Of a DNA stretch of 64,000 nucleotides, positions 1 through 64,000 are shown piece by piece. Made by a program: the position numbers and the translations under genes. Where the stretch lies: the IMG/VR virus record IMGVR_UViG_3300045988_101454, positions 32,001 through 96,000 of that record; one strand, written 5' to 3'. Within the stretch, counting starts at the first letter, position 1. Each line of letters opens with the position of its first letter. The notes under the pieces were generated by a model, which was given only the letters and a program-made list of their open reading frames with translations, did not search any database and was not told where the DNA came from. Source of the DNA: a virus.

Positions 1-864
1 AGGCGAGTCACACCAAGAGAAGGCATCGCTCCACATTACGCGGTTACGGCTGTCAAGACCTACGCACACCACAAGCTCGTTCTTGTTGCCTCCCTGCCAA
101 TAGGAGCGTTGTTGGTCGGCAATGGATAGCGGCTTGTTGCGATAGAATAGCAGATAGATGCGAAACTCCTTCTTCGGTCCGTACTGGGCATTGAACACAC
201 GGATGGCTCGTTCCTGACATGCAGAAAACTTTGCTCCGATGATAGGGCATTGGTCACGCAGACGTATGTCGGGATAGTCGTATAGCCCGATGCGGCGAGC
301 CTCCTTCTTGCTGATGTCCTCAAACTTGAACACCGAGCGCGAAGCCTTCACCTTGTTCTCGTATTCATGTTCACGAGTAACGGTATAGAGCGTAGTGGGT
401 TGACCGTTCCATCGGTATTCATACGCATCGCCATCACGAGTGTAATAGTGGCGGTGCATATCCACGAACACCGAAGCCACCGACAAGCGACGCTTCATAG
501 CCGAAAACTCCTCATTGGAACACTCTCGTTCACGTCCCGAATGGTCGTAATAGGTCCAATATTCGGGATGGTTCTCCGTGACATAGTAGGTTCGAGTGTG
601 CCGATGCCCTTTCGAGTCGGTATAGGAGCGAGTCTTCCTCACAAGCTCATTCCACGGCTCGTAATAGCGTATCTTCGTGACATAGCTGCCTAAGTATTCC
701 GTGTCGCTTGACTCTACGCGCTCAAACGCCCATATCATCGCTGCGCCCACAAGGAGCGAGGGGATGATAAGCACGGCGTGCTCCCACCATGTGGTCTGCT
801 TGCGGAAGAACAGTAGCAACACAGCCGACACAAAGAAGGGGATAAGGAAAACGAGTAGTTCCAT
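1..864 (-). CDS. Membrane protein, C-terminus beyond window edge (partial)
   Basis: Minus-strand frame is open from ATG 862-864 to position 1. It is absent from the ORF track because it has no stop. The N-terminus (MELLVFLIPFFVSAVLLLF ... AVLIIPSLLVGAAMIWAF) gives two hydrophobic helices. Confidence 0.6.
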   Translation of the reverse strand, partial: MELLVFLIPFFVSAVLLLFFRKQTTWWEHAVLIIPSLLVGAAMIWAFERVESSDTEYLGSYVTKIRYYEPWNELVRKTRSYTDSKGHRHTRTYYVTENHPEYWTYYDHSGRERECSNEEFSAMKRRLSVASVFVDMHRHYYTRDGDAYEYRWNGQPTTLYTVTREHEYENKVKASRSVFKFEDISKKEARRIGLYDYPDIRLRDQCPIIGAKFSACQERAIRVFNAQYGPKKEFRIYLLFYRNKPLSIADQQRSYWQGGNKNELVVCVGLDSRNRVMWSDAFSWCDSP

Positions 865-870
865 ACGCCT

Positions 871-1422
871 TTATTGTTTCTTGCCGAACAGATCCACGTC
901 GTTGTCTTCGCCTATATCCATCACCTCCTTGGAGCGCGACGACGAAATAACCTTATACTCGATAGGCATGGTGTTCGAGACAAACCATCGGGCAGGGTAG
1001 GTGCGAGTAAGCGTTTCGTGTTCGCGGATGATGTCAAGCATACGTTCCTGCGAGGTCTGAAACTCGGTGCGCTGTATCTCGATGGCTTGCATGAGGTCGC
1101 GGTAGAGCGACACATCAAAGTTGGGGTTGCTCTCCTTGATCCATTTCATCATCGTACCCTGGTCGTTCTGATAGCGTCCGGCAATAAGCTGCGGATAAAT
1201 CTTCTCGAAGGTCTGCTTATACTCGTCAGTAACCTGCGCCTTCTGCTGAATGATTTTCCACATCTTGTCGTGAACGCCCTCAATCTTTCCACGCTGCGCT
1301 TCGGCTTGCTGGCGAAGCGCAATCTCACGGTTGTTGTAACTGAAGTAGGTGGCTACCAATGAGCCGATAACGATGGCTACCACAAGCAGTATGGATGCCA
1401 TAACGATGTTTTTTGTTTTCAT
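871..1422 (-). CDS. Single-pass membrane protein, LemA-like (tentative)
   Basis: 183 aa with an N-terminal TM helix (IVMASILLVVAIVIGSLVATYF) followed by a helical domain. The LemA resemblance is by eye only. Confidence 0.5.
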   Translation of the reverse strand: MKTKNIVMASILLVVAIVIGSLVATYFSYNNREIALRQQAEAQRGKIEGVHDKMWKIIQQKAQVTDEYKQTFEKIYPQLIAGRYQNDQGTMMKWIKESNPNFDVSLYRDLMQAIEIQRTEFQTSQERMLDIIREHETLTRTYPARWFVSNTMPIEYKVISSSRSKEVMDIGEDNDVDLFGKKQ

Positions 1423-1454
1423 TGTTTTGTTGTTTTATAAATTTGTTATTTGTT

Positions 1455-2630
1455 TTACTTAGCCTTAAAATTATATATCGGCTTGATGCGCTTCACGATG
1501 TTCACAGTGTCGCCTATCAGTTCTTCAATCTCCTCTGCCGACTTGTACGCCATTGGTGCTTCGTCGATGGTGGACTCGCATACCGATGTGGAGTAGATGT
1601 CGTGCATCTGTTGGCGGTATTCTTCCATGCTGAGCTGCTTCTTTGCTGCCGAGCGCGACATCAGTCTGCCTGCACCGTGCGGAGCCGACTGAAGCCAGTC
1701 GTCGTTGCCCTTGCCAGTACACAGCAGCGAACCGTCGCGCATGTTCAGAGGGATAATCAGAGGCTCGCCCTTCTTTGCGCTCACAGCTCCCTTGCGGATA
1801 ATGCCGAAGGTGTCGATGTAGTTGTGCATGGTGGTGAACACACGACCTGTAGACTTTAGTTCAAGACCTTTGATTATGGTTTGCGCCATAAGAAAACGGT
1901 TCAAGTCGGCATAATGCTGACACAAGCGCATGGCATCATAGTAATCGCCAAGCGTGGGACCGCTAATGTAGGCCATGTCTTTAGAAACGGGTTTCAACCG
2001 GCGCAGCGCATCGTTTATCTCGCTCTGTCTGCCCTGAGCTTTCAGTTCGGAAATGATACGTCCACGTTCCTCACTGTTGTTGCATTGTCTTGATGCCAAC
2101 TGCTGAAAATGTCGGCATATCTTTACGCCTAAATTGCGGCTACCCGAATGTACTACAAGATACTTGCGTCCTTCGTCGTCCACGTCCACCTCAATAAAGT
2201 GGTTGCCACCGCCAAGGGTGCCGAGCGAACGCAGTACATAGTCGAGGTCAAAATATTGCTTCCACGGAGGCAAAAAACACCATATTTCATTGTGCATAAG
2301 GGAAACCATCTCTGACGACAAACGCTTCTCATGCACATTGAATCCGCTTGGAATGTTGTCGTTGATGATACGGTCGAGAATCTCCATATCAATGTTGGCA
2401 AAGCCTAAATCCCACACGAGCATACCACAGCCGATGTCTACGCCCATGGTGTTGGGCACCACTTTGCCGCGGGTCTCAATCACGGTGCCTACGGTGCATC
2501 CCTTTCCGGCATGGCAATCGGGCATAATGCGAATCTTACAGTTGCGGTAAGCCTCGCTCTCTGCCATCTGCCTTACTTGCTCCTGGGCTTCAGGTTCAAT
2601 GGTCTTTGCAAAAATCTTTAAGTCACTCAT
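1455..2630 (-). CDS. rtcB: RtcB-family RNA 3'-phosphate ligase
   Basis: 391 aa with motifs HAGKGCTVGTV, DIGCGM, GGGNHFIEV, VHSGSRNLG and PHGAGR. Confidence 0.9.
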   Translation of the reverse strand: MSDLKIFAKTIEPEAQEQVRQMAESEAYRNCKIRIMPDCHAGKGCTVGTVIETRGKVVPNTMGVDIGCGMLVWDLGFANIDMEILDRIINDNIPSGFNVHEKRLSSEMVSLMHNEIWCFLPPWKQYFDLDYVLRSLGTLGGGNHFIEVDVDDEGRKYLVVHSGSRNLGVKICRHFQQLASRQCNNSEERGRIISELKAQGRQSEINDALRRLKPVSKDMAYISGPTLGDYYDAMRLCQHYADLNRFLMAQTIIKGLELKSTGRVFTTMHNYIDTFGIIRKGAVSAKKGEPLIIPLNMRDGSLLCTGKGNDDWLQSAPHGAGRLMSRSAAKKQLSMEEYRQQMHDIYSTSVCESTIDEAPMAYKSAEEIEELIGDTVNIVKRIKPIYNFKAK

Positions 2631-2823
2631 TGTTCGTTGTTACTCTATAAATCCGTTAATAAAAAGAAATGTGCAGTGGTTGAGTTTTCCTTCTCCTCGC
2701 TCGTCTGCACCAAAGCCCGTTAATTACGTTTTACGGAGTGGTGACATGCGACACACTGAGTACGGTCCCTTGGCCTTCGGGATGAGTCTCTTTTATTGAA
2801 ACGCCTTTCTGCGGTTGCGTACC

Positions 2824-3195
2824 TTACAGCCGTTTGAGCAGCGTGCTGCATTTATGGCCTGATGCCTTTTCTTCGTAACCCAACCTTTCGTACCAATGCA
2901 ACACCCATGGAGGAGAATCGCGTCCGTCCCACGAGATTGCGACGGTCTCTACGCCGCAATACTTCAGCTCTTTTTCTACTGCCTCCATCAGTTTTTTTGC
3001 CACCTCACGGCCGCGGTGAGCTTCGTCAACCCACAGCGAGTAGATGAGAGCATCCGCTGCGCCATCCAAAGGTTTGTCTTCGGAATGATTAGGAATGAAC
3101 GCTTGTATGCTGCCATGATGCTGCTCGTCGGTGACGAGTATGCGAATAGAGTCTTCCCAATGTTGATGTTGTATCATAGTTGAAATGTTACGCAA
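2824..3195 (-). CDS. GNAT-family N-acetyltransferase
   Basis: 123 aa. LWVDEAHRGREVAKKLMEAVEKEL resembles the acetyl-CoA binding motif A. Confidence 0.7.
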   Translation of the reverse strand: MRNISTMIQHQHWEDSIRILVTDEQHHGSIQAFIPNHSEDKPLDGAADALIYSLWVDEAHRGREVAKKLMEAVEKELKYCGVETVAISWDGRDSPPWVLHWYERLGYEEKASGHKCSTLLKRL

Positions 3196-3249
3196 TTTTG
3201 TTTAGTCAGTCGACTGTCTGTATGCTTGTGCAAAGGTAGATTATCCCTT

Positions 3250-3618
3250 TTACTCGATACGGACATTCTCCTCGAAGTCGTATCTCACGTCTCGGCTTTG
3301 CGAAAAAGCCACAGGCGTTTGGGAGAAGATGTCTGCCTCACAGTCGGCAACGGCTCGCACGAACGCCTCGTACATCTTCTGTTCGTCATATTCTTCCAGA
3401 AAGCCCTGGCTTGTCTGCTGCCATAGCAGATCAGGGCGTTTGCCGTCCTTCTTGTTTCCTTTAACAATCAGCATGACACTTACGGAGTTTTCACCCTCGC
3501 GCACATCCGCACGAAGTATGCCGTAGCCAAGCGGTTTGCCAAAAGTGTAGCAACCACGATGATTCCCAAGAAAGCGGTAGCCGTAGTTTCGCAATGCCTT
3601 TATCACAAATTTTCTCAT
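3250..3618 (-). CDS. Hypothetical protein
   Basis: ORF-track frame. I prefer the ATG at 3616-3618 (MRKFVIKALRNYGY...). Confidence 0.5.
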   Translation of the reverse strand: MRKFVIKALRNYGYRFLGNHRGCYTFGKPLGYGILRADVREGENSVSVMLIVKGNKKDGKRPDLLWQQTSQGFLEEYDEQKMYEAFVRAVADCEADIFSQTPVAFSQSRDVRYDFEENVRIE

Positions 3619-3650
3619 ATTCAATTTTTTTTATAGTTCTACTAATACTT

Positions 3651-3794
3651 TTATCTCTGTATGCCCCCCTCCTGCGTATGCAGCGTGGGCGATATTCCTT
3701 TAGCGGAATACACGCGGCGGTTCTGCTCAAATATACGGTCGTAGGGTGGTGTCTGCATCATGCCGACTACGAGGGTGTGTGCGGTGTCAGTCAT
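3651..3794 (-). pseudogene. TRD-like mini-ORF 10 (C5-MTase target-recognition-like), frame set by a C6 tract
   Basis: MTDTAHTLVVGMMQTPPYDRIFEQNRRVYSAKGISPTLHTQEGG, then IQR and a stop. One extra G in tract 3664-3669 would give ...GGHTEIKVLVEL ending at 3631. ATGACTGA overlaps the upstream stop. Confidence 0.45.
3664..3669. repeat. C6/G6 homopolymer inside mini-ORF 10
   Basis: Sequence is atgcccccctcc. The tract length determines which C-terminal tail is read. Confidence 0.8.
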
Positions 3795-4485
3795 CGACAT
3801 CGATAAATCGGACCTTTGCTTCTGCAAACTTTTTCTCGCAAATAACACCAAGACCTTCAATGATGCCCAGGCATGATTTACATTCCAGACAGAATGTGGA
3901 GCATACATGAGGACCATCTTGATAGTACGGGCAGTTCGCCCCCTTTGCCATATAGAGTTTCTTGTCCTTCACAAAGGAATGAATTGCCTTTGCAAAACGC
4001 TCCAATTCCTTGTTCATCATTTCCACCGTGTCGCAATGATAGCGCAACTGGTTCATGTCGAAAGAAGTCTGCTTTGGCGTTTTTTCGTCATGCTGCTTCT
4101 CCGTTTCGTTCAACTGGCGTACCACGTCGTTGTAGTCGTCCATGAGCTGATGCACGCGCTGCTCAAGCTCCACGTTCTCTGCCTTCAAATCGGCGATGAT
4201 GTAGGCAAGCACCTCCATTCGGTTGTTCTTAGGTAGGTCTATATACTCGCATACAGCCAGATGTCTTTCCATATACTTGCGTTGCTCGTCAGTAGCGGGG
4301 TCGTAGGCATCGGCTGTTCGTGTGCCTACGCGATAGGGTGGAGGTGGGGTCTGAAAAATTCTTCGCATATCGGTAATTGCCGAATACTTCACCACTCCAT
4401 CTTCGTCTACTCGCGCTACCTTTACCAACATCTTTCGCTCTTTGTCGTAAAGGATGTCGCCAGGGGTGATTTCTTCTGTTTTCAT
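3787..4485 (-). CDS. Hypothetical coiled-coil protein with Cys-rich C-terminus
   Basis: 232 aa with C-terminal CPYYQDGPHVCSTFCLECKSC. Leader is AAACAATAGAGACAATG. Confidence 0.6.
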   Translation of the reverse strand: MKTEEITPGDILYDKERKMLVKVARVDEDGVVKYSAITDMRRIFQTPPPPYRVGTRTADAYDPATDEQRKYMERHLAVCEYIDLPKNNRMEVLAYIIADLKAENVELEQRVHQLMDDYNDVVRQLNETEKQHDEKTPKQTSFDMNQLRYHCDTVEMMNKELERFAKAIHSFVKDKKLYMAKGANCPYYQDGPHVCSTFCLECKSCLGIIEGLGVICEKKFAEAKVRFIDVDD

Positions 4486-4509
4486 TGTCTCTATTGTTTT
4501 TATTACATA

Positions 4510-5073
4510 TTATACAACAGCGAAATTATTGTCTTGCTGCTTCCGTTTTTGTCCTTCCTTGCAAACTATCTTGCCTCTGTCCTTCAGTCGGAGGCAGAAA
4601 TATTCACAATTCCAACACGCACAGCTATCCACTCTTACTGTTTCGAAATTTTCTTTGCAGAATGGGTCTCCAGTCTCCACCATATCGTGAGGACATTCTG
4701 TGTTTTTTACGAGAGCGAACCCTTTTTCCTCAAGCAGGTCGATAAGGGTGCTGCGCTCTCTCTTTAAGTTCACGTTCTCGCTTCGCAAGTTGGCAAGCGC
4801 GTTTCTGAGGTTGTCAGTCTCACGTCCTTGCGCTATGTTAGCGTTGCAGACGTTGGTGTAACCCTTATACAATTCCTTGAGATTGGCCTCCGTATTTTCC
4901 AGTTCCGCCACCACATCCTCATGCTTGTTTTCCAGATTGCGGAGATTCTTTACTACTCTTTTATAGCCTCTGGAAAAACGACGTATTTTTAGTTTCATAG
5001 CCTCGTTTTCGGCTACCAACTCTCCATAACGCCTCGCATCTGCAACACGCTTTTTCCATTCCTGATGTTTCAT
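4510..5073 (-). CDS. Hypothetical coiled-coil protein with Cys-rich C-terminus
   Basis: 187 aa with CPHD...CKEN...CACWNCEYFC. It has the same 17-nt leader (AAACAATAGAGACAATG) as 3787-4485. Confidence 0.6.
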   Translation of the reverse strand: MKHQEWKKRVADARRYGELVAENEAMKLKIRRFSRGYKRVVKNLRNLENKHEDVVAELENTEANLKELYKGYTNVCNANIAQGRETDNLRNALANLRSENVNLKRERSTLIDLLEEKGFALVKNTECPHDMVETGDPFCKENFETVRVDSCACWNCEYFCLRLKDRGKIVCKEGQKRKQQDNNFAVV

Positions 5074-5096
5074 TGTCTCTATTGTTTATGTTTTTT

Positions 5097-5264
5097 TTAA
5101 TTATACAACATACTCATTAATGCCGCAGCCCTTCTCTTGTCGGTAAATCCTTTGATGTTTACCCACTTGCCGAAGATGCAGTCTCCGACTCTTTTCTGAA
5201 CCATCCAGACGGTCACGGGTATGCAACCGTTGTAGGCATCCATCGGAACAATTCTTAGTTTCAT
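5097..5264 (-). CDS. Small hypothetical protein (55 aa)
   Basis: MKLRIVPMDAYNGCIPVTVWMVQKRVGDCIFGKW... It is below the ORF-track size cutoff and fills the gap between flanking genes. Confidence 0.35.
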   Translation of the reverse strand: MKLRIVPMDAYNGCIPVTVWMVQKRVGDCIFGKWVNIKGFTDKRRAAALMSMLYN

Positions 5265-5267
5265 ATC

Positions 5268-5447
5268 TTATTCAAATTTATATACTATATGCGGTGTGGT
5301 GTTGCCCAGTCCGTCGCGAGGGTCGGCAAAGCAGCCAGGCGGTGAGGTTGTCACGGCATTGGCTATCTGCTTGCGCGGTCGGCTCTTTACGAGGCCCTTA
5401 CCGTCCTTGCCGCTGCGTACCCATCCGATGTAATACTTATCAGTCAT
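5268..5447 (-). CDS. TRD-like mini-ORF 11 (59 aa)
   Basis: MTDKYYIGWVRSGKDGKGLVKSRPRKQIANAVTTSPPGCFADPRDGLGNTTPHIVYKFE. ATGA overlaps the stop of 5444-6250. Confidence 0.4.
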   Translation of the reverse strand: MTDKYYIGWVRSGKDGKGLVKSRPRKQIANAVTTSPPGCFADPRDGLGNTTPHIVYKFE

Positions 5448-6250
5448 CGGTCTGCGTTTTGCCCTGTCCCCAATCGTTCAATAGACTGGCATAATATCCC
5501 TTGTATTCTACCTGCCTCTTGCTCTGCCCTCTTTAGAGCTTCGTCACGCTCATGCTCCAGCTTTATGCAATATTCAGTCAAGCGATTGTATTCTTTCTGC
5601 AAGGCATTGAAATCCTCGCGCAGCTGCTCCAAATTGGGGTTTTCAGAATCCAATAACACAAGACGTTGCTTTTCCTTGTCCCATCTTTTCCCGATTTTCT
5701 CCACGGAATTGTTGAGAAGTTTTTCTTCCGTAGGCGTAGCGTATCTCAGTTCGATGCTTTTTTCTTCTTCGCGTGTACCGCGAAGGTCAAGCTGAGCGTT
5801 AAAAGTAAGCACGTCGCTGTTTTTGCATAAGCAGGCGTATGTCCTTATCTTGGGATAATCAGTAGATTCCACTCCGCTGAAAATCACAATGTAGGTCAGA
5901 ATGTTGCCATCTTCATACTTAATATCCATTGCCACGATGTCACCCGGCTGGAATTTGAGCACATTCCAACTTCGGTAAAGATGCGAGAGAAACAGCATAC
6001 ACTCTCCTTTGTCAAAACGCGCTATACGCCCGTTGTAAAGAAAAAAATGGTCGTATGCTTCATTCTCGTCAGGATGATGGAGGCCCAGCACAACACCCGA
6101 GGCGTTGAAATTATGCACCTCCATATAACCTAACAGAGGCGAATAAAGCATAGCGTCTACAGGCAAACTGTGGAGAAAAGCTGATAGTTTCTCATTCTCG
6201 AAAGTTTTTGCTCCCGTTTTAGGGATGCTTCTTGTTTCTTTTTGACTCAT
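5444..6250 (-). CDS. Hypothetical protein, paralog of 44270-44794
   Basis: 268 aa. Shared blocks are FLHSLPVDAMLYSPLLGY, GECMLF...RSWNVLKFQPGDIVAMD and RYATPTEEK. Confidence 0.65.
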   Translation of the reverse strand: MSQKETRSIPKTGAKTFENEKLSAFLHSLPVDAMLYSPLLGYMEVHNFNASGVVLGLHHPDENEAYDHFFLYNGRIARFDKGECMLFLSHLYRSWNVLKFQPGDIVAMDIKYEDGNILTYIVIFSGVESTDYPKIRTYACLCKNSDVLTFNAQLDLRGTREEEKSIELRYATPTEEKLLNNSVEKIGKRWDKEKQRLVLLDSENPNLEQLREDFNALQKEYNRLTEYCIKLEHERDEALKRAEQEAGRIQGILCQSIERLGTGQNADR

Positions 6251-6270
6251 AATGTCTCTATTTTAAATTG

Positions 6271-6422
6271 TTATTCATATTCTATCAATACAATGGTGTG
6301 CTGTCCGTGTTCATCGTAGAGCCCTGCCCATCCGTCGTAGCGGGCGGACAATGCCGTGGAATACCCCCCCGACGTGGGCAGAGCTGGGATGTGCGTTGTA
6401 CGAAAGGGATTTGTTTAATCAT
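6271..6422 (-). pseudogene. TRD-like mini-ORF 9, out of frame at a C7 tract
   Basis: MIKQIPFVQRTSQLCPRRGG, then out of frame. G8 instead of G7 would restore ...GGYSTALSARYDGWAGLYDEHGQHTIVLIEYE. ATGATTAA overlaps mini-ORF 8. Confidence 0.45.
6364..6370. repeat. C7/G7 homopolymer in mini-ORF 9
   Basis: Sequence is ataccccccc gacg. It is one nt short of the frame that gives the conserved tail. Confidence 0.85.
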
Positions 6423-6590
6423 ACGTTATCAATACCATATTGTCTTTGCCTACTGATGTGAGGGTGTTGGTTGTCCCCCCCCCCCGTTTATCTCCATTCG
6501 CTGAAAGAAGCGTCCGTTGGAGGGATGCTTGCGGTTGGACGGATTATCGGGGGCACGGCCTCGGAAGGCTGCTATGCGAAAGTCAATCAT
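6415..6590 (-). pseudogene. TRD-like mini-ORF 8, out of frame at a C11 tract
   Basis: MIDFRIAAFRGRAPDNPSNRKHPSNGRFFQRMEINGGG. With G9 or G12 it continues TTNTLTSVGKDNMVLITYD. As sequenced (G11) it stops at 6450. Confidence 0.45.
6475..6485. repeat. C11/G11 homopolymer in mini-ORF 8
   Basis: Sequence is ttgt + 11 C + gttt. This is the longest G/C tract in the window. Confidence 0.9.
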
Positions 6591-6876
6591 CCCCATTCCA
6601 TTTTTCATCATCCACAGTTCGTGCTATGAATATGCGATATGGGTTCTTCTTGTCTGTACTGGTTAGCTCTATTGCTTTTTCGATACTCTCCCTCGATACA
6701 AAGTCGCGTATCATCAACACTGCAAGGGCATCGAACTCGTCGTCCGACAAACAAACAGTATCTTCTCCTCGGCGGATAGTAACAAAGTCGCAAATAGTGT
6801 TGTGCCCGAAAGCCACATCAACATCTTCATTACGTTCGAGGTCTCTGACTATTATTTTTTCTGCGTAAAGACTCAT
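6583..6876 (-). CDS. Hypothetical protein
   Basis: 97 aa ORF that interrupts the mini-ORF run. Confidence 0.55.
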   Translation of the reverse strand: MSLYAEKIIVRDLERNEDVDVAFGHNTICDFVTIRRGEDTVCLSDDEFDALAVLMIRDFVSRESIEKAIELTSTDKKNPYRIFIARTVDDEKWNGDD

Positions 6877-6903
6877 ATTTCTTTTTGTTTATTATTTGTA
6901 CTA

Positions 6904-7080
6904 TTAATCGTAACATATTGCAATCAGATTGTCAGTGGTGAGGGAAGTACCTATACATTGCATCCAACATCCTTGTCGCAGATGCCATTCCTTATCACGG
7001 AAGTCGTTAGTGCCGATTAAGCGACGCACGGCTTTCGCGTGTTCGGTTCTGGCTTCGTGTATCAGATGAATGTTAAGCAT
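6904..7080 (-). CDS. TRD-like mini-ORF 7 (58 aa)
   Basis: MLNIHLIHEARTEHAKAVRRLIGTNDFRDKEWHLRQGCWMQCIGTSLTTDNLIAICYD. It is a paralog of mini-ORF 6. Confidence 0.5.
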   Translation of the reverse strand: MLNIHLIHEARTEHAKAVRRLIGTNDFRDKEWHLRQGCWMQCIGTSLTTDNLIAICYD

Positions 7081-7244
7081 AATAGGTTGTCTTTTGTTAC
7101 AGTTGTTATCGAATTGCTCCACGGCCACGGACTGGGGCGGTGATACTTTTCGCCGTATTTACACCCTCCGCGGTCGCCATGCTCACGACGGAAGGCTTTG
7201 GCTTCCTCGGTGCGGTAGTGGACGAGGACGGAACGGTCAATCAT
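7062..7244 (-). CDS. TRD-like mini-ORF 6 (60 aa)
   Basis: MIDRSVLVHYRTEEAKAFRREHGDRGGCKYGEKYHRPSPWPWSNSITTVTKDNLLCLTFI. ATGATTGA overlaps mini-ORF 5. Confidence 0.5.
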   Translation of the reverse strand: MIDRSVLVHYRTEEAKAFRREHGDRGGCKYGEKYHRPSPWPWSNSITTVTKDNLLCLTFI

Positions 7245-7386
7245 ACTCTATCAATATTTTCGGTTTATCCACGTCGTGACCCTTACCTCCCCCGGCTATG
7301 CACAAGGCTATGCCGTGTGGTGACACGATGATGCCGTTCTGCGAGGGGCTGTAGGAGCCAAGGATGATGGGGCGAGGGTTGTTCAT
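7237..7386 (-). CDS. TRD-like mini-ORF 5 (49 aa)
   Basis: MNNPRPIILGSYSPSQNGIIVSPHGIALCIAGGGKGHDVDKPKILIEYD. ATGA overlaps mini-ORF 4. Confidence 0.5.
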   Translation of the reverse strand: MNNPRPIILGSYSPSQNGIIVSPHGIALCIAGGGKGHDVDKPKILIEYD

Positions 7387-7550
7387 AATTCTACTGCTAC
7401 ATAATAGTGGTTACGACTGCTCACTCCAGCTTGAATGGTGTAGATGATACCCCTCCCGAATTGCTTGTTCTAGGTGTCTATCCATACGGCATGAGAGGGG
7501 CGGAAACCACGTTTGTACATTATTTCTAAGCGAGCGTTCTTGTTAAGCAT
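7383..7550 (-). CDS. TRD-like mini-ORF 4 with in-frame TAG at 7470-7472
   Basis: MLNKNARLEIMYKRGFRPSHAVWIDT-TAG-NKQFGRGIIYTIQAGVSSRNHYYVAVEL. The coupled start and stop are kept only if the TAG is read through. Confidence 0.4.
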
Positions 7551-7679
7551 ATTCAATCAGTACCCCTCCAGTTTTGTTGACAAGGTTAGGGTGGGGTATA
7601 TTCCTTTAGTACCGCAGATGTTGCCATCAAAACCGGACTTCCACTTGTCGTAATAAATGTTGCCAATCTTTTCAATCAT
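7543..7679 (-). pseudogene. TRD-like mini-ORF 3, frameshifted at a G4 run
   Basis: MIEKIGNIYYDKWKSGFDGNICGTKGIYPTLTLSTKLEG, then a stop at 7557. One extra G at 7563-7566 would give ...LEGVLIEYA and the usual ATGCTTAA overlap. Confidence 0.45.
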
Positions 7680-7827
7680 ATTCTACTATTACTGCCGTTG
7701 CTGCCCTGCCTCCCGTTGGCTTAATGAAATTCACCAAAGAATTGCGTTGGTACTGCGACTTAACGCATCGACATAACGCGGGAGAGGTAGAGACACTATC
7801 AGGGTTTAATGCTTTTATAAAAACCAT
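7672..7827 (-). CDS. TRD-like mini-ORF 2 (51 aa)
   Basis: MVFIKALNPDSVSTSPALCRCVKSQYQRNSLVNFIKPTGGRAATAVIVEYD. TAATG overlaps mini-ORF 1. Confidence 0.45.
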   Translation of the reverse strand: MVFIKALNPDSVSTSPALCRCVKSQYQRNSLVNFIKPTGGRAATAVIVEYD

Positions 7828-7952
7828 TATTCAAACTCATACAATACTACTGCCATTGGGTAATGGGCGAGCGTGAGGATGTTGGTAGGTCCGATAGCCT
7901 CGTAGCGTGTGGTTATGGTTGCCGCACAACATCCGTCAGTAACATTCACCAT
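7827..7952 (-). CDS. TRD-like mini-ORF 1 (41 aa)
   Basis: MVNVTDGCCAATITTRYEAIGPTNILTLAHYPMAVVLYEFE. It is in the same frame as the 8001-8441 ORF, separated from it by TAA. Confidence 0.45.
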   Translation of the reverse strand: MVNVTDGCCAATITTRYEAIGPTNILTLAHYPMAVVLYEFE

Positions 7953-8000
7953 CAGTCCGCTACCCCATTCAGACGGAATGGAGGTGCGACGTGGGTCAGC

Positions 8001-8441
8001 TTACACTCCATCCTTCTTCCTCTCCATATTTTCTTTGAACAATTCCTCAAATCCCTCGAATGGGAACGTGTGGTAATTGCAGAACGATTTCCAATAGCTA
8101 TCAAACACGAGTCGCATACCCTCTATACTATCCGCCAATTCGTCAAGCTCCATATCCCATCCGTTGATGGTGTTTATGAGGTTTTGTAGCCACGTCTTGA
8201 GGAACATTGCCGCCTCGTGTGTCGGTGGCAGGTCGAACTGAAGGAATAGGGCGTTGTCAGAGTCGTTGGTCGTGAGGAACTTGCTCACGGCATCGTCCTT
8301 GAGGAAATAGCGGCCGGACACTTCCTCTTCGAGCACGTCTTCCAGTCGGGTAAGTAGCTCGAAGGGTTCGGGAAACTGGTAGTCGAAGGCCACGTCACGG
8401 CGCATGGAGAGGCAGAACACCCTGTCGCGGTTTTGTGGCAC
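8001..8441 (-). CDS. C5 cytosine DNA methyltransferase fragment (motif VIII only) fused to an unrelated C-terminal region
   Basis: Starts (GTG)PQNRDRVFCLSMRRDVAFDYQFPEP...LEDVLEEEVSGRYFL. Homology continues upstream as NYGV across an in-frame TAG at 8451-8453. Motifs I, IV, VI, IX and X were not found anywhere in the window. Confidence 0.6.
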   Translation of the reverse strand: MPQNRDRVFCLSMRRDVAFDYQFPEPFELLTRLEDVLEEEVSGRYFLKDDAVSKFLTTNDSDNALFLQFDLPPTHEAAMFLKTWLQNLINTINGWDMELDELADSIEGMRLVFDSYWKSFCNYHTFPFEGFEELFKENMERKKDGV

Positions 8442-8513
8442 GCCGTAGTTCTAGTCGTTGTAGTGGGTTTGTGGGGAGTCTTGGTTTTGTTAAAGTTCAT
8501 GGGGGTTGGTGTT

Positions 8514-9149
8514 TTATCGTCTTACTTCCAGCCATGTGTTACAGCGACCGATCCCAAACTTTGCAGCCACCGCACAAAAACTCTTGTCGTGATGACCAGA
8601 CCGACAAGTCCCTAAGTCAGCACAGGTATCACAGCCGAAATCCATATAATCTGGATGATACCATACCTTGTCGCCAATCTCACGGATATAGCCTCTCTTT
8701 GTATCTACCACCAAGGTTCTTCCGACGGAATTTCTTTTGGGTTTATTCACAACAACCTTATACCGATTGTTTTTCTTCCTTACGACATGACATTCATTAC
8801 GCATCGACCATCTCGGGTCAAAAACACGGAAGTCAATGCGCCACTTTTTGGGAAAATGGAACTTCTTCGGGTCGCAATAGTTGGAAAGTACTTTGCGGTC
8901 AGTAGAAACAATCTCTTCCCAGTTGTCACAACAACGAAGTACGTCAACCCTCCATCCTATGCGACGCTGTACTATATCTAACAGCGATGGATAATTACGC
9001 GGCTTCTCCCAGATTCCTCTAAAGTAAAGATTGTATCTGTCAAGCAGCACCTTGTTTCTTGCTTTCATAGTCTTTATAAATTCTTTTATATTGTTAATGT
9101 TTTCGCATTGAGCTGAAATCTTTGTTTCACCAATATGCTCTTTGAGCAA
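8514..9149 (-). CDS. Hypothetical Cys-rich protein
   Basis: 211 aa with C-terminal CDTCADLGTCRSGHHDKSFC...GRC. Start is uncertain (TTG in the track). Confidence 0.5.
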   Translation of the reverse strand: MLKEHIGETKISAQCENINNIKEFIKTMKARNKVLLDRYNLYFRGIWEKPRNYPSLLDIVQRRIGWRVDVLRCCDNWEEIVSTDRKVLSNYCDPKKFHFPKKWRIDFRVFDPRWSMRNECHVVRKKNNRYKVVVNKPKRNSVGRTLVVDTKRGYIREIGDKVWYHPDYMDFGCDTCADLGTCRSGHHDKSFCAVAAKFGIGRCNTWLEVRR

Positions 9150-9210
9150 AATACTCTTTTAAGGATAGATAACTACGCTTGTGAAAACGCATTTTCATCT
9201 GACTGGGATT

Positions 9211-9348
9211 TTAGTGTCTATGCTGACGTTTTCTTGCCAAACGAATACTTGCACCAAAGACACAATATCCTCCATTCACTTTCACTAAATTTTCCGAATC
9301 AAACGAAATTGTGTACTCGTAAGTACGTTCTTTTATATTTGCTGCCAT
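9211..9348 (-). CDS. Small ORF (45 aa), in frame with YopX-like gene across TAG-CGT-ATG
   Basis: MAANIKERTYEYTISFDSENLVKVNGGYCVFGASIRLARKRQHRH. It starts one codon after the TAG stop at 9352-9354, in the same frame. Confidence 0.3.
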   Translation of the reverse strand: MAANIKERTYEYTISFDSENLVKVNGGYCVFGASIRLARKRQHRH

Positions 9349-9351
9349 ACG

Positions 9352-9819
9352 CTATTCATCTTTGAGGTTCAACTTCTCTTGCCATTCTGGGTCGTGTATA
9401 TCACCGACAATCTCAAAGTCCTCAAGTTTCTGTTGCGTGATTCCGTCAGAGATGCCATCAGAGATGCCACGCACAGCGGATTTCGGGTTTTTGACACAGG
9501 TGAGAAAAAACATCGCCTCTTCATCACTCCACCCTATAATGCCAAAGTAATTGTCACGCGCACCATCCTCCATGCGACTGAATGGGTATTCGTCCGAGCG
9601 AAGAAGATCGCCCTCATAAATCTCCTTACCGTTCTTGTCGAGGTAGCCGGTGAACTGGCAGACGGTGCGAGGGTCAACCTTGTAGGGGATGTTTCTATTC
9701 AACATACTTTCCTTTTGCCTATCCTCGATAATGTATGTGTTATCATTCTCCTCGTAGAAGTAACCACAAGTCCATTCTTTATTATCAAGGCGTTTAGCCT
9801 TAAACTTGATTGTTCTCAT
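9352..9819 (-). CDS. YopX-like phage protein
   Basis: MRTIKFKAKRLDNKEWTCGYFYEE... has a typical YopX N-terminus. It ends in TAG. Confidence 0.55.
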   Translation of the reverse strand: MRTIKFKAKRLDNKEWTCGYFYEENDNTYIIEDRQKESMLNRNIPYKVDPRTVCQFTGYLDKNGKEIYEGDLLRSDEYPFSRMEDGARDNYFGIIGWSDEEAMFFLTCVKNPKSAVRGISDGISDGITQQKLEDFEIVGDIHDPEWQEKLNLKDE

Positions 9820-9822
9820 AAC

Positions 9823-10350
9823 TTATTCCTTCCCAATTAATTGTTCATATTCTGACCTTGTGATTTCTACAAGGTCTGGATTATCCTTGTCAGCTCGAAC
9901 ATTGTCGCCTAAACGGATAAAACAATGTCCATTTGTGTAGCAAAGTTGGGGTAATGTTATACGATTTCCGCTTCCTTCATTCAGTCCTAACTCTTTGAGA
10001 ATTTGGAAACAGTTTGCGACCGCGTTATATGAGGACAAGACAGCACTGATAGCTTTGCCTTGCTTGGTTCTTTTGATGGGTATTATTCGTATATAATCTT
10101 TGATAACCTCTTCCTTTTTCCACAACTTCTTGTCAAGCTGCTCCCATTTTTCCTTGTCTACGAGGATAGAAGTGACTTTGCAGATTCGGGTTAGCGTGGA
10201 GTCTGGCATGTAGCCACCAAATTTATCTAACTCAAATCCGACAGCTTCTTCTACTCTCTTGACATAAGCCTTACACTCTTTGTCTTCGGCTTCACAAATG
10301 CTCTTAATGTACTCGTAAACCTTGCTTCCTTCTTTTGCTTTGTATACCAT
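9823..10350 (-). CDS. Hypothetical protein
   Basis: 175 aa ORF, tightly packed with its neighbours. Confidence 0.55.
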   Translation of the reverse strand: MVYKAKEGSKVYEYIKSICEAEDKECKAYVKRVEEAVGFELDKFGGYMPDSTLTRICKVTSILVDKEKWEQLDKKLWKKEEVIKDYIRIIPIKRTKQGKAISAVLSSYNAVANCFQILKELGLNEGSGNRITLPQLCYTNGHCFIRLGDNVRADKDNPDLVEITRSEYEQLIGKE

Positions 10351-10352
10351 GA

Positions 10353-10787
10353 TTATTCCTCCTTAATACCAAATGGTGTTCCGTCAGCAAATGTATATTG
10401 CTTAAACGTTTCATTATAATTATAAAATGTCACTTCCTCGCATACTTCTATCATTGAAATTCTACTATCCGTAATTTTTAGAATGTGGTAATTTTCTTTT
10501 TCTTCTTTAAGTTTTAACCAACCGAACGGTTGGTGCTTCAGCATTTCCTGCCAACATTCTTCTGCGTTCTTAAACGAACGATACTTGGGCTCGGGCTTGA
10601 TACGGTAGTTGTACAAATCAGGTCTAAAAAGATGTTCTTCATCCACATCTACCCATTTATTGTTGAAATTAGGCTCTCCTGGATGTTCAATCTTAAAGCT
10701 AAGGTCTACGTCGTAACACTGGATAGTTTTGCCATTTACATACGCCTGCATAACATCCACCAACTGCTTTATTTTTTCTTTTCTCAT
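10353..10787 (-). CDS. Hypothetical protein
   Basis: 144 aa, preceded by conserved leader copy 1. Confidence 0.55.
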   Translation of the reverse strand: MRKEKIKQLVDVMQAYVNGKTIQCYDVDLSFKIEHPGEPNFNNKWVDVDEEHLFRPDLYNYRIKPEPKYRSFKNAEECWQEMLKHQPFGWLKLKEEKENYHILKITDSRISMIEVCEEVTFYNYNETFKQYTFADGTPFGIKEE

Positions 10788-10811
10788 TGTTCTCTATATT
10801 TTCGTTAATAC
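10788..10811 (-). repeat. Conserved 24-nt leader, copy 1 (GTATTAACGAAAATAYAGAGAAYMATG)
   Basis: It abuts the ATG of 10353-10787. Confidence 0.8.
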
Positions 10812-10821
10812 TCACATCGTT

Positions 10822-11085
10822 TTATCTCTTTCTTCGCTTCGCCTTGCGTCGTTCTTGCAGGTTATGCTGCACAAGTTGCGTAATGGTGAACGATGGCGAC
10901 CCGTCGGGCAAAATGAATCGGATTATCCTCTTCGCCTTGCCTTCAATGAACTTGTCAATACACTCCAATACTTCCTGCAAAATCTGCTGCTGCGATTTAT
11001 TCTTGTCGGTCTACTGCTCATACAACTGGCGGATGTATGCCGGATTGACGGTAACGATGTATTGTCTTTCTTTATGTATCTTCAT
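10822..11085 (-). CDS. Hypothetical protein (87 codons) with in-frame TAG at 11011-11013
   Basis: MKIHKERQYIVTVNPAYIRQLYEQ-TAG-TDKNKSQQQILQEVLECIDKFIEGKAKRIIRFILPDGSPSFTITQLVQHNLQERRKAKRRKR. It has leader copy 2 and is missing from the ORF track because of the TAG. Confidence 0.5.
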
Positions 11086-11109
11086 TGTTCTCTGTATTTT
11101 CGTTAATAC
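11086..11109 (-). repeat. Conserved 24-nt leader, copy 2
   Basis: It abuts the ATG at 11083-11085. Confidence 0.8.
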
Positions 11110-11120
11110 GTTATCGCTTG

Positions 11121-11504
11121 CTATGATTTAAGAATATTGAAGCAATCCTGTAATTCCTCATCACATTCGGGTGGCCAAAGTGTGCGTACCTTCATGCCGT
11201 TGTTGTCGATAAGAGGTTGGGCTAACGGCAGGATTGCGTGCGGCTCTTTGTGCCACTCTATAACTGTTCCGTCGTTGTATATTGTAGGATTGTAATCAGA
11301 TCCATACTTTAGCAAAGAGATAAGTTTTTGCTGCATACAATACTTCAAATCAGACCATGACTTGCTACGTCCCAAATAGCCATTCACGACATACCCTCCG
11401 GCACAATACTGATAGGAGACACCATCGAGCCGATGAGAGTAGAGCGTGATGCCGGCTTGGGCGCAATAATACCTTAATGTCACCATTGTTGCATATTTAC
11501 CCAT
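11121..11504 (-). CDS. Hypothetical protein
   Basis: 127 aa with leader copy 3. It ends in TAG. Confidence 0.55.
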   Translation of the reverse strand: MGKYATMVTLRYYCAQAGITLYSHRLDGVSYQYCAGGYVVNGYLGRSKSWSDLKYCMQQKLISLLKYGSDYNPTIYNDGTVIEWHKEPHAILPLAQPLIDNNGMKVRTLWPPECDEELQDCFNILKS

Positions 11505-11528
11505 GATTCTCTGTATTTTCGTTAATAC
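11505..11528 (-). repeat. Conserved 24-nt leader, copy 3
   Basis: It abuts the ATG of 11121-11504. Confidence 0.8.
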
Positions 11529-11885
11529 TTACGTCGTTTCACTTAAATCCTTACAAATCAAATCAGATAGAAGATTGTCCTTTTCCTCCACCTCCTTCAA
11601 CGACTGTTCTATCATTGCCCTGCATACAGACGGGTCGAGTGCCGGAAGTTTATGGTCTATTGCATTTGCGGTTTTTGGTGGAGCGAATGGATCCTTTATT
11701 AGTGAAAAGCAGACAACATCCGCACGACTCATTATGTTGGCAATGGCATCCTCGATGGAGTCGAATTTGCCCATAAAGACTTGTCCAGGGGAGAGTTCCA
11801 CTAAAAAACATTTCTCTGTGGTGCGGTCCTTGCCGAGCATTACGATGCAGTCGGGACGATTGCGACGATTTACTTTTATATACAT
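11529..11885 (-). CDS. Hypothetical protein
   Basis: 118 aa. Its ATG is one codon after the TAG stop of 11889-12494, in the same frame (TAG-CTT-ATG). Confidence 0.5.
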   Translation of the reverse strand: MYIKVNRRNRPDCIVMLGKDRTTEKCFLVELSPGQVFMGKFDSIEDAIANIMSRADVVCFSLIKDPFAPPKTANAIDHKLPALDPSVCRAMIEQSLKEVEEKDNLLSDLICKDLSETT

Positions 11886-11888
11886 AAG

Positions 11889-12494
11889 CTAATCTATTAA
11901 TTCAAAATCATAAACGAATACATAAGGGTTGCTCTCCCAAGTGCCTTTGCCAGAGATGCGGTCGATGAGGGATGCGTAGGCATCCTGCGGAGTGCGAAAC
12001 CAGGAATTGGCAAGACCGTGATACCAATAAGTCGTACCTTCAAGTCCTACGTCTCCAGCCATCCAGAGACCTTCCTTTAAGCAATCCTCGCTTTTTATGT
12101 CTTGCAAACGCTCAATACGAATATTGGTTATACGGATATGATGGGGCATATCTTCGGCACGAACAAACATTTTGTTATTCCAACCTATTTCCTCTTTGCG
12201 AGCCATACAGTTTGCCCAATCTACTTGAGGCGTAATGTCGGCATACGATTGCGCAATAGCTACGATCTCGTTCTTTTGATAGCGCATCACACTGCGATTG
12301 TAGATGAATCGCTCTCTTAAATCAGGATTTAATAAAAATCGAAAGTAAATAGTAAAGAGCGCCCCCAACGTATCGAACTTCTTGATGACTTTAAGCATCT
12401 CCTGGTTGGTGATAATTCGCCTTGTCTGCGTCTTTCGCTTTGCAAGCACGGCATCAGTCAGTCCGTACTTGTCGTTGAACATAATCTTTTGCAT
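11889..12494 (-). CDS. ASCH-domain-like protein (tentative)
   Basis: MQKIMFNDKYGLTDAVLAKRKTQTRRII... has an N-terminus typical of the ASCH/PUA-like fold. It has leader copy 4 and ends in TAG. Confidence 0.5.
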   Translation of the reverse strand: MQKIMFNDKYGLTDAVLAKRKTQTRRIITNQEMLKVIKKFDTLGALFTIYFRFLLNPDLRERFIYNRSVMRYQKNEIVAIAQSYADITPQVDWANCMARKEEIGWNNKMFVRAEDMPHHIRITNIRIERLQDIKSEDCLKEGLWMAGDVGLEGTTYWYHGLANSWFRTPQDAYASLIDRISGKGTWESNPYVFVYDFELID

Positions 12495-12514
12495 ACTCTA
12501 TATTTTCGTTAATA
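12495..12514 (-). repeat. Conserved leader, copy 4 (shorter)
   Basis: TTATTAACGAAAATATAGAGTATG abuts the ATG at 12492-12494. Confidence 0.75.
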
Positions 12515-12542
12515 AGCCATTGGATTTTTAGCTTTTCCCTTT

Positions 12543-13619
12543 TCACTTCGCGTTGCGAATCTTCTCCGTTTCCTCATTCTCCTTCGAGATTCGCTCCAGA
12601 TGCTCCAATACAAGCGAATACGACTGATTGTTCACCTGGTCTTCGGTGAGCGAGGCGTATTTCTGCATAGTGGCGATGGTGGCGGTGTATATCTCAAGTG
12701 GGGTGGATGGTGGTTGCGTGCGGTCGATCTTCTGCACCTTGAACACATGAGGATAACGCCGTGAGAGGGTTTGCATCATGCCGGTCCACCAGAAGAGAAT
12801 GGGTTGCCACTGGTGGTCGGGGAAGTGGCGGAAGAGTGGAGCTTGGGTGTCGAACTGACGCACGTCGTAATGGAAATCATGTACCTTCAGGTTGGTGTTG
12901 GTGTCGATGAAGTCGATGCGACGGTTGAAGATTGTGGCAAGGAACATAGAGCGTGCCTGGTCTACGCTGTCGGCTTGCTGCGCTATCTGTTCGGCTGTGA
13001 ACTTGCCCATCTTCTTCATCTTGACAAGGTTGTTGTCGAGCGAGGTGTTTTGTCCCATGAGATCATGGGCAAAGCGAAACTGCTGCCATGAGAAGCCGTC
13101 CATATCCTGCGCAGGACCTTCAAACTCAATCTTGCGACGTAGCAGACCACGCTTGTTGCGAAGGCGAAGGGTGGGGTAGGGAAAGCGAGTGAGGTGAGCA
13201 CCACGCTCGTTGTCGAGCCAGTCGAGCAGTCCGGCACCAGAGGCAAGATACTCAGCCGAGTTACGGTCGTCGGTCTTCGGCTTTGGCGTTAGCCAGTAGT
13301 TGAGTTGCCATAGGTAGACGGGGAAAGTTTCGTCCTTCTGCTGCTTGCGGCGGAAGAAACGGTTGCGACGGATTGTGGTGGAGAGTCGGCAAGTGTAGTG
13401 TTGCTCTTCGAGAGGTTTCGAATCGTCTATGCCTTCCACTATCTCTATGCCCGACAGGACAAAGAAGCACGCTATCTTGACATTGCGCATGTCGAAGCGG
13501 TGATAACGGTCGGCTCGCTGTATCTGTTCAAGCATTATGCGAGAGACGAGCTCCAACTGCTCTGTGCTGCACTCGTTCCATGAGCGGGGCAGCGTAAGGT
13601 TGATTTTCTGTTGTGACAT
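12543..13619 (-). CDS. Hypothetical protein (358 aa)
   Basis: I prefer the ATG at 13617-13619 (MSQQKINLTLPRSW...), about 25 nt downstream of a TATCTTTG box at 13643-13650. Confidence 0.6.
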   Translation of the reverse strand: MSQQKINLTLPRSWNECSTEQLELVSRIMLEQIQRADRYHRFDMRNVKIACFFVLSGIEIVEGIDDSKPLEEQHYTCRLSTTIRRNRFFRRKQQKDETFPVYLWQLNYWLTPKPKTDDRNSAEYLASGAGLLDWLDNERGAHLTRFPYPTLRLRNKRGLLRRKIEFEGPAQDMDGFSWQQFRFAHDLMGQNTSLDNNLVKMKKMGKFTAEQIAQQADSVDQARSMFLATIFNRRIDFIDTNTNLKVHDFHYDVRQFDTQAPLFRHFPDHQWQPILFWWTGMMQTLSRRYPHVFKVQKIDRTQPPSTPLEIYTATIATMQKYASLTEDQVNNQSYSLVLEHLERISKENEETEKIRNAK

Positions 13620-13778
13620 AATTTTCGGGTTTCTTTCATGAGCAAAGATAGACGTTTTTAATTTGCCGGAGCGGACATGGTAGGGGAGCGTATAAGGCGA
13701 AGATACAAATGAAGCCACTCTGCGATTTGTGTAATTGGCGCAAAGTGGCTTGAAAAAAACAAATGTAAAATTCAAAAT

Positions 13779-14282
13779 TTAGAGGGTGGCGTGTAGGGCA
13801 TTATAGTCCCATACCTTAGTGCAGTCGTCTTCGCATGGCTGCCAGTCGTCATCGCAGAAGTAGAAGGCATAGGCTGCCTTGATTATCTCCTCTTCGTTCA
13901 TCCAAGCGCAAAGGTCGGCATACATAGAATTGAAAGCGACGTATTTGTCCCATGCGTTGACGTTGGCGTGAAACTTCATGCCCTTAGTCAGCTCGTCTAC
14001 CTTGATACGAGTCCAATGTGCGCCGCCGTCGGTTGGCATACCCTCTTCATCGTACATGCCGCTATAGACAAGAGCATTCACATCGTGGTTGGCCATCTTC
14101 TCAGAATAGTGCCGTCCGTAGAGAACGGCGTGCTGACGGCGCAGGATGTGCCAATAGAGCTTAGGATCGGTCTGCTCCAGCGCAAGAAGGTCGGTAGAGA
14201 GAGTTTCTACTGCTGCCCACATCTTCTTCTCGGTAGCCATACCATTGGCACGAGCCTGTTCAATCATCTGTTTGTAATTCAT
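13779..14282 (-). CDS. Hypothetical protein
   Basis: 167 aa ORF. Confidence 0.6.
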   Translation of the reverse strand: MNYKQMIEQARANGMATEKKMWAAVETLSTDLLALEQTDPKLYWHILRRQHAVLYGRHYSEKMANHDVNALVYSGMYDEEGMPTDGGAHWTRIKVDELTKGMKFHANVNAWDKYVAFNSMYADLCAWMNEEEIIKAAYAFYFCDDDWQPCEDDCTKVWDYNALHATL

Positions 14283-14414
14283 TTTATTTATACTTTATAT
14301 GTTTAACATGTAGGGCAAATGCCCCGAAAATGTGGGACAATCAGGCTTTTTTGCACAGAGACATGCAATATAGGAAAGAATGTCTGCGCCTCGGGCTTGC
14401 TTTCTGCCTTTGCC

Positions 14415-14714
14415 TCAGTGGTCGAGGCGGTCGGTGGTGTGTCTTTCTTTTTCATATAGCTTTGTGAATTTACGTTGAAGGATAAGCAACAACAACACAA
14501 ACCAGTTTGACAGATACGCCACCACAATAGCCGCCAGTGCCGATGCGTAGACATCGTGGCCGAGGTAGAGCAATGCCGACATTGTAACCCAAAAAGTGAA
14601 ACACTGAGGGCATGATGCCACCTTGTCAACAACATGGGCAATGGCTTCGGCCAGTCCGAGGTGTTGGGCGAGCGTGGCGGCTATCATGGTGGCTATAGCT
14701 ATCAGAACTATCAT
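14415..14714 (-). CDS. Small integral membrane protein
   Basis: 99 aa with three hydrophobic segments (MIVLIAIATMIAATLA, FWVTMSALLYLG, AAIVVAYLSNWFVLLLLIL). Confidence 0.5.
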   Translation of the reverse strand: MIVLIAIATMIAATLAQHLGLAEAIAHVVDKVASCPQCFTFWVTMSALLYLGHDVYASALAAIVVAYLSNWFVLLLLILQRKFTKLYEKERHTTDRLDH

Positions 14715-14718
14715 GGCT

Positions 14719-15147
14719 TTATGTAGTTACAAGGGTGAGCGTTACGGGGCAGTCGGAAACGAAAGTCTTGGAACAGCTGCAACACGACATGCGTGCTATG
14801 CCGTTCTGGACGGTTCCCACTGCTATTGTTGCCGAATTGATGGCGGTGGCGCTGAACACAGGAATGGTGAAGTCTTGCGACACCACTTGTGAGCGTGTGC
14901 AGCACGAGCCGCAGTTGCAAGGGATGTAGTTTATTACGCCCTCGACATGAATGACGATGATATACTGTGAGGTGCCTACGTTGGCAATGCTCTTGACGGA
15001 GAACTTCGGAGCGAACACGGGTGTCTCGTCTACACAAGCCGGTGTGCAGAGCTGCTGTGTGATGTTGACATCATAATAGGGTGCGGCGGCGGTTGCACCT
15101 GCCGCAAGTGTGGCTATGATGATAGCCGGAATGGTACGTTTGTTCAT
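14719..15147 (-). CDS. Secreted Cys-rich protein
   Basis: Signal-like N-terminus (MNKRTIPAIIIATLAAGATAAA). Cys clusters are CNCGSCC and SCCSCS. Confidence 0.55.
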   Translation of the reverse strand: MNKRTIPAIIIATLAAGATAAAPYYDVNITQQLCTPACVDETPVFAPKFSVKSIANVGTSQYIIVIHVEGVINYIPCNCGSCCTRSQVVSQDFTIPVFSATAINSATIAVGTVQNGIARMSCCSCSKTFVSDCPVTLTLVTT

Positions 15148-15205
15148 AATCGTTTCTGTTTTATTATAGCGACGATGCTTGCCGCCGCTGGTGTTGTTAC
15201 TCTGT

Positions 15206-15628
15206 TTAATGTTTTACATGATAGCCTTGCGTCTGCTCTACCGGAAGGTTCTTGTCAAGAAGATCGGCAAGCTCGTTGAGGTCTTCTTCTTCAAACGTCA
15301 CCATACCTTCGAGCACAGACAGCGGTCCGTTACCGCGCATCTTCTCCACTATGTCGTGTGCCATCTGCGGTATACTCTCTTCGGGTATCTGACCGAAATA
15401 TCGCGCAAGCATAGGTGCGACGAGCGAGTTGACGATGGGTTGGATAAGCGGCTCAATGTCTTTCTGTAGGGCATAGTTGCCACTGACAATGCCTAACGAG
15501 CTGATGGTGGCTTGCAGAGACTGAAGCATGGGTAGGCGCATGAGGTTGCCTGCGGCTATCTGCGAAATGGCGGGTCGTGCCCATTCGGACACGACTGCCG
15601 CCAAGATTTGTGAATTTTTGTATTCCAT
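15206..15628 (-). CDS. Hypothetical protein
   Basis: 140 aa ORF. Confidence 0.55.
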   Translation of the reverse strand: MEYKNSQILAAVVSEWARPAISQIAAGNLMRLPMLQSLQATISSLGIVSGNYALQKDIEPLIQPIVNSLVAPMLARYFGQIPEESIPQMAHDIVEKMRGNGPLSVLEGMVTFEEEDLNELADLLDKNLPVEQTQGYHVKH

Positions 15629-15654
15629 ATATATAACAGGATTACATCATTCTC

Positions 15655-16191
15655 CTACTGATTGCATCCGCAACCGCAACCGGTCTGGCATACGTTGGTT
15701 GAAGGGATGAACAACTTGGTTACGCTCGACAACGATGCCACCTGCGACTTGAGCACGTCGATGCTGGCGTTAGCTGCCGCATTGTAAGCCATCTGCTGTG
15801 CGTTGACGGCTTGCTGCGCATCCTTGTTTGCATCCACTTTGTCTTCTACACGGCGCAACTTCGTGTCGAGATACTGTGTCACTTCAATAAGCTTCTTGTC
15901 GGTGTAGTTCTCGCTCTTCTGAATGGCGAGTTCGGTCTTCAGAGTGCTGTTCTCCTGGATAAGGTTAGTCTCACTCTTAGTTACGAAACGCGCGTCAGGG
16001 TCGGACGGATTGGCGGTCATACCGTTGTTTTTTCCCATTCCCATGAGCGACACGCCACCTCCAAGCAAGCTGGTGGCCAATCCTGCGATGCCGAGACCCA
16101 AGGCTGTGTTGCCAAGGCCTTTGCTGGCAACATCATAGTTGCCGTCGTTAGTTTTAATCTGCATAGTTTTTTTGTGTTTGGTTTCGTTCAT
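15655..16191 (-). CDS. Glycine-zipper membrane / coiled-coil protein with C-terminal CQTGCGCGC
   Basis: 178 aa with GLGNTALGLGIAGLATSLLGGGVSLMGMG. It ends in TAG. Confidence 0.55.
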   Translation of the reverse strand: MNETKHKKTMQIKTNDGNYDVASKGLGNTALGLGIAGLATSLLGGGVSLMGMGKNNGMTANPSDPDARFVTKSETNLIQENSTLKTELAIQKSENYTDKKLIEVTQYLDTKLRRVEDKVDANKDAQQAVNAQQMAYNAAANASIDVLKSQVASLSSVTKLFIPSTNVCQTGCGCGCNQ

Positions 16192-16292
16192 TATTGAACT
16201 TATTGCAAAGGTATGGGAGAAAGTGGTGGGAGCGAAGTGTTTCTTATTAAGTGTTCTTGAGGTGATATAACGTATAATTTCGACTAATACTT

Positions 16293-16326
16293 AAATAAAA
16301 AAGCCTCACGCTGCTAACGTGAGGCT
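16293..16326 (-). terminator. Intrinsic terminator downstream of LysR gene
   Basis: 9-bp stem (AGCCTCACG/CGTGAGGCT) followed by a U-run on the minus strand. Confidence 0.7.
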
Positions 16327-16355
16327 CGGTTCGGTATAAGAAAATCTAATGACTA

Positions 16356-17282
16356 TCAAGGTGGCGGTGTGAACTTCCCTTGCGACTCTTCGGCTACGGA
16401 AATGTATGGCACCACTTCGTCGCGAATGATGTCGAGGAAGATTTGTGCGGCTCGCTTCTTTGGTACGTCCTGCATACAGTGGGCGTTGCTCATCAACTGC
16501 TGTTCGAGTCCGACGATGGGACGCGCTACAAGGGTAGGGTGGTTGCGCAGGTAGAGCTTAGGCATGAAGGTTATATACTTGGTTTCTTCCACCGAAGCAA
16601 GAGCTTCGTCAGGGTCGCTGATGATGCACTTGATGTTGAGCTTATATAGGTCGCGCTGTATGTATTGCTGAAAAGTCTCAATGGCACGCTCGCCTACGTC
16701 GGGCATGATGATGGGGTGCTTCAGAATGTCCTCATACGACACCTTTGAGAGCGAGGCAAGCGGATGGGTGTCGCGCATGATAGCATACACATTAAAAGGT
16801 ATGCAGGGTCTCGACTCTATTCCTTCGTGGCGGTATGCCATATTCATAGTGAAAGCGAGGTCTAACATGTGCGCCCTTAGCGATTGATTAAGAAGGTATG
16901 CTTTGGTGAAGTCGGCATTGATACGCACGTTGGGGTATCTCTCTATGAATATCAATGCTGCCATACGGACGTACGGAGCAATAAACGAACCTACGCCTAT
17001 ACGCAATTCGCCGGTCATGCAGTTGTTGAGGGCGTTGATTTGCTCCTTACAGTCCTCGGTCTGCTTCAGTATTTCTTTGGCGCGAGGCAACAGGGCTTCG
17101 CCACTTTCGGTGAGCATAATGCCGTGTGATGTGCGGATAAGCAGTTTGCAGCCCAACTCGTCCTCCAGGGCACGAATGTGCTGGCTTACCGCCGACTGGG
17201 TGACGCAACAACGTGTGGCAGCCGTACTAAACGACTTTGTTTCGGCGACATAAACAAAGGAGCGTAAATGTCTTAGTTCCAT
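16356..17282 (-). CDS. LysR-family transcriptional regulator
   Basis: 308 aa. The N-terminal wHTH is MELRHLRSFVYVAETKSFSTAATRCCVTQSAVSQHIRALEDELG, followed by a substrate-binding-type C-terminus. Confidence 0.9.
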   Translation of the reverse strand: MELRHLRSFVYVAETKSFSTAATRCCVTQSAVSQHIRALEDELGCKLLIRTSHGIMLTESGEALLPRAKEILKQTEDCKEQINALNNCMTGELRIGVGSFIAPYVRMAALIFIERYPNVRINADFTKAYLLNQSLRAHMLDLAFTMNMAYRHEGIESRPCIPFNVYAIMRDTHPLASLSKVSYEDILKHPIIMPDVGERAIETFQQYIQRDLYKLNIKCIISDPDEALASVEETKYITFMPKLYLRNHPTLVARPIVGLEQQLMSNAHCMQDVPKKRAAQIFLDIIRDEVVPYISVAEESQGKFTPPP

Positions 17283-17345
17283 AAACTCTATATTTTTAGT
17301 TATTCTACGTTTACAACAATGTAATTAAAAAGGCTTTTCTAATTA

Positions 17346-17353
17346 CAAAATTA
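17346..17353 (-). promoter_or_regulatory. Bacteroidota-type -7 box TAATTTTG for the LysR gene
   Basis: Matches TAnnTTTG about 60 nt upstream of the ATG, in an AT-rich spacer. Confidence 0.45.
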
Positions 17354-17444
17354 ACAACAATTATTCCATTTAGTTTGCATTTGATATTAAAAACACTAAT
17401 TTTAGTATTATTTTGTCAGAATACTAATATGTATATAATAAAAA

Positions 17445-17490
17445 ATCCCTGCATCTATACCTTTTATATATAAAGGATAGATGCAGGGAT
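17445..17490 (-). terminator. Strong intrinsic terminator after 17650-18213
   Basis: 19-bp stem with one bulge (ATCCCTGCATCTAT(A)CCTTT / AAAGGATAGATGCAGGGAT) followed by a U-run on the minus strand. Confidence 0.75.
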
Positions 17491-17649
17491 TTGTCGTATG
17501 ACAAAAAAATCTTTCTCGTATGAGCGATTATTTCTTGATCTTCTTTGCCGTTGTTCCTTCATCTTCGTCACTTGTGCTGAAGAAAGAAGAATCGGCATCG
17601 TCGAGCACTTCTTTTGCGATATTGTCCTCGCTCTGTGCGTCAATATCGC

Positions 17650-18213
17650 TTACTCTTTTTTTGAAGCGAGAAGCGAGTCCCAACCGCCAGTTTCAGGCTC
17701 TGCAATCTCATAGCGTCCGTATGCTGTGGGCTGGAGAGTTCCGCTACAAACAACGCTACGTTCATCGTCAGATTTTTTGCCCGTGTCGCCCTTAATGCCA
17801 CCGGAAGCGTACTCTACCTTATGCTGAGAATCGTACACGATGATGCTCTTTTCACCATCCTGGAAGATGTAGCCAAGGTCGAGGTTGTTCAGAGCACGCG
17901 CCACTTCTGCCGACTCTGCATTTACGCTTTCGAGTACATAGTCAATCTGCTGTTTATAACCGCCTCTTCTACCAAGTGACTCAAAAGAGTGTCCCTGGCT
18001 ACTCTCCTTACACTCGAATTTGTAAAGACCCTTACCAGTGTTGAACGACTCAGAGGTCAATGCAGGGTAGATGTTCTTTTCGGCCTTCAAGGGAGCTTTA
18101 AGGTCAGCCTTATTGAAGACGTAGACATTGACACCAAGACCGCCAAAATTCTCTAAGCATTCATTAGCTGCGAGGACGTCCTTAATCTCAGGACATATTG
18201 CTGTTACTGCCAT
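17650..18213 (-). CDS. Virion structural protein (follows capsid gene; role unknown)
   Basis: 187 aa. The call rests on its position immediately downstream of the capsid gene. Confidence 0.5.
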   Translation of the reverse strand: MAVTAICPEIKDVLAANECLENFGGLGVNVYVFNKADLKAPLKAEKNIYPALTSESFNTGKGLYKFECKESSQGHSFESLGRRGGYKQQIDYVLESVNAESAEVARALNNLDLGYIFQDGEKSIIVYDSQHKVEYASGGIKGDTGKKSDDERSVVCSGTLQPTAYGRYEIAEPETGGWDSLLASKKE

Positions 18214-18331
18214 ATTCTTATTAGTTTTTGTGTTGTTGTTTGGAAAAGAAGGGCGACGGGTTAGCGTGTTCCGTTAGGTCAGCCACGACCGTCGCCCAGA
18301 AAATATAGAGTGAAAGAAACTCCGTTAAGGA

Positions 18332-19621
18332 TTAGCCGTTCTTCTTGAAGAAGGCTGTCAAGCCCATGTTCATACCGGAAGCGGTAAGCTGGATTGTCTT
18401 ATCGGTCTTGCCGTTGCTCCATGACACGAACTTGTAAGTTGTGCTGTCTTCAGCTACGAGAGAGATAATCTGGTTGGGAGTCGTCTCAATCGGAGTCTTG
18501 TATTCTACGCCGTCCACCTTAACCTTTGCGTCAATATTGCCTGTGTCTGAGTCAGAATGAGCAAGAGTAACAACGAGGTTAGAGTTGGTGTAGTCGCCCG
18601 ACTGGAAGTCTGTGCTCTGAAGGGGACCGTCTGTGACGGCAAACGAATGAGACAGGGTTGACGCTACCATTGCTCCCTGAATTGACTGACACTGGAAAAC
18701 AATGTCTCTCAAATCGTTGTCAGAGCCAAGATGCACTTCAACGAAAGTCTGGTTGCTCTCGGTGTCAACAGCATAAATAAGGTTGCCCTCTACTGAGAAG
18801 ATGATGCGGTCGCCAACACCCATGCCTTCAACAGGCGCGATGGTGAGCTTTGGCAGCTCGGGGATGATGTAGTTGCCACCATCCACAACGTCGAGCTTGT
18901 GTGTGCCGTATGACTGAAGAGCATAACCGTCAGCAATGTTGATGGCTGTCTCGGGAGTCATATAGGCGTAAACCTTCTGACGACGCAGACGTGGATCAAG
19001 GCTCATATAAGCATCACGGAAGTTCTTGTAAGCCGATGAGTCGGTAGCGTCGGCAGGAGCCGAGATTGCCTCACAGTGAATGAGGTTGTGGTTAGCCTCG
19101 CTGATGACGCCGTCCTCGATGTCGTGCTTGATGCAAGTGATGAAACCGTCGTAAAGGCCCATTGCCTTCTTCTCCTCCGATGCACCTGGCACGTCGTTGT
19201 CGATGTCACCCCACCAGAGGTTGTTATAAAGGTCGTCGGCGTGAGTCTTGATTACTGCTTCCACTGCCACCGTAGAGAGAGGATAGGCACCCTGCGCGTC
19301 TACGCCGAATACCGTCTCACAGTAGTGGTCGATATTGTCAGTGCCCTTAAACCAGGCGAGTTTAGCTGTCAAAACACGCTCCTTGAGGAATCCGATTGTG
19401 CCGTTCATGGTCGGGTTCATGTCCTTACGGCGAGTAGTGCCACCCTTGCGGACGAACACGTTCATTGTGCGCTTGTACTGGACTCCGCTAATAGTCTTGA
19501 TGCCGAGTCGCTTCATCTCCTCGGGATTAGCAAAAGCAGGACCCTGTACTACACTTGCGAATACTTGATTAGCCACTTCCTGAAGTGCGCTGATACCAAT
19601 AAAGTCTTTAGGTGTTGCCAT
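18332..19621 (-). CDS. Major capsid protein (putative)
   Basis: 429 aa, immediately after the protease-scaffold gene. The call rests on position, size and composition. Confidence 0.65.
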   Translation of the reverse strand: MATPKDFIGISALQEVANQVFASVVQGPAFANPEEMKRLGIKTISGVQYKRTMNVFVRKGGTTRRKDMNPTMNGTIGFLKERVLTAKLAWFKGTDNIDHYCETVFGVDAQGAYPLSTVAVEAVIKTHADDLYNNLWWGDIDNDVPGASEEKKAMGLYDGFITCIKHDIEDGVISEANHNLIHCEAISAPADATDSSAYKNFRDAYMSLDPRLRRQKVYAYMTPETAINIADGYALQSYGTHKLDVVDGGNYIIPELPKLTIAPVEGMGVGDRIIFSVEGNLIYAVDTESNQTFVEVHLGSDNDLRDIVFQCQSIQGAMVASTLSHSFAVTDGPLQSTDFQSGDYTNSNLVVTLAHSDSDTGNIDAKVKVDGVEYKTPIETTPNQIISLVAEDSTTYKFVSWSNGKTDKTIQLTASGMNMGLTAFFKKNG

Positions 19622-19679
19622 AGTCTTGTTTAATTTTTGTGTTGGTTGTGTTTTGTAATTGTCTTGTGTTGTTGTGTTG

Positions 19680-21386
19680 TTAGAGGATGCCGTTCTTACG
19701 CTTGTATTCCTCGATGGCTTTCTTAGAGCCTACGGGGTCGGCTTGGTTCCATTTGGGATAGCCGGTCTGAACATGTTGGATGTTAGCTCCCTCGCCATTG
19801 TTCTCAGGAGCCTCGCCAGCGTTCTGCTCAGTGCCAGCATCGTGGGTCAGCTCGTCAATCTGAGCCTGCTTGTCGGCAATGGTCTGCTCGGCTGTAGCAA
19901 GTGCGTCCTTAGCAGTCTGAAGGTTTGCCTCGGCATCAGTCTTGTCGACTGTGAGCTGGGCAATCTCCTTTTTCTTTGCCTCGGCGAGAGCATTCAACTC
20001 GTCGCCCTTTTTAGCAATGGCATCGGCGTGCCGTGCGTTAAGGTCGCTCAGTTCTTTACTGTGAGCCACCTTGGCTTGGGCGAGTGCGGTCTCCGCGACT
20101 TTCTTAGCTTCGTTGGCTGCGTTTACTTGAGCGGAGAGGTCATCAAACTTGCCCTGCAATTTTGCGAGAGCGTTCTCCGCTGTGGTGGCTTTCTGCTCGG
20201 CATCAGTCACCTTCTGCTCGGCCTCCTTCATGTGGGCTTCGAGAGAGTCAAGAAGAGAGGCGTTCATATACGCGCCCTCTTCCGTAACGGCAATCTCGCC
20301 AGCCTGCAGTCCGCAAGCAGAGCAAATCAATGGGTAATTCTCCATGTTTATATTTGTGTTTGTGTTGGTTGCTGTCTGTTCCGGCTCGACTGTAGGCTCG
20401 GCTTCGGGGGTCTGCTCTGGGTCACCATTAGGCTCGGCTGTCTGCTCACGGTTGATAAGTTCGGCTCTGCCGTCATAAAGTTCAAAGGCGTGTTGCACCA
20501 CTTCCATAAATGATGACTGACCATCCATCAAAATGCCCTTCACGTCCTCGGCATTGAACACCTTGCCATGCAGGTGCTCGTCGGTAGCATTGGGGCAAGC
20601 TTTCTTTACGTCGGCACGAAACTCAACGCCAAGATCGGCAAGCTCCTTGATAAGTTCCTTGTCATCATCCTTATTAGCAATGTCGCGGTAAGCCTTGTTC
20701 TTGTCAAACGACTTCGGATCATAAAGCTCGTGATAAGTTTCATCGGTAAATTGGTCTACTGTGCCATCAGCAAGAGTATAGAACGCTGCCATTACGCCGA
20801 TGCAACCAACCTGGTCTTTCGGATTCATGTAATAGCGTTCGTCGCAAAGCGAAGCGAGGTACATTCCAGCCGAAGCACAAAGACCATCAACCAAGGCAAT
20901 GACCTTCTGACCCTTTGAGTGGGCATAGTCGATAGCAAGAGCATAATCGTTCTTTGCCCAAGCAGAACCGCCAGGAGTGTTGATGATGAAAACATGACCA
21001 CGACAAAGAGGATGATCGGCTGCTCGCATCATCATGTCGCGATGGTCGATAGAGCCATACGAACAATAGCCGCCGTTGCGTGTGATAGGGCCGTCAACAG
21101 TAAGAACCGAAACGAAAGGAAACGTCTGCGCATCCTCGTCATCAGCAGGGAGGGTAAGACACCAGTTGCCTCTCACCTGTGTACCATCCTCTGAAACCTG
21201 ATATTCCTCTGGATAATAGATGTTGCCATCCTTATCCTTAGCTGTGACATAGCCACAAGTCTTCTCCGGCTTGCTGAAAGTCGCATGAGTATTCAGATTA
21301 TGCTCAAGCGACTTGCGAATACCATGCACAAAGTCGGGACTGACCATCCACTTCTTTTCGGTAAGTATTTCAAATAAGCCTTTCAT
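19680..21386 (-). CDS. Prohead protease (S49/ClpP-like) fused to coiled-coil scaffold
   Basis: IINTPGGSAWAKNDYALAIDYAHSKGQKVIALVDGLCASAGMYLASLCD, with an Ala/Lys/Glu-rich coiled coil at the C-terminus. Confidence 0.75.
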   Translation of the reverse strand: MKGLFEILTEKKWMVSPDFVHGIRKSLEHNLNTHATFSKPEKTCGYVTAKDKDGNIYYPEEYQVSEDGTQVRGNWCLTLPADDEDAQTFPFVSVLTVDGPITRNGGYCSYGSIDHRDMMMRAADHPLCRGHVFIINTPGGSAWAKNDYALAIDYAHSKGQKVIALVDGLCASAGMYLASLCDERYYMNPKDQVGCIGVMAAFYTLADGTVDQFTDETYHELYDPKSFDKNKAYRDIANKDDDKELIKELADLGVEFRADVKKACPNATDEHLHGKVFNAEDVKGILMDGQSSFMEVVQHAFELYDGRAELINREQTAEPNGDPEQTPEAEPTVEPEQTATNTNTNINMENYPLICSACGLQAGEIAVTEEGAYMNASLLDSLEAHMKEAEQKVTDAEQKATTAENALAKLQGKFDDLSAQVNAANEAKKVAETALAQAKVAHSKELSDLNARHADAIAKKGDELNALAEAKKKEIAQLTVDKTDAEANLQTAKDALATAEQTIADKQAQIDELTHDAGTEQNAGEAPENNGEGANIQHVQTGYPKWNQADPVGSKKAIEEYKRKNGIL

Positions 21387-21460
21387 TAGTAAAATCTGTG
21401 TTTTGTGTTGTGTTATCCTGAATACAACCCTTTTACCTGGTTGCCTGTGTTATCCGTATG

Positions 21461-21468
21461 CAAAATTA
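21461..21468 (-). promoter_or_regulatory. -7 box TAATTTTG upstream of head-gene block
   Basis: Matches TAnnTTTG about 75 nt upstream of the ATG at 21386, just after a terminator. Confidence 0.45.
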
Positions 21469-21494
21469 AAGACCAAGGTTTTTAACATTAGGAC

Positions 21495-21526
21495 AAAAAA
21501 AGCCGCCATTCTCACGAATAGCGGCT
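21495..21526 (-). terminator. Intrinsic terminator after 21570-22061
   Basis: Stem AGCCGC/GCGGCT followed by U7 on the minus strand. Confidence 0.6.
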
Positions 21527-21569
21527 CAAACATTATATTATAAGGTATCAAAAAAATGGCTCACATCTT

Positions 21570-22061
21570 TTATTCTCGAAGCGTGATAGGTATTGGCTCC
21601 GACAAGGCTTGTGTGGTGGCTGGGAAGGTTCGCGCCAACTCAGTCTGGCTATTATCCGAGGTGCCACCAATACCGAATGTATGGGGTAGGGTGTAGCATA
21701 ACTGCAACGAACCGTCCAGCTTGCGCAACACCACATAATACTCCTTATCGCGCATATTTCTGTAGGCTTCACGCACATTTTCGCCTCCATTTACCACATT
21801 AGCACTAATATCATAGGTATATATAGTGCCATTGCCCTGTTTGGCGAGCGTCATCTTCACTTTAAGATTCTCTACAATAACGTAGTTTTCGCCACTCGTA
21901 GCCAAGCGCAAAGCAGGCTCGGCAGGCAAACTACAATTATTGATATATAACACTTGTGCCATATTGAACGGCACAGGGATTACACACTCTTCCATTGGAT
22001 AAAACATTACATCGGTAATGCCATCAAGGAACAATTCTTTGCATTTATTGGGTAGTTGCAT
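21570..22061 (-). CDS. Hypothetical protein
   Basis: 163 aa ORF. Confidence 0.5.
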   Translation of the reverse strand: MQLPNKCKELFLDGITDVMFYPMEECVIPVPFNMAQVLYINNCSLPAEPALRLATSGENYVIVENLKVKMTLAKQGNGTIYTYDISANVVNGGENVREAYRNMRDKEYYVVLRKLDGSLQLCYTLPHTFGIGGTSDNSQTELARTFPATTQALSEPIPITLRE

Positions 22062-22130
22062 TTTTGTACACCTAAAATGGTTGTTTTTTAAATTGTTTTA
22101 AACTTCAATTTAACTCTTGTTTACATTGCC

Positions 22131-22865
22131 CTAATCATCGAACAATACATCATCTACAAAGTAAACCTTCTCGCTGTCATCTATGTACTGCATATCAGCG
22201 CATGAATAGGCTTTGAAATTGCTATGATCCGAGCTTAGCCATCGATTGATGATGCGACGCAGGGTGTCTTTTTCGTTCTCGTTCTGGTCTATGCCATAGC
22301 GCATCAAGAAACGCTCAAGCATGGCTGTCTGACGACGGCAAATTATACGCTTGTTGGATGTGCAATAGTCGAATGTGGCTAAAGCCCATTCTACGACACT
22401 ACGCTTAAAATCGTCGTTCAGCATGATAAGCAACTGACGGATGCCGCGCGTACTCAGATTCCATGCCGGCGTGACCTGACGAACCACGTCTATCACCTCT
22501 ACCTCCGAAGGTAGCTTTATACACAAATAGTCTTCTTTGTCGCTCTTAGAATATTCCTGTATTCCATTAAACCGTTGCACCTCGTCAAAAGACAGGTATT
22601 CATGCGAATCGCGCTTTGTGACAATCTCGCCACCGTTGGGGTGTTTGCCTTGCATCATGTTACGCCATTGTTGATGTGAGAAGCATTGCGGATTCACCTT
22701 TTGTGCAACGGCAGGAATGTTGGTTATATACTTGCGCAGTACGAAGTGGTGAGGCATATACGGACTAAACACCAACGGCTCGTCCTTGGCAAGCACGTGC
22801 TTGGAGTCGCGATTGCGAAAAAACTGGCAGCGACTGGTAGGTAGGCGAAGGTAAATGTTAGGCAT
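22131..22865 (-). CDS. Hypothetical protein
   Basis: 244 aa ORF that ends in TAG. Confidence 0.55.
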   Translation of the reverse strand: MPNIYLRLPTSRCQFFRNRDSKHVLAKDEPLVFSPYMPHHFVLRKYITNIPAVAQKVNPQCFSHQQWRNMMQGKHPNGGEIVTKRDSHEYLSFDEVQRFNGIQEYSKSDKEDYLCIKLPSEVEVIDVVRQVTPAWNLSTRGIRQLLIMLNDDFKRSVVEWALATFDYCTSNKRIICRRQTAMLERFLMRYGIDQNENEKDTLRRIINRWLSSDHSNFKAYSCADMQYIDDSEKVYFVDDVLFDD

Positions 22866-22873
22866 AACGTTTA

Positions 22874-23827
22874 TTATTTTGGTTTGGGCCGTTTGTATTG
22901 GCTCATAATTAAATCGGTGGCATTGAAGCTGTAGCGCAATGCGGTATCGGTCATGCTGTTCGACTGCATGTTGCCAACCACTTTTTCTACCTTCTCGATG
23001 TCGTTACGACTAAGACGGAGACAGAGCTGCGCCATGTCAATATAGCAACCTCCCGACTCGGTATGACCGATAACGCTCATGTCAAACTTCTCGTTACGGG
23101 CAAAGAATTGGTTAAGGCCTTCTATGAGGTCGGCTTCAGTGTAAATGGGCGAGGCTGGGTGCATCTTACGATACTTAGTAGAATACGTCTTCAAACGTTT
23201 TTCGACATAGCTGTAGATGGAGTCGGCATATTCGTAGAACAAATCTCCCTCACAAGAATCTACATCTTTCGGTCCCGCCGACCGGAAATAGCCACGTAGT
23301 TGATGAAGCACCTGCGAGACAGTATCAAACTGATTGAACTCTATATGACCCTTGAAAATGTCAAGCATATCGCCACGAATGTCAGTGGCTATACGGTCAA
23401 GACACTCTGCAAGAAATGTCAGTCGGTCGAGTCGGGAAGCAAGCAAGTCAACCTTCTCCTTCATACCTGGCTTTGAATAGTCAACATAATACTTTAGCAA
23501 GGTAGAGAAATTCATAAAGTCGTAACTGACATCAGAGCGCAAATTAGTTAGCACCATCGTAGCATACATTATGTCTGCCAAACGACGGTCATGCTGTTGG
23601 ATGGTGCGCAACAGATTACTCATTTCGCTTGTGCCAATACGCATACGTTTGCTTGTCTCAACAAGTCGGTTACGTTTTTCCACAGCGTCCAGATAATCGG
23701 GGTTATGGAAAAGAGCATCAAGCGACTTGGCATATTGCGTTGACGGAACATCCTTGAAATGGAATTGATAGACCGTAGGTTGCTGGCGCACAAATTCCTC
23801 TCGGTCGGGAAGCGGTTTTTTACTCAT
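22874..23827 (-). CDS. Hypothetical protein
   Basis: 317 aa ORF. Confidence 0.55.
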   Translation of the reverse strand: MSKKPLPDREEFVRQQPTVYQFHFKDVPSTQYAKSLDALFHNPDYLDAVEKRNRLVETSKRMRIGTSEMSNLLRTIQQHDRRLADIMYATMVLTNLRSDVSYDFMNFSTLLKYYVDYSKPGMKEKVDLLASRLDRLTFLAECLDRIATDIRGDMLDIFKGHIEFNQFDTVSQVLHQLRGYFRSAGPKDVDSCEGDLFYEYADSIYSYVEKRLKTYSTKYRKMHPASPIYTEADLIEGLNQFFARNEKFDMSVIGHTESGGCYIDMAQLCLRLSRNDIEKVEKVVGNMQSNSMTDTALRYSFNATDLIMSQYKRPKPK

Positions 23828-23870
23828 AATTTCTCCTATTTATCATAAGGTCGATTACCGGATGAAATTA

Positions 23871-24260
23871 CTAACGTTCGTCACCGTCGCCAGCAATGAC
23901 ATTTCGTTGCTTGCGTGAGGCAAGTTTTGCGAGGTTTTCTTCAGCCACTTCTTCGAGCGTGACACCCATCACCTTGGCAAGTCCGGCAGTCTGCCAGAGA
24001 ATATCGCCGATTTCAGAGAGCATAAGATGACGTTCCTCGTCAGATACGTTCCACACCTGCGTATGAAGGATTTTGCCTTCCTCGTCGCGTTGTGTTGTGG
24101 TTATATGCAGCTTGCCTTTACGCATGTGCTTGCCGGCTTTGCTTGCAAACTCGCCAACCTCACCTACGAGATTGGCAAGCATATAGAAAAGATTGTCGCT
24201 CTCAGGCATACAAGTACTCATAGCCTTGTCCTGATATTCGTTTAATGTTAAATTTGCCAT
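23871..24260 (-). CDS. MazG-like nucleoside triphosphate pyrophosphohydrolase
   Basis: LNEYQDKAMSTCMP...LANLVGEVGEFASKAGKHMRKG...EIGDILWQTAGLAKVMG. It ends TAG TAA. Confidence 0.75.
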   Translation of the reverse strand: MANLTLNEYQDKAMSTCMPESDNLFYMLANLVGEVGEFASKAGKHMRKGKLHITTTQRDEEGKILHTQVWNVSDEERHLMLSEIGDILWQTAGLAKVMGVTLEEVAEENLAKLASRKQRNVIAGDGDER

Positions 24261-24284
24261 GATATATATTGTTTGAATTGTTAA

Positions 24285-25181
24285 TTAAATTTCAAAACTC
24301 GGAATATACTGCTGCATTCTATCATTAATGATTCTACTGATTTGTTTTGCTACGATAGAAGCGTCAGGATGTGCGATTCCAGTTTTATTGCGTAAGCGCA
24401 TATCCAAAATATGCTTCCACTCACTAAGAGTGTATGTATAACCACAAATGGTATAGGTATTAAAAGTTAGGTTCCCCCTTGCATCTTCAGGTTTTAGACC
24501 TGTAAATATCAAGAACTTATAAACCTTCTCTGCCACCCAATAGCCAAAATGAGAAGCCCAAAGTTGATAACACTTAGCTTGTTCCTCCCAATGTGGGCGA
24601 CAAATTTGTACGCCACCTTTCCGTGAAAGGTTTACATAACGTGTACTTTGTTCAGCTATACAATTTGGTGATTTTCGATTATACGACTCTCCTTGTATGC
24701 GTTGCGTTGTCACTACCAGCGTCATGCGGATAATGGAGAATGCCTCCTCACACTTATACTTCTGAGCCTTCTCGATAAACTCGTCTTCGCTGACACCATA
24801 TTGACTAAGCGCGTCCATCAGTTTCTTGTTCTCAAGCAAGAACTGCATATTAGTGCTGATCCATACTTTGTGGTTCTTTGTGGCATAGTCGATGTAGGGC
24901 GAAGCATTCAGATACGCCCAAATGTAGTTAGGGAGACCCTTTTCATTGGGCATGAAGAAGTAGACGGTGCCGTGGCGATACATCGAGCGATGTCCGCTTT
25001 CCCAGAAGCCCTTGCAGCGTTCTTCGTCGCGATTCTGAATGAACGCTTCCACTTCCTCTTCGGTCATTCCTTCTTCGGGCTGCTTGCCCTTAGCCTTGTA
25101 GCATATTCTGCCCACTCTTGCTATATGTTGTGCAAGAGAGGTCTGCTGCCACCATTCTACTTGTGGCTCGGTGAATTTCAT
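24285..25181 (-). CDS. ThyX-like (flavin-dependent thymidylate synthase fold) protein with divergent signature
   Basis: ESGHRSMYRHGTVYF, IAEQSTRYV and EDARGNLTFNTYT resemble ThyX blocks. NRK sits where the canonical RHR would be. Confidence 0.55.
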   Translation of the reverse strand: MKFTEPQVEWWQQTSLAQHIARVGRICYKAKGKQPEEGMTEEEVEAFIQNRDEERCKGFWESGHRSMYRHGTVYFFMPNEKGLPNYIWAYLNASPYIDYATKNHKVWISTNMQFLLENKKLMDALSQYGVSEDEFIEKAQKYKCEEAFSIIRMTLVVTTQRIQGESYNRKSPNCIAEQSTRYVNLSRKGGVQICRPHWEEQAKCYQLWASHFGYWVAEKVYKFLIFTGLKPEDARGNLTFNTYTICGYTYTLSEWKHILDMRLRNKTGIAHPDASIVAKQISRIINDRMQQYIPSFEI

Positions 25182-25236
25182 TGCTTATGAATTTTAGTTG
25201 ATTATTTAATAGATAGTGCATTCTCATTCTCGATGC

Positions 25237-25734
25237 TTACACAATCATGTATCTCACACGCTGCACTTCTTCCAGCAAGTCGCTTGGCGAATCGTTGTTG
25301 AAGATTACCGCGTTGAAGAACGACAACGGCAGACGCTTGCGCTGCTTGTCACGTGCCATGCGCTCAGGAGTAACGCCTCGGCGAAGACGTGTGCGCTCTT
25401 TAGCCGACACGCAAATATTGAACAGCTCGATGTCGGGGAATTTCTTGCACAAGGCTTTCAGACCGTCTTCGTCAATGACGTAAATAGCCTTGTCACCCAC
25501 CTGCTCAACGGTGGTCCAATATTCATAGCCGCCATACTGCGTATATGCCAGCATCTTGTCATGCGGCACATCACACTTCTCCACAAAGTGATGTTCCACG
25601 CCATCAATCTCGCCTTCACGCTTCGGACGGGTGGTATAAGAACATATCACTTTATAGCCACCCAAGTCGGACAGCATCCGAGCCACAGTGTCCTTTCCTG
25701 CACCACTCGGACCGGTAATTGTTATTAGTTTCAT
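25237..25734 (-). CDS. Guanylate-kinase-family nucleoside monophosphate kinase
   Basis: MKLITITGPSGAGKDTV and SYTTRPKREGEIDGVEHHFV. I prefer the ATG at 25732-25734. Confidence 0.8.
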   Translation of the reverse strand: MKLITITGPSGAGKDTVARMLSDLGGYKVICSYTTRPKREGEIDGVEHHFVEKCDVPHDKMLAYTQYGGYEYWTTVEQVGDKAIYVIDEDGLKALCKKFPDIELFNICVSAKERTRLRRGVTPERMARDKQRKRLPLSFFNAVIFNNDSPSDLLEEVQRVRYMIV

Positions 25735-25901
25735 ATCTCGTTTTTGTTTGAATTTTAACATTTGAGGAGTCATAGGACAATCATAGAACAACCGTAAGAC
25801 AACCGTAAGACACGCATAGAACACGTTTTAGCCCTCTTTTGCCCTGTTTTCGAGATTTTGATTTAACACTTGTAAAAAGTGTTTATGCCAAATACACTGT
25901 T

Positions 25902-26975
25902 TTACCCTTTCATTTCACTCCAAACTCGCCTGCATATCTGCCGATAAAAATCCTCACCAAGTTCCACCTTGCAAGCATGGATAAGATAATTGTAAGAGAC
26001 GGTCTGACTATTGCCCAACTGCTGCCATTTCAGGTTTGTCTGTGCTTCATTATATTTGGAGCTGCATCTTGATAGTTGGTGGAAGAGGTCAAGACCATAC
26101 GGATGTGAGCGCAATGCCCATCCTGCTTTCACCCAGTCGTCATAACTCTCGGTAATGTTCCGATGGTTGCCCACAAGTTCCTGCACGATAATCTCAATCA
26201 GTCTGTCTTGCACACGCTTCTGTTCCCAGAAGTTAGAATTGCCTTCTACTTTATACCCTACATTCGCATTGTACGAGCGATACGCTTGACGTGAAGCCAA
26301 GGAAACGAGCTGAACTTGCTCACCTTCCAATCCCTTATAGGGTACCACATTTTCATTGATATATATATGCTCAGGATCATCCCATGAGGCGAAGCGCACA
26401 CGTCCGATGTTGCTACAAGCCTTGTCAAGCGTGATGCCGATAGCGGCATAATCTTTGAGTAGAGCTTTGAACTGGTCCTTGTGCCGTTCAGGGTACGCCA
26501 ACTTAACCAAACCGAAATATCCGCTGCCGGAGCACGACCGCATCAGCAAGGCTATCTCCGGACGAAAACGGCAAATCATGCGCACATTCTCAAAATTGCT
26601 CATTTGCATATTGTCCGCAAGGTCTATGTCGATGGCGAGCCAGCCGGTATGTTGCTTTAGGTGGGTCTCCCGACGGCTCACCATTACCCGCTGCCCTGGA
26701 TGTGTTAGGCTGTCATCTTCATATAGAGCGAACAAGCCGCTAAGAGTGGCACCAGGTAACTTTTTCTTTGTTTCGATATACTCCGGCATCTGCTTCGCCT
26801 TACTGCCGTACTCCTTGCGCATAGCGCGAAGATGCTGCACATAGGGCTTCCATCTATCCGTCAAGCAGAACTCACGGATAGACATCTGCGTGATGCACTC
26901 GCCAGTTTCTTGGTCAACAAACTTTCCCTTGGCATCATGCGCATCTTGATATATGGAGCATATCTCGTCGAACAT
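25902..26975 (-). CDS. Replication-associated protein (possible primase/VirE-N-like domain), tentative
   Basis: 357 aa with a WLAIDIDL acidic block. It sits next to the AT-rich non-coding region, and the family assignment is weak. Confidence 0.5.
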   Translation of the reverse strand: MFDEICSIYQDAHDAKGKFVDQETGECITQMSIREFCLTDRWKPYVQHLRAMRKEYGSKAKQMPEYIETKKKLPGATLSGLFALYEDDSLTHPGQRVMVSRRETHLKQHTGWLAIDIDLADNMQMSNFENVRMICRFRPEIALLMRSCSGSGYFGLVKLAYPERHKDQFKALLKDYAAIGITLDKACSNIGRVRFASWDDPEHIYINENVVPYKGLEGEQVQLVSLASRQAYRSYNANVGYKVEGNSNFWEQKRVQDRLIEIIVQELVGNHRNITESYDDWVKAGWALRSHPYGLDLFHQLSRCSSKYNEAQTNLKWQQLGNSQTVSYNYLIHACKVELGEDFYRQICRRVWSEMKG

Positions 26976-27012
26976 ATTTTATATGATTAGTAACCATTGT
27001 ATTTTACCGTTG

Positions 27013-27020
27013 CAAATTTA
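27013..27020 (-). promoter_or_regulatory. -7 box TAAATTTG for 25902-26975
   Basis: It lies within CGTTGCAAATTTAATAATTATAATT. This 26-nt block recurs at 61552-61578 upstream of parA. Confidence 0.5.
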
Positions 27021-27760
27021 ATAATTATAATTGATAAAAACAATTCTTACTATTGTTATTAACTTTTATTTTATTTATCAACAATTCTTACCGTTGTTTA
27101 ACTGTACAAAGTCTGAAGTTTAGTTTTGAACTTTACAGCCTCCAAAAGTCCAAATTTTAAACTTTGAGTCCATTTTCCAAAAAAACGCCGAAAACTGAAA
27201 AGTTCGTAATTTTGAAAAACGCTTCTGCTGTCCACCCAAAATCCACATCGTGACCCCCCAATGAATTTTTCAAAAAGTGATTTAACTTTCTGATTTTCCG
27301 CTATTTATCTATTAAAAGTTTAAAAACGGGGTAATTTTTATATACTTATACGAGCGCAAAGAACAAAAAATATATAAAGAATAGTAGAAATAAGGCCATT
27401 TTTATAGTGTTTCTCTCGCTTAGTTGCCTTTTCTCATACCCCTTAACTTATTAAATGTCAACTATTTACGCCATAGGCGTTAATGCTACTAACTATATTG
27501 TTAGGGTTGGGGAGTTTTGAAAATAGGAAAGAAAGAAAATTGGCGAAATTTATATAAGGTAGTAGCCTTGATTAGTAGATTTCTGGACTTTTGAAGAGTA
27601 GACTTTAGATAAAGTCCATGATTGTTAGGTAGTTACGAAAATTTGTTGTTTTGGACTTTGGGGGACGTAAGTTTATTCTTAAACAAGAAAGAAAACGGAA
27701 GAAAAGGCGAGCGAAGCGCAAAAGAAAAGGCCGCCTCGCCTAACGGCGCGACGACCTGAT

Positions 27761-27858
27761 AAATGCTTCGCTAATTGCGAAAGATAGCGCAAGATAAATG
27801 CTTTGCCGCTTGCGAAAAGCGTAGCGCAAGGAAATGCTTTGCTGCTTGCGAAAGACTA
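27761..27858. repeat. 2.7 tandem copies of a 35-36 nt hairpin-forming unit at the tape-measure 3' end
   Basis: Units at 27761-27795, 27796-27831 and 27832-27858. Each contains TTGCG...CGCAA inverted repeats, and the last overlaps the TAG stop. Confidence 0.8.
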
Positions 27859-30800
27859 TTTGTTCTTCATAAACTGATTAGCCCTTGTCATGCTGTCATA
27901 GAGCTTGCCACGTCCATACATATCAATCTTTGCCTCGATAGGTTGCTCCAGGCGTTGCAAGAGCGTGTTTACGGCTTGCAGGAGCGCAATATTTGTGTTG
28001 GCTTGTGCAATAGTCAGTTCATCGCTTACAGAAGCTCCTGTAGATACTGTGGGGCTTGTTTCGGCTATATTGCCAGCGTCGTAGGCGCGACGGCCTGAAT
28101 AGTTGCGATCGTAATTTACAAGAGCCTTCAACAGTTGCGGATTGTTCATCATCATTGCCTGGGTTGTCTCTCGACCGATTACCAACTCGGGACCATTTTC
28201 GGCTACCAGGGACGGATGACCGTTGATGGTGGTGGCGGTTGGATGCGTAAGGAGCGACACGCCGTTGTGCGGCTTGTTATCCTCGGTTGCCCAATAGAGA
28301 CTACCATCGTTACCGACGAACGGACGGAGGTCTTGCACGTTGCCGGAATCGTAGGTAAGCATACCGGAAACAACCTTAGTATTCTTACCCTTGGCTGTCT
28401 CGTTTTTAGACTTGTCGCTGCCACCAACCTTGCTGATAGCAAAGTTGAGTAATCCCATGAGGATTGCCATCATTGCGCTGTAAGCGATTGGACCGGCAAT
28501 AGGTCCGAGAGTACTGACACACCAACCAAATATACCCGCAGAACGAAGAGCTGCCATTACCTTTTGGTGAGCAACCTCAAGCTGTTCCTCTGTCTGGTTA
28601 TTTACCGTCTTTGCCATAAGCAAAGCCGCTCCAGTGGCAGCCTCCCCTTCTACCTTTGCTGTACCGAACGCCTGCTGCATGAGAAGCAACTGCGTATAGT
28701 GAGCCGTGGTCTGCGCACGGTCTATCTGCTGCTGACTTATCATCTGCAAGGTGTTAGTGGCAAACGATTTTATCATCTGCTTTAAGGCTGTCTTCAATGC
28801 CTTGCGTCCTTCCGCTGCGTTCTCGGTCATAGTGGCAAAAGCATCGCCCACCGACTCGCCAAAGGTTTGCAACGGTCCCATGAAAGTAAGAAGAGAATTG
28901 TACTGCTCAAACATATCTCCCGTGAGCTTCTTGGCATAGTTAGCCTGTTCCGCCATTATTGACTTTCGGGCATCAGCAAGTTGCTGCTCGGTGGCGTTGT
29001 GCTCTTCGAGGAACGTATAATACTGCCGAGCAAACTCCATGCGAGCCTTCATAAGTTCAAGCTCAGGGTCGGAAGCTGACACCGACTCCATACCCATACG
29101 CTGACCGGCATTGCGATAACTGACATTAATGGAAGACTCCTGTTCCATTCCTGGTAGTTTACTTTGGTAATCTTTATAGAAATCAGTCTTAGACCAACCG
29201 TAATCATTCAGCTTCTTGCGCTCGTCATCGCCCTTTTTGTTTGCCGACTCGTATTCGTCGTTGTATTGAATGAGTTTCAGAAAGAAGGCTTGCCATTCGG
29301 CTGCACTTGAGCCGAGAGTTTCGGAGATACGTTTGCCCATTCCGTCAGGATCTTCACCAAAGAGCGTTTTCATAAGTAGTCCCCTACCCTCTTCGGTAGA
29401 TACGTCGGCGGCAAATATCTGAGAAATCTCCTCACGAGCCCTCTCAAACATGGCAATGATTTTTGTCTTGCGCGTATCAAAAGCCGCCTTATCTTTAACC
29501 TCAGCATCAGTAGGATTGGCATAGCCGAGAGTATTAAAGGTATCGTATGCGCTTTGCTTCACCACACCCGTGTAATCATGCTCTTGCATCGCCTTGCGAC
29601 GAGCCTCCTGCTGTTGTGTTTCGAGTTTTAGATTAGCTTGTGCGTTCTTGGTGGCCTTGGCAAATACCTCGGCGAGAATGGAGTTAAGAGAACGGTTGAG
29701 ATTACTGCCCAATTCGTTCAGTTTCTTACGCAAAGCGTCTATATTGTTAGACGTAATACCTTTGAGCAATCCTTCAGAAAGATTTACACCGGTCTCGTCG
29801 GTTTGCTCGATAAGGTCGTCCTTCATGGTGAGCTTGAACTGCTCCCATGTGTTAGTCTGTCCTGCGATAGCAAGGCGAACCTGCTCAAGAGCCTCGTTCA
29901 TGCGTCGCTTTACTGGCTCCACAAACAAGTCTTGCTCGGTTTTATCCATACCCAAGCCGATGGCCTCCTGCATCTTGGCGTTTATCTGACGCTCATAGAA
30001 GTTGCGTACGTTATCCATGATAGCGTTCGCGTCGTCCTGCTTCTGCTTCAGTTCCTCACGCCAAGCACGCTCTAGGGCGCGCCTGTCTCGCTTTTCCTGT
30101 GCGATAGCGTCGTTGTCGGGAACATCGTTTTCAAGCGTGCCAGGTGTTTCTTCGGGGTACGGGGTGTAGCCTTCAGGAAACCACTTACGGTAATTGTCTT
30201 CAATATCCTTTTCTTTCTTCCTTCTTCTACCCGTAGAATTGGCATACCAACGAGCAGCGAACAACAAGTCTCGGAGCTTGTACTGCATCTGACTATCATC
30301 AGAATTAATACCCGCCTTTCCTCCGTCATAAGTATCTCTATAAATAAAGCCACCTTTACTAAGTTTCCAATTAAAGCCGTCTATCAAGCCCGACTTGTTC
30401 TTAGGCATCTTTTTAACCAAATTCCAAAAAACAGCGTTACCGTTAGCACCCTTACTCACCCATCGGTCTATATCAGTGAAAGAAACCCCGAGTTTGTCAA
30501 TGCCCAATTTTTGAATCTGAGCCAACAAAGCGTTTGCAGCAGAATCCCTATCCGCATCGAGTTTCGGCAGAGCTTGTTGCTTCGCTTTCTCCATCATACG
30601 ATAATAAGTAGCCCTCTGGGCCTCTTGCGCCAACTCTGAATAGTGGTCGCGCAAATCCTTTACACTCTTAATTTCAATGCCGAGGTTTGAGATATACGAG
30701 CGGAAATCCTTGTTGAATCGCGATATGAGACCTTGACGTTCCTTTTGCGAAAGGTTCGTCTCATTCATCATCCGCTTGTAGTTCTCGAGTTTCTTGTTAA

Positions 30801-33432
30801 GAGTTGCTGTCTCTACAGCAGCCTGACCAAGAGTAGATTTCCATGCGTTTGCCTGACGTTCTGCTTCTTTTTGAGCTTTTGCCGCTTCTTTTGTCTGCTG
30901 TGCATAACCATACACAACTCCAGCAACAGCAACTATAACGCTTGCAAGAGCCACCCAAGGATTCACCTTCATTACAGAGTTAAGTCCCGTTTGAGCTGCG
31001 GTGGCTGTGCGCGTGGCCGTAACATACGCATACAGTTGGCTTACAGCCGAGCCAATGGCTGCTCCGAAATTCTTAATAAGAATCAATCCGGAATATATAC
31101 CCTGTGAAGCCATATAGCCAATGATGACTGGCAGAAGGGTCGCTACGGCTTTCAATGCCATAAGAACCATCTGAAGAGAAACAAGCAATGTGCCTTTCAG
31201 CAACGGACTGTTTGTCATCGTTGCCGACATCTCATACCACCATTCCGCCATACTCTTTACAGCATCCACACCGTCGGGATTTACAAACGCCTTCTCCCAA
31301 AGATTGTTGGCTCTTTCGAGAATACCTATGGCCGACTGTTGCTGCATCGAGTATTCATTACCTACGGCAGTGGCTTCACGGAAAGCCTCTTCCGACTCGT
31401 AGAGATGATCCTTCAGCATATCCACGTTCTTCGACATGGTAACCATAGCGGTAACGAGTCGCTGACCGTCTGAACCGAGGTCTTTAAAAATGCCACCCAA
31501 GGCGTTCATGTTGCCCTTGTCGCGCATTTTTTCGAGCACAAGCACAATAGCATCCATAGCGTGACCCGACGCATAGAGATTCTTGATTGTCTCGTCGGGT
31601 ATGCCGAGTTCCTTTGCAATAAGGTTGTGGTTTTTCTGCAAAGCTACGATAAACTTACCCATAGCGGTAGAGGCCACCTCCGGCATAAGCATCATCGAAG
31701 AACTTGCAGAACCGAGGGCAAGCAACTGGTCGGTGGTGATACCCGCGGTACGAGCAACACCCGTCAGCCGCTTTGAAAATTCTACAATGTCGTTGGAAGT
31801 TGAAGTGCTCGTAGAAGACAACTTAAACAGGGCAGAACCCGTAGCCTCCATTGCCTTGTCGATACCCATCTTCGGGATAAGACCCATCACCTCCACCATC
31901 TTAGAGAGTGCCGGCAACGCTTCCTCGCCCATTTCCTCACCAATGGCAACATTTATCTTGTCGGCTGCTTTTACGAACTGAGCCATACCCTCAACGCCGT
32001 ACTTACCCATGCCGAGCTTCGCACCCTGGTACGCGAGTTGTGCCAGCCCATCCACAGATGTTCTGGTGTCAATTTTAGCCAACTCGGTAGAGAGTTGTTT
32101 TACCTGATCCATCGTCAAGCCAGAAACCTTACGGATGTCGGTCAACGAACCTGAATACTCCAAGTTCTTCTTGATGGCACCCGTCACAAGGTCTTTTATC
32201 TGATTGAATACGGAAAACAATCCTACATAAGCCGTAAGATTTTTCAACGCCGTATGCCATGCTCCGCCCTGCTTGTTTGCCGCACCCGTCACTTCGTCGA
32301 TGTTCTTCTTCAGCTCCTCCATCGACTTCTGCTTGTCGGCAAACTCCTTGCTCTTGGTGTTGATTTGGTTCAGTTCCTCTTCAAGCTGTTTGTAGGCACG
32401 GCGCAGTTCGTCGAGAGAGGCTTTACCCTTCTTGCTACGGGCGAGAATGTCGTTGAGAGCACTCTGCGACATACGGGTGCCCTTGAGGGTCTGTTCGAGC
32501 ATGGAGTATTGGCGACGGAGGTCGGCCACAAACTTGCTACCAGCAGGGAGTTGCTGTATCTTCTGCTGTATCACTTCCATCGTGCGCTTGATGTCTTCGC
32601 CCGAAGCCTTGTTGGGCTCTGCCAACACCTGCTTCATCTGCTTCCAGCTCATTGATGTTTTCTGAACCTTACCCGACACAGCCTCCAGTCGCTTTTCTAT
32701 CTCCTGGAGCTCTTTGTTGTATTGCGCAATGTCGCCAGTATTTGCTGTAGGAGTATTGTCACGAGCCTCAGTAAGCGTGGTCTTAGCGCGTCGCAGGTCG
32801 GAAGCCGAAGCATTACCATTGCTCACAGCCTGACGTGCCTCAGTTACGCTCATCTTGCCCTTACGTCTGTCCTCCTCGGCTTCAAGCTGCTTCAATGTGG
32901 CAAGGTTCTGCTGATACGACGCATCCGACTTTTGCAGCGAACCAACAAGGTCACGCTGTTGCTTAATGGCCTTATCGAGCCACTGATCGGATTGGTTCTT
33001 TACATTCTTCAAGCCATCGGCTATATTAACATACTGACCCTCGATAAGGCGCATTTGGTCGCCCACCTGCTTCATCTCGCTTCGTATCTGCTCTGCCCTC
33101 TTCAGGTCGGCATCCGAGCCGGTAAGACCTGCGAGAGCCGACTTACCCGAACCCATAGCACGGCGAAGATCACGCAGTTTAGTATTGGCAAGGTCTTGCA
33201 CCACCTCGCCCAATCGCTTCGTGTCCTCGATATTGTCACGCTGTACTTGCGAGAGAGCCTTTAGCGTGCGTTCTGCTTGCTTACACTCAGCCGTATTAGC
33301 CTGACCTGCAGCAGTCATTTTCTGAATGTCGGCAGTATATTTCTGCACAAGAGCGTCAATCTCTTCCAATACCTTTTTGGCTGTAGAGGCATTGGCCGTG
33401 ATTACCACTTTTGCTAATCTTTGTGTTGCCAT
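27856..33432 (-). CDS. Tail tape measure protein
   Basis: 1858 aa with long coiled coils, central hydrophobic segments and a Gly/Ala-rich C-terminal region. It ends in TAG. Confidence 0.8.
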   Translation of the reverse strand: MATQRLAKVVITANASTAKKVLEEIDALVQKYTADIQKMTAAGQANTAECKQAERTLKALSQVQRDNIEDTKRLGEVVQDLANTKLRDLRRAMGSGKSALAGLTGSDADLKRAEQIRSEMKQVGDQMRLIEGQYVNIADGLKNVKNQSDQWLDKAIKQQRDLVGSLQKSDASYQQNLATLKQLEAEEDRRKGKMSVTEARQAVSNGNASASDLRRAKTTLTEARDNTPTANTGDIAQYNKELQEIEKRLEAVSGKVQKTSMSWKQMKQVLAEPNKASGEDIKRTMEVIQQKIQQLPAGSKFVADLRRQYSMLEQTLKGTRMSQSALNDILARSKKGKASLDELRRAYKQLEEELNQINTKSKEFADKQKSMEELKKNIDEVTGAANKQGGAWHTALKNLTAYVGLFSVFNQIKDLVTGAIKKNLEYSGSLTDIRKVSGLTMDQVKQLSTELAKIDTRTSVDGLAQLAYQGAKLGMGKYGVEGMAQFVKAADKINVAIGEEMGEEALPALSKMVEVMGLIPKMGIDKAMEATGSALFKLSSTSTSTSNDIVEFSKRLTGVARTAGITTDQLLALGSASSSMMLMPEVASTAMGKFIVALQKNHNLIAKELGIPDETIKNLYASGHAMDAIVLVLEKMRDKGNMNALGGIFKDLGSDGQRLVTAMVTMSKNVDMLKDHLYESEEAFREATAVGNEYSMQQQSAIGILERANNLWEKAFVNPDGVDAVKSMAEWWYEMSATMTNSPLLKGTLLVSLQMVLMALKAVATLLPVIIGYMASQGIYSGLILIKNFGAAIGSAVSQLYAYVTATRTATAAQTGLNSVMKVNPWVALASVIVAVAGVVYGYAQQTKEAAKAQKEAERQANAWKSTLGQAAVETATLNKKLENYKRMMNETNLSQKERQGLISRFNKDFRSYISNLGIEIKSVKDLRDHYSELAQEAQRATYYRMMEKAKQQALPKLDADRDSAANALLAQIQKLGIDKLGVSFTDIDRWVSKGANGNAVFWNLVKKMPKNKSGLIDGFNWKLSKGGFIYRDTYDGGKAGINSDDSQMQYKLRDLLFAARWYANSTGRRRKKEKDIEDNYRKWFPEGYTPYPEETPGTLENDVPDNDAIAQEKRDRRALERAWREELKQKQDDANAIMDNVRNFYERQINAKMQEAIGLGMDKTEQDLFVEPVKRRMNEALEQVRLAIAGQTNTWEQFKLTMKDDLIEQTDETGVNLSEGLLKGITSNNIDALRKKLNELGSNLNRSLNSILAEVFAKATKNAQANLKLETQQQEARRKAMQEHDYTGVVKQSAYDTFNTLGYANPTDAEVKDKAAFDTRKTKIIAMFERAREEISQIFAADVSTEEGRGLLMKTLFGEDPDGMGKRISETLGSSAAEWQAFFLKLIQYNDEYESANKKGDDERKKLNDYGWSKTDFYKDYQSKLPGMEQESSINVSYRNAGQRMGMESVSASDPELELMKARMEFARQYYTFLEEHNATEQQLADARKSIMAEQANYAKKLTGDMFEQYNSLLTFMGPLQTFGESVGDAFATMTENAAEGRKALKTALKQMIKSFATNTLQMISQQQIDRAQTTAHYTQLLLMQQAFGTAKVEGEAATGAALLMAKTVNNQTEEQLEVAHQKVMAALRSAGIFGWCVSTLGPIAGPIAYSAMMAILMGLLNFAISKVGGSDKSKNETAKGKNTKVVSGMLTYDSGNVQDLRPFVGNDGSLYWATEDNKPHNGVSLLTHPTATTINGHPSLVAENGPELVIGRETTQAMMMNNPQLLKALVNYDRNYSGRRAYDAGNIAETSPTVSTGASVSDELTIAQANTNIALLQAVNTLLQRLEQPIEAKIDMYGRGKLYDSMTRANQFMKNK

Positions 33433-33452
33433 TGTTTTCTGTTTTTGTGTTG

Positions 33453-33980
33453 TTAGAGAGTGATATGGATGTCAGAATCCTCAAAAGCCTTAATTATCTG
33501 TGCTTCGCCCTGGTAGCCGTAGAAGTCAACGAGATAGTTTTGCATACGCGATTGCAGGTGTCGAAGCTCCATCATAATGGCAGGACGCTGTGACCGACCC
33601 GCTCCATAGCGTTTCCAGGAACGGACATAGCGGCGAGAGTAGTTGGCCTTTCGTGCGCTATCCACATCGTTGTACTTAGTACCGAGACCTACACCCATAT
33701 CCACAAAGCGCATATAGTCGTTGTAGGTAAACTCGTAGGTCCAGCCTTCCGGAGTGTCGTTCACTATCCTGCCTTGGAAAGAGTTTACGCCCACTCCCTC
33801 GGCGTGCCATTGTCCGCGTGCTCCACGGGCATCGTTTATAGCCCGAAAGCCGCTGTAAATCTCCTTCGGGAAGATGCACTGCGTCTCGGTGTTTATCTTG
33901 AGCTGACGCAATACGTCGCCAAGATACCATCGTGCGGTGTCCTTGAAATCAAAGGCCGGGGCTTGTATTGGTTTTGGCAT
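33453..33980 (-). CDS. Hypothetical protein (tail-assembly position)
   Basis: 175 aa, immediately upstream of the tape measure gene. Confidence 0.5.
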   Translation of the reverse strand: MPKPIQAPAFDFKDTARWYLGDVLRQLKINTETQCIFPKEIYSGFRAINDARGARGQWHAEGVGVNSFQGRIVNDTPEGWTYEFTYNDYMRFVDMGVGLGTKYNDVDSARKANYSRRYVRSWKRYGAGRSQRPAIMMELRHLQSRMQNYLVDFYGYQGEAQIIKAFEDSDIHITL

Positions 33981-33986
33981 GATGTT

Positions 33987-34589
33987 TTACTTTTTTTTAT
34001 CATCCGAGTTTTCATCTTTCGGCACAATATACTTGCCGTTGCTGCCACACGCGAAGTTGTATAGCGGTTGCAGGCTCTTCCAGTCCATACCCACGACGAG
34101 CCATTGTCCGGCATAGATGTCGCCCACCATGCCGAAGGAGATGGAGCTGGTGTCGATGCTTTGCAGCTCTGCCATCACCACGGCATCATCGGCAAAACTG
34201 CGCTTTGTGACGGGACAGCGGCCTGTGCGCTTCACCTCAAGAAGCCACGACACGAGGTCTTTACAATAGTCCTTCAGACTTTCGGCTGTCTGTTCCATCT
34301 TGCGACCGTCGTAACGGCCAAGGGTCTGCGGTGTGTCTTTTACTTTAGCGAGAAACCACACCTGCTGAGAGACAGATGCCTTCTTTGCGTCAACGAGTTC
34401 ACCAGTGGTAATGATGCTGTATAGCATACACGGCGAGTGAACGATGTTGGCATTTCGGGAAAAGATGTTCTCAAGGTCGATGTAGCGGATGCGGAAGAAA
34501 CTCTGGTCTTCGAGGCGTTCGCTTTCGGGGTTGTGAGAAAGGGGCTCGTAGATAGAAGCCCAATGCTCAAGAATATTGCTTATTGTCAT
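33987..34589 (-). CDS. Hypothetical protein
   Basis: 200 aa ORF. Confidence 0.5.
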   Translation of the reverse strand: MTISNILEHWASIYEPLSHNPESERLEDQSFFRIRYIDLENIFSRNANIVHSPCMLYSIITTGELVDAKKASVSQQVWFLAKVKDTPQTLGRYDGRKMEQTAESLKDYCKDLVSWLLEVKRTGRCPVTKRSFADDAVVMAELQSIDTSSISFGMVGDIYAGQWLVVGMDWKSLQPLYNFACGSNGKYIVPKDENSDDKKK

Positions 34590-34679
34590 AATGCTGCTAA
34601 ATTTTGATTTTACATCGGGAGAAAGGGCTAAGCCTCACTGGACCTCACTGAGCCTTTCTAAGCCTTTGGGAGGGAAGCC

Positions 34680-35207
34680 TTACTGCTCTTTCGCTGTCTC
34701 CGCTGTTTCCTCCGCTTCCTCCTTATCCTTCATCAGCTCCTTCAGCTTTACGTTGAAGTGTCGCTCGGTCTTATCTGCCACAATCTTTTGCAGCACTCTT
34801 GCCCATGCCGCTCCGTTGCAGGTGCTCTCATTTTCGAGTATGCTGACGAACTGCACCAGGCAGTACATGGCGGTGAGTTGGTTGGCGAGGTGGGTGTTCA
34901 TGTAGCCGAGAATGTTGCGGTCAATATACGAGGCAAGGCAGATGCACATGATTAAGACCGAGAACGTCCACACCATCTTTGCCATCTTCTTGGAGCGCAG
35001 CTTACCGTCCATCTTACACTTCGGGTTACGCTTTATCTCCTCGCGGTATTTTTGATAGATGCGTCGGTTGCATCGCCATGCCGTATAGCAGTCGATGATG
35101 AGGGCGAAGAAGCATACGGTGATAAAATTGATTGAGGGTTCGATGTGAACCCACAGCAAGCCGAGCACTGCGGCAATGGCTCGCGAGACATAGAATGGAT
35201 TGTTCAT
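34680..35207 (-). CDS. Holin-like membrane protein (tentative)
   Basis: Has 3-4 TM segments, FVSILENESTCNG reminiscent of holin family 4, and a charged C-terminal tail. Confidence 0.45.
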   Translation of the reverse strand: MNNPFYVSRAIAAVLGLLWVHIEPSINFITVCFFALIIDCYTAWRCNRRIYQKYREEIKRNPKCKMDGKLRSKKMAKMVWTFSVLIMCICLASYIDRNILGYMNTHLANQLTAMYCLVQFVSILENESTCNGAAWARVLQKIVADKTERHFNVKLKELMKDKEEAEETAETAKEQ

Positions 35208-35254
35208 GTTTTTGTGTTGTGTTTTGTGTTGTTGTTGTCCTAAATTTTATGCAA

Positions 35255-35262
35255 CAAATTTA
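35255..35262 (-). promoter_or_regulatory. -7 box TAAATTTG for leftward operon
   Basis: Lies about 48 nt upstream of the ATG at 35207, in a divergent intergenic region. Confidence 0.45.
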
Positions 35263-35341
35263 CTGATAAACTGCTACGCACAGCGGACATGGTGGGGTAC
35301 GGGGAGATTGAGCATGTCCGTATGGGGAAGAAAGTTTATCG

Positions 35342-35349
35342 TAACTTTG
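35342..35349 (+). promoter_or_regulatory. -7 box TAACTTTG for rightward operon
   Basis: Lies about 22 nt upstream of the ATG at 35371. An 8-bp inverted repeat (CGGACATG/CATGTCCG) lies at 35284-35320. Confidence 0.45.
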
Positions 35350-35370
35350 GCTACATAAAAACACAAAACT

Positions 35371-36177
35371 ATGTCAGGAATTACGCAAAACACATTGGCC
35401 CGCATCGACAAGTGGCTCTCTTACGGCACGAGTATGCAGACGGCGTTCCCCAAGCTGGATCAACGCTACCGTATGCAGATATGCTCAGAGTTTTATAAAC
35501 GATGGGTGCAAAACAAGGACATCGACCCTCGGACGGTGTGCCGCAATATTGCCCGACGCGACTATGAGATGTTCTTCAACCAGGCAGCGCAGGGCAACAA
35601 GGAGGCGCAGGAGTATGTGCTTGCGCTGAAGATTACACTCGACGACGAGGGTAATATCTGTCCGCGTACCGTTACGGAGCTCAACAACGACGTGTTGGTG
35701 TGCAACCACCTGATACGTTTCTTCCAGACCGACGAGAGTCCACGCCACAAGGCTATGTATCTGAGCAGTGCCGAGTGGTTGATACGCACGGGTAAGCAGC
35801 AGAACAACGATCGTGCAGTGGATAAGGGTATGCAAGCCTTAGCTAATGTGTATGGCAACTTCCAGGAGGAGAAAGACGCTACGGACGAGATGCCGGATAT
35901 GAGTCGCATTGCCATCACGCAGGATGTGAGCATCGTCAAACGCGACCGCATCAACTACACCGAGGAGGAGAAGCTGCGCATGGCCCGCAAGTATGGTCTT
36001 ACTACCAAGGACCTGCAGGAGATAGAGGACGACGAACTGTTGAATGGGGAGAAGCCAGAAGAGCCGGACTACTTCGAGTATATGGAAAAGAAGGACGAGG
36101 AGGATGTGATTAGACACGGGTACATGAAAGAAAGCAAATTAACAAATAATTCCGAGCCAACGGATGATACGGAATGA
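35371..36177 (+). CDS. Hypothetical protein (first gene of terminase/modification operon; small terminase not excluded)
   Basis: 268 aa with an acidic C-terminus. Only its position supports a packaging role. Confidence 0.5.
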   Translation: MSGITQNTLARIDKWLSYGTSMQTAFPKLDQRYRMQICSEFYKRWVQNKDIDPRTVCRNIARRDYEMFFNQAAQGNKEAQEYVLALKITLDDEGNICPRTVTELNNDVLVCNHLIRFFQTDESPRHKAMYLSSAEWLIRTGKQQNNDRAVDKGMQALANVYGNFQEEKDATDEMPDMSRIAITQDVSIVKRDRINYTEEEKLRMARKYGLTTKDLQEIEDDELLNGEKPEEPDYFEYMEKKDEEDVIRHGYMKESKLTNNSEPTDDTE

Positions 36178-36198
36178 ACGGAAACATAAGGAATAGAG

Positions 36199-37218
36199 AT
36201 GAAAATAGGACTCATAGACGTGGACGGACGACACGGCAAAAAGAAATGGGGAGCTACGATATACCCTAACGTGGCTCTCGGCAAGATTGCCCGTTGGCAC
36301 ACGATACGGGGCGATGAAGTGGAATGGGCTCAATCTACCGACCTTTTCGACAGGCATCATTACGACATACTGTATGCCAGTAAGGTCTTTAACTTTTCGC
36401 CCGACATCGACTTTCGGCAGTTCTCCTACGACCGGTTGGAGAAGGGTGGCACTGGCTACGACATCTATAAGCGTCTGCCCGACGAGATAGACAAACTCCA
36501 GCCTCTCTACGCAATGTACCCTTGGCTACCGAAAAATCAAGCCGTAGGCAAACTTACCGAGGGGTGCCCTAACAAATGCTTCTGGTGTGTCGTTCCGAAA
36601 AAGGAGGGACGCATACGTCCTTACATGGATATAGAAGAAATTGCCATCGAGGGGCGCACGCATGTTGTGCTGATGGACAACAACATTCTTGCGGCGGGTG
36701 ACTATGCAAAGGAACAGCTCAAAAAGATAATCGACCTTGGTCTGCATATAGACTTCAATTAGGCGATGGACGCACGGCTTGTCACTCCGGAATATGCCGA
36801 ACTGTTAGGCAAGGTGAAATGGATAGACTCCCGCATCCGCTTTGGTTGCGACACCACAGCACAGATAGCAGAGTGTGAGCGAGCCATGCAACTTATCAAT
36901 GCAGCAGGATTCCGGGGCGAATACTTTCTCTATACCATGATAGGCGGCAAGAACGACGTCCGAGAATGTTACCACCGTCTGCACTACTGGTGGGAGCGAC
37001 TGCAACGCTTTCGTATGAGCCATGAAGGCAGAGCCGTGTACGCCTACGCACAACCATACCGTGACCCTACAAATCCCAATCACGCAATCCCCGAATGGCA
37101 GAAGGATATGGCCCGATGGTGCAACAAGCGAATGATATTCTGCACCACCGACTTCAAGGACTTCATGCCAAGAAAGGGTTTCAAGTGTGAGTGGTATTTG
37201 AAGGAGTACGGAATATAA
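36199..37218 (+). CDS. Radical SAM protein interrupted by in-frame TAG at 36760-36762
   Basis: CPNKCFWC is a CX3CX2C motif. The two track ORFs (36199-36762 and 36766-37218) share one frame across the junction HIDFN-TAG-A-MDARL. Confidence 0.7.
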
Positions 37219-37291
37219 GGTGATAGGTATAACCTTAGCGAAGTAATAGGCATAACATAAACTTCATAAACAAAAGCAATATACAAACGAT

Positions 37292-38144
37292 ATGATAACA
37301 GAGAATTTACAGAAAAAGATTGATCGTGCCATCCGTCTGCTTCAAGGCATACAGAAGTTATACGATGGCGAGATAGAGATAGCCTATTCGGGCGGTAAGG
37401 ACTCCGACGTGATCCTTCAACTGGCGAAAGAGTCCGGCATCAAGTATCGAGCCATATACAAGAATACGACCATCGACTCGCCAGGCACGTTGGGGCACGT
37501 CAGGGAAATGGGAGTGGAGATACTGCGGGCAAGATTCCCTTTTTTTCATCTCGTGGCGCAGAAAGGATTTCCATCTCGCTATAGTCGTTTCTGTTGTGAA
37601 AAACTGAAGGAATATAAGGTGCTCAACAAAAGCATTATCGGCGTGCGCAAGGCTGAGAGCTGGAAACGAAACGAAAGATACAACGAGCCAACAAAGTGCC
37701 GATACTACGGAGCGAAGAAAGAGGAAAATCACGTAGAACAGATTTATCCTATTCTGGAATGGACCGATGAGGACGTGCGCAACTTCATCATAGACAGAAA
37801 GTTGAAACTCGCACCCATTTATTACAATTCGGGGGGGGCAAATCGACGTGTCGAAACGTCTCGGCTGCATGTGCTGCCCTCTCGCCTCAAGGCGCAAGCG
37901 CATTATCGAGTTTCAGAAATATCCCAAGATAGCAAAGGCTTATCTCCGTGCGGGGCAACGATTTATGGAAACGCATCCTGACAGCAAGGCGTGCCAGAGG
38001 TACGACAACGTTTACGAATGGTTCACTCGCGACGTATTTTACAGCTCCGATACAGATTGGAACAAGGTAAGCACAGGGCTGTTCGGTAAGCCGGACTTCA
38101 AGAAGTTCTTGGAGGACAAGTTCTGTATTGACTTGACATTATAA
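37292..38144 (+). pseudogene. PP-loop ATPase (PAPS reductase/DndC-like superfamily), frameshifted at a G8 tract
   Basis: Has the SGGKDS PP-loop. G7 instead of G8 would join ...IYYNSGGQIDVSKRLGCMCCPLASRRK.... Two track ORFs overlap here. Confidence 0.7.
37831..37838. repeat. G8 homopolymer in PP-loop ATPase gene
   Basis: Sequence is aattc + 8 G + caaatc. It is one nt longer than the in-frame length. Confidence 0.9.
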
Positions 38145-38155
38145 ACAACACAATT

Positions 38156-38437
38156 ATGATAACAATAAAAATCAAGACATGGAAGGACTGGAAGCAGGAC
38201 TTCATCGATTGGGTAAAGGAGCCACGGCGCAAGACGTGCAAGGAGTATGTGGACTACATGGAGGCTTTACAAAAGAAGACTCTCTACAAAATAATAGATG
38301 ACACTTGTGATAAATACAACAACATGCGTGAGGGTCAAATCCAAGACATCACAGAAGCAGTAGAAAAATGCGTGGCTGCTTGTGCTGAAAAAGCACGCAA
38401 GTTAATCGATGATTGTCAGCCCGCAAAATTTTTCTAA
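38156..38437 (+). CDS. Hypothetical protein
   Basis: 93 aa ORF. Confidence 0.55.
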   Translation: MITIKIKTWKDWKQDFIDWVKEPRRKTCKEYVDYMEALQKKTLYKIIDDTCDKYNNMREGQIQDITEAVEKCVAACAEKARKLIDDCQPAKFF

Positions 38438-38478
38438 GACTGGAACTTCCATTATAAGCAACAAAAACTCTACACAAC

Positions 38479-39088
38479 ATGAACAACAACATAAAAAGAA
38501 AGGACTGGGTGGGCGGCTCGGCCGCTGTATTCAAGACGTTGGGCGCAAGCAACCATACGGATGCGGATAGACAGCGTGAGGATTACTATGCCACAGAACC
38601 GAAAGCGACGGAATGGCTGTGCAAACTGGAGCATTTTGAGGGCCGGATATTGGAGCCTTCGTGTGGCGAGGGTCACATGAGCCGGGTGTTGGAGGCAGCA
38701 GGATATGAGGTGGTGAGCCGCGACCTTGTGGATAGAGGTTACGGCGAGGTGGCTGACTTCCTCTCAATAGACAACTTGGCGTGGGACGGAAACATCATCA
38801 CCAATCCGCCCTACAAATTCGCACAGCAGTTCGTTGTGAAGGCTCTGAGCATCATCCCCGAAGGAAAGAAAGTGGCGATGTTCCTTAAGCTAACTTTCCT
38901 CGAAGGCAAGGCTCGACGCACTCTCTTCCGTTCTACCCCCCCCCATTCGTGTTTGGGTAAGCTCGTCACGACTGAAATGCGCTCCAAACGGCGACTTCAA
39001 CGCTATTGTTGGCAGCGCAACGGCTTACGCATGGTTTGTATGGGAGAAAGGATATAAAGGCGAGACAACTGTAAAATGGTTTAACTGA
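38479..39088 (+). pseudogene. N6-adenine-type DNA methyltransferase (motif I then NPPY), frameshifted at a C9 tract
   Basis: ILEPSCGEGHMSRVL and IITNPPYKF. C8 instead of C9 would give ...TPPIRVWVSSSRLKCAPNGDFNAIVGSATAYAWFVWEKGYKGETTVKWFN. Confidence 0.7.
38936..38944. repeat. C9 homopolymer in methyltransferase gene
   Basis: Sequence is ttcta + 9 C + attcg. It is one nt longer than the in-frame length. Confidence 0.9.
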
Positions 39089-39108
39089 TAGAAAAAAAAC
39101 AATAGAGC

Positions 39109-40011
39109 ATGATAGAACTGAATAAGATATATAATGAAGACTGCCAGGAAGGGATGATAGCCATTCAAGATAATTCCATAGACCTTGCGGTTGCAGACCC
39201 TCCTTACTGGAAAGTAATTGACGAGCAATGGGATTATCAATGGAGAACTGAGAGCGACTATGTGGAATGGTGCATTAAATGGATGAAGGAGGTTGCACGA
39301 GTTTTGCGTATAGGTGGAACATTCTACTGCTTTGGTTATTTCAGAATCTTAGTCTTGCTCATTCCTTACCTTGAATCACTTGGACTTGAATTAAGACAGC
39401 AAATTGTTATTGATAAGGGTATGCGTGTCGTAAGCGGACGGGCTACACGAAGATACAAGATGTTTCCTAACGTAACGGAAAGCGTACTCTTTATAATCAA
39501 AGACAACAAGAAATTTGTAAAGCCATTCCTCAAAGAACGCCAAGAAGCATTAGGACTGACTGCCAAGCAAATCAATGAAGCGTTGGGGGTTAAGTCTAAT
39601 GGCGGTGGCATGTGGAGTATTTACACCGGCAATAACGTATGTGAGCAATTTCCTACGAAGGAGCTCTGGGACAAACTTTCCCATGTACTCTCCTTTGATT
39701 GTCCGTATGAAAAAGTCGCTCAGACATTCAATCCGCAAATAGGAGTTACTGACGTGTGGTCTGATATTAACTTTTATGAAGAAAAACATATCCATCCCAC
39801 TCAAAAGCCGTTAAAGCTAATCCGTAGACTGATAAAAGCCAGCAGTAACGAAGGTGATATTGTCTTAGACCCGTTTTCGGGAGTGGGAACAACGCAGGTA
39901 GGCTGCGTACAGACCAAGCGCAACTTCATCGGCTTCGAGCTCAACAAGGAGTATTACGACAAGGCTTGTAAGCGCATCAAGTTGGAGCAAGCGCAGTTCA
40001 CGCTGTTCTGA
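39109..40011 (+). CDS. Beta-class N6A/N4C DNA methyltransferase (DPPY ... FSGVGTT)
   Basis: 300 aa with AVADPPYW, IHPTQKPLKLIRRLI and DPFSGVGTT. Confidence 0.85.
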   Translation: MIELNKIYNEDCQEGMIAIQDNSIDLAVADPPYWKVIDEQWDYQWRTESDYVEWCIKWMKEVARVLRIGGTFYCFGYFRILVLLIPYLESLGLELRQQIVIDKGMRVVSGRATRRYKMFPNVTESVLFIIKDNKKFVKPFLKERQEALGLTAKQINEALGVKSNGGGMWSIYTGNNVCEQFPTKELWDKLSHVLSFDCPYEKVAQTFNPQIGVTDVWSDINFYEEKHIHPTQKPLKLIRRLIKASSNEGDIVLDPFSGVGTTQVGCVQTKRNFIGFELNKEYYDKACKRIKLEQAQFTLF

Positions 40012-40078
40012 CAACTCAAAAATGGATAAATCCTAATCGCCAACGGCGACAATTCAAAACGAATAAATGATATAGAGA

Positions 40079-40864
40079 ATGATAGAACTGAATAAGATAT
40101 ATAATGAAGACTGCCTGGAAGGCATGAAAAGGATTCTGGACGGAAGTGTGGATTGCATTGTGTGCGATTTGCCGTATGGTACTACTGCTTGTGCTTGGGA
40201 TAGCGTAATTCCATTTGACAAGTTGTGGGAGCAATACAAGAGAATCATAAAGAATACTGGTGCTATAGTCTTGTTTAGTCAGCAACCTTTTACGTCTGCG
40301 CTTATCATGTCGAACATAGATATGTATAAGTATAATTGGATATGGAAAAAGGAGAGTGGTACTAATTACTTAAATTCCCATCATCAACCATTGAAGATTA
40401 CAGAAGATATATGTGTTTTTGGAATGGCAGCAACAACTGAAAGCAAGAAAAAAAAGTATATGGAGTATCATCCTCAAATGATTAAGGGGTACAAGCCTTA
40501 TGCCTGCAAAAATGGCATTCAACGAAAAGACGCTGCAATGGTACGAGGAAAATGTCAAGCGCAGACTGGAGGAGCTGTGACAGTAAGTGATGGTTCTCGT
40601 TTCCCTATAAATTTACTCGAATTTATTCGGGATAAGGAGAAGATCCATCCCACCCAAAAGCCAGTTGCTCTTATTCAGTACCTCATCCGTACCTACTCCA
40701 ACGAGGGCGACACCATATTAGACAACTGTATGGGCAGCGGCACCACCGCCATTGCAGCTATCCGTGAAAAGCGCAACTTCATCGGCTTCGAGCTCAACAA
40801 GGAGTATTACGACAAGGCTTGCAAGCGCATCAAAATGGAGCTGGCGCAGCCTACTCTCTTCTGA
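40079..40864 (+). CDS. Beta-class N6A/N4C DNA methyltransferase (DLPYG ... MGSGTT)
   Basis: 261 aa with VCDLPYG, IHPTQKPVALIQYLI and DNCMGSGTT. Its termini are near-identical to those of 39109-40011. Confidence 0.85.
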   Translation: MIELNKIYNEDCLEGMKRILDGSVDCIVCDLPYGTTACAWDSVIPFDKLWEQYKRIIKNTGAIVLFSQQPFTSALIMSNIDMYKYNWIWKKESGTNYLNSHHQPLKITEDICVFGMAATTESKKKKYMEYHPQMIKGYKPYACKNGIQRKDAAMVRGKCQAQTGGAVTVSDGSRFPINLLEFIRDKEKIHPTQKPVALIQYLIRTYSNEGDTILDNCMGSGTTAIAAIREKRNFIGFELNKEYYDKACKRIKMELAQPTLF

Positions 40865-40896
40865 CAACACAACTAACAACAACACAAAAACAACAC

Positions 40897-41127
40897 ATGA
40901 GTAACAACCGACACAAATACTTCAACAAGGTACCGCCGTTCAAGCCGGACCCTGAACACTACACTCGCAAGCAGCACTCTTGGAAAGCGAAAGAGGCTTA
41001 CGAGACGGAAGATGATGCTTGGGAATATCTCAATCAGAATCCGAAGCTGCGGGCACAGGGCATGACAGCGTACCGATGCAGGACGTGCAACAAATGGCAC
41101 ATAGGACATAAGACGCACAGCGAATAA
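40897..41127 (+). CDS. Small basic protein with C-terminal CxxC (76 aa)
   Basis: MSNNRHKYFNK...YRCRTCNKWHIGH. I prefer the ATG at 40897. Confidence 0.5.
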   Translation: MSNNRHKYFNKVPPFKPDPEHYTRKQHSWKAKEAYETEDDAWEYLNQNPKLRAQGMTAYRCRTCNKWHIGHKTHSE

Positions 41128-41156
41128 GCAACACAACACAAAATCAGGATAACACA

Positions 41157-43148
41157 ATGCAGCAAGCACACAACATATACTTAACCAAATTCCAGCAGCA
41201 GTCACTATACATGGGAGCCAAGGACGAGCGAGTGATTGCTGCCCGCCGTGTGGGTAAGACCGACGGACTTGTGGCTCCTTACGTCTGGATGGCAAGCAAC
41301 TCCATGCCTGGTATGCTCGGCGCATGGGTGGCAGTGTCGCGTCAGCAGGGCTTCGGCAAGACCATACCGAGTACGATGGCAGCAATGGAGCGTATGTTCG
41401 GCTTTACGCAGGGCATTCACTTCGGTTGGGGTCGCCCGCCGAAACATGCCCGTGAGAGTATCTTCAAGCCCAACAACTACGACAACTACATCTGGTTTGC
41501 CAATGGTGCTGGATGGGTGCTTATATCCCTCTCGCAGACTGCGAGTGCCAACAGCTACACTTTTAGCGCACTTGTGGGGGACGAAGCGAGGTTCTTTCCG
41601 CTAAAAAAGGTAACTGACGAGTTGCTGCCGGCTCTTTCTGGCCAGACGCATCCATTGGGCGACATCAACTTTACGGAGTATAATCCGATGTATAAGAGTA
41701 CGCGATTCCTCTCCGATGCTGCGCTCACAGCCAAAGGGTCGTGGCTCGAAAGGGAGGAGGAAAAGTTAGACATGGCAGTTGAGACGGGTCCGTTCAAAGG
41801 AAAGACCTACCGATGGGTGCAGGAGCAGTTGGAGGATTATGCCGACAAGGTGATACGCTACAACGACCTGCTGTATAACGCCAAGAAGACCAATCACTCG
41901 GTTCATGTAGTTCCGAAGGAGTTGCGCACAATGATTCGTGCCGTGGCTCTGAAGATGATGAAGCACGAGGGGCAGTTCCGCATTATGCCTAATCATGGGC
42001 AGCACGTCACTAAGGGTATGGTGGAGATGGCGGTAAACTATAAACTTATTCCGCAGGACGATGCCGAACTGGTTTATGATTACGAGTATCTGATTACGCC
42101 AGAAGAGGATTTTGAGATGCAGATGTTCCTGCGCTCAAAGAAGTTTGCGGATGGATATCTGCGTGAGCTGCGCCGCGTGGCTTTCTGTGTGCGCCGTGCG
42201 TCATCCCTCGACAATGTGGATGTTTTGGGTGAGGATTACATAAGGCAGATGCGCCGCGATCTTCCACCCATGACCTTCGCAATTTCAATCCTCAACATCA
42301 AAGTAAAGAAGACAAACGATGGCTTTTACTCCAACCTCGACATCGACCATGTTCACGGGTATATTCCAGATGAGGATATTTTAAATCAAGCAAATTTTAG
42401 CACAAAAAAAGTAACGGGTATAATCGGCGGCAAGCGCATCACAAGCGAGAGTTATCAACCCGACTTCAAGGAGTTGGGCGAGCGCAACGACTCACGCATG
42501 GACTCCGACTGCATCAACTCCCTCCCCTTATACATAGCCTTGGATTACAATGCCAACATCAATACCTTGGTGGTGGGACAGATGTACGAGCGTGACGGGA
42601 TGGAGTGTCTGAACGTGATCAAGAGCTTCTATGTGAAGAACGAGCGCAAGCTGCGTGAACTGATAGCCGATTTTTCTGATTATTACGCACCCAAGCGAGC
42701 CATCAACCGCGACGTGACGTATTTTTATGATGCCACAGCCAAACAGGGAGCCTCGTATGCTTCGTCAGACGAGCGATTCTACATGACCGTGATTGCAGAA
42801 TTAGAGAAGCGAGGTTGGAACGTGACGGCCATTGACATGGGCGCACCGGAGAAGCACGAGGTGAAGCACAAGATTATCAACGACGGCTTGGCTCACCTCT
42901 CCTACCCTGCCATCCGCATCAACCAGGTAAACAATCCCGACCTTATCATTGCCATGCAGCTGTGCGAGGTGCAGATTTCGTATAAGGGATTCCACAAAAA
43001 TAAGAGTCAAGAAAAAAAGCCCGAGAGTGAAGACACGCTGCCCTTGGAAAACCGTACCGATTTTACGGACGCTTTCGATACGCTGTATTTAGGTTGCAAG
43101 TTCTTCCGAGTCGGTGGCGGTTGGTTTGTGCTGCCAAGTGGAAGATGA
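41157..43148 (+). CDS. Terminase large subunit
   Basis: 663 aa with Walker A-like AARRVGKT and Walker B-like ALVGDEARF. The size is typical. Confidence 0.7.
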   Translation: MQQAHNIYLTKFQQQSLYMGAKDERVIAARRVGKTDGLVAPYVWMASNSMPGMLGAWVAVSRQQGFGKTIPSTMAAMERMFGFTQGIHFGWGRPPKHARESIFKPNNYDNYIWFANGAGWVLISLSQTASANSYTFSALVGDEARFFPLKKVTDELLPALSGQTHPLGDINFTEYNPMYKSTRFLSDAALTAKGSWLEREEEKLDMAVETGPFKGKTYRWVQEQLEDYADKVIRYNDLLYNAKKTNHSVHVVPKELRTMIRAVALKMMKHEGQFRIMPNHGQHVTKGMVEMAVNYKLIPQDDAELVYDYEYLITPEEDFEMQMFLRSKKFADGYLRELRRVAFCVRRASSLDNVDVLGEDYIRQMRRDLPPMTFAISILNIKVKKTNDGFYSNLDIDHVHGYIPDEDILNQANFSTKKVTGIIGGKRITSESYQPDFKELGERNDSRMDSDCINSLPLYIALDYNANINTLVVGQMYERDGMECLNVIKSFYVKNERKLRELIADFSDYYAPKRAINRDVTYFYDATAKQGASYASSDERFYMTVIAELEKRGWNVTAIDMGAPEKHEVKHKIINDGLAHLSYPAIRINQVNNPDLIIAMQLCEVQISYKGFHKNKSQEKKPESEDTLPLENRTDFTDAFDTLYLGCKFFRVGGGWFVLPSGR

Positions 43149-43229
43149 TGAAATTAGGAGTTAGGAATTAGGAGTTGTCGCCGTTGGCGATTTGGAATTA
43201 TTCAATTTGGAGACTTGTATATTAAAGGC

Positions 43230-43262
43230 GAAGGGCAGACGTTATCACAACGGCTGCCCTTC
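43230..43262. terminator. Bidirectional hairpin between convergent operons
   Basis: 9-bp stem GAAGGGCAG/CTGCCCTTC. Confidence 0.55.
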
Positions 43263-43321
43263 TAAAGTGTAAAAAATGAAAATCGCTAATAACAAATTGC
43301 TTTGTTTCTTGGGGTGTACGA

Positions 43322-43947
43322 TTACAAGAAAACTGGCAGTCTACGCCACACGCCACCATTCGGCTGAAACTCTTCCTGCCATTCTCTATATTCTACGTCA
43401 AATTTTGCACCATAAAAAGCCAAACCTTCGAGAGGTAGGCTCTTGATGTATTCCTCCTGCTGCTTACGGGTCATAAAGTCGTTAGACATGAGAATAATGC
43501 GGTTGTTGCGGAGGTAAGCAGAGCACTGAAATATGTACTGCGGATTAGATAACATCTCCCTAATAGCAGCATAATCTGAAATACTCTTCGGAGAGAAATT
43601 AATACCGTTCACGCCAGAAAAGAACTGCTCAGGGTAGCGAAGTATATCTACGTTTTCTAACATCGGGAAGCCTGAAGTGTAGATATAGACATATTCGATG
43701 TTATGGTAATCATAGCGCAGCTGTGCGAGTTATCCATGAGACTTTCTACATAGAACGGATCGCCACCAGTGAGCATAACGGTATGTGCTGCCTTCAACTC
43801 TTCTACAGTTACCACAGGAACCGTATCGAGGTCGTACTGCTTGTTGCAGCACAGCGGACAAGAGTTACCACACCATCTGTTAATCATCAAGTGTATGGCT
43901 CCCTTGTCGGCTCCTGGCTCGTCTGTATATTTACGTTTTGTTTCCAT
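43322..43947 (-). pseudogene. NrdG/QueE-like small radical SAM activase, frameshifted
   Basis: WCGNSCPLCCNKQ (CX3CX2C) and LTGGDPFY. The frame then shifts near 43715-43725 to ...LAQLRYDYHNIEYVYIYTSGFPMLENV..., which continues as track ORF 43322-43663. Confidence 0.55.
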
Positions 43948-43952
43948 ATTGT

Positions 43953-44273
43953 CTATTGTTGTTCGTTTTCTTCCTTCAGCATATCGTGTCGTAGCCCTAT
44001 GAGCCACGACTTGAGATTGATGTAACGGTTGTTGTCGAGGTTTGCATCGCGCCATTCGGCATATTCATCATAGGACATATTGTTCTCGATGATACGCACC
44101 ATATCTTCCGGATTCAGCACGTCGGATTCCTCGAAGTCACACGCCCCACCTACCTCGTCGCCAATCCAATAAAACTTGCGACAACCATCAAAGATCTGTT
44201 CGTTGACGAGTTCTGCCAACTTATTGCAACTATCCTTGTACTGCTTTATAAATTTATTTAAATTAGGGTTCAT
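43953..44273 (-). CDS. Hypothetical protein
   Basis: 106 aa ORF. Confidence 0.5.
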   Translation of the reverse strand: MNPNLNKFIKQYKDSCNKLAELVNEQIFDGCRKFYWIGDEVGGACDFEESDVLNPEDMVRIIENNMSYDEYAEWRDANLDNNRYINLKSWLIGLRHDMLKEENEQQ

Positions 44274-44794
44274 ATCTGCAAATTTAGTTTTTCGACTTTT
44301 GCCTTAAACTTTTCCTCTTCCGTTTCTGTGGCGAACCTAAAAATAATTAGCCGTGCTCTTGAATACGAACTATGAAAGATTATCCCCTGGTCAATAAATA
44401 ACGTCTTTGTTTTTAAAGATCCAAGAAGATAATAGTGGACAGCGAAAGAGGGGGCAACAGACAGACCTTTAAACTTCATAATAAAAGTATCCATCTTACC
44501 ACCGTCTAAAAGATAATCTACAGCCACTATGTCGCCATCATTAAAATCAAGAATATCCCAACTACGGCACGAAGAAGAAGGTAGTAGCATAGGTTCTCCT
44601 TGTTCAAAGTTGGCTAAATGAGCATCGTCGCGAAAAAGATAACACTCATTGTCTTTTTGATCGGAAAGGTTTACTACACAGATTCCTGAATCATTCACTT
44701 CAACTACCTTTACCCAACCGAACAAAGGACAATATAACATAGTACCTTTAGGCAAACTACGCAAAAAATTCCTTAGTCTTTGATTGTGTTCCAT
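44270..44794 (-). CDS. Hypothetical protein, paralog of 5444-6250
   Basis: 174 aa with FLRSLPKGTMLYCPLFGW, GEPMLL...RSWDILDFNDGDIVAVD and RFATETEEEK. Confidence 0.6.
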   Translation of the reverse strand: MEHNQRLRNFLRSLPKGTMLYCPLFGWVKVVEVNDSGICVVNLSDQKDNECYLFRDDAHLANFEQGEPMLLPSSSCRSWDILDFNDGDIVAVDYLLDGGKMDTFIMKFKGLSVAPSFAVHYYLLGSLKTKTLFIDQGIIFHSSYSRARLIIFRFATETEEEKFKAKVEKLNLQI

Positions 44795-44819
44795 ATCTAT
44801 ATTATTTTAGTGAGAAACA

Positions 44820-44854
44820 ATTAGGGGAAATTTTCCTTTGTTTTCCCCTAATTT
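44820..44854 (-). terminator. 12-bp hairpin after 44901-45410
   Basis: Stem AATTAGGGGAAA/TTTCCCCTAATT with an 11-nt loop. Confidence 0.55.
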
Positions 44855-44900
44855 CTTCTATTGCCTAATCTTTTTCTCTTACCGACATAATGTTTCGGAT

Positions 44901-45410
44901 TTATAATAATGTTTTATCGTCGTAAACGCCCAAGTTGGTCCACCACTCTTCCTGTACATATTTGTTATGAGGCATTTCGTAGGTGACAACATCTCTTATC
45001 CATTCGCGAGGAACATAGCTATCAAAGGAAGCCATGCGCGACTCCTGTCCGGGAATGCGCAGAGGTCTATAACGTCCGGCAAATCTATAACACTCAGCTG
45101 TTATAGGCTGCTTGAGTGTGTCGGGCTGAAATGTTACTTTGTATCTGTTGCCACGATGCAAAGCTGCCAGCGTATGCAGGTAATCTTCGTGTCCGCTATG
45201 CTTAGTCATACATCCTTTGACTTCACGGAAATAGCAATCCCATAGGTTACGACGGAAGATGTACCAGAAGAAATCCATTTCGTCATCCGTCATCTGCGAT
45301 ATATGGGGGAATACAATTTTTCGCCACACGTGCTGACGCAGATGCGAACCATAGGCGAATCCTTCAACGGCTGCAACGAAGTCGTGGCGGTCAAGACTCA
45401 GATCTATCAT
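44901..45410 (-). CDS. Hypothetical protein
   Basis: 169 aa ORF. Confidence 0.55.
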   Translation of the reverse strand: MIDLSLDRHDFVAAVEGFAYGSHLRQHVWRKIVFPHISQMTDDEMDFFWYIFRRNLWDCYFREVKGCMTKHSGHEDYLHTLAALHRGNRYKVTFQPDTLKQPITAECYRFAGRYRPLRIPGQESRMASFDSYVPREWIRDVVTYEMPHNKYVQEEWWTNLGVYDDKTLL

Positions 45411-45948
45411 ACAATATGTATTTTATATCCTCGTACATAGCCATTTCCACCTTCTCGCCATCGAAATGACCGAGTGCAAGCAGATGCCCGTCTTCTTTAG
45501 TAGCGTCTTGAATTGAGGGTGCATCTGCTCTCACAACGAAGATGTCAAAATCCTTGATAAACTTGAGCTGTTCAAGTGGGATTATAGGCATCTGCTCACG
45601 AGCGTTCTGACGAATACGTTGAAGGTCTTCTTTGGTGAGCATAGCGAACTGAGCCTGTGCCTTACGCACAGCTTCGGTCTCCACCTTCAGACGATGAGCT
45701 TCGTAGGCTTCTTGAGCGATGTTATTGTTCTGCCACATGGCCACCTGGTTGAGAAACTTCAAAAAGCCGCTTCTTCCTTCGGCTAATTTCAATTTTACCA
45801 GAGATTCTTCAATGACAAGTATCTTATCTCGGCGCTGCCAATGTATCAGCCCGTGACGTTCAAACTCATTGAGGATTGCCGAGATAGCAGATAAGTCGCG
45901 CAACTCTTGCAACTTATTTTGCTTGTTTCTTTTAAATGGATTCCACAT
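45391..45948 (-). CDS. Hypothetical protein
   Basis: 185 aa ORF. Confidence 0.55.
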   Translation of the reverse strand: MWNPFKRNKQNKLQELRDLSAISAILNEFERHGLIHWQRRDKILVIEESLVKLKLAEGRSGFLKFLNQVAMWQNNNIAQEAYEAHRLKVETEAVRKAQAQFAMLTKEDLQRIRQNAREQMPIIPLEQLKFIKDFDIFVVRADAPSIQDATKEDGHLLALGHFDGEKVEMAMYEDIKYILYDRSES

Positions 45949-46190
45949 ATATATATTGTTTTAAGTTTATAATTCTGTTGAAAAATTCCTCTATCCTCAC
46001 GGACCGAAGAACTAAAAAATCTCATAATAGTTTTACAAAAAACGCATACGGCATATTCTCACGAACAAGCCGAATAATAATAATCTTGAACAAAAAGTTC
46101 TTTTAACACTTATATGGTTTCACTAAACCTTTTAGCCATGAATTTAAAATCCTTCAAATAACATAATAAAGAAAAAACAAATTGTATGTA

Positions 46191-46502
46191 TTAATGCGTA
46201 ATAAATCTCGTGCCGTCTACTTCCAGCACAAGTATATCGTTGACAACCCTTATTTCACCACTCTCGACGAACTGCACCTTGCGCTGATGGCGGTCGATGT
46301 CTACGGCGAGGCATACGCATGTACCGATGTCTACGTGTCCCGTCTTGGTGAGAAACTTGATGTAGAACGGCATACGCTGCACGTTCCTGGCTGTCTGCGG
46401 CGGATTAAAACCCGTGACCCGGCATCCCGTGCGAGGGTCATTCCACTGCCATTTCTCCATATATCGGCGAAGCTCGGTGTATGATTGTGTGGGTTGTCTC
46501 AT
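46191..46502 (-). CDS. Hypothetical protein
   Basis: 103 aa ORF. Confidence 0.5.
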   Translation of the reverse strand: MRQPTQSYTELRRYMEKWQWNDPRTGCRVTGFNPPQTARNVQRMPFYIKFLTKTGHVDIGTCVCLAVDIDRHQRKVQFVESGEIRVVNDILVLEVDGTRFITH

Positions 46503-46504
46503 TG

Positions 46505-47140
46505 TTATTCTTCTTTAAATGGCGGAAACTCAAGGTGTATGAACCTGTCTATTTCCTTATCCTTTATCAGTTTCACGCCTCCGGCAAACAGTTTCTTGCG
46601 CTGACGCAGAACGTCGGGGAAGAGGATGTTGCGTAGTGAGTTACCCCAATCGCTTGTAGAGTTAAGCAGATGTGAGGGATGGAACACGAGGGTGTAGGAC
46701 ACGAGAGCCTTCTCGGTTTGCGGACGATCGAACATCGGTCCGTTGAGTGTCAGGGCGCGGTCTTTGTTGTAGAGCACCATGTGACTACTGTAATAACTCA
46801 CGTTGTCGCTCTGTGCGAAAATGATGCGGTCGGCATATTCGCCCAGATGCTTATGCAACAGCGAGTCGCATGAGTAGAGGGTGGATAGTACGAGGTGGGT
46901 TATCCATCCTCGCTCAAAGCATTGCTCCAGGAGAAGAAATGTCTCCAGTTTGGGGCAAGGCATAGTGAGCACCATAACGTGAGGGTCAATCACGAGGTGG
47001 CTCACTGCCTTGTAGAATTTCTCCACCGTCACGTCGCCATGCGTGTAGAACGTAAGCTGACGGTGTGGTGCCTGGTTGACAGCCTTGGGCAGCTTATTGT
47101 CTACGCAGCAAGGCGGTATGAATAGTAGAGTATCGTCCAT
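46505..47140 (-). CDS. Hypothetical protein
   Basis: 211 aa ORF. Confidence 0.55.
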   Translation of the reverse strand: MDDTLLFIPPCCVDNKLPKAVNQAPHRQLTFYTHGDVTVEKFYKAVSHLVIDPHVMVLTMPCPKLETFLLLEQCFERGWITHLVLSTLYSCDSLLHKHLGEYADRIIFAQSDNVSYYSSHMVLYNKDRALTLNGPMFDRPQTEKALVSYTLVFHPSHLLNSTSDWGNSLRNILFPDVLRQRKKLFAGGVKLIKDKEIDRFIHLEFPPFKEE

Positions 47141-47182
47141 TTAATTATTAATTATTAATTATTAATTATTAGTTATTAATTA
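47141..47182. repeat. Heptanucleotide microsatellite (TTAATTA)x6
   Basis: Six tandem 7-mers, one of them the variant TTAGTTA. They exactly fill the gap between the clamp stop and the next start. Confidence 0.9.
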
Positions 47183-48370
47183 ATCATCAAGCACCATCGG
47201 CATCACAAGCGTCATTACTTTAGGCGCAGGGGTATCGGCGGTGAGCACTACGGCGTGCGTAGAATCAAGCAACTGCATACGTATGGTGTCTGAAGGGATT
47301 GAGTTGATGCAGACTTGAACGGCAGTAGATTTTAGTCCGATGAAGAACTTGTCGGGACATTCCGAGTTGGATATGAACACCTGATCTTCACCCGACATGG
47401 CAAAGTCTACATCGCTTGCCGACACGTTGATGAACTTGCCGTTCTTCTCTATCTTTACCAGATTACTTGCGCTGCTTGAGAACAGACTGACACGACGCAG
47501 GATGTCTATCATTTCCTTCTTGTTGAACACAACATAGTAGGGGTTTGACTTCGGTATCACGCTGCCGTAATTAGGGTATCTGCCTTCCATGTGTTTGCAG
47601 ATAAGTTCGGTGTCGCCCGACGAGAAGCGTATGGTGTGGCCGTCGTTCTCGATGCTGATGTCTTCGCATCCATCGAAGGCGGACAATGTGCGGAAGTAGT
47701 TGCGGTGGATAAGCGTCTTGCAAGGTTCACCTTTACGGAAGAAGTCGCTACCTCCCTTCTGCGGGTCGTTATTGTGCGTTATCTTGGTAAGGATGTGTCC
47801 GTCGGTGGCTGCAAAAATTACTTCCGAACGGTCGTCGGCAATGTCTACACACAGACTGGATAGCGTAGGGCGAAGCTCGTTTATCTGCACGAACTTATCG
47901 GTGGTATCTATCACGGAACGGAACAACTGACCGGGCAGACTGATGATTGTCGATTTCTCACTATTGGGCAGCACCATCTGCGGATAGTCCTCGCCTGAGA
48001 AATACACCATACTTGCCTTGCCCGACTTAACGCTATCGCCACTGCCGGTGCAATACTCTACGGTGAACGTCTGACCGTCATATACCACTTCGATCGTGAC
48101 AACACAGTCGGGCAAAGTACCTAACAGCGAACTGAGCATCTTGATGGGCAACACTATCGGCTTGTCGAACTTGCCGCCACACAGAGTGAGTGGTGCAGGG
48201 ATAGTGAGCTGCGCTTCGGTGGTGGATGATGTAAGGAAGAACTGACCGCCTTCGTTACGTGTCAACAGCACATTGTCGAGAATGGCTATTGTATTCTTGG
48301 AGCCGATACACTTTGCCGACTTGTTGAGAGCAGAGTGGAGGGCGCGGGATGATTGAGCTTGAAGTTTCAT
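47180..48370 (-). CDS. dnaN: DNA polymerase III beta sliding clamp
   Basis: 396 aa with AILDNVLL, RPTLSSLCVD, AATDGHILT and GRYPNYGSVIP. Confidence 0.85.
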   Translation of the reverse strand: MKLQAQSSRALHSALNKSAKCIGSKNTIAILDNVLLTRNEGGQFFLTSSTTEAQLTIPAPLTLCGGKFDKPIVLPIKMLSSLLGTLPDCVVTIEVVYDGQTFTVEYCTGSGDSVKSGKASMVYFSGEDYPQMVLPNSEKSTIISLPGQLFRSVIDTTDKFVQINELRPTLSSLCVDIADDRSEVIFAATDGHILTKITHNNDPQKGGSDFFRKGEPCKTLIHRNYFRTLSAFDGCEDISIENDGHTIRFSSGDTELICKHMEGRYPNYGSVIPKSNPYYVVFNKKEMIDILRRVSLFSSSASNLVKIEKNGKFINVSASDVDFAMSGEDQVFISNSECPDKFFIGLKSTAVQVCINSIPSDTIRMQLLDSTHAVVLTADTPAPKVMTLVMPMVLDD

Positions 48371-48402
48371 AAGTTTTGAGTTTTCTGTTGTTTCGATATT
48401 CT

Positions 48403-49011
48403 TTAGAACGGCAAATCCTCGTCTTCCGCCGGATTATAACCGCCAAGGTCTACGCCGCTTGATTCTGCCGGTGCCACATAGCCGGTGGCTGCACCTGCTA
48501 CGCCTACATTCGGTGTAGCATAAGGCGACGGCTGCTGTGTGGGCTGTGGTTGGTAGAGCATAGCCAGTCGCTTGTTCAGACGCTGACGGATAGCCTTAAA
48601 GAGGTGGGTGTTCTCGTCGGTTGGGTCTTGGCTCACGATGTCAGGGTCACGTTCCTTGTTTGCCTCCTTCACCTGCTCCACGAGCTTAGGGTATTTCTTT
48701 ACCGCTACCTTGACGAAATCTACAGAGAAAGACATCTGCATTTCGTGTGTGGGAACAGTAACGTTTGTGTCGCCACGCTCCATTGCCGAACGACGCACGG
48801 TGTTTTTGTAGTTCTCGTTCAGTGGCCAGATATTCACACGCATCTTCGCCAGTGTGCGGTCGGGCTTCTGCGGATGCTGCTCCACTTTTATTTCGTTCAA
48901 GTCTGCCGGGATGCAGACGTACACTCGTTCGGGGTTGTTCTTGTCGATACCCTTGAATACCTGCGCTCCGTTTAGAGAGAGCAGGTCAATGTTGCCGTTG
49001 TAACTTGCCAT
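48403..49011 (-). CDS. Single-stranded DNA-binding-like protein with SSB-type acidic tip
   Basis: 202 aa with a Pro/Gln/Gly-rich linker. The C-terminus (AEDEDLPF) resembles the DDDIPF tip of bacterial SSB. Confidence 0.55.
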   Translation of the reverse strand: MASYNGNIDLLSLNGAQVFKGIDKNNPERVYVCIPADLNEIKVEQHPQKPDRTLAKMRVNIWPLNENYKNTVRRSAMERGDTNVTVPTHEMQMSFSVDFVKVAVKKYPKLVEQVKEANKERDPDIVSQDPTDENTHLFKAIRQRLNKRLAMLYQPQPTQQPSPYATPNVGVAGAATGYVAPAESSGVDLGGYNPAEDEDLPF

Positions 49012-49050
49012 TTTGTTTATAGTTTTTATTTGTTTATTTATGTTTACCGT

Positions 49051-49285
49051 TTAATATAATCTCGCCCTGCTATCGCTCATATCATCCATCGTGCGCACCT
49101 TATACCATTTCTTCACTCGGTTCTTCGGCGCATACACCTTTGAAAGCCCGATAAAGCTGCTGCAAGCGAGGTGCAGAGGACTGATGTTGCCGCCGAACAG
49201 CGGGGAACTCTGCTCCCTGCAACTACATTTTATGTGGTTGTAAGAAATGCAGTTTTCGCATCTGGGGGGGGGTGAATGTTCGCAT
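49051..49285 (-). pseudogene. Cys-rich small protein (78 codons if G8), out of frame at a G9 tract
   Basis: ATG at 49283-49285 gives MRTFTPP and then stops early. G8 would give ...PPRCENCISYNHIKCSCREQSSPLFGGNISPLHLACSSF...KKWYKVRTMDDMSDSRARLY. Confidence 0.4.
49264..49272. repeat. G9 homopolymer at codons 6-8 of the Cys-rich small ORF
   Basis: Sequence is catct + 9 G + tgaatg. Confidence 0.9.
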
Positions 49286-49296
49286 ATCGTTTTGTT

Positions 49297-49530
49297 TTAT
49301 TTACATTCTACTTTAGAAAAAGAAGGGCGTAGCACTTCATAATACTCTATTTGTTCAATGTCATCAACAGAATAACTCTCGGTGCAATATTCTTCAAAGT
49401 ACTTGCAGGGTTCTTTCCCTATTGGATAGTCTATGATATATTTTCCTTCTGCATCAATCTTATCATAGTCTATATAGCGACCTTTACATGGTGTAAACTT
49501 TTCAAAAATTTTAGGAGTGAATACCAACAA
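49297..49530 (-). CDS. Hypothetical protein
   Basis: 77 aa ORF. Confidence 0.45.
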   Translation of the reverse strand: MLVFTPKIFEKFTPCKGRYIDYDKIDAEGKYIIDYPIGKEPCKYFEEYCTESYSVDDIEQIEYYEVLRPSFSKVECK

Positions 49531-49534
49531 AGCA

Positions 49535-49726
49535 TCAGGACAGACAATCCCCCTTCAATCGGCGAAAATCCTTTTTAGCCTGTTCCATGCCACCAATTCC
49601 AAAACAGAATCCCTTTGCCGTGCTTGCCGTACCACGTTTCTTGCTGTGGTCGGTAGTATTCTTTAATGTCTCTCTATGAAACAACTTAGCTATCTCAACA
49701 GAAGACATGTAACGGTATAATTTCAT
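49535..49726 (-). CDS. Hypothetical protein
   Basis: 63 aa ORF. Confidence 0.4.
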   Translation of the reverse strand: MKLYRYMSSVEIAKLFHRETLKNTTDHSKKRGTASTAKGFCFGIGGMEQAKKDFRRLKGDCLS

Positions 49727-49759
49727 AATCTATCTTTGTTAAAGATTAAACATATACGC

Positions 49760-50605
49760 CTACTCCTCCACAGCCAACTTCAACTTTTCCTGCTCGATAT
49801 ACTCATTGCAGTACTCAGCAGGGACATAGGTATGTGCATAGAACTGTGTGGCTCCAATCACGCGAAGAGTCTCGCGCTCGTTCAGTATCGTGCGATAATA
49901 GTGTTTGATATAATCGAACACGATGTTCTTGGCTGTTACCACATCATAAGCCCATACCACGAACATATCCTTTGTATGTACGCCAGCTTTCGACCTGGTA
50001 TTCTCTGGCTCATACATCTCGGTATCAATGAACGAAGCCTTAACCTTGAACGGCTCTTTTACAGGAGCATCTGCATCTTTTTCGAGTTCAGCTTCCTCCT
50101 GTTCAATGTCTTCTTTTGTGCGACCGATAAAATGAATACCTTCTATTATCTCCGACTTAGCGACATATATTGACTCGGCACCCTCTGTCTTAAAAATTTC
50201 GTTTACAGCGCCCTCTGCGTAATCGGCTGCAAGATTTTGTGCTCCTCGCAAAGAATCGCTGCGCACAATAAGTACGGCGTTATCTCCCAAACCATTGCGC
50301 ACCATCACCTTGATTGGCATAATCCTATTGAACAAAGTTGACTCCTTAGCACGATGCGGAACGTCCGTTATCACTACCTCCTCGATTTTATTATTTTTCA
50401 ATTCTTCGAGAACTTTGTCAGTAACCATACATCCTCGATGCGCAATATTCTCAGCACGCTCTATAACGACGTTCTGCTGAGTGTCCTCGTCAATAAAGGT
50501 CTCGTTCCATACTCGGTTTGCTGGCTCCGCCAAATAATGACCTACTGCTTCTGCTACTGGCACTACCTTAGTCTGATAATCCTTTCTAAGCATTATTTTC
50601 TTCAT
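49760..50605 (-). CDS. Hypothetical protein
   Basis: 281 aa ORF. Confidence 0.6.
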   Translation of the reverse strand: MKKIMLRKDYQTKVVPVAEAVGHYLAEPANRVWNETFIDEDTQQNVVIERAENIAHRGCMVTDKVLEELKNNKIEEVVITDVPHRAKESTLFNRIMPIKVMVRNGLGDNAVLIVRSDSLRGAQNLAADYAEGAVNEIFKTEGAESIYVAKSEIIEGIHFIGRTKEDIEQEEAELEKDADAPVKEPFKVKASFIDTEMYEPENTRSKAGVHTKDMFVVWAYDVVTAKNIVFDYIKHYYRTILNERETLRVIGATQFYAHTYVPAEYCNEYIEQEKLKLAVEE

Positions 50606-50640
50606 ACTCTATAAATGTTTAAGTTATACTTTCAGTCTAA

Positions 50641-53600
50641 TTAAAACGGCATATCCTCTTCCTTAACATCCGGCGCAACAGCCGTGGGTGTTGTAGCTGC
50701 AGGTGCCGACATTCGCCTACCCTGCTTGCGTGTCTTGTTGTTCTCCCAACGTTCTTTCTCCTCATCGGTGAGCTGTACGATATTACCGCCATCGTCGCGG
50801 TATGGCAGCGGGTCGGGCTGTTCGGCAAAGGCTTTTGCTATGCGCTTGAGCTCTCGGTAATCCTTTGGTATTGCGTCCTTGCCAGGGCGGTAGAAGAAGA
50901 ACACGTGCTTTGACGTTTGCATGTAGCGGATGAACTTCGGCTCAATGGTGTTGTCGTTTTCCCACTCACGACCAGTGAAGTATTCCTGCGTCACCCACGC
51001 CTGTAGCTTGAAGCACTTTCGCTGCTTATCGCTCTCGTTCTCGAAGAGGTGCTTCGGGTTGCAAGTGATAGACATATTCTCGCAATAGTCGTATATCTTC
51101 TTCTTGAAGGTGGCTCGGCTATACTCCTTACTCTTACCTTCTGAAGCATCCGCCCAGTCGCGCATAAACTCGTTGAACATATCATCCGTACATATCGGCA
51201 CACCATAAACCTCGTTGCGAGAAAAGAACCACTCGAAGTAGCGGACAATGCTCTCGGTGAGCTTCTGCACCATCTGACGGCGACGCACATTGCCTTGAGG
51301 TGCAATGGCAAAAGTGTGATAGCGCATCAGGAACTGCACTGCTAAGGCGCAGAGATAGATAGTCTGGTTGCGGTCGGTGTCGGTGAGCTTTGCAGGGTCA
51401 AGCGTGAAGTTCTTCATCACGTCCGAAGGCGATCGTGGCGGCTCGTTTTTCATAGAGTTGCCTCGTGAGAAGCGATCTGAAAAACTAACCAAGGGGAATC
51501 GACCTACGGTAGAGCCTTCATCATCCGACAATGGGTAATTGGATGTAATGACGTGCAAGGGCGATTCTTCCATTTTCAGGGAGATAGGATCGCCATACTT
51601 GCGCTCTACATTAGTGCCTCGTGTCACCTTCACATAGAAGTATTGCAAGGGGAAACCTTTAGGTCGGTCTTCCCAATGTACCGTTCTGTACTTGCCTGGA
51701 TATTTCAGAATGTCGGTAAGGCAGTTTTTTGCGCTTTCAATATCCTTAAACGACTTCATATCTATAGGCAGCACGTTTACGGCTGCATCCACCACAAGAT
51801 TTACCATTACCGATTTACCACTACCGCCACTCGCCTGCTTCTCGTCAGGAATCTTATCCTCAAGAAAGTAAGGGCAGATATTCTGCATACTATCCCATGA
51901 ACGATAGCACAAACGCCCGATACCGGAAAGCATATTGGCAAAGTGTGCATTTTGTATAGCTATTGCATCAGGCGTAAGCGACTTCTTATTGCGCTGGGCT
52001 TCCAATTCTTCTTGCCAAAGCACGTTTGAACAACCGCGCACCACGCGAAGTATGGGCCATAGGTCTTGCTCGCGCTTGCTGCGCCACTCTACCAGCCATC
52101 GGTAGGTCTGCGCCCACTCCATAAGGTCGGAACGCATCTGCTTGATTTCTGATAGAGAGAACACCGGCGAACCGTCCTCATTTCTCATTGCCTCTTTGGT
52201 ATCAATAGACCGAAGCCTACTCTGATATTCCTCGTTTTCCTTAATAACGAAAGGAGGATCGAACACTCGCATCGTGAAGTCATACGGCTTCTTGGCGAGC
52301 GAGGGGATGAAGAAGTTGATGTCGTCGTAAGACACCGTGCGGATGCTGTCGGGCGTTATCTTCAATGCCACATTATTGAAGTAGAAATACTCTGTCTTGG
52401 CATCGAACGCATCAGCAAAGTTTATCACCATACTCTGCAAACCTCCCGCAGACTTCTCGTTAAACGTCTTGTCTATCATGTTTGCGCAATCGGACATCAT
52501 ACGTCGCTCATTGTCGTTGTGCCGCCAAGCCTGTTCCACATAGTCCATCAATAGAGTTTTTGCAGCTTGCATTATGCTCTTTGCGTCGATATACTCCACA
52601 AAACATTTGTTCAGGTGGATATATTGGCCCACGAGGTCGGTGCTCTCCGGGTCTATCATACGATAATAACCGTGACAAGTCATAAAGAGCCATAATCTTG
52701 TGGGCGACACCTTGCAGGTAGGCGGCTTTAGTTTTCCACTTCGAGGGTCACGCGGATATTCTATCTCAAATGGCTCCGTGTTTCTTGCTCCACGCAATCG
52801 GGAGTAAAGCGGAAGGCGAAGGTCATGATCAAACTGAAAGTTTTCTTCAGCGTTCATGGTATATGTCAACAGATAGTCGCGCACCGACCTTGGGGAACAT
52901 CCGAACAGCCATTGCCAGCGTCGGCAATAACGTGAGCGGAAACCTTCGGGCAGCATTGCATAATACAATGAACTAAACTTGGTGCATATAGCTCCACAGT
53001 CGCGCTGTGAGGCTATGTCGTTGGGGTATAGGATAATGACGTGCTCGGCAAAGCGGTTTAATTTCTGATATTGCCCGGCTTTAAAGTCGAGTTTCTCCAG
53101 CTTCCACTCGCCACGCTCAATATACCAAAAGCTTCTCCGTCCAATGGAGAAGGCCACATGATACCAACAGTAATTTTGGAAGTGCTGGTCTTCTGCCTTG
53201 TCAAGGCGCAAGGAACGCATAGCATAATACACGCTCAATGCGTCTTCGGGTGTGCGGCAAAAAACGATGTTGCGAGCCTTTATCTCGGCGGTGGGGATTT
53301 TTTCATCCACCTTTTTGAACGTACCTTTCGGTACTCCGTCCTTGGTCTCATTCTCTTCCCACACCTCCTTGGTCTCAGTATATTTCTCTTCGGGGTCGTA
53401 CTTTGCAATGGCCGCATGAACGGCTGTGTTGTCGCTCTTGCGCTGATCCATCGCATATACAAACACATTGTCGCCCATGAGCCACTTACTCACCTTCCTC
53501 ACGCTATGCTCCTCGGCGGTAGAGAACACTATCGGGTCACTCCCTGCCATTGCCGGACGGAAGAAACATCCGTATGAATTTTGCGGACCTATCTCTTGCG

Positions 53601-54306
53601 AGGCGAAGCATACGAACAGCGGATTCCAGGGTGTGCCATGGATTATCTCGCTCACATGCTGTCCGTCGCGTATCACGTCGGGCAGCGTCACGCTCAGCAG
53701 GGAGTATATGCGGAAGTCCTTGTTGAGCATGTCAGGTGTAAACGTACAGCCAAAGCCGAAACGAGGCAATCCTTTATCAAGCGTCACCTCACACCCAAGG
53801 GCTGCAAGCTCTTGTGGCGAGAAGTCGGTCTTCGGCATAAAAGAGAACGTCTCGATGGTCTGCTGCGCCTGAGTACGGTAGTCCATGCGAGCAAACACCT
53901 CTGGGAAGGCACGGCGCACCTCGTCGGTATCGCCATACACGTCCCTTACGAGTCTTTGGCAGATGCGCTGAAGACTATATCCGTGCATCGGAAGGTTCAT
54001 CTTGACTGCATACAGCTCGATGGCTCCGTAGCCGGTCTTACCAGTGCGGGTGCATTTCCATTTTACGGCACCATGTTCTGCCAATCGGTTGTCATCAACG
54101 CCCACGCCCGAATACAGTCCACCTCGTTCATTCTCATAGATAATGAAGTGAGGTGTCTGCTTGACATCGGCATCCGCGTCCTGTCCCTTCTTGCAGATAG
54201 GACAGAAGCACGCGGTCTGACCCTCGATGCGCTGCTCGTTTGCGGGCTTCACGAGAAGGTGCAGGTCGATGTTGGCGAGGCGATTTATGATAGGATGATA
54301 GAACAT
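50641..54306 (-). CDS. Primase-helicase (Zn-ribbon N-terminus, P-loop NTPase)
   Basis: 1221 aa with CFCPICKKGQD and Walker A ASGGSGKSV. The C-terminal tail is VKEEDMPF. Confidence 0.7.
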   Translation of the reverse strand: MFYHPIINRLANIDLHLLVKPANEQRIEGQTACFCPICKKGQDADADVKQTPHFIIYENERGGLYSGVGVDDNRLAEHGAVKWKCTRTGKTGYGAIELYAVKMNLPMHGYSLQRICQRLVRDVYGDTDEVRRAFPEVFARMDYRTQAQQTIETFSFMPKTDFSPQELAALGCEVTLDKGLPRFGFGCTFTPDMLNKDFRIYSLLSVTLPDVIRDGQHVSEIIHGTPWNPLFVCFASQEIGPQNSYGCFFRPAMAGSDPIVFSTAEEHSVRKVSKWLMGDNVFVYAMDQRKSDNTAVHAAIAKYDPEEKYTETKEVWEENETKDGVPKGTFKKVDEKIPTAEIKARNIVFCRTPEDALSVYYAMRSLRLDKAEDQHFQNYCWYHVAFSIGRRSFWYIERGEWKLEKLDFKAGQYQKLNRFAEHVIILYPNDIASQRDCGAICTKFSSLYYAMLPEGFRSRYCRRWQWLFGCSPRSVRDYLLTYTMNAEENFQFDHDLRLPLYSRLRGARNTEPFEIEYPRDPRSGKLKPPTCKVSPTRLWLFMTCHGYYRMIDPESTDLVGQYIHLNKCFVEYIDAKSIMQAAKTLLMDYVEQAWRHNDNERRMMSDCANMIDKTFNEKSAGGLQSMVINFADAFDAKTEYFYFNNVALKITPDSIRTVSYDDINFFIPSLAKKPYDFTMRVFDPPFVIKENEEYQSRLRSIDTKEAMRNEDGSPVFSLSEIKQMRSDLMEWAQTYRWLVEWRSKREQDLWPILRVVRGCSNVLWQEELEAQRNKKSLTPDAIAIQNAHFANMLSGIGRLCYRSWDSMQNICPYFLEDKIPDEKQASGGSGKSVMVNLVVDAAVNVLPIDMKSFKDIESAKNCLTDILKYPGKYRTVHWEDRPKGFPLQYFYVKVTRGTNVERKYGDPISLKMEESPLHVITSNYPLSDDEGSTVGRFPLVSFSDRFSRGNSMKNEPPRSPSDVMKNFTLDPAKLTDTDRNQTIYLCALAVQFLMRYHTFAIAPQGNVRRRQMVQKLTESIVRYFEWFFSRNEVYGVPICTDDMFNEFMRDWADASEGKSKEYSRATFKKKIYDYCENMSITCNPKHLFENESDKQRKCFKLQAWVTQEYFTGREWENDNTIEPKFIRYMQTSKHVFFFYRPGKDAIPKDYRELKRIAKAFAEQPDPLPYRDDGGNIVQLTDEEKERWENNKTRKQGRRMSAPAATTPTAVAPDVKEEDMPF

Positions 54307-54328
54307 GATTGCTATTATTGTTAAAAAA

Positions 54329-54456
54329 GAAAGACCGACGGTGATGTTCCCTGGTACTCAACAAAGCAGTCGCTCCGAGGCGTTCAACTCCATATACGAC
54401 TGGTGCCCAAATACTACGGGACGTTGCCGTTCCCATCATCGCCGCCAAGGTCTTTC
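54329..54456 (-). promoter_or_regulatory. 128-nt structured element upstream of the primase-helicase gene
   Basis: A long-range helix pairs GAAAGACC..CGGTGATG (54329-54346) with CATCGCCG..GGTCTTTC (54437-54456). It encloses local hairpins CAGTCG/CGACTG and GGGACG..CGTTCCC, and U6 follows on the minus strand. Confidence 0.45.
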
Positions 54457-54486
54457 CTATTTTATTTTTACTTTTACATTTGTTAT

Positions 54487-54903
54487 TTATAAATTCAGAA
54501 ACGTCTCCGTGCGGAAGTGCCGGACGGTGCAGTTAGCCAAGCTCTTCATACAACTAATCAGCATCAGCACGAAATCCTTGAACGAAATGAAGCTCTCTTT
54601 GAGACCGATTATCTCCACAGCCACACGCCAATAGCATTTACCGTTTTTCACTCGGCAGGAATGCTCATTTCTTACTATTATATTCCCTACATTGCCCTGC
54701 ATCATCGTGAACAACTTCTGACACACATCCTTCACTAAGGCGAATGGAGCGTGAAAGAGCAGCACCTTGTTGTCGCTGTCATAATTGCGCACTATTTCGG
54801 TATAGGCTATGCGGTGCAGATATTCCCGATGCGTATGCCGTCCTTGCTTTTTGTTCTGGCGGTTGGGAATATAGGGATAGTTCAGATACTCGTGGTTAGG
54901 CAT
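54487..54903 (-). CDS. Hypothetical protein
   Basis: I prefer the ATG at 54901-54903 (MPNHEYLNYPY...). TAATG overlaps the exonuclease stop. Confidence 0.5.
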   Translation of the reverse strand: MPNHEYLNYPYIPNRQNKKQGRHTHREYLHRIAYTEIVRNYDSDNKVLLFHAPFALVKDVCQKLFTMMQGNVGNIIVRNEHSCRVKNGKCYWRVAVEIIGLKESFISFKDFVLMLISCMKSLANCTVRHFRTETFLNL

Positions 54904-55580
54904 TATTCCTCCGGATATTTCAGATGAGTCAATTTCTTCATCATCTGCCACGTTGAATATATGCTGCGCTTGCAATCAAACACGGGGTCATGCTCCGCAC
55001 CCCTCTCCACGTCCTTATAGTCTTCCACAAGGTCGTATACCTCGCTCGGACGATAGAACACACCACGCGCATTACATATCAGTCGAGCTGCCTCGTAAAT
55101 AAATGTGCGGTGGTCACGGAAGAAGGTGTAATGTACAGGTATGTTGATATTCAACTTATAGCAGATATTACGCAAGATAGCAATGTCAAAATCCGAACCT
55201 TGCGCCCAAAGGCACACGTCCTGATTGCCATGTTCTTTTTTGAAATCTTCTATCCACTCAAAGAGGTCCTTTACAGCCACTTCGATAGGTCGGCAAGGCA
55301 ACTCATAGCTGTCATTACTTAACAACGAGGCCTTAGCTTTATCACTCTTTGCACCCCACCATTCTGCAGTCTTGCCGTCGAAAGTGAAGTTGTTGACAAA
55401 CATACTACGAAGGTCGATGTGGCAAGAGAATACACTTGAAGGATCCTGTGTACTACCATCTTTCAGATCATAAAAAGGAGACTTCTCGTTATCTCGCTGC
55501 CACGCCACGGCACCAATCGACATGACAGCCGCGGTAGGAGTCAGTGAACAAGTTTCAAAATCAAGCGTAATATCAAGCAT
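54903..55580 (-). CDS. DnaQ-like 3'-5' exonuclease
   Basis: Exo I is LDFETCS, Exo II is GSDFDIAILR and Exo III is EHDPVFDC. Confidence 0.65.
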   Translation of the reverse strand: MLDITLDFETCSLTPTAAVMSIGAVAWQRDNEKSPFYDLKDGSTQDPSSVFSCHIDLRSMFVNNFTFDGKTAEWWGAKSDKAKASLLSNDSYELPCRPIEVAVKDLFEWIEDFKKEHGNQDVCLWAQGSDFDIAILRNICYKLNINIPVHYTFFRDHRTFIYEAARLICNARGVFYRPSEVYDLVEDYKDVERGAEHDPVFDCKRSIYSTWQMMKKLTHLKYPEE

Positions 55581-55598
55581 TTTTTAGTGTATTTATAA

Positions 55599-56096
55599 TT
55601 ATTTGTTAGTTGTATAAGAAGTAAGAAGTTTTCGTATGCCTTCCTTCTCCCACGGTTTCCAGTTGTCGGTGGTAAAACGCTTTATCACTGTTGCCGCACT
55701 CATTCCTCGCTCGTTCATGTAAGCGATGAACTTGTTGCACATACCGGCGTTCACTCGTTTTAAACAAGAATAGAATATACCAGGCTCGTTGCTCTGCGCC
55801 AAGGTATATAGATACCCCTTGTCGCCCTTCACCATCTGAGGATTTTCCTCGTCCACATATTCTAACAATGGCTGCGACACATCAGTCAATAGTAAGAATT
55901 GACGTTTACACTCATCGATGCCTTCTATCTCCCATTCAGAAAATCCCTTCTGAAAGAAACGGAGATAAAAAGTGGCGAGAGTAAAGCCTTTCTTTGCCAA
56001 AGTCATATACAGAGACTTCTTGTCTTCAACCGACATGTCATCTGTCTGTAATGGTGTGTATGATTTTGTGATTTTTTCAACGATTTCCTTTGTCAT
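55599..56096 (-). CDS. Hypothetical protein (first gene of leftward replication operon)
   Basis: 165 aa ORF. Confidence 0.55.
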   Translation of the reverse strand: MTKEIVEKITKSYTPLQTDDMSVEDKKSLYMTLAKKGFTLATFYLRFFQKGFSEWEIEGIDECKRQFLLLTDVSQPLLEYVDEENPQMVKGDKGYLYTLAQSNEPGIFYSCLKRVNAGMCNKFIAYMNERGMSAATVIKRFTTDNWKPWEKEGIRKLLTSYTTNK

Positions 56097-56111
56097 CTAA
56101 TTCTTATTTCT

Positions 56112-56119
56112 TAAATTTG
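56112..56119 (+). promoter_or_regulatory. -7 box TAAATTTG, rightward (HTH gene)
   Basis: It lies back-to-back with the leftward box at 56123-56130, separated by 3 nt. Confidence 0.4.
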
Positions 56120-56122
56120 ATG

Positions 56123-56130
56123 CAAATATA
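56123..56130 (-). promoter_or_regulatory. -7 box TATATTTG, leftward (replication operon)
   Basis: Lies about 27 nt upstream of the ATG at 56096. Confidence 0.45.
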
Positions 56131-56225
56131 ATTCTTAAAATTGAAACCACCAACTCTTACTATTGGTTAAATCAATAGTTTTATATTTTTTAATGTTTAA
56201 AGATTTCACATTAACACTTATCATT

Positions 56226-56909
56226 ATGAAGTACCAGTACAATTTCTCTTTTTTAAACGAATGGCTCGAAGCCAACCCCGAGATACCAAAAGGCGAGATT
56301 CTGCAAGCTCTCGGTGCCAAGTCTAACAATCGTTTTAAGGCATGGGTGAGATGCGAGGGACCGATGCCCGTTATCAGTATGCTCCGACTCTGTAACACGT
56401 TCCAAATTCCTCTATCTGCTTTCTTCCGTGATGTCGATGCTGGCACAGAGGGCGCTGTTGTGCCTGGTATGCCTACGCCTAACGATATTCTTGAACCTAT
56501 ACAAGGCTACGCAAGTGGCACGGATGAACGGCAGCACGGAGAGCGTTCTATGCTCAACCCTCTCGATGTACGCATTACCCCATCAGTAGTGCCTGGCGTT
56601 GTTATGAAGCCAAGTGAAGCGGATGATACGCAAGAGGCTGCAAAGCCTACTGCCAGCAACGAAAACGCCGATAAGAAGAATACGAGTCTACCTACAACTG
56701 ACAATATCTGTGACACTAACCTTGCGGCTATCGTGGCATTAGAGAATAGGCACATAGAACAGCAGCATCGTCTACTCGATGTGATTGCCGAGCAACAAAA
56801 ACAGATAGCTAATCTCACTCGTATGCTCAACGAAGCAAAGCGCAACGACAATACGAACATAGGTATTAATGATGGCTATATGGTTGCCGACCACCCCACG
56901 CGCGACTGA
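56226..56909 (+). CDS. HTH (XRE-like) regulator, candidate repressor
   Basis: MKYQYNFSFLNEWLEANPEIPKGEILQALGAKSNNRFKAWVR...MLRLCNTFQIPLSAFF. It is the only plus-strand gene in this region. Confidence 0.55.
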   Translation: MKYQYNFSFLNEWLEANPEIPKGEILQALGAKSNNRFKAWVRCEGPMPVISMLRLCNTFQIPLSAFFRDVDAGTEGAVVPGMPTPNDILEPIQGYASGTDERQHGERSMLNPLDVRITPSVVPGVVMKPSEADDTQEAAKPTASNENADKKNTSLPTTDNICDTNLAAIVALENRHIEQQHRLLDVIAEQQKQIANLTRMLNEAKRNDNTNIGINDGYMVADHPTRD

Positions 56910-56923
56910 CATACAAAACAAAA

Positions 56924-56954
56924 GCGTTACCTATCCATCACGGACGGGTAACGC
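56924..56954. terminator. Bidirectional terminator hairpin
   Basis: 8-bp stem GCGTTACC/GGTAACGC. A U-run follows on the minus strand and an A-rich stretch on the plus strand. Confidence 0.6.
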
Positions 56955-57019
56955 CAAAAACTAATTTAAAACCTAAAACTAACCTAATTATTAATCACTT
57001 GCTATCTACTACTTACTGC

Positions 57020-57547
57020 TTATTTCTGTTCGTTTATGGCCGCCATCCTGCGACGGTAGAACTCTTTCTCTTCTATCTTCATGAGCGTCATGTCGGCACT
57101 TACATACGGCACATCCATATACCAGAAGCCGTGATGCAAGAACACGATGGGTGTTCTGTCGCCGAAACTCATAGGCATGGGCGTATTATCTTTCGGACTG
57201 CGCCGCGGCTGCAAACTGAGTATGCTTATCAGCTCGGTTTCGCTCACAACGGGCAGTGCTGCCATTTCCTTTTCCAAGTCTGTGCCTTCCATAGGGAAAA
57301 ACAACACGCGTCCATCGGGTGTCTCCTTTCTGTCCCATCCGTCACGCGCAGTGGTGTCGGCAAACTCCACGGCTCCCACTCCACCTGCCATGCCGTCAGG
57401 CGACTCGTAATAGTATTCTGCACCCTGCTTTTGAGCCCACTCACGTGCTGTATTCATTGCCGAGTTACAGCGGTAAAAAAAATCCTTGAGGTCGCCTCCC
57501 ATCTTTGTGTCGGCACTCACTTTGTAAAAATAATGCGGTTTCTTCAT
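57020..57547 (-). CDS. Hypothetical protein
   Basis: 175 aa ORF. Confidence 0.55.
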   Translation of the reverse strand: MKKPHYFYKVSADTKMGGDLKDFFYRCNSAMNTAREWAQKQGAEYYYESPDGMAGGVGAVEFADTTARDGWDRKETPDGRVLFFPMEGTDLEKEMAALPVVSETELISILSLQPRRSPKDNTPMPMSFGDRTPIVFLHHGFWYMDVPYVSADMTLMKIEEKEFYRRRMAAINEQK

Positions 57548-57633
57548 GTCTATAATTTTTTATGATTGTAAATTCTAAACTAAATAATTCAAAATCACCA
57601 AAGGTGACCAATTTCTAACTCCTAATTCAAAAT

Positions 57634-57930
57634 TCATCGTAGCGCAGCGTAGATGACTGGCTCTCCACATTCGTCGTCCTTCATCTTAAAGCCTCTCACA
57701 GCCAACTCCTGAAGGTACAATGCCAGCGGATCGCCTAATGGACACACCACTGCCTTAAAGTACGAGCGAAGCTGATAGTCGGTAAAAATGTCGCAGTCTT
57801 CACGCCAATGGTCCAACGGTTTGTACTTGTCGCAGAACGCCTGTATCTTGGCAGGGATAACGAAGTCCTGTAGCGTCACTTCCGGCTGCTCTAAGATTTC
57901 AACCATTCCTCTGTCTTGTCTTTTAGCCAT
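57634..57930 (-). CDS. Hypothetical protein
   Basis: 98 aa ORF. Confidence 0.5.
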   Translation of the reverse strand: MAKRQDRGMVEILEQPEVTLQDFVIPAKIQAFCDKYKPLDHWREDCDIFTDYQLRSYFKAVVCPLGDPLALYLQELAVRGFKMKDDECGEPVIYAALR

Positions 57931-58514
57931 GATAAAAATCCTAAGATATATAATAATACAAATGCCCAGAATGCAAGTTCCTTAAGAGCTTTCCACATAA
58001 AGTCTTCAAAAGAAGTGTCTTTTATCTCTTTTGTGTTCTTCTCCTTCTCCACACCAGTGCTGTCCTTCTTCGCCCAGTGGGTGCCAACATTCAACTTATT
58101 ACTCAACACAAGACTGTCTATCGTGTGCTGCATCCGCGTCATTATCTCTTCCTGATACTTCAGTCGTGCCTCGTATGTGGCATTGCGCTCATAGTCGCCC
58201 TTGCGGTGTATGGTTCGGTCGGTGGTGGTGGTCTTGTTGCCCTGGGCATCCGTGCTCTCGGTCACTCGCTCCTGGATGGTCTCCTCTCCCCTACCCTTTT
58301 CGCTTGTGATGCCGGACGTATGACTCTCGTCTGTAGCAAAAATCACGGTGCTATCAGTCTTCACGTCCGACTTCTTGACGCTATCCCTAACAACAGCCAC
58401 CGTGCTGTCCCGTCGTTCCTCACTCCTGCTACCTTCAGTCTTCCGTGATGCAGCACAACCCATGAGCATGATTACAGCCATAAGCAATAACGTAATGTTT
58501 CTGATTTTTCCCAT
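57891..58514 (-). CDS. Lipoprotein with C-terminal TM helix
   Basis: I prefer the ATG at 58512-58514. MGKIRNITLLLMAVIMLMGC is a lipobox-type signal, and the C-terminal helix is AFWAFVLLYILGFL. Confidence 0.6.
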   Translation of the reverse strand: MGKIRNITLLLMAVIMLMGCAASRKTEGSRSEERRDSTVAVVRDSVKKSDVKTDSTVIFATDESHTSGITSEKGRGEETIQERVTESTDAQGNKTTTTDRTIHRKGDYERNATYEARLKYQEEIMTRMQHTIDSLVLSNKLNVGTHWAKKDSTGVEKEKNTKEIKDTSFEDFMWKALKELAFWAFVLLYILGFLSWLKDKTEEWLKS

Positions 58515-58623
58515 ATTTATGTCTTGTTGATTTACGCCTACAAAATTAGAAAAAGTAGCTGACACAAACAGGACATAATAAAACACCGCCTACCCTATGG
58601 GAATGGGTAAGCGGTGTGAAAAA

Positions 58624-59793
58624 TCATTTATCCGATAAAGAATAATTCCATTTAACAGTCTTGCCAAACACTTTGATGGAACATTTTTTTACGTGCTTTA
58701 TAACCTCGTCGGTCAAACATCTCTCCACTTTTTCGCATTGCTCACGGCTTGCTTTTAAGAGAATAGTACTGCCATCGTAGGACACAAACCCAACCTTGCG
58801 CAGTTCGTCTCCTGCCTCGCCAACAAGCATAGCCAATAGCTGCTGCCATTCTCGCTCGCCAGGCTTCACTTCTTCAGCAAAGAGAGTGAGCTGTTGCTCC
58901 TGTTGTCTTTGTTGCATCGCATGCTGCATCTGCTCGATGGTGTCATATATTGTAAACTCTATATAAGCAGGATTACCAACCTTTCGCTTGCCATTATAGA
59001 TAGGCTCATACGACACGCATACATCAAGCAATCCGTCTTTTCGCAAACGGTTGATGTCATTGATACTCGTTTCAATGACATTCTTCTTGAACTGGGAGAA
59101 CTTAGGATAGGCTTCTTTCTTTTCTTTTCCGTCTTTTCGCGGTCGTCCCGATCTTTCGTCGGTGCCTTCGGTAATCTTGCCCAACATACCCAGATACGTT
59201 TTTATATCTAACACGGTCAAGCGCACCACCCTATGCTTCCAGTGTTCCGATTTCTTATGCAGATAATAATACATCATGGGCATACGCTCAATCTGTCCTA
59301 TTCGGGCTATATCAGCAGGATGGCGTACATATCCCTGACTCATGTCAAACACATAGTCCACGACTTCGGGATTCAGTCTGAAAGACACACCTGTACCTCC
59401 TTCAAAAGAAATATTGGCGTGCGTAAAGATATTAAAAGCCTTAACAGAAGCCTTGCCATCGCTATCCTCACTTGGAGCATCAACGGTTAAATTCAAAACC
59501 TCCTGGACAGCAGCACGCGCTACATTGTAGTTGGCTATATCCATGCCCAGCTCTGCATACGACATAACGAACTCCGGCATACCGTTGTTCTTTTCCGCTT
59601 CGGAAAAAAGGGGACGCGGCACCTTCGGGGCTTTTCGTAAGTCACTACCAAAGAAATGACGCACATAGCCCTGTAGGTGTTCGCTGACCTTAGTCAATAC
59701 CGTTTGCTGAAGCAACGACAGGTTCTTAGAGAACTTAGTGTAAGCAAAGGGCGTACTGATATATTGTTGTGGTAAATGTTTGTCTCTTTCCAT
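58624..59793 (-). CDS. Plasmid-type replication initiator (Rep)
   Basis: 389 aa, immediately downstream of the iteron array. The N-terminus (FAYTKFSKNLSLLQQTVLTKVSEHL) resembles initiator Rep wHTH proteins. Confidence 0.6.
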   Translation of the reverse strand: MERDKHLPQQYISTPFAYTKFSKNLSLLQQTVLTKVSEHLQGYVRHFFGSDLRKAPKVPRPLFSEAEKNNGMPEFVMSYAELGMDIANYNVARAAVQEVLNLTVDAPSEDSDGKASVKAFNIFTHANISFEGGTGVSFRLNPEVVDYVFDMSQGYVRHPADIARIGQIERMPMMYYYLHKKSEHWKHRVVRLTVLDIKTYLGMLGKITEGTDERSGRPRKDGKEKKEAYPKFSQFKKNVIETSINDINRLRKDGLLDVCVSYEPIYNGKRKVGNPAYIEFTIYDTIEQMQHAMQQRQQEQQLTLFAEEVKPGEREWQQLLAMLVGEAGDELRKVGFVSYDGSTILLKASREQCEKVERCLTDEVIKHVKKCSIKVFGKTVKWNYSLSDK

Positions 59794-59825
59794 AATAGAT
59801 ACTTTTATACAGTTTCGGTAAAGAA

Positions 59826-60073
59826 GTCATAATGTTTTTTACCTCAACCGCCCTTTTTAGGGGTATTTGGTCATAATGTTTTTTACCTCGCAATTTTTCT
59901 AACTGCTATAATATATAGGAGTATAAGTGCATTTTTCGTCTTCCCTAAATAAAACAAACAAAGTATTTTATTATGTTTATTTTAAATAATAGGTAAAAAA
60001 CATTATGACCTTTTCACCTCCTAATACCTTTTAAGGTAAAAAACATTATGACCTTTTCACCAAGGTAAAAAAC
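59826..60073. repeat. Iteron-type origin: 19-28 bp repeats in two inverted pairs flanking an AT-rich core
   Basis: GTCATAATGTTTTTTACCT at 59826-59844 and 59870-59888. The inverse AGGTAAAAAACATTATGAC(CTTTTCACC) is at 59991-60018 and 60034-60061, with a partial copy at 60063-60073. Spacing is 43-44 bp. Confidence 0.8.
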
Positions 60074-60085
60074 TTTAGTAGGATT

Positions 60086-60553
60086 TTACCTTACGCATTT
60101 TCTCTCTACGAACTCGTGTATCGCCTGTAACGCAAGATCCTTCAGTGTGCGACCCGTCTGTATCTTCAGCATCATAAGCTGCATATAATCGTCCATCGGC
60201 ACATTCACAACAATACCGTTTTCGGTCTTCATACCATTCAATGCAAAGCGACTTGCCGTGTTCTTGCTCTTGCGATTTTTTGTCGCTGTCACAGGCTTGT
60301 TTGTGACTTCAGTCTGCTGCTCCTTACTTTCAAGAGGAGCAGATGGTTTTGAATCTTCTTGTTGAGTGTCGGATGTTTCTGTTATGGATGTTGTTTCGTC
60401 CTGCTTATTCTCGTCTTCCGGTTTCGATGTTGCAGATGTGTTCTCTGTAGTAAGTGCATCACTATCTGCCTCCGTTTTACTCTCACTATGCTCTCTTATA
60501 TCTTCTGAAGTCTTGGCTACCTTAGTTTCGCCAAACACAAATTTTTTTGCCAT
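60086..60553 (-). CDS. ParG-like centromere-binding protein (acidic N-terminus, C-terminal ribbon-helix-helix)
   Basis: The C-terminus (VNVPMDDYMQLMMLKIQTGRTLKDLALQAIHEFVER) fits an RHH. The gene sits directly downstream of parA. Confidence 0.5.
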   Translation of the reverse strand: MAKKFVFGETKVAKTSEDIREHSESKTEADSDALTTENTSATSKPEDENKQDETTSITETSDTQQEDSKPSAPLESKEQQTEVTNKPVTATKNRKSKNTASRFALNGMKTENGIVVNVPMDDYMQLMMLKIQTGRTLKDLALQAIHEFVERKCVR

Positions 60554-60565
60554 ATCTTCAATTTT

Positions 60566-61408
60566 TTAATCCTCAGTATAAGTATCAACTATCTCTTGCG
60601 CAAAAGCCTCATAGCTCTTCGCAGCGTCACATTCAGGCGCATACGTAAAGATGTCCTGCATCATCGCCTGGGCTTCCACAATCTTTGTACGGCGCGGAAT
60701 CTCGGTCTTGAACACATACTCTCCGTATTCGTCGTCGATATGCTGCGAGAATCCGGCACTCGCCTTGGTTCGCTTATCAACCATAACTTTCAGTAGTCCG
60801 CGAAGTTCAAGGTTAGGATTAATCTCAGCCTTCACCTCCTCTGCCCAACGTATAACACTCGACGAACCGAACGTAGGCAATGCCTCAAGCTGCATTGGGA
60901 TGATAATGCCGGTAGCCACCGACATGGCGTTCTTCGTTACAAGGTTCATGGCTGGAGGGCAATCGATGATGATATAGTCGAAGGCTTCTATCACACTCTG
61001 CTCACCACCCTGCTCCTCAGTCAGCGTAACGGGGATAGCAAACAGCTTCTGTAACACCTTCAAAGGATTAAGCTCACGCAGCAAAAACGGTTCCACGCCC
61101 AACATATCCTCCGACGATGGTGCAATATACAAGTTGCCGTGATAGTCCTGCTCGTCAACACTCACCTGGTACACGGGCATGGCTGTCTTGTTCACCATAG
61201 CCTCGTACATAGTGCCGTGCTTGTCCTCACGCTCGCGCCAACCGCACAACAACGACACGTTAGCCACCTGAGCATCAAGGTCGATAATCAGTACTCTGGT
61301 TTCTGGGTTCAGCTTGATCAATCCGCAAGCCAAGTTGTGAGCTGTTGTGCTCTTACCTACTCCGCCTTTGTCGTTCACAATGGCGAGAACTTCTCTGAGT
61401 CTTTCCAT
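60566..61408 (-). CDS. parA: ParA partition ATPase
   Basis: Deviant Walker A is NDKGGVGKSTTAHNL, and DCPPA is also present. Confidence 0.9.
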   Translation of the reverse strand: MERLREVLAIVNDKGGVGKSTTAHNLACGLIKLNPETRVLIIDLDAQVANVSLLCGWREREDKHGTMYEAMVNKTAMPVYQVSVDEQDYHGNLYIAPSSEDMLGVEPFLLRELNPLKVLQKLFAIPVTLTEEQGGEQSVIEAFDYIIIDCPPAMNLVTKNAMSVATGIIIPMQLEALPTFGSSSVIRWAEEVKAEINPNLELRGLLKVMVDKRTKASAGFSQHIDDEYGEYVFKTEIPRRTKIVEAQAMMQDIFTYAPECDAAKSYEAFAQEIVDTYTED

Positions 61409-61455
61409 ATTCTTTAAGTATTTAAATGTTAATAATATCTATCTAAATACATAAG

Positions 61456-61538
61456 TACGAACATATCTAAATATCTACGAACCTACGAACGTATAAAAGT
61501 ACGAACGTATATGAATACGTAAATACGTGAGTACGTCA
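61456..61538. promoter_or_regulatory. Operator-like repeats between par promoter and parA
   Basis: TACGAAC occurs four times (61456, 61476, 61484, 61500), followed by TACGT three times (61515-61538). Confidence 0.5.
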
Positions 61539-61557
61539 GTATCTTTGTATCACGTTG

Positions 61558-61565
61558 CAAATTTA
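61558..61565 (-). promoter_or_regulatory. -7 box TAAATTTG for the par operon
   Basis: It lies within the 26-nt block shared with 27009-27035. Confidence 0.5.
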
Positions 61566-61589
61566 AGAATTATAATTCATATATCCAAA

Positions 61590-61800
61590 CTTTTTAGCCT
61601 AAATATTTATCTACCTACGTAGATAACTACCAACGTACCTATTTATTTATTTACCTATCTATATAGATAAATAAGAACGTAAATAAATAAGTAGGTATAT
61701 AAATAGGTAAATTAATACGTTTATACTTACGTATAAACGTACATACGTATATACGTAAGTACAAAAGTACTTAAATAAGAAAATATCTTAGTACGAAAGT
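61590..61800. repeat. AT-rich palindrome cluster rich in ACGTA (centromere-like)
   Basis: Contains CTACGTAG, TATCTATATAGATA, GTTTATACttacGTATAAAC and TACGTATATACGTA. Confidence 0.45.
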
Positions 61801-61881
61801 ATAGATCTGTTTCCATTCGCCATTTATCGTTATGTCCACATGCTCCTCTTCGCTCGTTCTCTCCGTTCGGATGGGCAGTAT

Positions 61882-62328
61882 TCAGTACTTGGTCTTCATT
61901 CCCGCCTTCGTCACCGTGCCATGCGGTACAAACGTGTAACAGCTGCCCGACTGACTATCCACGTACAAAATGCGCTGCTTGCTATGCCAAAAGCCTTTGG
62001 GCAAGTCGGCATACTTCAACACCTTCACAGCCTCTAATCTCGTAGGCAGTCTGTAAAGAGGATGGGCTATCAACACCGATGGGGTGGGGTAGTCGAGAAT
62101 ATAAAGATTCGTCAATGTCTTGCCGTTAGCCGACAGCGCAGCACGGCTCATTGGCATGCGCATCGGCGCGCCCATGGGCGACACACTCACGCCCATGCCG
62201 CACATAACCTTTACATGTGCCTTCCCCGGCTTCACGTTCTCCACTAAATTCTCGTTGCCGCTACTGCATGATACAATCGTCATGCCCACGGATGCAATAG
62301 CAGCCATCATCTTCAAGTTAGTTTTCAT
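61882..62328 (-). CDS. Lipoprotein
   Basis: MKTNLKMMAAIASVGMTIVSC is a signal peptide with a lipobox Cys. Confidence 0.6.
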   Translation of the reverse strand: MKTNLKMMAAIASVGMTIVSCSSGNENLVENVKPGKAHVKVMCGMGVSVSPMGAPMRMPMSRAALSANGKTLTNLYILDYPTPSVLIAHPLYRLPTRLEAVKVLKYADLPKGFWHSKQRILYVDSQSGSCYTFVPHGTVTKAGMKTKY

Positions 62329-62425
62329 AATCGTTAGGTTTTCGTTATTAAATTGATTTAGTCATCAAAAGAAACGGATGAACCCGACCTTTCTTTAACA
62401 TCGGATTCAACCGTTTCATCGGATT

Positions 62426-62653
62426 TCACCCTACAAGCGACCTTACCAGGTTTTCGCCCTTCTCCGTCAGCTCGTACACGTCCTCGCCGAACATACTCTG
62501 AAACCACGTCTCAAGATACCCTGCTTCCACGAGTTCCTCCAGTTCCGGACACGCTGGCTTCCCGTCTACACGTCGATAACCCGCAAAACCTTTCTTCTGA
62601 ATGTGCTTCAATGTTGCAATCTGACTCTTTGAAAATTTCTCTGTTTCTACCAT
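62426..62653 (-). CDS. Small protein, possible winged-helix
   Basis: 75 aa. The fold guess is by eye only. Confidence 0.45.
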   Translation of the reverse strand: MVETEKFSKSQIATLKHIQKKGFAGYRRVDGKPACPELEELVEAGYLETWFQSMFGEDVYELTEKGENLVRSLVG

Positions 62654-62707
62654 AATTCTATAAAGTTTAAAATATTAATAATGTGTAAATATTATTGATG
62701 ATACCAT

Positions 62708-62989
62708 TTATTCTTCTTCTGCAATCAAATCATCAAGATACTCATCTGCATCCAACCATAACTCATAAGTATTGGTATTTGGGCGAGGAGACTTCTGATA
62801 TTCTTCATCAGAGATATATCCCTGCTGCTTCAAATTTTCAATACGCTGTTGAGCTTCTTCCTCTGTGAAAAACTCGTTGTCTGTCACGTCGTTCTTCTCA
62901 CGGTCGTTCACAATATAATGACCGCATCCATAAAATGTAGTATAGATAATGGAGTGTGCTCCATATTGTTTTGTTTCTTCGTATGTCAT
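62708..62989 (-). CDS. Hypothetical acidic protein
   Basis: 93 aa ORF. Confidence 0.5.
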   Translation of the reverse strand: MTYEETKQYGAHSIIYTTFYGCGHYIVNDREKNDVTDNEFFTEEEAQQRIENLKQQGYISDEEYQKSPRPNTNTYELWLDADEYLDDLIAEEE

Positions 62990-63007
62990 AATATGTAATC
63001 TTTAAAG

Positions 63008-64000
63008 TTATTCCTTTGTCAGTCCTCCCAGCATCGGCAGGAAGAACACCGCAGCTCCCGCGAACGCCAGCATCACGACTCCCGTTGACACAGCCATCAG
63101 CACTGCCAGTACACCCGCCAACACCGTCTTCACGCCCATACCCTTGTCTTCCCTTGCCGTGTTGTCTTCGCGTTTCTCTCGCAGCGTCGGCTCGCCTACC
63201 TGCGGATAGTTACGCTTGCGCTTTGGCTTTGGCTGGGGTGTAGATTCCGGCTGGGGTATAGGTTCCGGTTCTGCTTCTGCTTCCTGCTCCTGACTCTGAT
63301 TAATCTCCGTCTCTATAACGCAAGGTTCCTCTACCTTTCCATCCACACACACGATAACATCGCCGTGCAGGCTAACCTCAATCTTGCAACCTGGCACAAG
63401 GGCTTTCTGGTTGAAGGTATTCTCGCTGCCGCAGTTGGCATGAGAAAAACGGTGTCCGTTCATTTCCACTTCGTCAAAGTCGGCTACGTATGTTATCTTG
63501 CCAGTCTTCTCGCCTACCGTGGTATGGTGTCCGCGATATGTAGTAACGGCCTTGAATACGGGACGAAACTTAAATGCGCAGTTATACTTTGCGTCATGGT
63601 CTGTCTGTCCGATGCGGTCGTAATAGTCGTAATTGTCAAACTTGAACACAAGTCCGTCGGTAGGGTAGGGCAGCTTCTCGCGCTCCACCTCTGCAGCGCA
63701 CACGATGCTCTCTATGTCCTGCTCCAGTTCTGCATCCGTCTTTTCAAGATTGAGAGCCGACACAAAGCCCGAAGTCTTGAAGCCATTACGTTCCAAGGCT
63801 TGCATCGCCGGCATGTGCCTTATCACGCCGTCCATAATGAGGCGGAACGGATGAAACTCCAGGCGCTTGCACTCGTCCTTTACAGCCACCTTCTTCGCCA
63901 TGATGCCGTTGCTCGTAGAACGAGGTGACTTGCCAGCCTTGCTATAACGGGCAAACGCCCCAAGCGAGATAATTACCTCGCCTCTCACCTCCACTCGGTC
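63008..64000 (-). CDS. NAD-dependent DNA ligase-like (adenylation + OB) with Pro/Glu linker and C-terminal TM helices; N-terminus beyond window
   Basis: EVRGEV, PYPTDGLVFKF and NCAFKFRP match LigA motifs III, IV and V, followed by an OB-like region. Then comes PEPIPQPESTPQPKPKRK, and the tail is VLAGVLAVLMAVSTGVVMLAFAGAAVFFLPML. The frame is open to position 64000. Confidence 0.65.
   Translation of the reverse strand, partial: DRVEVRGEVIISLGAFARYSKAGKSPRSTSNGIMAKKVAVKDECKRLEFHPFRLIMDGVIRHMPAMQALERNGFKTSGFVSALNLEKTDAELEQDIESIVCAAEVEREKLPYPTDGLVFKFDNYDYYDRIGQTDHDAKYNCAFKFRPVFKAVTTYRGHHTTVGEKTGKITYVADFDEVEMNGHRFSHANCGSENTFNQKALVPGCKIEVSLHGDVIVCVDGKVEEPCVIETEINQSQEQEAEAEPEPIPQPESTPQPKPKRKRNYPQVGEPTLREKREDNTAREDKGMGVKTVLAGVLAVLMAVSTGVVMLAFAGAAVFFLPMLGGLTKE

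What the first reader, a model, noticed from the sequence alone, without database searches (positions are those of the whole stretch)
3631..8489. Run of at least 11 translationally coupled mini-ORFs, each resembling one C5-methyltransferase target-recognition module, downstream of a motif-VIII-only fragment
The ORF track misses most of these mini-ORFs because they are under 60 aa. On the minus strand there is first a Dcm fragment (NYGVPQNRDRVF). Eleven ORFs of 41-60 codons follow, at 7952-7827, 7827-7672, 7679-7543, 7550-7383, 7386-7237, 7244-7062, 7080-6904, 6590-6415, 6422-6271, 5447-5268 and 3794-3631.

Each carries the segment that C5 methyltransferases repeat in their variable region. Examples are RVYSAKGISPTLHTQEGG, GTKGIYPTLTLSTK, SPHGIALCIAGGGKGHDVDKPKILIE, SNSITTVTKDNLL, TTNTLTSVGKDNMVL, GTSLTTDNLI, CCAATITTRYEAIG and YSTALSARYDG. 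Each ends in a hydrophobic run followed by E-(Y/F/L)-(D/E/A).

Neighbours are joined by ATGA, TAATG, ATGATTGA or ATGCTTAA overlaps, so they are built as separate coupled cistrons and do not look like random debris of one ORF. The tails are conserved at the protein level but not at the nucleotide level.

Five of the eleven carry a conditional defect: tracts G6, G7 and G11, a G4 frameshift, and an in-frame TAG. No catalytic core (motifs I, IV, VI, IX, X) is present in the window.

Possible readings are:
- free-standing specificity modules that work with a core enzyme encoded elsewhere;
- a silent or phase-variable cassette bank for methylation specificity;
- methyltransferase or restriction decoys;
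- an unusually structured decay product of a multispecific phage methyltransferase.

I know of no described system with this layout.
Basis: partly seen in the sequence, partly recalled or inferred. Interest (0 to 1): 0.85.

Follow-up and report, generated by a model that had tools for sequence, protein, structure and literature searches.

The report
Free-standing methyltransferase specificity mini-genes, orphaned
A gut phage carries a row of tiny genes that each encode one DNA-recognition module of a cytosine methyltransferase; related phages keep these next to a catalytic core that has no recognition module, but in this window the core has been cut away and about half the mini-genes are broken.

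Summary
On the minus strand, 8453-3631, a C5-methyltransferase fragment (motif VIII onward) is followed by 11 mini-ORFs of 41-60 codons, joined by 1-, 4-, 8- or 19-nt stop/start overlaps. Five are broken: G4, G6, G7 and G11 tracts and one TAG.

The mini-ORFs are real genes:
- In 93 related loci, 464 same-strand small ORFs carry the tail, against 7 on the opposite strand.
- They form about 25 families, with dN/dS of 0.08-0.24 in most.
- At least 14 families match internal tandem TRD modules of long multi-TRD PF00145 proteins.

More than 140 related phage contigs encode a homolog of the circularly permuted core (IX-X-I..VIII) that has no TRD. All 79 loci examined have mini-genes around it (1-12, median 5), and 71 of 80 cores are intact. 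Sixty-nine distinct arrays occur among the 79 loci.

In this window a deletion of about 2.4 kb removed the upstream mini-genes and the first ~282 core codons. This copy is therefore most likely an inactive remnant.

The inferred mechanism, not shown, is that each mini-protein docks in trans on the core and supplies one specificity. I found no published description of this layout. It is a new variant of multispecific, split and permuted C5 methyltransferases.

The parts
8001..8468 (-). 3' remnant of a circularly permuted, TRD-less C5 DNA methyltransferase core. It holds motif VIII (NYGVPQNRDRVF), the conserved post-VIII hinge segment and a variable ~90-aa C-terminal extension. It corresponds to residues 283-439 of intact relatives.
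   Evidence: PF00145 positions 146-217. tblastn of P0001 gives 66% identity over residues 283-439 and nothing else in the window. Intact 435-442-aa homologs occur in relatives.
8461..8519 (-). Deletion junction. Relatives carry about 2.4 kb here (L014 4480-6854), holding the upstream mini-gene array and roughly the first 282 codons of the core.
   Evidence: blastn of the window against related loci: window 9070-8520 matches L014 3929-4479, and window 8460-8194 matches L014 6855-7121.
7827..7952 (-). m1: intact TRD mini-gene, 41 aa, family F09/F23.
   Evidence: ORF. 95% identical copy in L004. Family assignment.
7672..7827 (-). m2: intact TRD mini-gene, 51 aa, family F19. 1-nt overlap with m1 (TAATG).
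   Evidence: F19 matches modules inside long PF00145 proteins.
7543..7679 (-). m3: TRD mini-gene, family F13, frameshifted at G4 (7563-7566). The repaired reading is ...GIYPTLTLSTK-GGVLIEYA.
   Evidence: A single-frame copy, 96% identical, is in L001.
7383..7550 (-). m4: TRD mini-gene with an in-frame TAG at 7470-7472. A relative (L004) reads Tyr here.
   Evidence: 91% identical intact copy in L004. Matches modules in long PF00145 proteins.
7237..7386 (-). m5: intact TRD mini-gene, 49 aa, family F01. This is the most prevalent family (53 of 79 loci) and has dN/dS 0.08.
7062..7244 (-). m6: intact TRD mini-gene, 60 aa (RTEEAK...SNSITTVTKDNLL type).
   Evidence: blastp matches in 23 long multi-TRD PF00145 proteins, best E 1.6e-8.
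6904..7080 (-). m7: intact TRD mini-gene, 58 aa, a paralog-like relative of m6.
6583..6876 (-). x97: unrelated 97-aa ORF sitting inside the array. Its stop overlaps the start of m8 by 8 nt.
   Evidence: No Pfam family.
6415..6590 (-). m8: TRD mini-gene, family F12 (RGR.PDNPS...NTLTSVGKDN type), frameshifted at G11 (6475-6485).
   Evidence: Intact 57-aa homologs are called as genes in more than 100 protein clusters. The same module occurs inside multi-TRD C5 methyltransferases. L013 has a different tract and an intact frame.
6271..6422 (-). m9: TRD mini-gene, family F02, frameshifted at G7 (6364-6370).
   Evidence: Among relatives G5 and G8 are in frame while G6, G7 and G9 are out of frame.
5268..5447 (-). 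m10: intact TRD-like mini-gene, 59 aa, family F04. ATGA overlap with the unrelated 268-aa ORF upstream of it (5444-6250).
3631..3794 (-). m11: TRD mini-gene (RVYSAKGISPTLHTQEGG type), frameshifted at G6 (3664-3669). 8-nt overlap with the 232-aa ORF upstream of it.
   Evidence: L013 has G7 and an intact frame. It matches modules in 28 long PF00145 proteins.

Best explanation
The window holds the downstream half of a split, multispecific cytosine-5 DNA methyltransferase system. It belongs to a tailed gut phage of roughly 90-100 kb, possibly a Prevotella phage.

In intact relatives the system has two parts.
1. A circularly permuted catalytic core. Its order is motifs IX-X, a linker, motifs I-VIII, the conserved post-VIII hinge, and a ~90-aa extension. 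It has no target-recognition domain (TRD).
2. An array of translationally coupled mini-genes of 40-60 codons on both sides of the core. Each encodes exactly one TRD module. Each ends in a shared hydrophobic beta-strand followed by E-Y-D/E.

Inferred mechanism: each mini-protein docks non-covalently on the core. Its C-terminal strand sits where a covalent TRD runs into motif IX. This rebuilds the small DNA-recognition domain and gives one sequence specificity. The mix of mini-proteins then makes the phage DNA methylated at many motifs, and so resistant to many restriction enzymes.

The arrays turn over quickly by gain and loss of cassettes. Single cassettes are often knocked out at poly-G tracts.

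In this window a deletion of about 2.4 kb removed the upstream mini-genes and the first ~282 codons of the core. Five of the 11 remaining mini-genes are broken. Here the locus is most likely an inactive remnant.
For: Shown:
- The mini-ORFs are selected coding genes. Pooled dN/dS is 0.08-0.24 in most families, at synonymous divergence 0.3-0.5.
- The tail occurs in 464 same-strand small ORFs against 7 on the opposite strand.
- The F12 family is called as a stand-alone ~57-aa protein in more than 100 clusters.
- They are TRD modules. The F12 profile finds 908 proteins at E<=1e-3 among 1.84 billion, and many are internal tandem modules of long proteins. All ten of those that I scanned hit PF00145.
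- 14 further families or window mini-ORFs match other modules in those same proteins.
- The F21 mini followed by the core N-terminus aligns colinearly with M.HhaI residues 238-318, E 8e-11.
- Inserting the repaired window m11, or F21, at the TRD position of the un-permuted core joins two PF00145 stretches into one covering model positions 23-322. The score rises by 12.3 and 5.8 bits. A shuffled mini also joins the stretches but adds only 1.9 bits.
- The core is permuted and TRD-less. The motif order is visible, and its best PF00145 stretch ends at model position 218.
- 143 viral contigs encode a relative of the core. In the 80 loci kept the match spans essentially the whole protein, and 71 of 80 have an intact ORF.
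- Co-location: every one of 79 core-bearing loci has 1-12 intact mini-genes (median 5) within 6 kb.
- The arrays are colinear but show 69 different compositions in 79 loci. They differ even between cores that are at least 97% identical.
- AlphaFold2 of an F12 mini gives pLDDT 84. It predicts three strands and two long loops, with the tail as the third strand.
- The deletion in the window is mapped.

Against: - No direct evidence of a core-mini complex or of any methylation.
- AlphaFold2 of the core failed (pLDDT 34). A fusion construct could not be submitted.
- Neither the PDB sequence search nor Foldseek links a mini to a solved TRD.
- Mini-genes persist in core-less genomes: this window's lineage, found identically in two assemblies, and L013 with m8 and m11 intact. 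A core-independent role is therefore not excluded.
- F04 (m10) copies, all split across two frames, also lie in L007/L008, which carry an ordinary-order methyltransferase.
- The variable C-terminal extension of the core has no assigned role and could itself contact DNA.
- About 25 kb of this phage's genome is outside the data seen, so a second C5 core elsewhere cannot be ruled out.
Confidence: 0.6

Rival explanations
1. This is an add-on to the main model, not an exclusive rival. The poly-G tracts lie at the Gly-Gly site just before the docking strand. They may act as contingency tracts that switch single specificities on and off by slipped-strand mispairing. Separate ORFs would allow each specificity to be toggled without killing the enzyme. 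That would be useful where a methylated motif protects against a type II enzyme but exposes the phage to a methyl-dependent one.
For: - Three of the seven G/C runs of 6 or more bases in 64 kb lie in the mini-genes.
- Among relatives the same site carries G4-G11 or no tract, and the frame follows the tract length. The broken fractions are m9 18 of 68, m8 8 of 41, and m11 12 of 32.
- A 98%-identical relative from another sample differs at exactly these tracts, and m8 and m11 are in frame there.
- A diverged, GC-richer relative (L099) has G10 and G7 tracts in mini-genes. The G7 lies at the same site as in m9/F02.
Against: - Many alleles have no tract at all. For m8, 25 of 41 copies lack any run of 4 or more G, so the tract is not conserved.
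- GGN GGN codons generate G runs by themselves.
- All data are consensus assemblies, so no within-population heterogeneity is visible.
- Long G runs are error-prone in short-read data.
- The window's tract lengths are identical in two assemblies, which looks fixed rather than switching.
Confidence: 0.35
2. The mini-proteins are functional but do not serve the adjacent core. They could act as decoys or inhibitors of host restriction or methylation enzymes. They could also be specificity modules for another core encoded by the host or elsewhere in the phage genome.
For: - Mini-genes remain, some intact, in genomes whose core is deleted or disrupted. Examples are the window, L013, L107, and 9 of the 80 related loci.
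- F04 copies also occur beside an ordinary-order methyltransferase in L007/L008.
Against: - The adjacent core lacks precisely the segment that the mini-genes encode.
- Every core-bearing locus has mini-genes on one or both sides.
- The core-less lineages are very recent. The window and L013 are 100% identical across most mini-genes, so persistence there says little.
- No similarity to any known anti-restriction family was found. A Pfam scan of the mini-genes found no methyltransferase or other relevant family, only two sub-threshold chance matches for m7.
Confidence: 0.12
3. The mini-ORFs are debris of a single multispecific methyltransferase ORF that was broken up by frameshifts, or they are an assembly artefact.
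For: - Five of the 11 are visibly broken in this window.
- Single-chain enzymes with many tandem TRDs exist in related environments.
Against: - The same start/stop architecture recurs in the 79 related loci examined. An in-built ATG sits 5 nt before the stop in about 80% of cases, and TAT is chosen over TAC 331 to 35.
- Purifying selection acts on each ORF separately.
- The ORFs lie in different frames, each with its own Met.
- The window sequence is identical in two assemblies.
- Independent gene callers list the 57-aa proteins.
Confidence: 0.03
4. Recoding such as frameshifting or readthrough joins the mini-ORFs to each other, or to the core, to make covalent TRD-core proteins.
For: - The 8-nt overlaps place neighbouring ORFs one base out of frame with each other.
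- The last upstream mini-ORF ends only about 10 nt before the core's start codon.
Against: - Every cassette has its own ATG, and that ATG is under nucleotide-level selection.
- Overlaps of 1, 4, 8 and 19 nt, and gaps, give different frame relations, so no single shift rule would work.
- No fused form appears among the 120 closest core homologs, which are all 439-458 aa.
- Downstream mini-ORFs could never be joined to the core's N-terminus in this way.
Confidence: 0.03

Closest known systems
Multispecific phage C5 DNA methyltransferases (Bacillus phages SPR, phi3T, rho11s, H2; characterised by the Trautner, Walter and Noyer-Weidner groups; from my own knowledge)
   Same: One catalytic core serves several TRD modules of about 40-50 aa, and each module gives its own target. 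The mini-ORFs are sequence homologs of such tandem modules in long multi-TRD PF00145 proteins from metagenomes. The module boundary '..LVLEP' corresponds to the mini tail '..ILIEYD'. The likely purpose is the same: protecting phage DNA against several restriction systems.
   Different: In those enzymes all TRDs lie in one polypeptide between motifs VIII and IX. Here each TRD is a separate, translationally coupled gene, the core carries none, and the core is circularly permuted.
Natural circularly permuted C5 methyltransferases (M.BssHII, M.Alw26I, M2.Eco31I, M.Esp3I, M2.BsaI; PMC5944983)
   Same: Motifs IX-X precede motifs I-VIII in one polypeptide.
   Different: All natural permutants described there are 'type H'. 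[quoted passage not shown] Here the protein starts about 15 residues before motif IX and ends after the post-VIII hinge plus a helical extension. The TRD is excised on both sides.
Split C5 methyltransferase M.AquI (alpha and beta subunits) and artificial fragment complementation of M.HhaI, M.SssI, M.BspRI and M.BsuRI (PMC5944983, PMC3404938)
   Same: Activity is reconstituted from separate polypeptides split in the variable region. This shows that a non-covalent small domain is feasible. Beta-like ORFs (TRDs-IX-X ending in ..QLTLF) occur among the relatives found here.
   Different: Those are two-part enzymes in which the TRD stays joined to IX-X. Here the detached part is the TRD alone (40-60 aa), in many alternative versions per genome.
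Type I restriction-modification specificity subunits (HsdS) and phase-variable methyltransferases ('phasevarions'; from my own knowledge)
   Same: The functional logic is similar: a separate specificity component for a common catalytic subunit. The repertoire is changed by cassette exchange, and there may be homopolymer-driven on/off switching.
   Different: There is no homology. HsdS is a ~400-aa two-TRD protein for N6-adenine methyltransferases. The systems known so far are cellular, and none uses ~50-aa peptides with a C5 enzyme.

Membership tests
C5 cytosine DNA methyltransferase (PF00145) | Catalytic motifs I (FxGxG), IV (PCQ), VI (ENV), VIII (QxRxR), IX and X present in the locus | tested here: not met
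   In the window only motif VIII and the post-VIII segment are present. In relatives all motifs are present in permuted order, with PF00145 at 165 bits.
C5 cytosine DNA methyltransferase (PF00145) | The mini-ORFs individually match the family profile | tested here: not met
   No PF00145 hit for any of nine mini-ORFs at E<=1. They add score only when placed in context, +5.8 to +12.3 bits.
Multispecific phage C5 methyltransferase (SPR/phi3T type) | Several TRD modules of about 40-60 aa, homologous to known tandem TRD modules | tested here: met
   The F12 profile matches internal modules of multi-TRD PF00145 proteins at E 1e-19 to 1e-10. 14 other families or window mini-ORFs match at E 1e-4 to 1e-13 in a small database.
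Multispecific phage C5 methyltransferase (SPR/phi3T type) | TRDs and catalytic motifs lie in one polypeptide in canonical order I-VIII, TRDs, IX-X | tested here: not met
   Each TRD has its own ATG and stop. The core is permuted and TRD-less.
Multispecific phage C5 methyltransferase (SPR/phi3T type) | Each TRD confers a distinct methylation target | not testable with these tools
   This needs methylome or in vitro assays.
Circularly permuted C5 methyltransferase, type H (M.BssHII-like) | Motifs IX-X lie N-terminal to motifs I-VIII | tested here: met
   Met in relatives. The window retains only the C-terminal third.
Circularly permuted C5 methyltransferase, type H (M.BssHII-like) | [quoted passage not shown] | tested here: not met
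   The core starts MITKLNFTDRTIKSYAIRKLTP.., about 15 residues before motif IX. Its best PF00145 stretch ends at model position 218 and is separate from the N-terminal IX-X stretch. The definition of type H is from PMC5944983.
Split C5 methyltransferase (M.AquI type) | Two subunits: alpha with I-VIII and beta with TRD-IX-X | tested here: not met
   I-VIII and IX-X are fused in one chain, and only the TRD is separate. Beta-like ORFs exist in other lineages such as L094, L097 and P0248.
Homopolymer contingency (phase-variable) locus | Homopolymer inside the coding sequence, with length differing among close relatives and setting the frame | tested here: met
Homopolymer contingency (phase-variable) locus | Length heterogeneity within one population, and reversible switching | not testable with these tools
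   Only consensus assemblies are available.

The most novel reading that the evidence does not exclude
A C5 DNA methyltransferase holoenzyme built from one TRD-less permuted core and a pool of exchangeable ~50-residue specificity peptides. Each peptide is encoded by its own coupled mini-gene and can be switched individually at a poly-G tract. This would give the phage a combinatorial, bet-hedging repertoire of methylation motifs that turns over much faster than the rest of the genome.
Probability: 0.35. Interest if true: 0.9.

Novelty: new variant of a known kind. Interest (0 to 1): 0.75.

Why it matters
If the mini-proteins act in trans, they would be the smallest known DNA-sequence specificity subunits: about 45-60 residues, predicted as three strands and two loops. 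They would also be the first case of a C5 methyltransferase whose specificity is supplied by separate, interchangeable polypeptides.

That would do three things:
- Explain how abundant gut phages keep pace with the very diverse restriction systems of their hosts.
- Provide a natural library of at least 25 portable recognition modules for engineering targeted cytosine methylation.
- Make the long-standing question of how multispecific methyltransferases present one TRD at a time directly testable, using simple two-plasmid experiments.

For annotation, these genes are currently either missed as too short or labelled 'hypothetical protein'. The core is labelled an ordinary Dcm.

Tried and rejected
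- Megablast of the region against 50,697 GenBank phage records: no match. A protein search there found no close relative of the core, with all 89 records below 60% identity and none covering 80% of the query.
- An exact search for the deletion junction in IMG/VR: no match.
- A look-up of the 211-aa neighbouring ORF with its TTG start: not on record.
- Pfam on nine single mini-ORFs: no methyltransferase or other relevant family.
- A profile of the F21/m11/F14 mini-genes against PDB sequences: only chance matches.
- AlphaFold2 of the core with 28 sequences at 90% identity or more: pLDDT 34, unusable and not interpreted.
- Foldseek of the confident F12 mini model against the PDB: nothing below E 6.
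- dN/dS between the window and its core-less sister L013: uninformative, because most mini-genes are 100% identical.
- Pfam on the core's C-terminal extension and on the non-TRD ORFs inside the array: nothing above threshold.
- Rfam scan of the whole window: no RNA family.
- Considered and rejected: alternative genetic code. The ORFs change frame, so stop reassignment cannot join them.
- Considered and rejected: an intron or homing-endonuclease insertion in the core. The missing part is simply absent, and the flanks match relatives.

Full report
**1. The observation**

On the minus strand between 8453 and 3631 the window reads NYGVPQNRDRVF... This is PF00145 model positions 146-217, E 2.8e-6. 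Their junctions are as described:
- TAATG (m1/m2).
- 8-nt overlaps of the form ATGNTTRA or ATGACTGA (m2/m3, m3/m4, m5/m6, x97/m8, m8/m9, orf232/m11).
- ATGA (m4/m5, orf268/m10).
- 19 nt (m6/m7).

Five are defective:
- m3 at a G4 tract (7563-7566).
- m4 through an in-frame TAG (7470-7472).
- m8 at G11 (6475-6485).
- m9 at G7 (6364-6370).
- m11 at G6 (3664-3669).

No other C5-methyltransferase motif occurs in any frame of the 64 kb. A full-length relative matches the window only with its residues 283-439. The window belongs to a tailed phage, with a tape measure protein, a head maturation protease and a sliding clamp.

**2. What relatives show**

The window is 100% identical over 9 kb to two ENA metagenome contigs (L011, L012). 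It is 98% identical to a Logan contig (L013).

Searching IMG/VR with a neighbouring gene, and then with the methyltransferase, found 10 and then 143 related phage contigs. Eighty loci were kept from the second search. In these the 'motif-VIII fragment' is the C-terminal third of a 435-442-aa protein with this order:
- motif IX (IRKLTPKECFRLMG)
- motif X (QAGNSI)
- a linker
- motif I (FSGYDSQ)
- motif IV (SPCQDIS)
- motif VI (QENV)
- motif VIII (QNRDRVF)
- the conserved post-VIII segment
- a variable extension of about 90 aa

This is shown. Its best PF00145 stretch covers model positions 23-218, and the N-terminal IX-X part forms a separate stretch. The part of the model where the TRD sits is missing.

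The family is abundant. 7718 of 8000 scored candidates had E<=1e-5. Sources name it DNA (cytosine-5)-methyltransferase, in two cases from Prevotella bins. Host assignment is tentative, because other bins carrying it have other names.

The window lacks about 2.4 kb that relatives have between the 211-aa ORF and core codon ~283. That stretch holds the upstream mini-genes and about two thirds of the core.

**3. The mini-ORFs are genes**

- In the 93 loci, 464 of 3251 same-strand ORFs of 30-90 aa end in E-[YFL]-x, against 7 of 3493 on the other strand.
- They cluster into about 25 families.
- Pooled pairwise dN/dS is 0.08-0.24 for almost all families with enough data, at synonymous differences of 0.3-0.5 per site.
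- Window copies that are frameshifted (m3, m8, m9, m11) are single-frame in relatives.
- The F12 family (m8) is called as a 57-aa 'hypothetical protein' in more than 100 protein clusters from independent assemblies.
- In about 80% of roughly 400 mini-ORFs an ATG lies 5 nt before the stop.
- The penultimate Tyr codon is TAT in 331 cases and TAC in 35, against 45% TAT internally. The last codon starts with G in 364 of 401 cases.

The terminal Y-[D/E/A/V] is therefore largely the imprint of the next cistron's start codon. The preceding hydrophobic run and the Glu are the protein-level part of the tail.

**4. They are TRD modules**

A profile of F12 searched against 1.84 billion representative proteins gave 908 hits at E<=1e-3 and 122 at E<=1e-10. 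Many are internal segments of proteins of 200-620 aa. All ten that I scanned hit PF00145. The sequences show rows of tandem modules followed by motifs IX and X, which makes them multispecific C5 methyltransferases or their beta-like halves.

Although those proteins were selected only through F12, local BLASTP finds modules in them homologous to other families:
- F03, F04, F05, F08, F10, F11, F13, F15, F19, F20 and F21.
- Window mini-ORFs m3, m4, m6 and m11.
- E-values run from 1e-4 to 1e-13 in a database of about 30,000 residues.

An F21 mini-ORF followed by the core N-terminus aligns as one colinear segment with M.HhaI residues 238-318, E 8e-11. From my own knowledge, residues 233-240 and 250-257 of M.HhaI are the two recognition loops.

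I tested the effect of placing a mini at the canonical TRD position of the un-permuted core:

| Insert | PF00145 score (bits) |
|---|---|
| none | 166.8 |
| F21 | 172.6 |
| repaired window m11 | 179.1 |
| shuffled F21 | 168.7 |

With any of the three inserts, the two PF00145 stretches merge into one covering model positions 23-322.

AlphaFold2 of an F12 mini with a 73-sequence alignment gives pLDDT 84. It predicts three beta-strands (3-12, 29-35, 51-55) and two long loops, with the tail as the third strand. Foldseek finds nothing similar in the PDB. A profile of the F21-like mini-genes finds nothing in PDB sequences. The link to solved TRD structures therefore rests on sequence only.

**5. Architecture and dynamics of the system**

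- Each of 79 core-bearing loci has 1-12 intact tail-bearing mini-genes (median 5) within 6 kb, on either or both sides of the core.
- The order of families is colinear, but presence and absence vary. There are 69 distinct arrays in 79 loci.
- Only 3 of 10 pairs with at least 99% identical cores share the same intact set. None of 9 pairs at 97-99% do.
- Chimeric mini-genes in the databases document deletions between cassettes.
- G-tract length at the Gly-Gly site before the tail ranges from G4 to G11, or the tract is absent. The length decides the frame. The broken fractions are m9 18 of 68, m8 8 of 41, and m11 12 of 32.
- In L013 the tracts differ from the window, and m8 and m11 are in frame.
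- The core itself is disrupted in 9 of 80 loci, in two cases at a C7 run in the motif IX codons.
- More distant versions of the system exist. L096 and L099 have the same layout.
- A second lineage (L094, L097, L098) places a row of TRD small ORFs before a separate IX-X ORF of 104-136 aa next to SSB. Two samples give the same ORF structure.
- Those IX-X ORFs end in ..QLTLF. The same peptide sits in the linker of the permuted core. This suggests, by inference, that the core arose by fusion of a beta-like (IX-X) gene and an alpha-like (I-VIII) gene.

**6. Most likely mechanism**

Shown: a TRD-less core, TRD-only mini-genes under purifying selection, tight co-location, and translational coupling.

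Inferred: each mini-protein binds the core non-covalently. Its C-terminal strand occupies the place where a covalent TRD enters motif IX. The small domain is thereby completed, and the two loops read the DNA. Different mini-proteins compete for the core and give a multispecific activity that protects phage DNA from restriction.

Two lines support feasibility. Natural and artificial C5 methyltransferases bisected in the variable region complement efficiently (PMC5944983). In single-chain multispecific enzymes, TRDs already behave as interchangeable modules (from my own knowledge).

Separate cistrons would also allow single specificities to be lost or switched, for example at G tracts, without destroying the enzyme. 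This is attractive but unproven.

**7. What this window itself is**

The core is truncated, the upstream array is gone, and 5 of 11 mini-genes are broken. The sister contig L013 has lost still more. The simplest reading is a recently inactivated locus in decay.

Two caveats apply. About 25 kb of the genome is unseen. The intact mini-genes here are too similar to their relatives to test for relaxed selection.

**8. Comparison and novelty**

The system combines features of three known kinds:
- Multispecific phage C5 methyltransferases.
- Circularly permuted C5 methyltransferases. All natural ones described are type H, with the TRD attached (PMC5944983).
- The split enzyme M.AquI.

It fails a defining feature of each; see the membership table. 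Four literature searches found no description of free-standing TRD mini-genes. GenBank phage records hold no close relative. I rate it a new variant of a known kind. The window copy is a degenerate example, and the interest lies mainly in the intact relatives.

Noticed in passing
window 27254 (C6), 37831 (G8), 38936 (C9), 49264 (G9): These are the only other G/C homopolymers of 6 or more bases in the window. G8 lies inside the + strand ORF 37292-37981. C9 lies inside the + strand ORF 38479-39057. G9 lies between minus-strand ORFs 48403-49011 and 49297-49530. They may be further slippage-prone sites.
   Followed up: no
window 4510-5073 and 3787-4485 (minus strand): Two ORFs (187 and 232 aa) with a coiled-coil region and a C-terminal Cys-rich motif (CPHD..C..CxC..C / CPYY..C..C..C..C) sit inside the TRD array, here and in relatives. 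orf232 is coupled to m11 by an 8-nt overlap. No Pfam family was found.
   Followed up: partly
window 1455-2630, 2824-3195, 9352-9819; L012 10424-11038: RtcB RNA ligase, a GNAT acetyltransferase and a YopX-family protein flank the locus. An N6/N4 DNA methyltransferase lies just beyond the left end of the window.
   Followed up: no
L095 (Bacillus phage Deep Blue NC_031056) 1445-3727: Two tandem C5 methyltransferase genes (Blue_147 and Blue_146) abut with no gap between them. The permuted core aligns in one piece across their boundary. This is a plausible duplication-and-fusion route to circular permutation.
   Followed up: partly
L108/L109 5001-5513: A different phage (RecT, Tad2-like, YopX) carries only the 'post-VIII segment plus helical extension' of the core, as a 170-aa ORF. 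It is 78% identical to the window fragment and occurs on 7 contigs. It lies next to a 349-aa ORF with a CxxxCxxC motif. Many other C-terminal fragments of 100-233 aa exist in the protein collection. Whether this piece has a function of its own is open.
   Followed up: partly
L094 1-1451; L097 81-1199; L098: A second phage lineage has a row of overlapping TRD small ORFs with acidic tails, followed by a separate ORF of 104-136 aa carrying only motifs IX-X (with one TRD attached in L094). That ORF ends in QLTLF and is directly upstream of SSB. The I-VIII part was not on these contigs.
   Followed up: partly
L055, L078 (core codons 23-25); L087 (codon ~197); L107 4861-4962: The core gene itself is disrupted in 9 of 80 related loci. 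In two of them the break is at a C7 run inside the motif IX codons, and in one it is near a G7 run. L107 has a lesion between motifs IV and VI while all its mini-genes look intact.
   Followed up: partly
proteins P0243, P0246, P0257, P0295: These are chimeric small proteins that join the front of one cassette to the back of another: F12/F09, m6/F12, F01/F12, and core N-terminus/F12. They record deletions between array elements.
   Followed up: no

What the first reader, a model, noticed from the sequence alone, without database searches (positions are those of the whole stretch)
6364..6485. G7 and G11 tracts inside two consecutive TRD-like mini-ORFs
Mini-ORF 9 needs G8 but has G7. Mini-ORF 8 needs G9 or G12 but has G11. 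In both, the tract encodes the poly-Gly that sits in the GG position of the module (compare QEGG and AGGGKG in the intact copies). The tract is therefore built into a tolerated part of the protein, as in classical contingency loci. If tract length varies, each mini-ORF could be switched independently. With a third tract in mini-ORF 10, that would give combinatorial on/off states.
Basis: partly seen in the sequence, partly recalled or inferred. Interest (0 to 1): 0.65.

Follow-up and report, generated by a model that had tools for sequence, protein, structure and literature searches.

The report
Slippery G-runs in phage methylase specificity mini-genes
The two G-runs are real, fast-mutating repeats inside two tiny genes that each encode one DNA-recognition module of a split phage cytosine methylase; related gut phages carry the same runs at different lengths, in and out of frame, but this genome has lost most of the catalytic partner gene.

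Summary
G7 (6364-6370) and G11 (6475-6485) lie on the coding (-) strand and break two mini-ORFs exactly as described. A third run, G6 (3664-3669), breaks a third mini-ORF.

The mini-ORFs are real genes. They are conserved stand-alone proteins of 49-57 aa (86 and 161 protein clusters) with dN/dS of about 0.2. They are homologous to the target-recognition domains (TRDs) of canonical multi-TRD phage C5 methyltransferases.

In about 25 related gut-phage genomes of roughly 95 kb, arrays of such mini-genes flank a 441-aa C5-methyltransferase core. That core is circularly permuted and has no TRD.

The run lengths are hypervariable:
- At the mini-ORF 8 site, all 22 interrupted alleles are 9 nt and in frame. 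Pure-G alleles are 6, 7, 8 or 11 G and are mostly out of frame.
- Two genomes that differ at four places in 8.3 kb differ at three G-runs.
- Across 17 TRD families, copies with a run of G6 or more are 64% OFF. Copies with shorter runs are about 96% intact.

This supports switching by repeat slippage across the phage family. Here, however, the core is truncated to residues 283-439, two further modules carry ordinary lesions, and all three runs are OFF, so this copy is probably an orphaned, decaying array. That the modules work as separate subunits of the core, and that the switching is adaptive, are both inferred and not shown.

The parts
6475..6485 (-). G11 homopolymer inside TRD mini-gene 8 (family K). 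It is out of frame; in-frame alleles have 9 nt here.
6415..6590 (-). TRD mini-gene 8 (57-aa family K, RGR..NPS..QRMEIN-GGG-TTNTLTSVGKDN), frameshifted at the G11 run.
6364..6370 (-). G7 homopolymer inside TRD mini-gene 9 (family L). It is out of frame; in-frame natural alleles are G5, G8 or interrupted.
6271..6422 (-). TRD mini-gene 9 (49-51-aa family L), frameshifted at the G7 run. Its ATG overlaps the YD-stop of mini-gene 8 (TATGATTAA).
3631..3794 (-). TRD mini-gene 10 (54-aa family N, RRVYSAKGISPTLHTQEGGHTEIKVLVEL), frameshifted at G6 (3664-3669). It needs G7, and L002 has G7 in frame.
8001..8468 (-). Remnant of the circularly permuted, TRD-less C5-methyltransferase core. Only residues 283-439 remain (motif VIII YGVPQNRDRVF plus the C-terminal region). 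About 2.4 kb is deleted relative to L007.
7827..7952 (-). TRD mini-gene M1 (family D2), intact.
7672..7827 (-). TRD mini-gene M2 (family E), intact.
7543..7679 (-). TRD mini-gene M3 (family F), inactivated by a 1-nt deletion (ACACAAAC to ACAAAAC) that lies outside the G-run.
7383..7550 (-). TRD mini-gene M4 (family G), inactivated by a nonsense mutation (TAC to TAG at 7472-7470).
7237..7386 (-). TRD mini-gene M5 (family H, ...GIALCIAGGGKGHDVDKPKILIEYD), intact.
7062..7244 (-). TRD mini-gene M6a (family I, RTEEAK...SNSITTVTKDN), intact.
6904..7080 (-). TRD mini-gene M6b (family J), intact.
5268..5447 (-). TRD mini-gene of 59 aa (family M, ...IANAVTTS...HIVYKFE), intact.

Best explanation
The window comes from a roughly 95-kb tailed phage of the human gut; the host is possibly Prevotella. 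Phages of this family carry a split, multispecific cytosine-5 DNA methyltransferase.

The system has two parts. The first is a 441-aa catalytic core. Its motifs are circularly permuted (IX-X-I-IV-VI-VIII) and it has no target-recognition domain. The second is a set of tandem arrays of mini-genes of 43-105 aa on both sides of the core. The mini-genes are translationally coupled, and each encodes one TRD. Each ends with the hydrophobic strand (..ILIEYD) that precedes motif IX in ordinary enzymes.

Inferred: each TRD mini-protein docks on the core in trans and gives it one methylation specificity, so the phage methylates many motifs.

Many of the TRD genes carry a poly-G run in the Gly loop next to the T-L recognition motif. 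At least two other DNA-modification genes carry G/C runs too. Shown: these runs change length far faster than ordinary sites, and that shifts the reading frame of one module at a time. Inferred: this produces phage populations that are mixed for which motifs are methylated. That would hedge between hosts with ordinary restriction systems and hosts with methylation-dependent ones.

Mini-genes 8 and 9 of the window are two such modules (families K and L). G11 and G7 are their OFF alleles. In this lineage a deletion of about 2.4 kb has removed core residues 1-282. Two other modules carry a non-run frameshift and a nonsense codon. The array here is therefore most likely orphaned and decaying, and the two runs are the fastest-mutating sites in it.
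For: TRD identity:
- A profile of the 57-aa family gives 1020 hits. They include full-length PF00145 enzymes in which the match lies between motifs VIII and IX. Several of these enzymes carry homologues of mini-genes 8, 10 and 6a in tandem, for example P0185.

Real genes:
- There are 161 clusters for mini-gene 8, almost all 57 aa, and 86 clusters for mini-gene 9, mostly 49-51 aa.
- dN/dS is 0.06-0.27 in 14 of the 15 families that gave an estimate.
- Stop and start codons overlap at the module junctions.

Core:
- L007 4784-6109 matches PF00145 at 3e-48.
- Its residues 15-49 align to M.MpeI 333-367, and its residues 193-350 to M.MpeI 117-277.
- The core is intact in most relatives and belongs to thousands of clusters of 441 aa.

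Hypermutability:
- Flanks are identical while the runs are G6, G7, G8 and G11. All 22 interrupted alleles are exactly 9 nt.
- The window and L002 differ at all three runs.
- L093 and L007 differ at four places in 8326 nt, and three of them are in G-runs.
- 31-34 of about 41 lesions in about 290 TRD copies are at G-runs.
- Copies with G6 or longer: 16 ON and 29 OFF. Copies with G5 or shorter: about 96% intact.
- An assembly breaks exactly at the G11 run.
- The runs use the rarest Gly codon.
- The same pattern holds in the NPPY methyltransferase (C8 x16 in frame; C6, C7 and C9 x9 out of frame; 9 interrupted alleles all in frame) and in the PAPS-reductase-like gene.

Core loss here. Extra lesions here.
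Against: - No experiment or structure shows that a free TRD of 45-60 aa binds the core. The AlphaFold models were too poor to use.
- Among alleles with long runs the ON fraction is about one third. That is the neutral expectation, so selection for switching is not demonstrated.
- Switching within a clone was not observed, because no reads were available.
- The window is 64 kb of a genome of roughly 95 kb, so a second core outside it cannot be excluded.
- L033 and L040 carry non-run lesions even though their cores are intact. Decay of single modules therefore does not need core loss.
Confidence: 0.6

Rival explanations
1. Neutral decay. The G-runs are only mutational hot spots. Run-bearing TRD genes are on their way to becoming pseudogenes, and the ON/OFF pattern has no adaptive role.
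For: The ON fraction among alleles of G6 or longer is 16 of 45, about one third. This genome has lost the core and carries two further ordinary lesions. Most mini-gene 8 alleles in nature have no run at all; 22 of 28 are interrupted.
Against: The OFF copies are otherwise intact on both sides of the run. dN/dS in run-bearing families is 0.19-0.24. The runs are built from the rarest Gly codon. They recur in at least 8 TRD families and in two other modification genes. In the NPPY methyltransferase the in-frame C8 is clearly the majority among pure runs, at 16 of 25.
Confidence: 0.25
2. Expression despite the frameshift. Transcriptional slippage or ribosomal frameshifting on the G-run restores the frame, so the 'OFF' alleles are still expressed at some level.
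For: All three window runs need the same correction of +1 nt. G11 is long enough for RNA polymerase slippage in other systems; this rests on my own knowledge and was not tested.
Against: Relatives need different corrections: G6T needs +2 or -1 and G7T needs +1. All interrupted alleles are in frame with no need for recoding. No stimulatory element was looked for or seen.
Confidence: 0.08
3. Sequencing or assembly error in homopolymers.
For: Long G-runs are hard for Illumina chemistry. One assembly breaks at the G11 run and ends in adapter sequence.
Against: G7 and G6 are identical in contigs from two other samples, and G11 in one. The other runs in the window need the opposite correction, so there is no systematic miscalling. 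Long ORFs that contain A/T runs are intact. The in-frame alleles are supported by hundreds of independently predicted proteins of 57 and 49-51 aa.
Confidence: 0.03
4. Silent cassette store. The mini-ORFs are not expressed subunits. They are a reservoir that recombination moves into fused methyltransferase genes.
For: The arrays are highly mosaic between phages, and modules come and go. The junctions share the same short sequence (GAATATGATTGA).
Against: Start codons, stop/start overlaps and exact lengths are conserved, with low dN/dS. No fused expression site exists next to the arrays, and the core lacks a TRD in thousands of clusters.
Confidence: 0.04

Closest known systems
Multispecific C5 methyltransferases of Bacillus phages (SPR, phi3T, rho11s; Trautner laboratory; my own knowledge) and the multi-TRD enzymes found here (e.g. 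P0185, P0129)
   Same: One catalytic core uses several short, modular TRDs, one per target sequence. The TRD types are the same: homologues of mini-genes 8, 10 and 6a sit in tandem in P0185.
   Different: In those enzymes all TRDs are part of one polypeptide between motifs VIII and IX. Here each TRD is its own gene of 43-105 aa with its own start and stop, and the core has no TRD.
Natural circularly permuted C5 methyltransferases (M.BssHII, M.Alw26I, M2.Eco31I, M.Esp3I, M2.BsaI; PMC5944983)
   Same: [quoted passage not shown]
   Different: Those enzymes keep their TRD at one end of the chain. This core has none and is surrounded by free TRD genes.
Two-subunit M.AquI and fragment complementation of M.SssI and M.MpeI (my own knowledge; PMC5944983)
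   Same: An active C5 methyltransferase can assemble from separate polypeptides split in or near the variable region.
   Different: Those are two fixed halves. Here the proposal is one core with many alternative small specificity subunits. That resembles HsdS in Type I systems more closely.
Phase-variable methyltransferases of bacteria ('phasevarions'; poly-G in Campylobacter and Helicobacter, e.g. PMC4889913)
   Same: A homopolymer inside a methyltransferase gene changes length and switches methylation of a motif on or off.
   Different: Those are bacterial genes with one run per whole enzyme. Here the element is a phage, and each of several specificity modules has its own run.
Hypermutable poly-G tracts in Campylobacter phages (Sorensen et al. 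2021, Cell Rep 35:109214, cited in PMC12823448)
   Same: A phage genome uses poly-G runs to create mixed populations.
   Different: Those runs are in receptor-binding protein genes and change host adsorption. These are in DNA-modification genes.

Membership tests
C5-methyltransferase target-recognition domain (TRD) | Homologous to the segment between motifs VIII and IX of canonical C5 methyltransferases | tested here: met
   A profile of the mini-gene 8 family hits full-length PF00145 proteins, with the match between motifs VIII and IX (P0183 291-335, P0205 250-299, P0245 277-323). tblastn with these enzymes hits mini-genes 8, 10 and 6a in the window.
C5-methyltransferase target-recognition domain (TRD) | Conserved T-L/V dipeptide with neighbouring Gly-rich loops | tested here: met
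   The motifs are TNTLTS (mini-gene 8), STALS (9) and SPTLHTQEGG (10).
C5-methyltransferase target-recognition domain (TRD) | Determines the DNA sequence that is methylated | not testable with these tools
   This needs expression and m5C mapping.
Simple-sequence-repeat contingency locus (phase variation) | A repeat inside the coding region whose length sets the reading frame | tested here: met
Simple-sequence-repeat contingency locus (phase variation) | Run length is polymorphic among very close relatives while the flanks are identical | tested here: met
   The window and L002 differ at all three runs. L093 and L007 differ at four places in 8.3 kb, three of them in G-runs. Pure-run alleles are G6, G7, G8 and G11, against 22 of 22 interrupted alleles fixed at 9 nt.
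Simple-sequence-repeat contingency locus (phase variation) | OFF alleles are otherwise intact, so they can revert | tested here: met
   Both halves of the frameshifted copies align without further stops or shifts.
Simple-sequence-repeat contingency locus (phase variation) | High-frequency, reversible switching within a clonal population, with a phenotype | not testable with these tools
   No reads or cultures were available. The only hint is an assembly that breaks at the G11 run.
Functional C5 methyltransferase system in this window | Catalytic core with motifs I, IV (PCQ), VI (ENV), VIII, IX and X | tested here: not met
   Only residues 283-439 (motif VIII onward) remain. No PCQ, ENV, IX or X was found by regular expression or by tblastn with 8 enzymes.
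Multispecific single-chain phage C5 methyltransferase (SPR type) | Several TRDs within one polypeptide together with the core | tested here: not met
   Each TRD is a separate ORF with its own stop and start. The stand-alone length is conserved in 161 and 86 clusters.
Circularly permuted C5 methyltransferase | Motifs IX-X precede motifs I-VIII | tested here: met
   This was tested on the core of relatives (L007/P0271). It cannot be assessed in the window itself, where the N-terminal 282 residues are deleted.

The most novel reading that the evidence does not exclude
A widespread family of human-gut phages uses a new kind of C5 methyltransferase. It has a permuted catalytic core without a TRD and draws on a battery of interchangeable specificity subunits of 45-105 aa. 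Poly-G/C runs switch individual subunits, and also neighbouring N6-methyltransferase and PAPS-reductase-like genes, on and off at random. Each burst of phage would then carry a mixture of methylation patterns that hedges against both ordinary and methylation-dependent restriction.
Probability: 0.45. Interest if true: 0.85.

Novelty: new variant of a known kind. Interest (0 to 1): 0.72.

Why it matters
If the model holds, it would be two firsts:
- The first C5 methyltransferase whose sequence specificity is supplied by separate miniature subunits. That would be a natural plug-in system of interest for programmable methylation.
- The first case of repeat-driven phase variation of methylation specificity in a phage. 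That would add a new layer to the arms race between gut phages and restriction systems.

There is also a practical point. The genes are 43-60 aa and often frameshifted, so standard annotation misses them or calls them pseudogenes, although the core belongs to thousands of protein clusters in gut metagenomes.

For this window the message is more modest. The array has lost its enzyme, and its G-runs record the mutational behaviour of the system, not a working switch.

Tried and rejected
- Megablast of 3000-9500 against the phage collection found no match.
- A Pfam scan of single modules found nothing except the core remnant, as expected for variable regions.
- A profile of the TRD family against PDB sequences found nothing.
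- The AlphaFold2 model of the core had pLDDT 34, because the alignment was too shallow. The TRD model had pLDDT 61. It is all-beta, and the run-encoded residues fall between strands 2 and 3. Foldseek on the TRD model gave no match below E = 1. None of these was used as evidence.
- Systematic undercalling of homopolymers, suggested because all three TRD runs need +1, was rejected. The G8 and C9 runs elsewhere in the window need -1, and independent assemblies agree.
- Stop-codon reassignment as an explanation for the in-frame stops was rejected. The stops are TAG here and TAA in L033 and L040, they replace Tyr, Gln and Ser, and long ORFs are intact under table 11.
- The idea that non-run lesions occur only in genomes without a core was rejected, because L033 and L040 have intact cores.
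- I first thought the M3 frameshift was in its G-rich stretch. The alignment shows a 1-nt deletion 5 nt upstream of it.
- Six literature searches found no description of stand-alone TRD mini-genes or of poly-G switching of phage methyltransferases.

Full report
**The observation.** The + strand carries C7 at 6364-6370 and C11 at 6475-6485, which are G7 and G11 on the - strand, the strand that carries the genes here. A three-frame translation shows two small reading frames, each broken exactly at its run.
- Mini-ORF 8 reads MIDFRIAAFRGRAPDNPSNRKHPSNGRFFQRMEINGGGG, then TTNTLTSVGKDNMVLITYD*. It needs 9 or 12 nt and has 11.
- Mini-ORF 9 reads MIKQIPFVQRTSQLCPRRGG, then YSTALSARYDGWAGLYDEHGQHTIVLIEYE*. 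It needs G8 or G5 and has G7.
- A third run, G6 at 3664-3669, breaks mini-ORF 10, which needs G7.

The runs are not expected by chance.
- G/C runs of 8 or more occur 4 times against 0.23 expected, a count reached in 0 of 100 simulations.
- The G7 pattern gives 14 matches against 2.17 expected.
- The runs are built from GGG, the rarest Gly codon of this genome (5.3%). Only 1 of 54 Gly-Gly pairs in long ORFs is GGGGGG.

**What the mini-ORFs are.** The window is phage DNA. It encodes a head maturation protease, a sliding clamp, a primase, a ligase, a YopX-domain protein and RtcB. On the - strand between 8468 and 3631 lie eleven small modules. Each ends in a hydrophobic strand followed directly by a stop (..ILIEYD*..LITYD*..VLVEL*). 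Most overlap the next start codon, as in GAATATGATTGA, which reads EYD* in one frame and MI.. in the other.

They are conserved genes.
- The mini-ORF 8 protein has 161 clusters at 90% identity, almost all exactly 57 aa.
- Mini-ORF 9 has 86 clusters, mostly 49-51 aa.
- dN/dS is 0.06-0.27 in 14 of the 15 module families that gave an estimate.

They are TRDs. A profile of the 57-aa family finds 1020 proteins, including full-length PF00145 enzymes in which the match lies between motifs VIII and IX. Among them are multispecific enzymes such as P0185, which carries homologues of mini-ORFs 10, 8 and 6a in tandem before motif IX.

**The system they belong to.** Relatives were fetched from IMG/VR and other assemblies. 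They carry a 441-aa ORF, L007 4784-6109. Its motif order is IX (IRKLTPKECFRLMGV), X (QAGNSICIDV), I, IV (SSPCQDIS), VI (LLQENV), VIII (YGVPQNRDRVF). After motif VIII comes a helix-rich tail with no T-L motif.
- The ORF matches PF00145 at 3e-48.
- Against M.MpeI, residues 15-49 align to chain positions 333-367 and residues 193-350 to positions 117-277. This shows the circular permutation and the absence of a TRD.
- The core is intact in most relatives that cover it and belongs to thousands of 441-aa clusters. Some are labelled Caudoviricetes and one Prevotella sp..

TRD mini-genes of at least 17 families flank the core on both sides. In L013 and L014 a conventional C5 methyltransferase replaces the permuted core. 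It carries its own internal TRD, which itself holds a G7 or G8 run. There only remnants of the array are left.

Natural permuted C5 methyltransferases and complementation between C5-methyltransferase fragments are both known (PMC5944983). I therefore infer that each mini-protein supplies the missing TRD in trans. This step is not shown.

**Behaviour of the runs.**
- At the mini-ORF 8 site, 28 IMG/VR contigs share identical flanks. All 22 interrupted alleles (for example GTTGGAGGT) are exactly 9 nt. The pure runs are G6T, G7T or G8T, and five of six are out of frame. The window has G11.
- L002 is 98-99% identical to the window. It has G8T in frame, G6, and G7 in frame at the three sites.
- L093 and L007 come from different samples and encode an identical core protein. 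Over 8326 nt they differ at four places only. Three of these are in G-runs: G6 against G7, G10 against G7, and a G-to-A change inside a run.
- A census of about 290 TRD copies found 31-34 frameshifts at G-runs, 3 other frameshifts and 4 nonsense codons.
- Copies whose longest run is G6 or more are 16 ON and 29 OFF. Copies with shorter runs are about 96% intact. Genomes differ in which modules are ON.
- The run positions tolerate length change. Family L exists as RR-G, RR-GG and RR-GGG. The run position is the most variable column of family K.
- One assembly breaks exactly at the G11 run. One contig ends there in Illumina adapter sequence, and the next contig begins with G7.

The same signature appears in other modification genes of the window.
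- The C9 run in an NPPY methyltransferase has relatives with C8 x16 in frame, 9 interrupted alleles all 8 nt, and C6, C7 or C9 x9 out of frame.
- The G8 run in a PAPS-reductase-like gene has 6 relatives in frame and 9 out.
- An intergenic G9 run is G7, G8 or G9 in three genomes.

**This genome in particular.** Compared with L007, the window lineage lacks about 2.4 kb. That lineage comprises the window and identical contigs from two other samples. Only core residues 283-439 survive, at 8468-8010. L002 has a different, larger truncation. No other C5 catalytic domain is in the window.
- Module M3 has a 1-nt deletion outside its G-rich stretch.
- Module M4 has a TAC-to-TAG nonsense codon.
- That is two ordinary lesions in eleven modules, against about 2% elsewhere.
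- All three run-bearing modules are OFF.

The simplest reading is an orphaned array under relaxed selection. A core outside the 64-kb window cannot be excluded.

**Assessment.** The modules are true TRDs. The runs are hypermutable and switch frames independently.
- Three things remain inference: that free TRDs work with the core, that switching is reversible within a clone, and that it is adaptive.
- The ON share among long-run alleles (36%) is what random lengths would give. A neutral-hot-spot reading therefore keeps appreciable weight.
- Against the neutral reading stand four points. The runs use a rare codon. They recur in many families and in other modification genes. OFF copies are otherwise clean. 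In-frame C8 is in clear excess in the NPPY gene.
- Sequencing error is unlikely. Recoding by slippage is possible but not needed.
- I found no paper that describes stand-alone TRD genes or poly-G switching of phage methyltransferases. The nearest precedents are single-chain multispecific phage enzymes, permuted and two-subunit C5 methyltransferases, bacterial phasevarions, and poly-G runs in the receptor-binding genes of Campylobacter phages.

Noticed in passing
window 38936-38944 (+), inside ORF 38479-39057: A C9 run breaks an NPPY (N6-adenine type) methyltransferase. The conserved C-terminus (..YAWFVWEKG..) continues in another frame. In 34 related contigs the site is C8 x16 in frame, 9 interrupted alleles all 8 nt, and C9 x4, C7 x3, C6 x2 out of frame.
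   Followed up: partly
window 37831-37838 (+), ORFs 37292-37981 and 37848-38144: A G8 run splits a PAPS-reductase-like gene (PF01507). The GCMCCP part follows in another frame. In 15 related contigs the segment is 6-14 nt long, with 6 in frame and 9 out.
   Followed up: partly
window 49264-49272: A G9 run (C9 on the gene strand) lies in a 286-nt gap between the stop of a 77-aa ORF and the start of a 202-aa gene. Genomes with identical flanks have G7, G8 and G9. It may be a promoter or leader run, but the role is unknown.
   Followed up: partly
window 8001-8520 (-): The C5-methyltransferase core is cut to its last 157 residues by a deletion of about 2.4 kb relative to L007. The deletion also removed three or four TRD mini-genes and two other genes. 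The near-identical L002 has a different, larger deletion at the same place.
   Followed up: yes
window 6583-6876 (-): A 97-aa gene with no family match sits inside the TRD array, between modules 6b and 8. It is absent from most relatives (L007, L012, L015, L016), so it is a recent insertion. The array as a whole is mosaic between phages.
   Followed up: partly
L008 6010, L009 6014, L011 6009: In three relatives the 3' end of the core runs into a G7 or G8 run, followed in another frame by a start-less family G TRD (GIIYTIQAGVSSRNHYYVAVEL). A run of one G more, or two fewer, would fuse this TRD to the core. No in-frame allele was seen in these three genomes.
   Followed up: partly
L013 5570 and L014 6520: Two relatives carry a conventional-order C5 methyltransferase in place of the permuted core. 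It has a G8 or G7 run inside its own TRD, out of frame in both. They keep only remnants of the mini-TRD array.
   Followed up: partly
L016 4595: A C7 run near the 5' end of the core gene coincides with a frameshift between core residues 22 and 23. The core itself may therefore also be switchable in some phages.
   Followed up: no
L005 end, L003 start (sample ERZ27229712): The public assembly breaks exactly at the G11 run. One contig ends AAACGG followed by Illumina adapter sequence (AGATCGGAAGAGCACA). The other contig starts with G7.
   Followed up: yes
P0158, P0141, P0135 (hits of the TRD profile): These proteins consist of several tandem TRDs followed only by motifs IX and X, without motifs I-VIII. 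Their motif IX-X part closely resembles the N-terminus of the permuted core. They look like a second kind of split C5 methyltransferase.
   Followed up: no

What the first reader, a model, noticed from the sequence alone, without database searches (positions are those of the whole stretch)
37831..38944. Two adjacent DNA-modification genes each switched off by a long G/C homopolymer one nucleotide too long
The PP-loop ATPase (SGGKDS ... KRLGCMCCP) is split by a G8 tract at 37831-37838 and would be in frame with G7. The NPPY methyltransferase is derailed by a C9 tract at 38936-38944. With C8 it would regain the conserved ending AYAWFVWEKGYKGETTVKWFN.

Tracts of 8-11 G or C are rare by chance in a roughly 45 percent GC sequence. 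Across the window such tracts all sit inside ORFs (also 3664, 6364, 6475 and 49264). This is the signature of slipped-strand phase variation, a phasevarion-type switch, here on a phage-plasmid's own modification genes. The alternative is homopolymer length miscalling in the assembly. Even then the tracts themselves are real and hypermutable.
Basis: partly seen in the sequence, partly recalled or inferred. Interest (0 to 1): 0.7.

Follow-up and report, generated by a model that had tools for sequence, protein, structure and literature searches.

The report
Hypermutable G/C tracts switching phage modification genes
Two neighbouring genes of an uncultured gut phage (a PAPS-reductase-like enzyme and a small DNA methyltransferase) are each knocked out of frame by a run of G or C, and related phage genomes carry the same runs in many lengths, in frame and out of frame, so these are real hypermutable on/off switches and not one-off errors.

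Summary
G8 at 37831-37838 splits a PAPS-reductase-like gene, and G7 restores a 283-aa protein. C9 at 38936-38944 splits a small NPPY methyltransferase, and C8 restores 202 aa.

Evidence from related phage contigs supports slipped-strand ON/OFF variation:
- In 66 related contigs the first site carries G4 to G9, giving 28 in-frame and 38 out-of-frame alleles.
- Some genes are 100% identical apart from tract length.
- All 38 OFF alleles are otherwise intact. The part downstream of the tract has dN/dS 0.15, the same as in ON alleles.
- Distant relatives without a tract are always in frame.
- A genome from another sample with about 21 differences over 11 kb has C8, so its methyltransferase is ON. 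The exact repaired methyltransferase protein exists in public data.
- A sister clade carries a different tract elsewhere in the same methyltransferase.
- G/C runs of 7 or more vary at 81% of sites, against 20% for A/T runs.

Four further tracts in the window (3664, 6364, 6475, 49264) also vary among relatives, and all are out of frame here.

Not shown: heterogeneity within one population, enzyme activities, and any regulon ("phasevarion") or phage-plasmid status.

This is a new, well-sampled natural example of phage contingency loci in DNA-modification genes. The kind is already known from the T2 agt gene and from Campylobacter phages.

The parts
37292..38144 (+). PAPS-reductase-like PP-loop ATPase gene, out of frame in this window (229-aa product ending at 37981; conserved C-terminal 100 aa in the other frame)
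   Evidence: Repaired 283-aa protein: Pfam PF01507 46.8 bits against a cutoff of 22.5, covering residues 29-197; phrog_424 at 1e-29. AF2 model of an ON homologue has pLDDT 91.5, and its best PDB folds are CysD, APS reductase, the FAD synthase PAPS domain and TtuA. Invariant C101 C102 ... C192-x-x-C195.
37831..37838 (+). G8 tract (codes Gly-Gly in a loop, residues 181-183). G7, G10 or G4 would be ON; G8 is OFF.
   Evidence: The homologous site in 66 relatives carries G4 to G9: 28 ON and 38 OFF.
38479..39088 (+). Small NPPY (amino-) methyltransferase gene, out of frame in this window (192-aa product ending at 39057)
   Evidence: Repaired 202-aa protein: phrog_799 'DNA methyltransferase' at 1.7e-66 over residues 5-202. 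Motif I EPSCGEG and motif IV NPPY are visible in the sequence.
38936..38944 (+). C9 tract (codes Thr-Pro-Pro). C8 would be ON; C9 and C7 are OFF.
   Evidence: Relatives: C8 ON x8, C7 OFF x6, C9 OFF x2, interrupted CCCCACCC ON x8. L118 has C8.
36199..37218 (+). Radical-SAM gene of the same island, inactivated here by a TAG nonsense codon at 36760-36762
   Evidence: With Q at that position it matches phrog_9298 over its full length. Nine relatives and L118 have CAG there.
39109..40011 (+). Intact N6_N4 (beta-class) DNA methyltransferase, no tract in this window
   Evidence: PF01555 at 5.9e-43.
40079..40864 (+). Second intact N6_N4 DNA methyltransferase. Its homologue in relatives carries a G6-G9 tract.
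   Evidence: PF01555 at 2.7e-29. Tract site 'caaatgtGn tgcgttc' has lengths 6 to 9 in relatives.
6415..6590 (-). About 57-aa mini-ORF (MIDFRIAAF...TNTLTSVGKDNMVLITYD) split by the C11 tract at 6475-6485
   Evidence: Most relatives have 9 nt without a tract (ACCTCCAAC) or A followed by C6 to C8. The window has 11 nt, which is out of frame.
6271..6422 (-). About 50-aa mini-ORF (MIKQIPF...YSTALSARYDG...IVLIEYE) split by the C7 tract at 6364-6370
   Evidence: Relatives have 4 to 8 nt here. In-frame lengths are 5 or 8 (intact 49-aa ORF in L088). The window is out of frame.
3631..3800 (-). About 55-aa mini-ORF (..RVYSAKGISPTLHTQEGG | HTEIKVLVEL) split at the C6 tract 3664-3669
   Evidence: L089 and L102 (which has C10) read through to ...EIKVLVEL*. 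The window is 1 nt short. Homologues are standalone proteins of 47-90 aa.
49264..49272 (+). G9 tract in a gap between called genes. On the minus strand, C8 would join ATG MRTFTPP to a 77-aa Cys-rich frame (49051-49285).
   Evidence: The one relative found, L106, has G7, also out of frame. The evidence that this is a gene is weak.

Best explanation
**What it is.** The G8 and C9 runs are contingency loci. These are homopolymer tracts inside coding sequence that gain or lose bases by slipped-strand mispairing when the phage genome replicates, so each gene flips heritably and reversibly between in-frame (ON) and out-of-frame (OFF).

**State in this genome.**
- The PAPS-reductase-like gene is OFF. 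Its product stops 46 codons after the tract. It loses the CXXC half of an APS-reductase-type CC...CXXC cysteine motif and the 100-aa C-terminal domain.
- The small NPPY methyltransferase is OFF. It loses its conserved last 48 residues.

**Setting.** The two genes sit in a variable DNA-modification island next to the terminase gene of an uncultured human-gut phage. Relatives of this phage are binned with Prevotella genomes. In this phage family many genes of the island carry such tracts, and the genes switch independently.

**Shown here.** The tracts, the frame consequences, length polymorphism among close relatives, intactness and purifying selection of OFF alleles, and independent origin of tracts in the same gene.

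**Inferred.** Switching also happens within a single phage population. Its benefit would be bet-hedging of the phage's own DNA-modification state. Modification ON would protect against host restriction-modification systems. Modification OFF would avoid modification-dependent (type IV) restriction or the cost of the enzyme. This is the trade-off shown experimentally for T2 agt.
For: **Frames.** G7 and C8 restore full-length proteins whose family matches span the tracts.

**PAPS-like site in 66 relatives with at least 70% identity.**
- Lengths G4 to G9 occur in four flank contexts, giving 28 ON and 38 OFF alleles.
- ON alleles differ by multiples of 3: G4/G7, G6/G9 and G5/G8.
- Three pairs have 837 nt of identical gene sequence but different tracts: L011 G7 / L042 G8, L004 G9 / L032 G7, and L044 G9 / L051 G8.
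- All 38 OFF alleles keep an intact 179-aa N-terminal part and a 100-aa C-terminal reading frame running to the native stop.
- dN/dS of the part downstream of the tract is 0.151 for OFF-OFF pairs and 0.148 for ON-ON pairs. It is 0.07-0.22 within the window's own G8 lineage.
- The 15 distant relatives have GAT GGT-type codons, no tract, and are all in frame. Tract versus no tract: Fisher p = 3.5e-6.

**Methyltransferase site.**
- C8 is ON in 8 relatives. C7 and C9 are OFF in 8 alleles (six C7 relatives, one C9 relative and the window's own C9).
- The synonymous interruption CCC-CCA-CCC is ON in 8, and the sister clade's CCA-CCT is always ON (p = 1.7e-5).
- L118, from a different ENA sample, differs from the window at about 21 positions in 11 kb. 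One difference is C9 to C8.
- The exact repaired 202-aa protein is in the public collection.
- In the sister clade the same gene carries a different G tract before motif I: G5 and G8 are ON, G7 and G9 are OFF. The window's clade has no tract there and is ON in 24 of 24 alleles. This means the tracts arose independently.

**Independence of the two switches.** All four ON/OFF combinations occur among relatives.

**Controls and context.**
- With identical 15-nt flanks, G/C runs of 7 or more vary at 81% of sites (8 or more: 92%), against 20% for A/T runs of 7 or more.
- GGG is only 6.1% of Gly codons in the window.
- G/C tracts of 7 or more in the relatives' 12.8-kb loci lie almost entirely in the modification island.

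**Precedent.** T2 agt poly-A contingency locus (PMC12633550).
Against: - No read-level data are available, so heterogeneity within one population and true reversibility are inferred, not observed.
- In the window's own sub-lineage ('aattc' flank), 8 of the 11 alleles are G8 OFF although they have diverged (dS up to 0.3 among the closer lineages), and their downstream frame is still under purifying selection. This fits fast switching around a modal length of 8. It would equally fit some expression from the 'OFF' allele.
- An exact ON version of the window's own PAPS-like protein was not found in the collection.
- Every coding tract in the window is OFF. The window also has a nonsense codon (36760) and a 1-nt deletion outside any homopolymer (43731) in two other genes. 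So this particular genome may simply be accumulating lesions.
- No enzyme activity, methylation motif or restriction trade-off has been tested.
- The function of the PAPS-like protein is unknown.
Confidence: 0.75

Rival explanations
1. Homopolymer length miscalling. The true sequence would be G7 and C8, and the frameshifts would be sequencing or assembly errors in this contig and in the 'OFF' relatives.
For: Long G/C runs are error-prone on several platforms. No reads could be inspected. L117, which is 100% identical to the window, may be the same sample assembled twice, so it is not independent support.
Against: - Out-of-frame lengths occur in more than half of 66 separately assembled contigs, including differences of 2 and 3 bases (G5, G6, G7, G9 in one flank context).
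- A/T runs of the same length are four times less variable, and the T7 run inside the same gene never shifts the frame in 66 loci.
- Interrupted alleles and alleles without a tract are never frameshifted.
- The tract sites differ between clades. An error process would not produce that pattern, whereas evolved hypermutability explains it.
Confidence: 0.05
2. Leaky or programmed recoding. RNA polymerase slippage or ribosomal frameshifting on the G8/C9 run would restore some full-length protein, so 'OFF' alleles would be attenuated and not silent. The tract would then set dosage.
For: - G8 is the commonest length in three of four flank contexts, whatever frame it produces.
- In the 'aattc' lineage nearly all sampled genomes are G8, yet the downstream frame has dN/dS 0.07-0.22.
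- Runs of identical bases allow perfect tRNA re-pairing in shifted frames (general knowledge).
Against: - A programmed shift predicts a conserved out-of-frame arrangement. Here 42% of alleles are simply in frame, and closely related genomes differ.
- Efficient transcriptional slippage is established for long A/T runs, not G/C runs (general knowledge, not tested here).
- No stimulatory structure was sought or found.
- This could coexist with DNA-level switching.
Confidence: 0.1
3. Neutral decay. The genes would be dispensable cargo being lost, with the tracts acting as mutational hot spots with no selected switching role.
For: - The window carries other lesions: a TAG in the radical-SAM gene, a frameshift at 43731, a truncated C5-methyltransferase core, and every tract OFF.
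- The ON fraction (42%) is close to the 33% expected from random lengths.
- The island's gene content varies between relatives.
Against: - No OFF allele of the PAPS-like gene has a second lesion: 38 of 38 are intact.
- dN/dS is 0.07-0.15 and identical in ON and OFF lineages.
- Tracts arose independently at two positions of the same methyltransferase.
- They use the rarest Gly codon.
- They are concentrated in modification genes.
Confidence: 0.08

Closest known systems
Contingency locus in the T2 agt gene (alpha-glucosyltransferase). Gomez, Barrick & Waters, bioRxiv 2025, PMC12633550.
   Same: A phage's own DNA-modification gene is inactivated and restored by +/-1 slippage in a coding homopolymer. 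The proposed benefit is a trade-off between defences that attack modified and unmodified DNA.
   Different: - T2 uses poly-A runs of 6-9 in an A/T-rich coliphage and was shown experimentally. Here the runs are G/C of 7-11, in methyltransferase and PAPS-reductase-like genes of an uncultured gut phage.
- Here the evidence is natural allele diversity across dozens of metagenomic genomes.
- Here several genes of one island carry tracts.
Hypermutable polyG tracts of Campylobacter Fletchervirus phages. Sorensen et al., Cell Rep 2021; cited in PMC12823448; details from my own knowledge.
   Same: PolyG tracts in phage coding sequences create phenotypically mixed progeny.
   Different: Those tracts lie in receptor-binding and structural genes and affect host recognition. 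Here they lie in DNA-modification genes. The host phylum also differs.
Bacterial phasevarions: phase-variable Type III mod and Type I hsd methyltransferases of Haemophilus, Neisseria, Helicobacter and Moraxella (e.g. PMC7394358, PMC6902483, listed).
   Same: Change in simple-sequence-repeat length switches a DNA methyltransferase ON or OFF.
   Different: - Phasevarions are chromosomal restriction-modification components whose switching re-programs a host regulon. Here the genes are orphan methyltransferases on a virus with no restriction partner.
- The expected consequence here is protection or exposure of the phage genome itself.
- No regulon is shown.
PolyG/C contingency genes of Campylobacter jejuni and Helicobacter pylori (e.g. 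PMC3025981, PMC4889913).
   Same: Coding G/C homopolymers of about 8-11, many loci per genome, independent switching ('phasotypes').
   Different: Those are cellular genomes and mostly surface-structure genes. Here the genome is viral and the genes are for DNA modification.

Membership tests
SSR-mediated contingency locus (phase-variable gene) | Simple-sequence repeat inside the ORF, longer than composition predicts | tested here: met
   G8 and C9 lie in coding sequence. Runs of 8 or more: 4 observed against 0.03-0.36 expected.
SSR-mediated contingency locus (phase-variable gene) | A change of repeat length toggles the reading frame between a full-length and a truncated product | tested here: met
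   G7/G10 and C8/C11 restore the 283-aa and 202-aa proteins; G8 and C9 truncate them.
SSR-mediated contingency locus (phase-variable gene) | Repeat length is polymorphic among otherwise near-identical genomes (locally elevated mutation rate) | tested here: met
   Genes are identical except for the tract. L118 versus the window. 81-92% of G/C tract sites vary against 20% of A/T sites.
SSR-mediated contingency locus (phase-variable gene) | Reversibility: OFF alleles are not dead ends | tested here: met
   Indirect. 38 of 38 OFF alleles are otherwise intact. Downstream dN/dS is 0.15 in both OFF and ON lineages. Direct reversion was not observed.
SSR-mediated contingency locus (phase-variable gene) | Length heterogeneity within a single population or clone | not testable with these tools
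   Needs read pile-ups or plaque lineages.
Phasevarion (methyltransferase-controlled phase-variable regulon) | The switching gene is an active DNA methyltransferase | tested here: inconclusive
   phrog_799 'DNA methyltransferase' at 1.7e-66, and motifs I and NPPY are present. No Pfam family reaches its threshold, there is no NCBIfam hit, and activity was not tested.
Phasevarion (methyltransferase-controlled phase-variable regulon) | Part of a Type I or Type III restriction-modification system (mod/res or hsdMSR) | tested here: not met
   The neighbours are other orphan methyltransferases, radical-SAM and PAPS-like genes and the terminase. No res or hsd genes are present.
Phasevarion (methyltransferase-controlled phase-variable regulon) | ON/OFF state changes the expression of a set of genes | not testable with these tools
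   Needs transcriptomes of locked variants.
Programmed frameshift or transcriptional slippage site | The out-of-frame arrangement is conserved among relatives | tested here: not met
   28 of 66 alleles are in frame, and closely related genomes differ in state.
PAPS-reductase / PP-loop ATP pyrophosphatase superfamily (first gene) | PP-loop SGGxDS motif, a family profile above threshold, and the adenine-nucleotide alpha-hydrolase fold | tested here: met
   SGGKDS is present. PF01507 scores 46.8 bits against a cutoff of 22.5. Foldseek matches CysD, APS reductase and TtuA at E 4e-9 to 1e-6.
PAPS-reductase / PP-loop ATP pyrophosphatase superfamily (first gene) | Acts on DNA (as DndC, SspD and the BREX type 4 PAPS-reductase-domain protein are thought to) | not testable with these tools
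   Only the genomic context is available. The DndC model gives E = 0.004, far below its cutoff.
Stop-codon-recoded phage (TAG read as an amino acid) | In-frame TAG conserved in relatives, or a suppressor tRNA | tested here: not met
   Relatives have CAG at 36760. The window has no tRNA. TAG ends 15 of 79 long ORFs.

The most novel reading that the evidence does not exclude
The window's phage family may carry a genome-wide 'phasotype' of at least six independently switching G/C tracts that sets methylation specificity as well as on/off state.

Three of the tracts lie in members of an array of standalone proteins of about 50 aa. These proteins carry a motif resembling that of C5-methyltransferase target-recognition domains (G-x-x-x-T-L-T ... 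h-h-I-E-Y-D). In relatives the array flanks a circularly permuted C5-methyltransferase core whose N-terminus begins at motif IX.

If these mini-proteins are exchangeable recognition subunits acting in trans, tract slippage would turn individual specificities of a multispecific methyltransferase on and off.
Probability: 0.12. Interest if true: 0.85.

Novelty: new member of a known kind. Interest (0 to 1): 0.58.

Why it matters
- **Phage contingency loci in nature.** Until now they rested on Campylobacter phages and a 2025 preprint on laboratory coliphages. This is population-scale natural evidence from dozens of independently assembled gut-phage genomes. It shows that abundant, uncultured, probably Prevotella-infecting phages keep several of their own DNA-modification genes on hypermutable switches.
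- **Biology, if the bet-hedging reading is right.** A single burst would contain progeny with different epigenetic coats. That bears on host range, on the stalemate between restriction-modification and modification-dependent restriction, and on how such phages persist in the gut.
- **Annotation.** Gene callers split or truncate these genes. The public collection holds 229-aa and 192-aa 'proteins' that are OFF alleles.
- **Methods and catalogues.** Linking phages to hosts by shared methylation motifs would be unreliable for these phages. Catalogues of 'auxiliary metabolic' cysH/PAPS-reductase genes in viromes include this switching gene.

Tried and rejected
- **Close cultured relatives.** Megablast of the island against GenBank phages gave no match. 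Protein searches found only distant Bacteroides and Porphyromonas phage relatives at 37% identity or less. No named close relative exists.
- **TAG recoding.** I considered this because of the in-frame TAG in the radical-SAM gene. I rejected it because relatives have CAG and the window has no tRNA.
- **Radical-SAM and PAPS-like genes as an obligate pair.** Rejected. Only about 10 of 66 loci have the radical-SAM gene, and its intactness does not track the PAPS-like ON/OFF state.
- **PDB sequence searches.** Searches for both proteins were uninformative. Only the fold search placed the first protein.
- **NCBIfam.** It gave only sub-threshold hits.
- **Promoter and terminator scan around 49264.** Uninformative.
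- **Mini-ORFs as parts of full-length methyltransferases.** The homology search found only small standalone proteins. A profile of the mini-ORFs hit the M.HhaI recognition-domain region only at E = 1.4. The 'recognition module' idea therefore stays a hypothesis.
- **Exact ON versions of the window's PAPS-like protein (G7, G10, G4).** Not in the public collection.
- **Literature.** Searches found no report of phase-variable methyltransferases encoded by phages.
- **A Markov simulation** timed out. I replaced it with an analytic estimate.
Full report
**1. The observation**

The window has G8 at 37831-37838 and C9 at 38936-38944.
- The first tract lies in ORF 37292..37981. This ORF starts with a PP-loop motif (SGGKDS) and runs out of frame for 46 codons after the tract. 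The conserved continuation (KRLGCMCCP...) is ORF 37848..38144 in the next frame.
- Deleting one G gives one 283-aa protein. Adding two Gs also restores the frame.
- The second tract lies in ORF 38479..39057. Deleting one C gives a 202-aa protein ending AYAWFVWEKGYKGETTVKWFN.

The tracts are far longer than composition predicts.
- G/C runs fall about eightfold with each added base up to length 5 (740, 108, 13). After that there are 2 runs of 6, single runs of 7 and 8, two of 9 and one of 11.
- Between 0.03 and 0.36 runs of 8 or more are expected. Four are seen.
- GGGGGGG occurs 14 times against 2.2 expected, and none of 100 shuffles reaches that count.

**2. What the genes are**

*First gene.*
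- The repaired protein matches Pfam PAPS_reduct above threshold across residues 29-197, which spans the tract. It also matches phrog_424.
- An AlphaFold model of an in-frame homologue has pLDDT 91.5. Its nearest solved folds are CysD, APS reductase, the PAPS domain of FAD synthase and the tRNA thiolase TtuA.
- In an alignment of 33 homologues, C101, C102, C192 and C195 are invariant. This CC...CXXC spacing is the one that, from general knowledge, binds the 4Fe-4S cluster of APS reductase.
- The tract codes for a Gly-Gly loop at residues 181-183. The OFF product therefore lacks the CXXC pair and the helical 100-aa C-terminal domain.
- The substrate is unknown. 'DNA modification' is inferred only from the neighbouring genes.

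*Second gene.*
- The repaired protein matches phrog_799 'DNA methyltransferase' at 1.7e-66 over its whole length.
- It shows motif I (EPSCGEG) and NPPY.
- No Pfam or NCBIfam model reaches its threshold.

*The island.* In order it contains:
- a radical-SAM gene;
- the PAPS-like gene;
- a 93-aa ORF;
- the small methyltransferase;
- two intact N6_N4 methyltransferases;
- a 102-aa ORF;
- the large terminase.

*The rest of the window.* It encodes phage replication and morphogenesis proteins: a sliding clamp, a primase, a ligase, RtcB and a head protease. Relatives of the PAPS-like gene in genome bins are mostly labelled Prevotella or Prevotellaceae. No close cultured phage exists in GenBank.

**3. 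Relatives: the PAPS-like gene**

A scan of IMG/VR returned 80 loci on viral contigs of 9-145 kb. I located the N-terminal and C-terminal halves separately in each locus and compared their frames. All 66 relatives with at least 70% identity carry a G run at the homologous site, in four flank contexts.

| Flank context | ON lengths | OFF lengths |
|---|---|---|
| aat + Gn | G9, G6 | G7, G5 |
| aattc + Gn | G7, G4 | G8, G6 |
| gatac + Gn | G7 (13 loci) | G8 (19 loci), G9, G6 |
| ccaRtc + Gn | G8, G5 | G7, G6 |

- In total 28 alleles are ON and 38 are OFF.
- Two alleles have the run interrupted (acgaGGGGG) and are in frame.
- The 15 more distant relatives (60% identity or less) have ordinary Asp-Gly codons, no run, and are all in frame. 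The association of frameshifts with a tract has Fisher p = 3.5e-6.
- Three pairs of contigs are identical over all 837 nt of the gene outside the tract and differ only in tract length. These include ON/OFF pairs.

**4. Relatives: the methyltransferase**

In the window's clade the site reads as follows.
- C8 is ON in 8 relatives.
- C7 is OFF in 6.
- C9 is OFF in the window and one other.
- CCC-CCA-CCC is ON in 8. It codes the same Pro-Pro, so it is a synonymous interruption.
- act + C6 is ON.

In the sister clade the same Pro-Pro is CCA-CCT and is always in frame.

The sister clade instead has a G run 90 codons upstream, just before motif I. There G5 and G8 are ON and G7 and G9 are OFF, while the window's clade has no run at that position and is in frame in 24 of 24 alleles. 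Two different tracts in the same gene in two clades argue that mutability itself was acquired repeatedly.

The exact repaired 202-aa protein is present in the public collection. Its contig L118 comes from a different ENA sample and has the window's gene order. Over 11 kb (34,000-45,087) it differs from the window at about 21 positions. Three of these stand out:
- C9 to C8, which puts the methyltransferase ON;
- TAG to CAG in the radical-SAM gene;
- a 1-nt indel at 43731.

L118's PAPS-like gene is called as the same 229-aa truncated product (OFF), with no difference from the window at the tract.

Among relatives all four ON/OFF combinations of the two genes occur, so they switch independently.

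**5. Controls**

- *Decay.* All 38 OFF alleles of the PAPS-like gene keep both halves intact to the native stop.
- *Selection.* dN/dS of the 100 codons downstream of the tract is 0.151 between OFF genomes, 0.148 between ON genomes and 0.147 between ON and OFF. OFF lineages are therefore not evolving as pseudogenes.
- *Platform error.* Among sites with identical 15-nt flanks in at least two loci, G/C runs of 7 or more differ in length at 25 of 31 sites and runs of 8 or more at 22 of 24. A/T runs of 7 or more differ at 11 of 55, and those examined lie between genes. The T7 run inside the PAPS-like gene never shifts the frame.
- *Codon choice.* GGG is the rarest Gly codon in the window at 6.1%.
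- *Location.* In the relatives' 12.8-kb loci, G/C runs of 7 or more lie almost exclusively between positions 5,860 and 11,280, which is the modification island. They hit other methyltransferases there, including a Dam-like gene with three runs.

**6.

- *6475 (C11).* It lies in a 57-aa minus-strand mini-ORF. Fifteen relatives have 9 nt without a run (ACCTCCAAC) and others have A followed by C6, C7 or C8. The window's 11 nt is out of frame.
- *6364 (C7).* It lies in the next mini-ORF. Relatives have 4 to 8 nt, with in-frame lengths of 5 or 8. The window is out of frame.
- *3664 (only C6).* It lies in a third mini-ORF. L089 and L102 (C10) read through, and the window is 1 nt short.
- *49264 (G9).* It lies between called genes. 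On the minus strand, C8 would join an ATG to a 77-aa Cys-rich frame. The window (C9) and the single relative found (C7) are both out of frame. This one is uncertain.

So every tract varies among relatives, and every one is in the OFF length in this window. By chance that would happen about (2/3)^5, or 13%, of the time.

**7. Mechanism and rivals**

*Best explanation (0.75).* Replication slippage changes tract length. Progeny inherit ON or OFF alleles of each gene independently. The population therefore carries a mixture of modification states. The adaptive reading is inferred by analogy with T2 agt, where a poly-A contingency locus lets the phage alternate between glucosylated DNA (attacked by TgvAB) and unglucosylated DNA (attacked by McrBC) (PMC12633550). 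In that reading, ON protects against host restriction-modification and OFF escapes modification-dependent restriction or the cost of the enzyme.

*Rivals.*
- *Assembly error (0.05).* The evidence against it is in section 5.
- *Leaky recoding (0.10).* I keep this open for two reasons. G8 is the modal length in three of four flank contexts whatever frame it gives. In the window's own 'aattc' lineage nearly all genomes are G8 OFF, yet the downstream frame has dN/dS 0.07-0.22. Fast switching around a mutational optimum of about 8 explains this. Partial expression from G8 would also explain it.
- *Neutral decay (0.08).* It is opposed by the intact OFF alleles, the low dN/dS, the repeated origin of tracts and the codon choice. 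However, this particular genome does carry extra lesions.

**8. Comparison with what is known**

- The mechanism is the classic contingency locus based on a simple-sequence repeat.
- It is not a phasevarion in the strict sense. There is no restriction partner, it is not in a cellular chromosome, and no regulon is shown.
- It is not a programmed frameshift, because the out-of-frame state is not conserved.
- The closest precedents are T2 agt and the polyG tracts of Campylobacter phages.
- Searches of the held literature found no report of phase-variable methyltransferases encoded by phages.
- I therefore rate it a new member of a known kind. It is notable for the number of tracts, their concentration in modification genes and the depth of natural sampling.

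**9. Limits**

- No reads were available, so within-population heterogeneity and reversion are inferred.
- Enzyme activities and targets are unknown.
- Host assignment rests on genome-bin labels.
- Many of the 66 relatives come from one IMG/VR compendium (3300045988) whose sample structure I cannot see.
- The dN/dS pairs are not phylogenetically independent.

Noticed in passing
window 36760-36762: There is an in-frame TAG in the radical-SAM gene (36199-37218), read as FN*AMDARL. Nine relatives and the near-identical L118 have CAG (Q). This is a nonsense mutation in this genome, not stop-codon recoding.
   Followed up: yes
window 43731 (gene about 43323-43950, minus strand): A 1-nt deletion relative to L118 (GAGTATATCC becomes GAGTTATCC), not in a G/C run, splits a 208-aa ORF with a weak Radical_SAM hit into two ORFs (43322..43663 and 43657..44055). 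It is a second lesion in this genome that does not involve a tract.
   Followed up: partly
window 3631-3800 and 6271-8000 (minus strand); L088 4600-8310: There are arrays of translationally coupled mini-ORFs of 40-60 aa, with start codons overlapping the preceding stop (ATGATTGA). Each has a G-x-x-x-T/A-L/I-T/S motif and most end in ...IEYD/E. In relative L088 the arrays flank an intact circularly permuted C5-methyltransferase (motif order IX-X-I-IV-VI-VIII, 447 aa, 5912-7255). Homologues are all standalone proteins of 47-90 aa with no Pfam domain. A profile of the mini-ORFs hits the M.HhaI recognition-domain region only at E = 1.4. They may be recognition modules acting in trans, but this is unproven.
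   Followed up: partly
window 8001-8450 (minus strand): Only the last 150 aa of the C5-methyltransferase core survive here, from motif VIII (NYGVPQNRDRVF) onward. The first 297 residues have no counterpart anywhere in the window. The core is therefore truncated, while the mini-ORF arrays remain.
   Followed up: yes
window 32527-33600 (N-terminal part of the 1858-aa gene 27856-33432, minus strand): The divergence between the window and L118 is concentrated here. 125 of the 158 differences over 12.6 kb lie below 33,500, densest around 32,527-32,816. The substitutions are not adenine-specific. This looks like a recombined or mosaic patch in a large protein that I did not identify.
   Followed up: no
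window 49051-49285 (minus strand): A possible 77-aa Cys-rich ORF (MRTFTPPRCENCISYNHIKCSC...) would exist only if the tract at 49264 were C8. The window (C9) and L106 (C7) are both out of frame.
   Followed up: partly
L053 8512, 8559, 8834; L048 10062; L009/L018 9214-9241: In relatives, a Dam-like (MKYGLPYKGSKNKL...) methyltransferase carries three G7-G8 runs and is broken across three frames. The N6_N4 methyltransferase has a G6-G9 run in ...TNVGGCVLDN. These tracts are absent from the window's own copies.
   Followed up: partly
loci L003-L082, homologous site of window 37831: G8 is the commonest tract length in three of the four flank contexts, whether it means ON or OFF. This suggests a mutational equilibrium length and not selection on the state at the time of sampling.
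   Followed up: partly
window 1455-2630 (minus strand): An RtcB-type tRNA ligase (phrog_1075, 1.5e-128) lies close to the methyltransferase-related region. Benler et al. 2021 (PMC8008677) describe a similar neighbourhood of methyltransferases and a tRNA ligase in 'Quimbyviridae' gut phages. The relationship was not tested.
   Followed up: no
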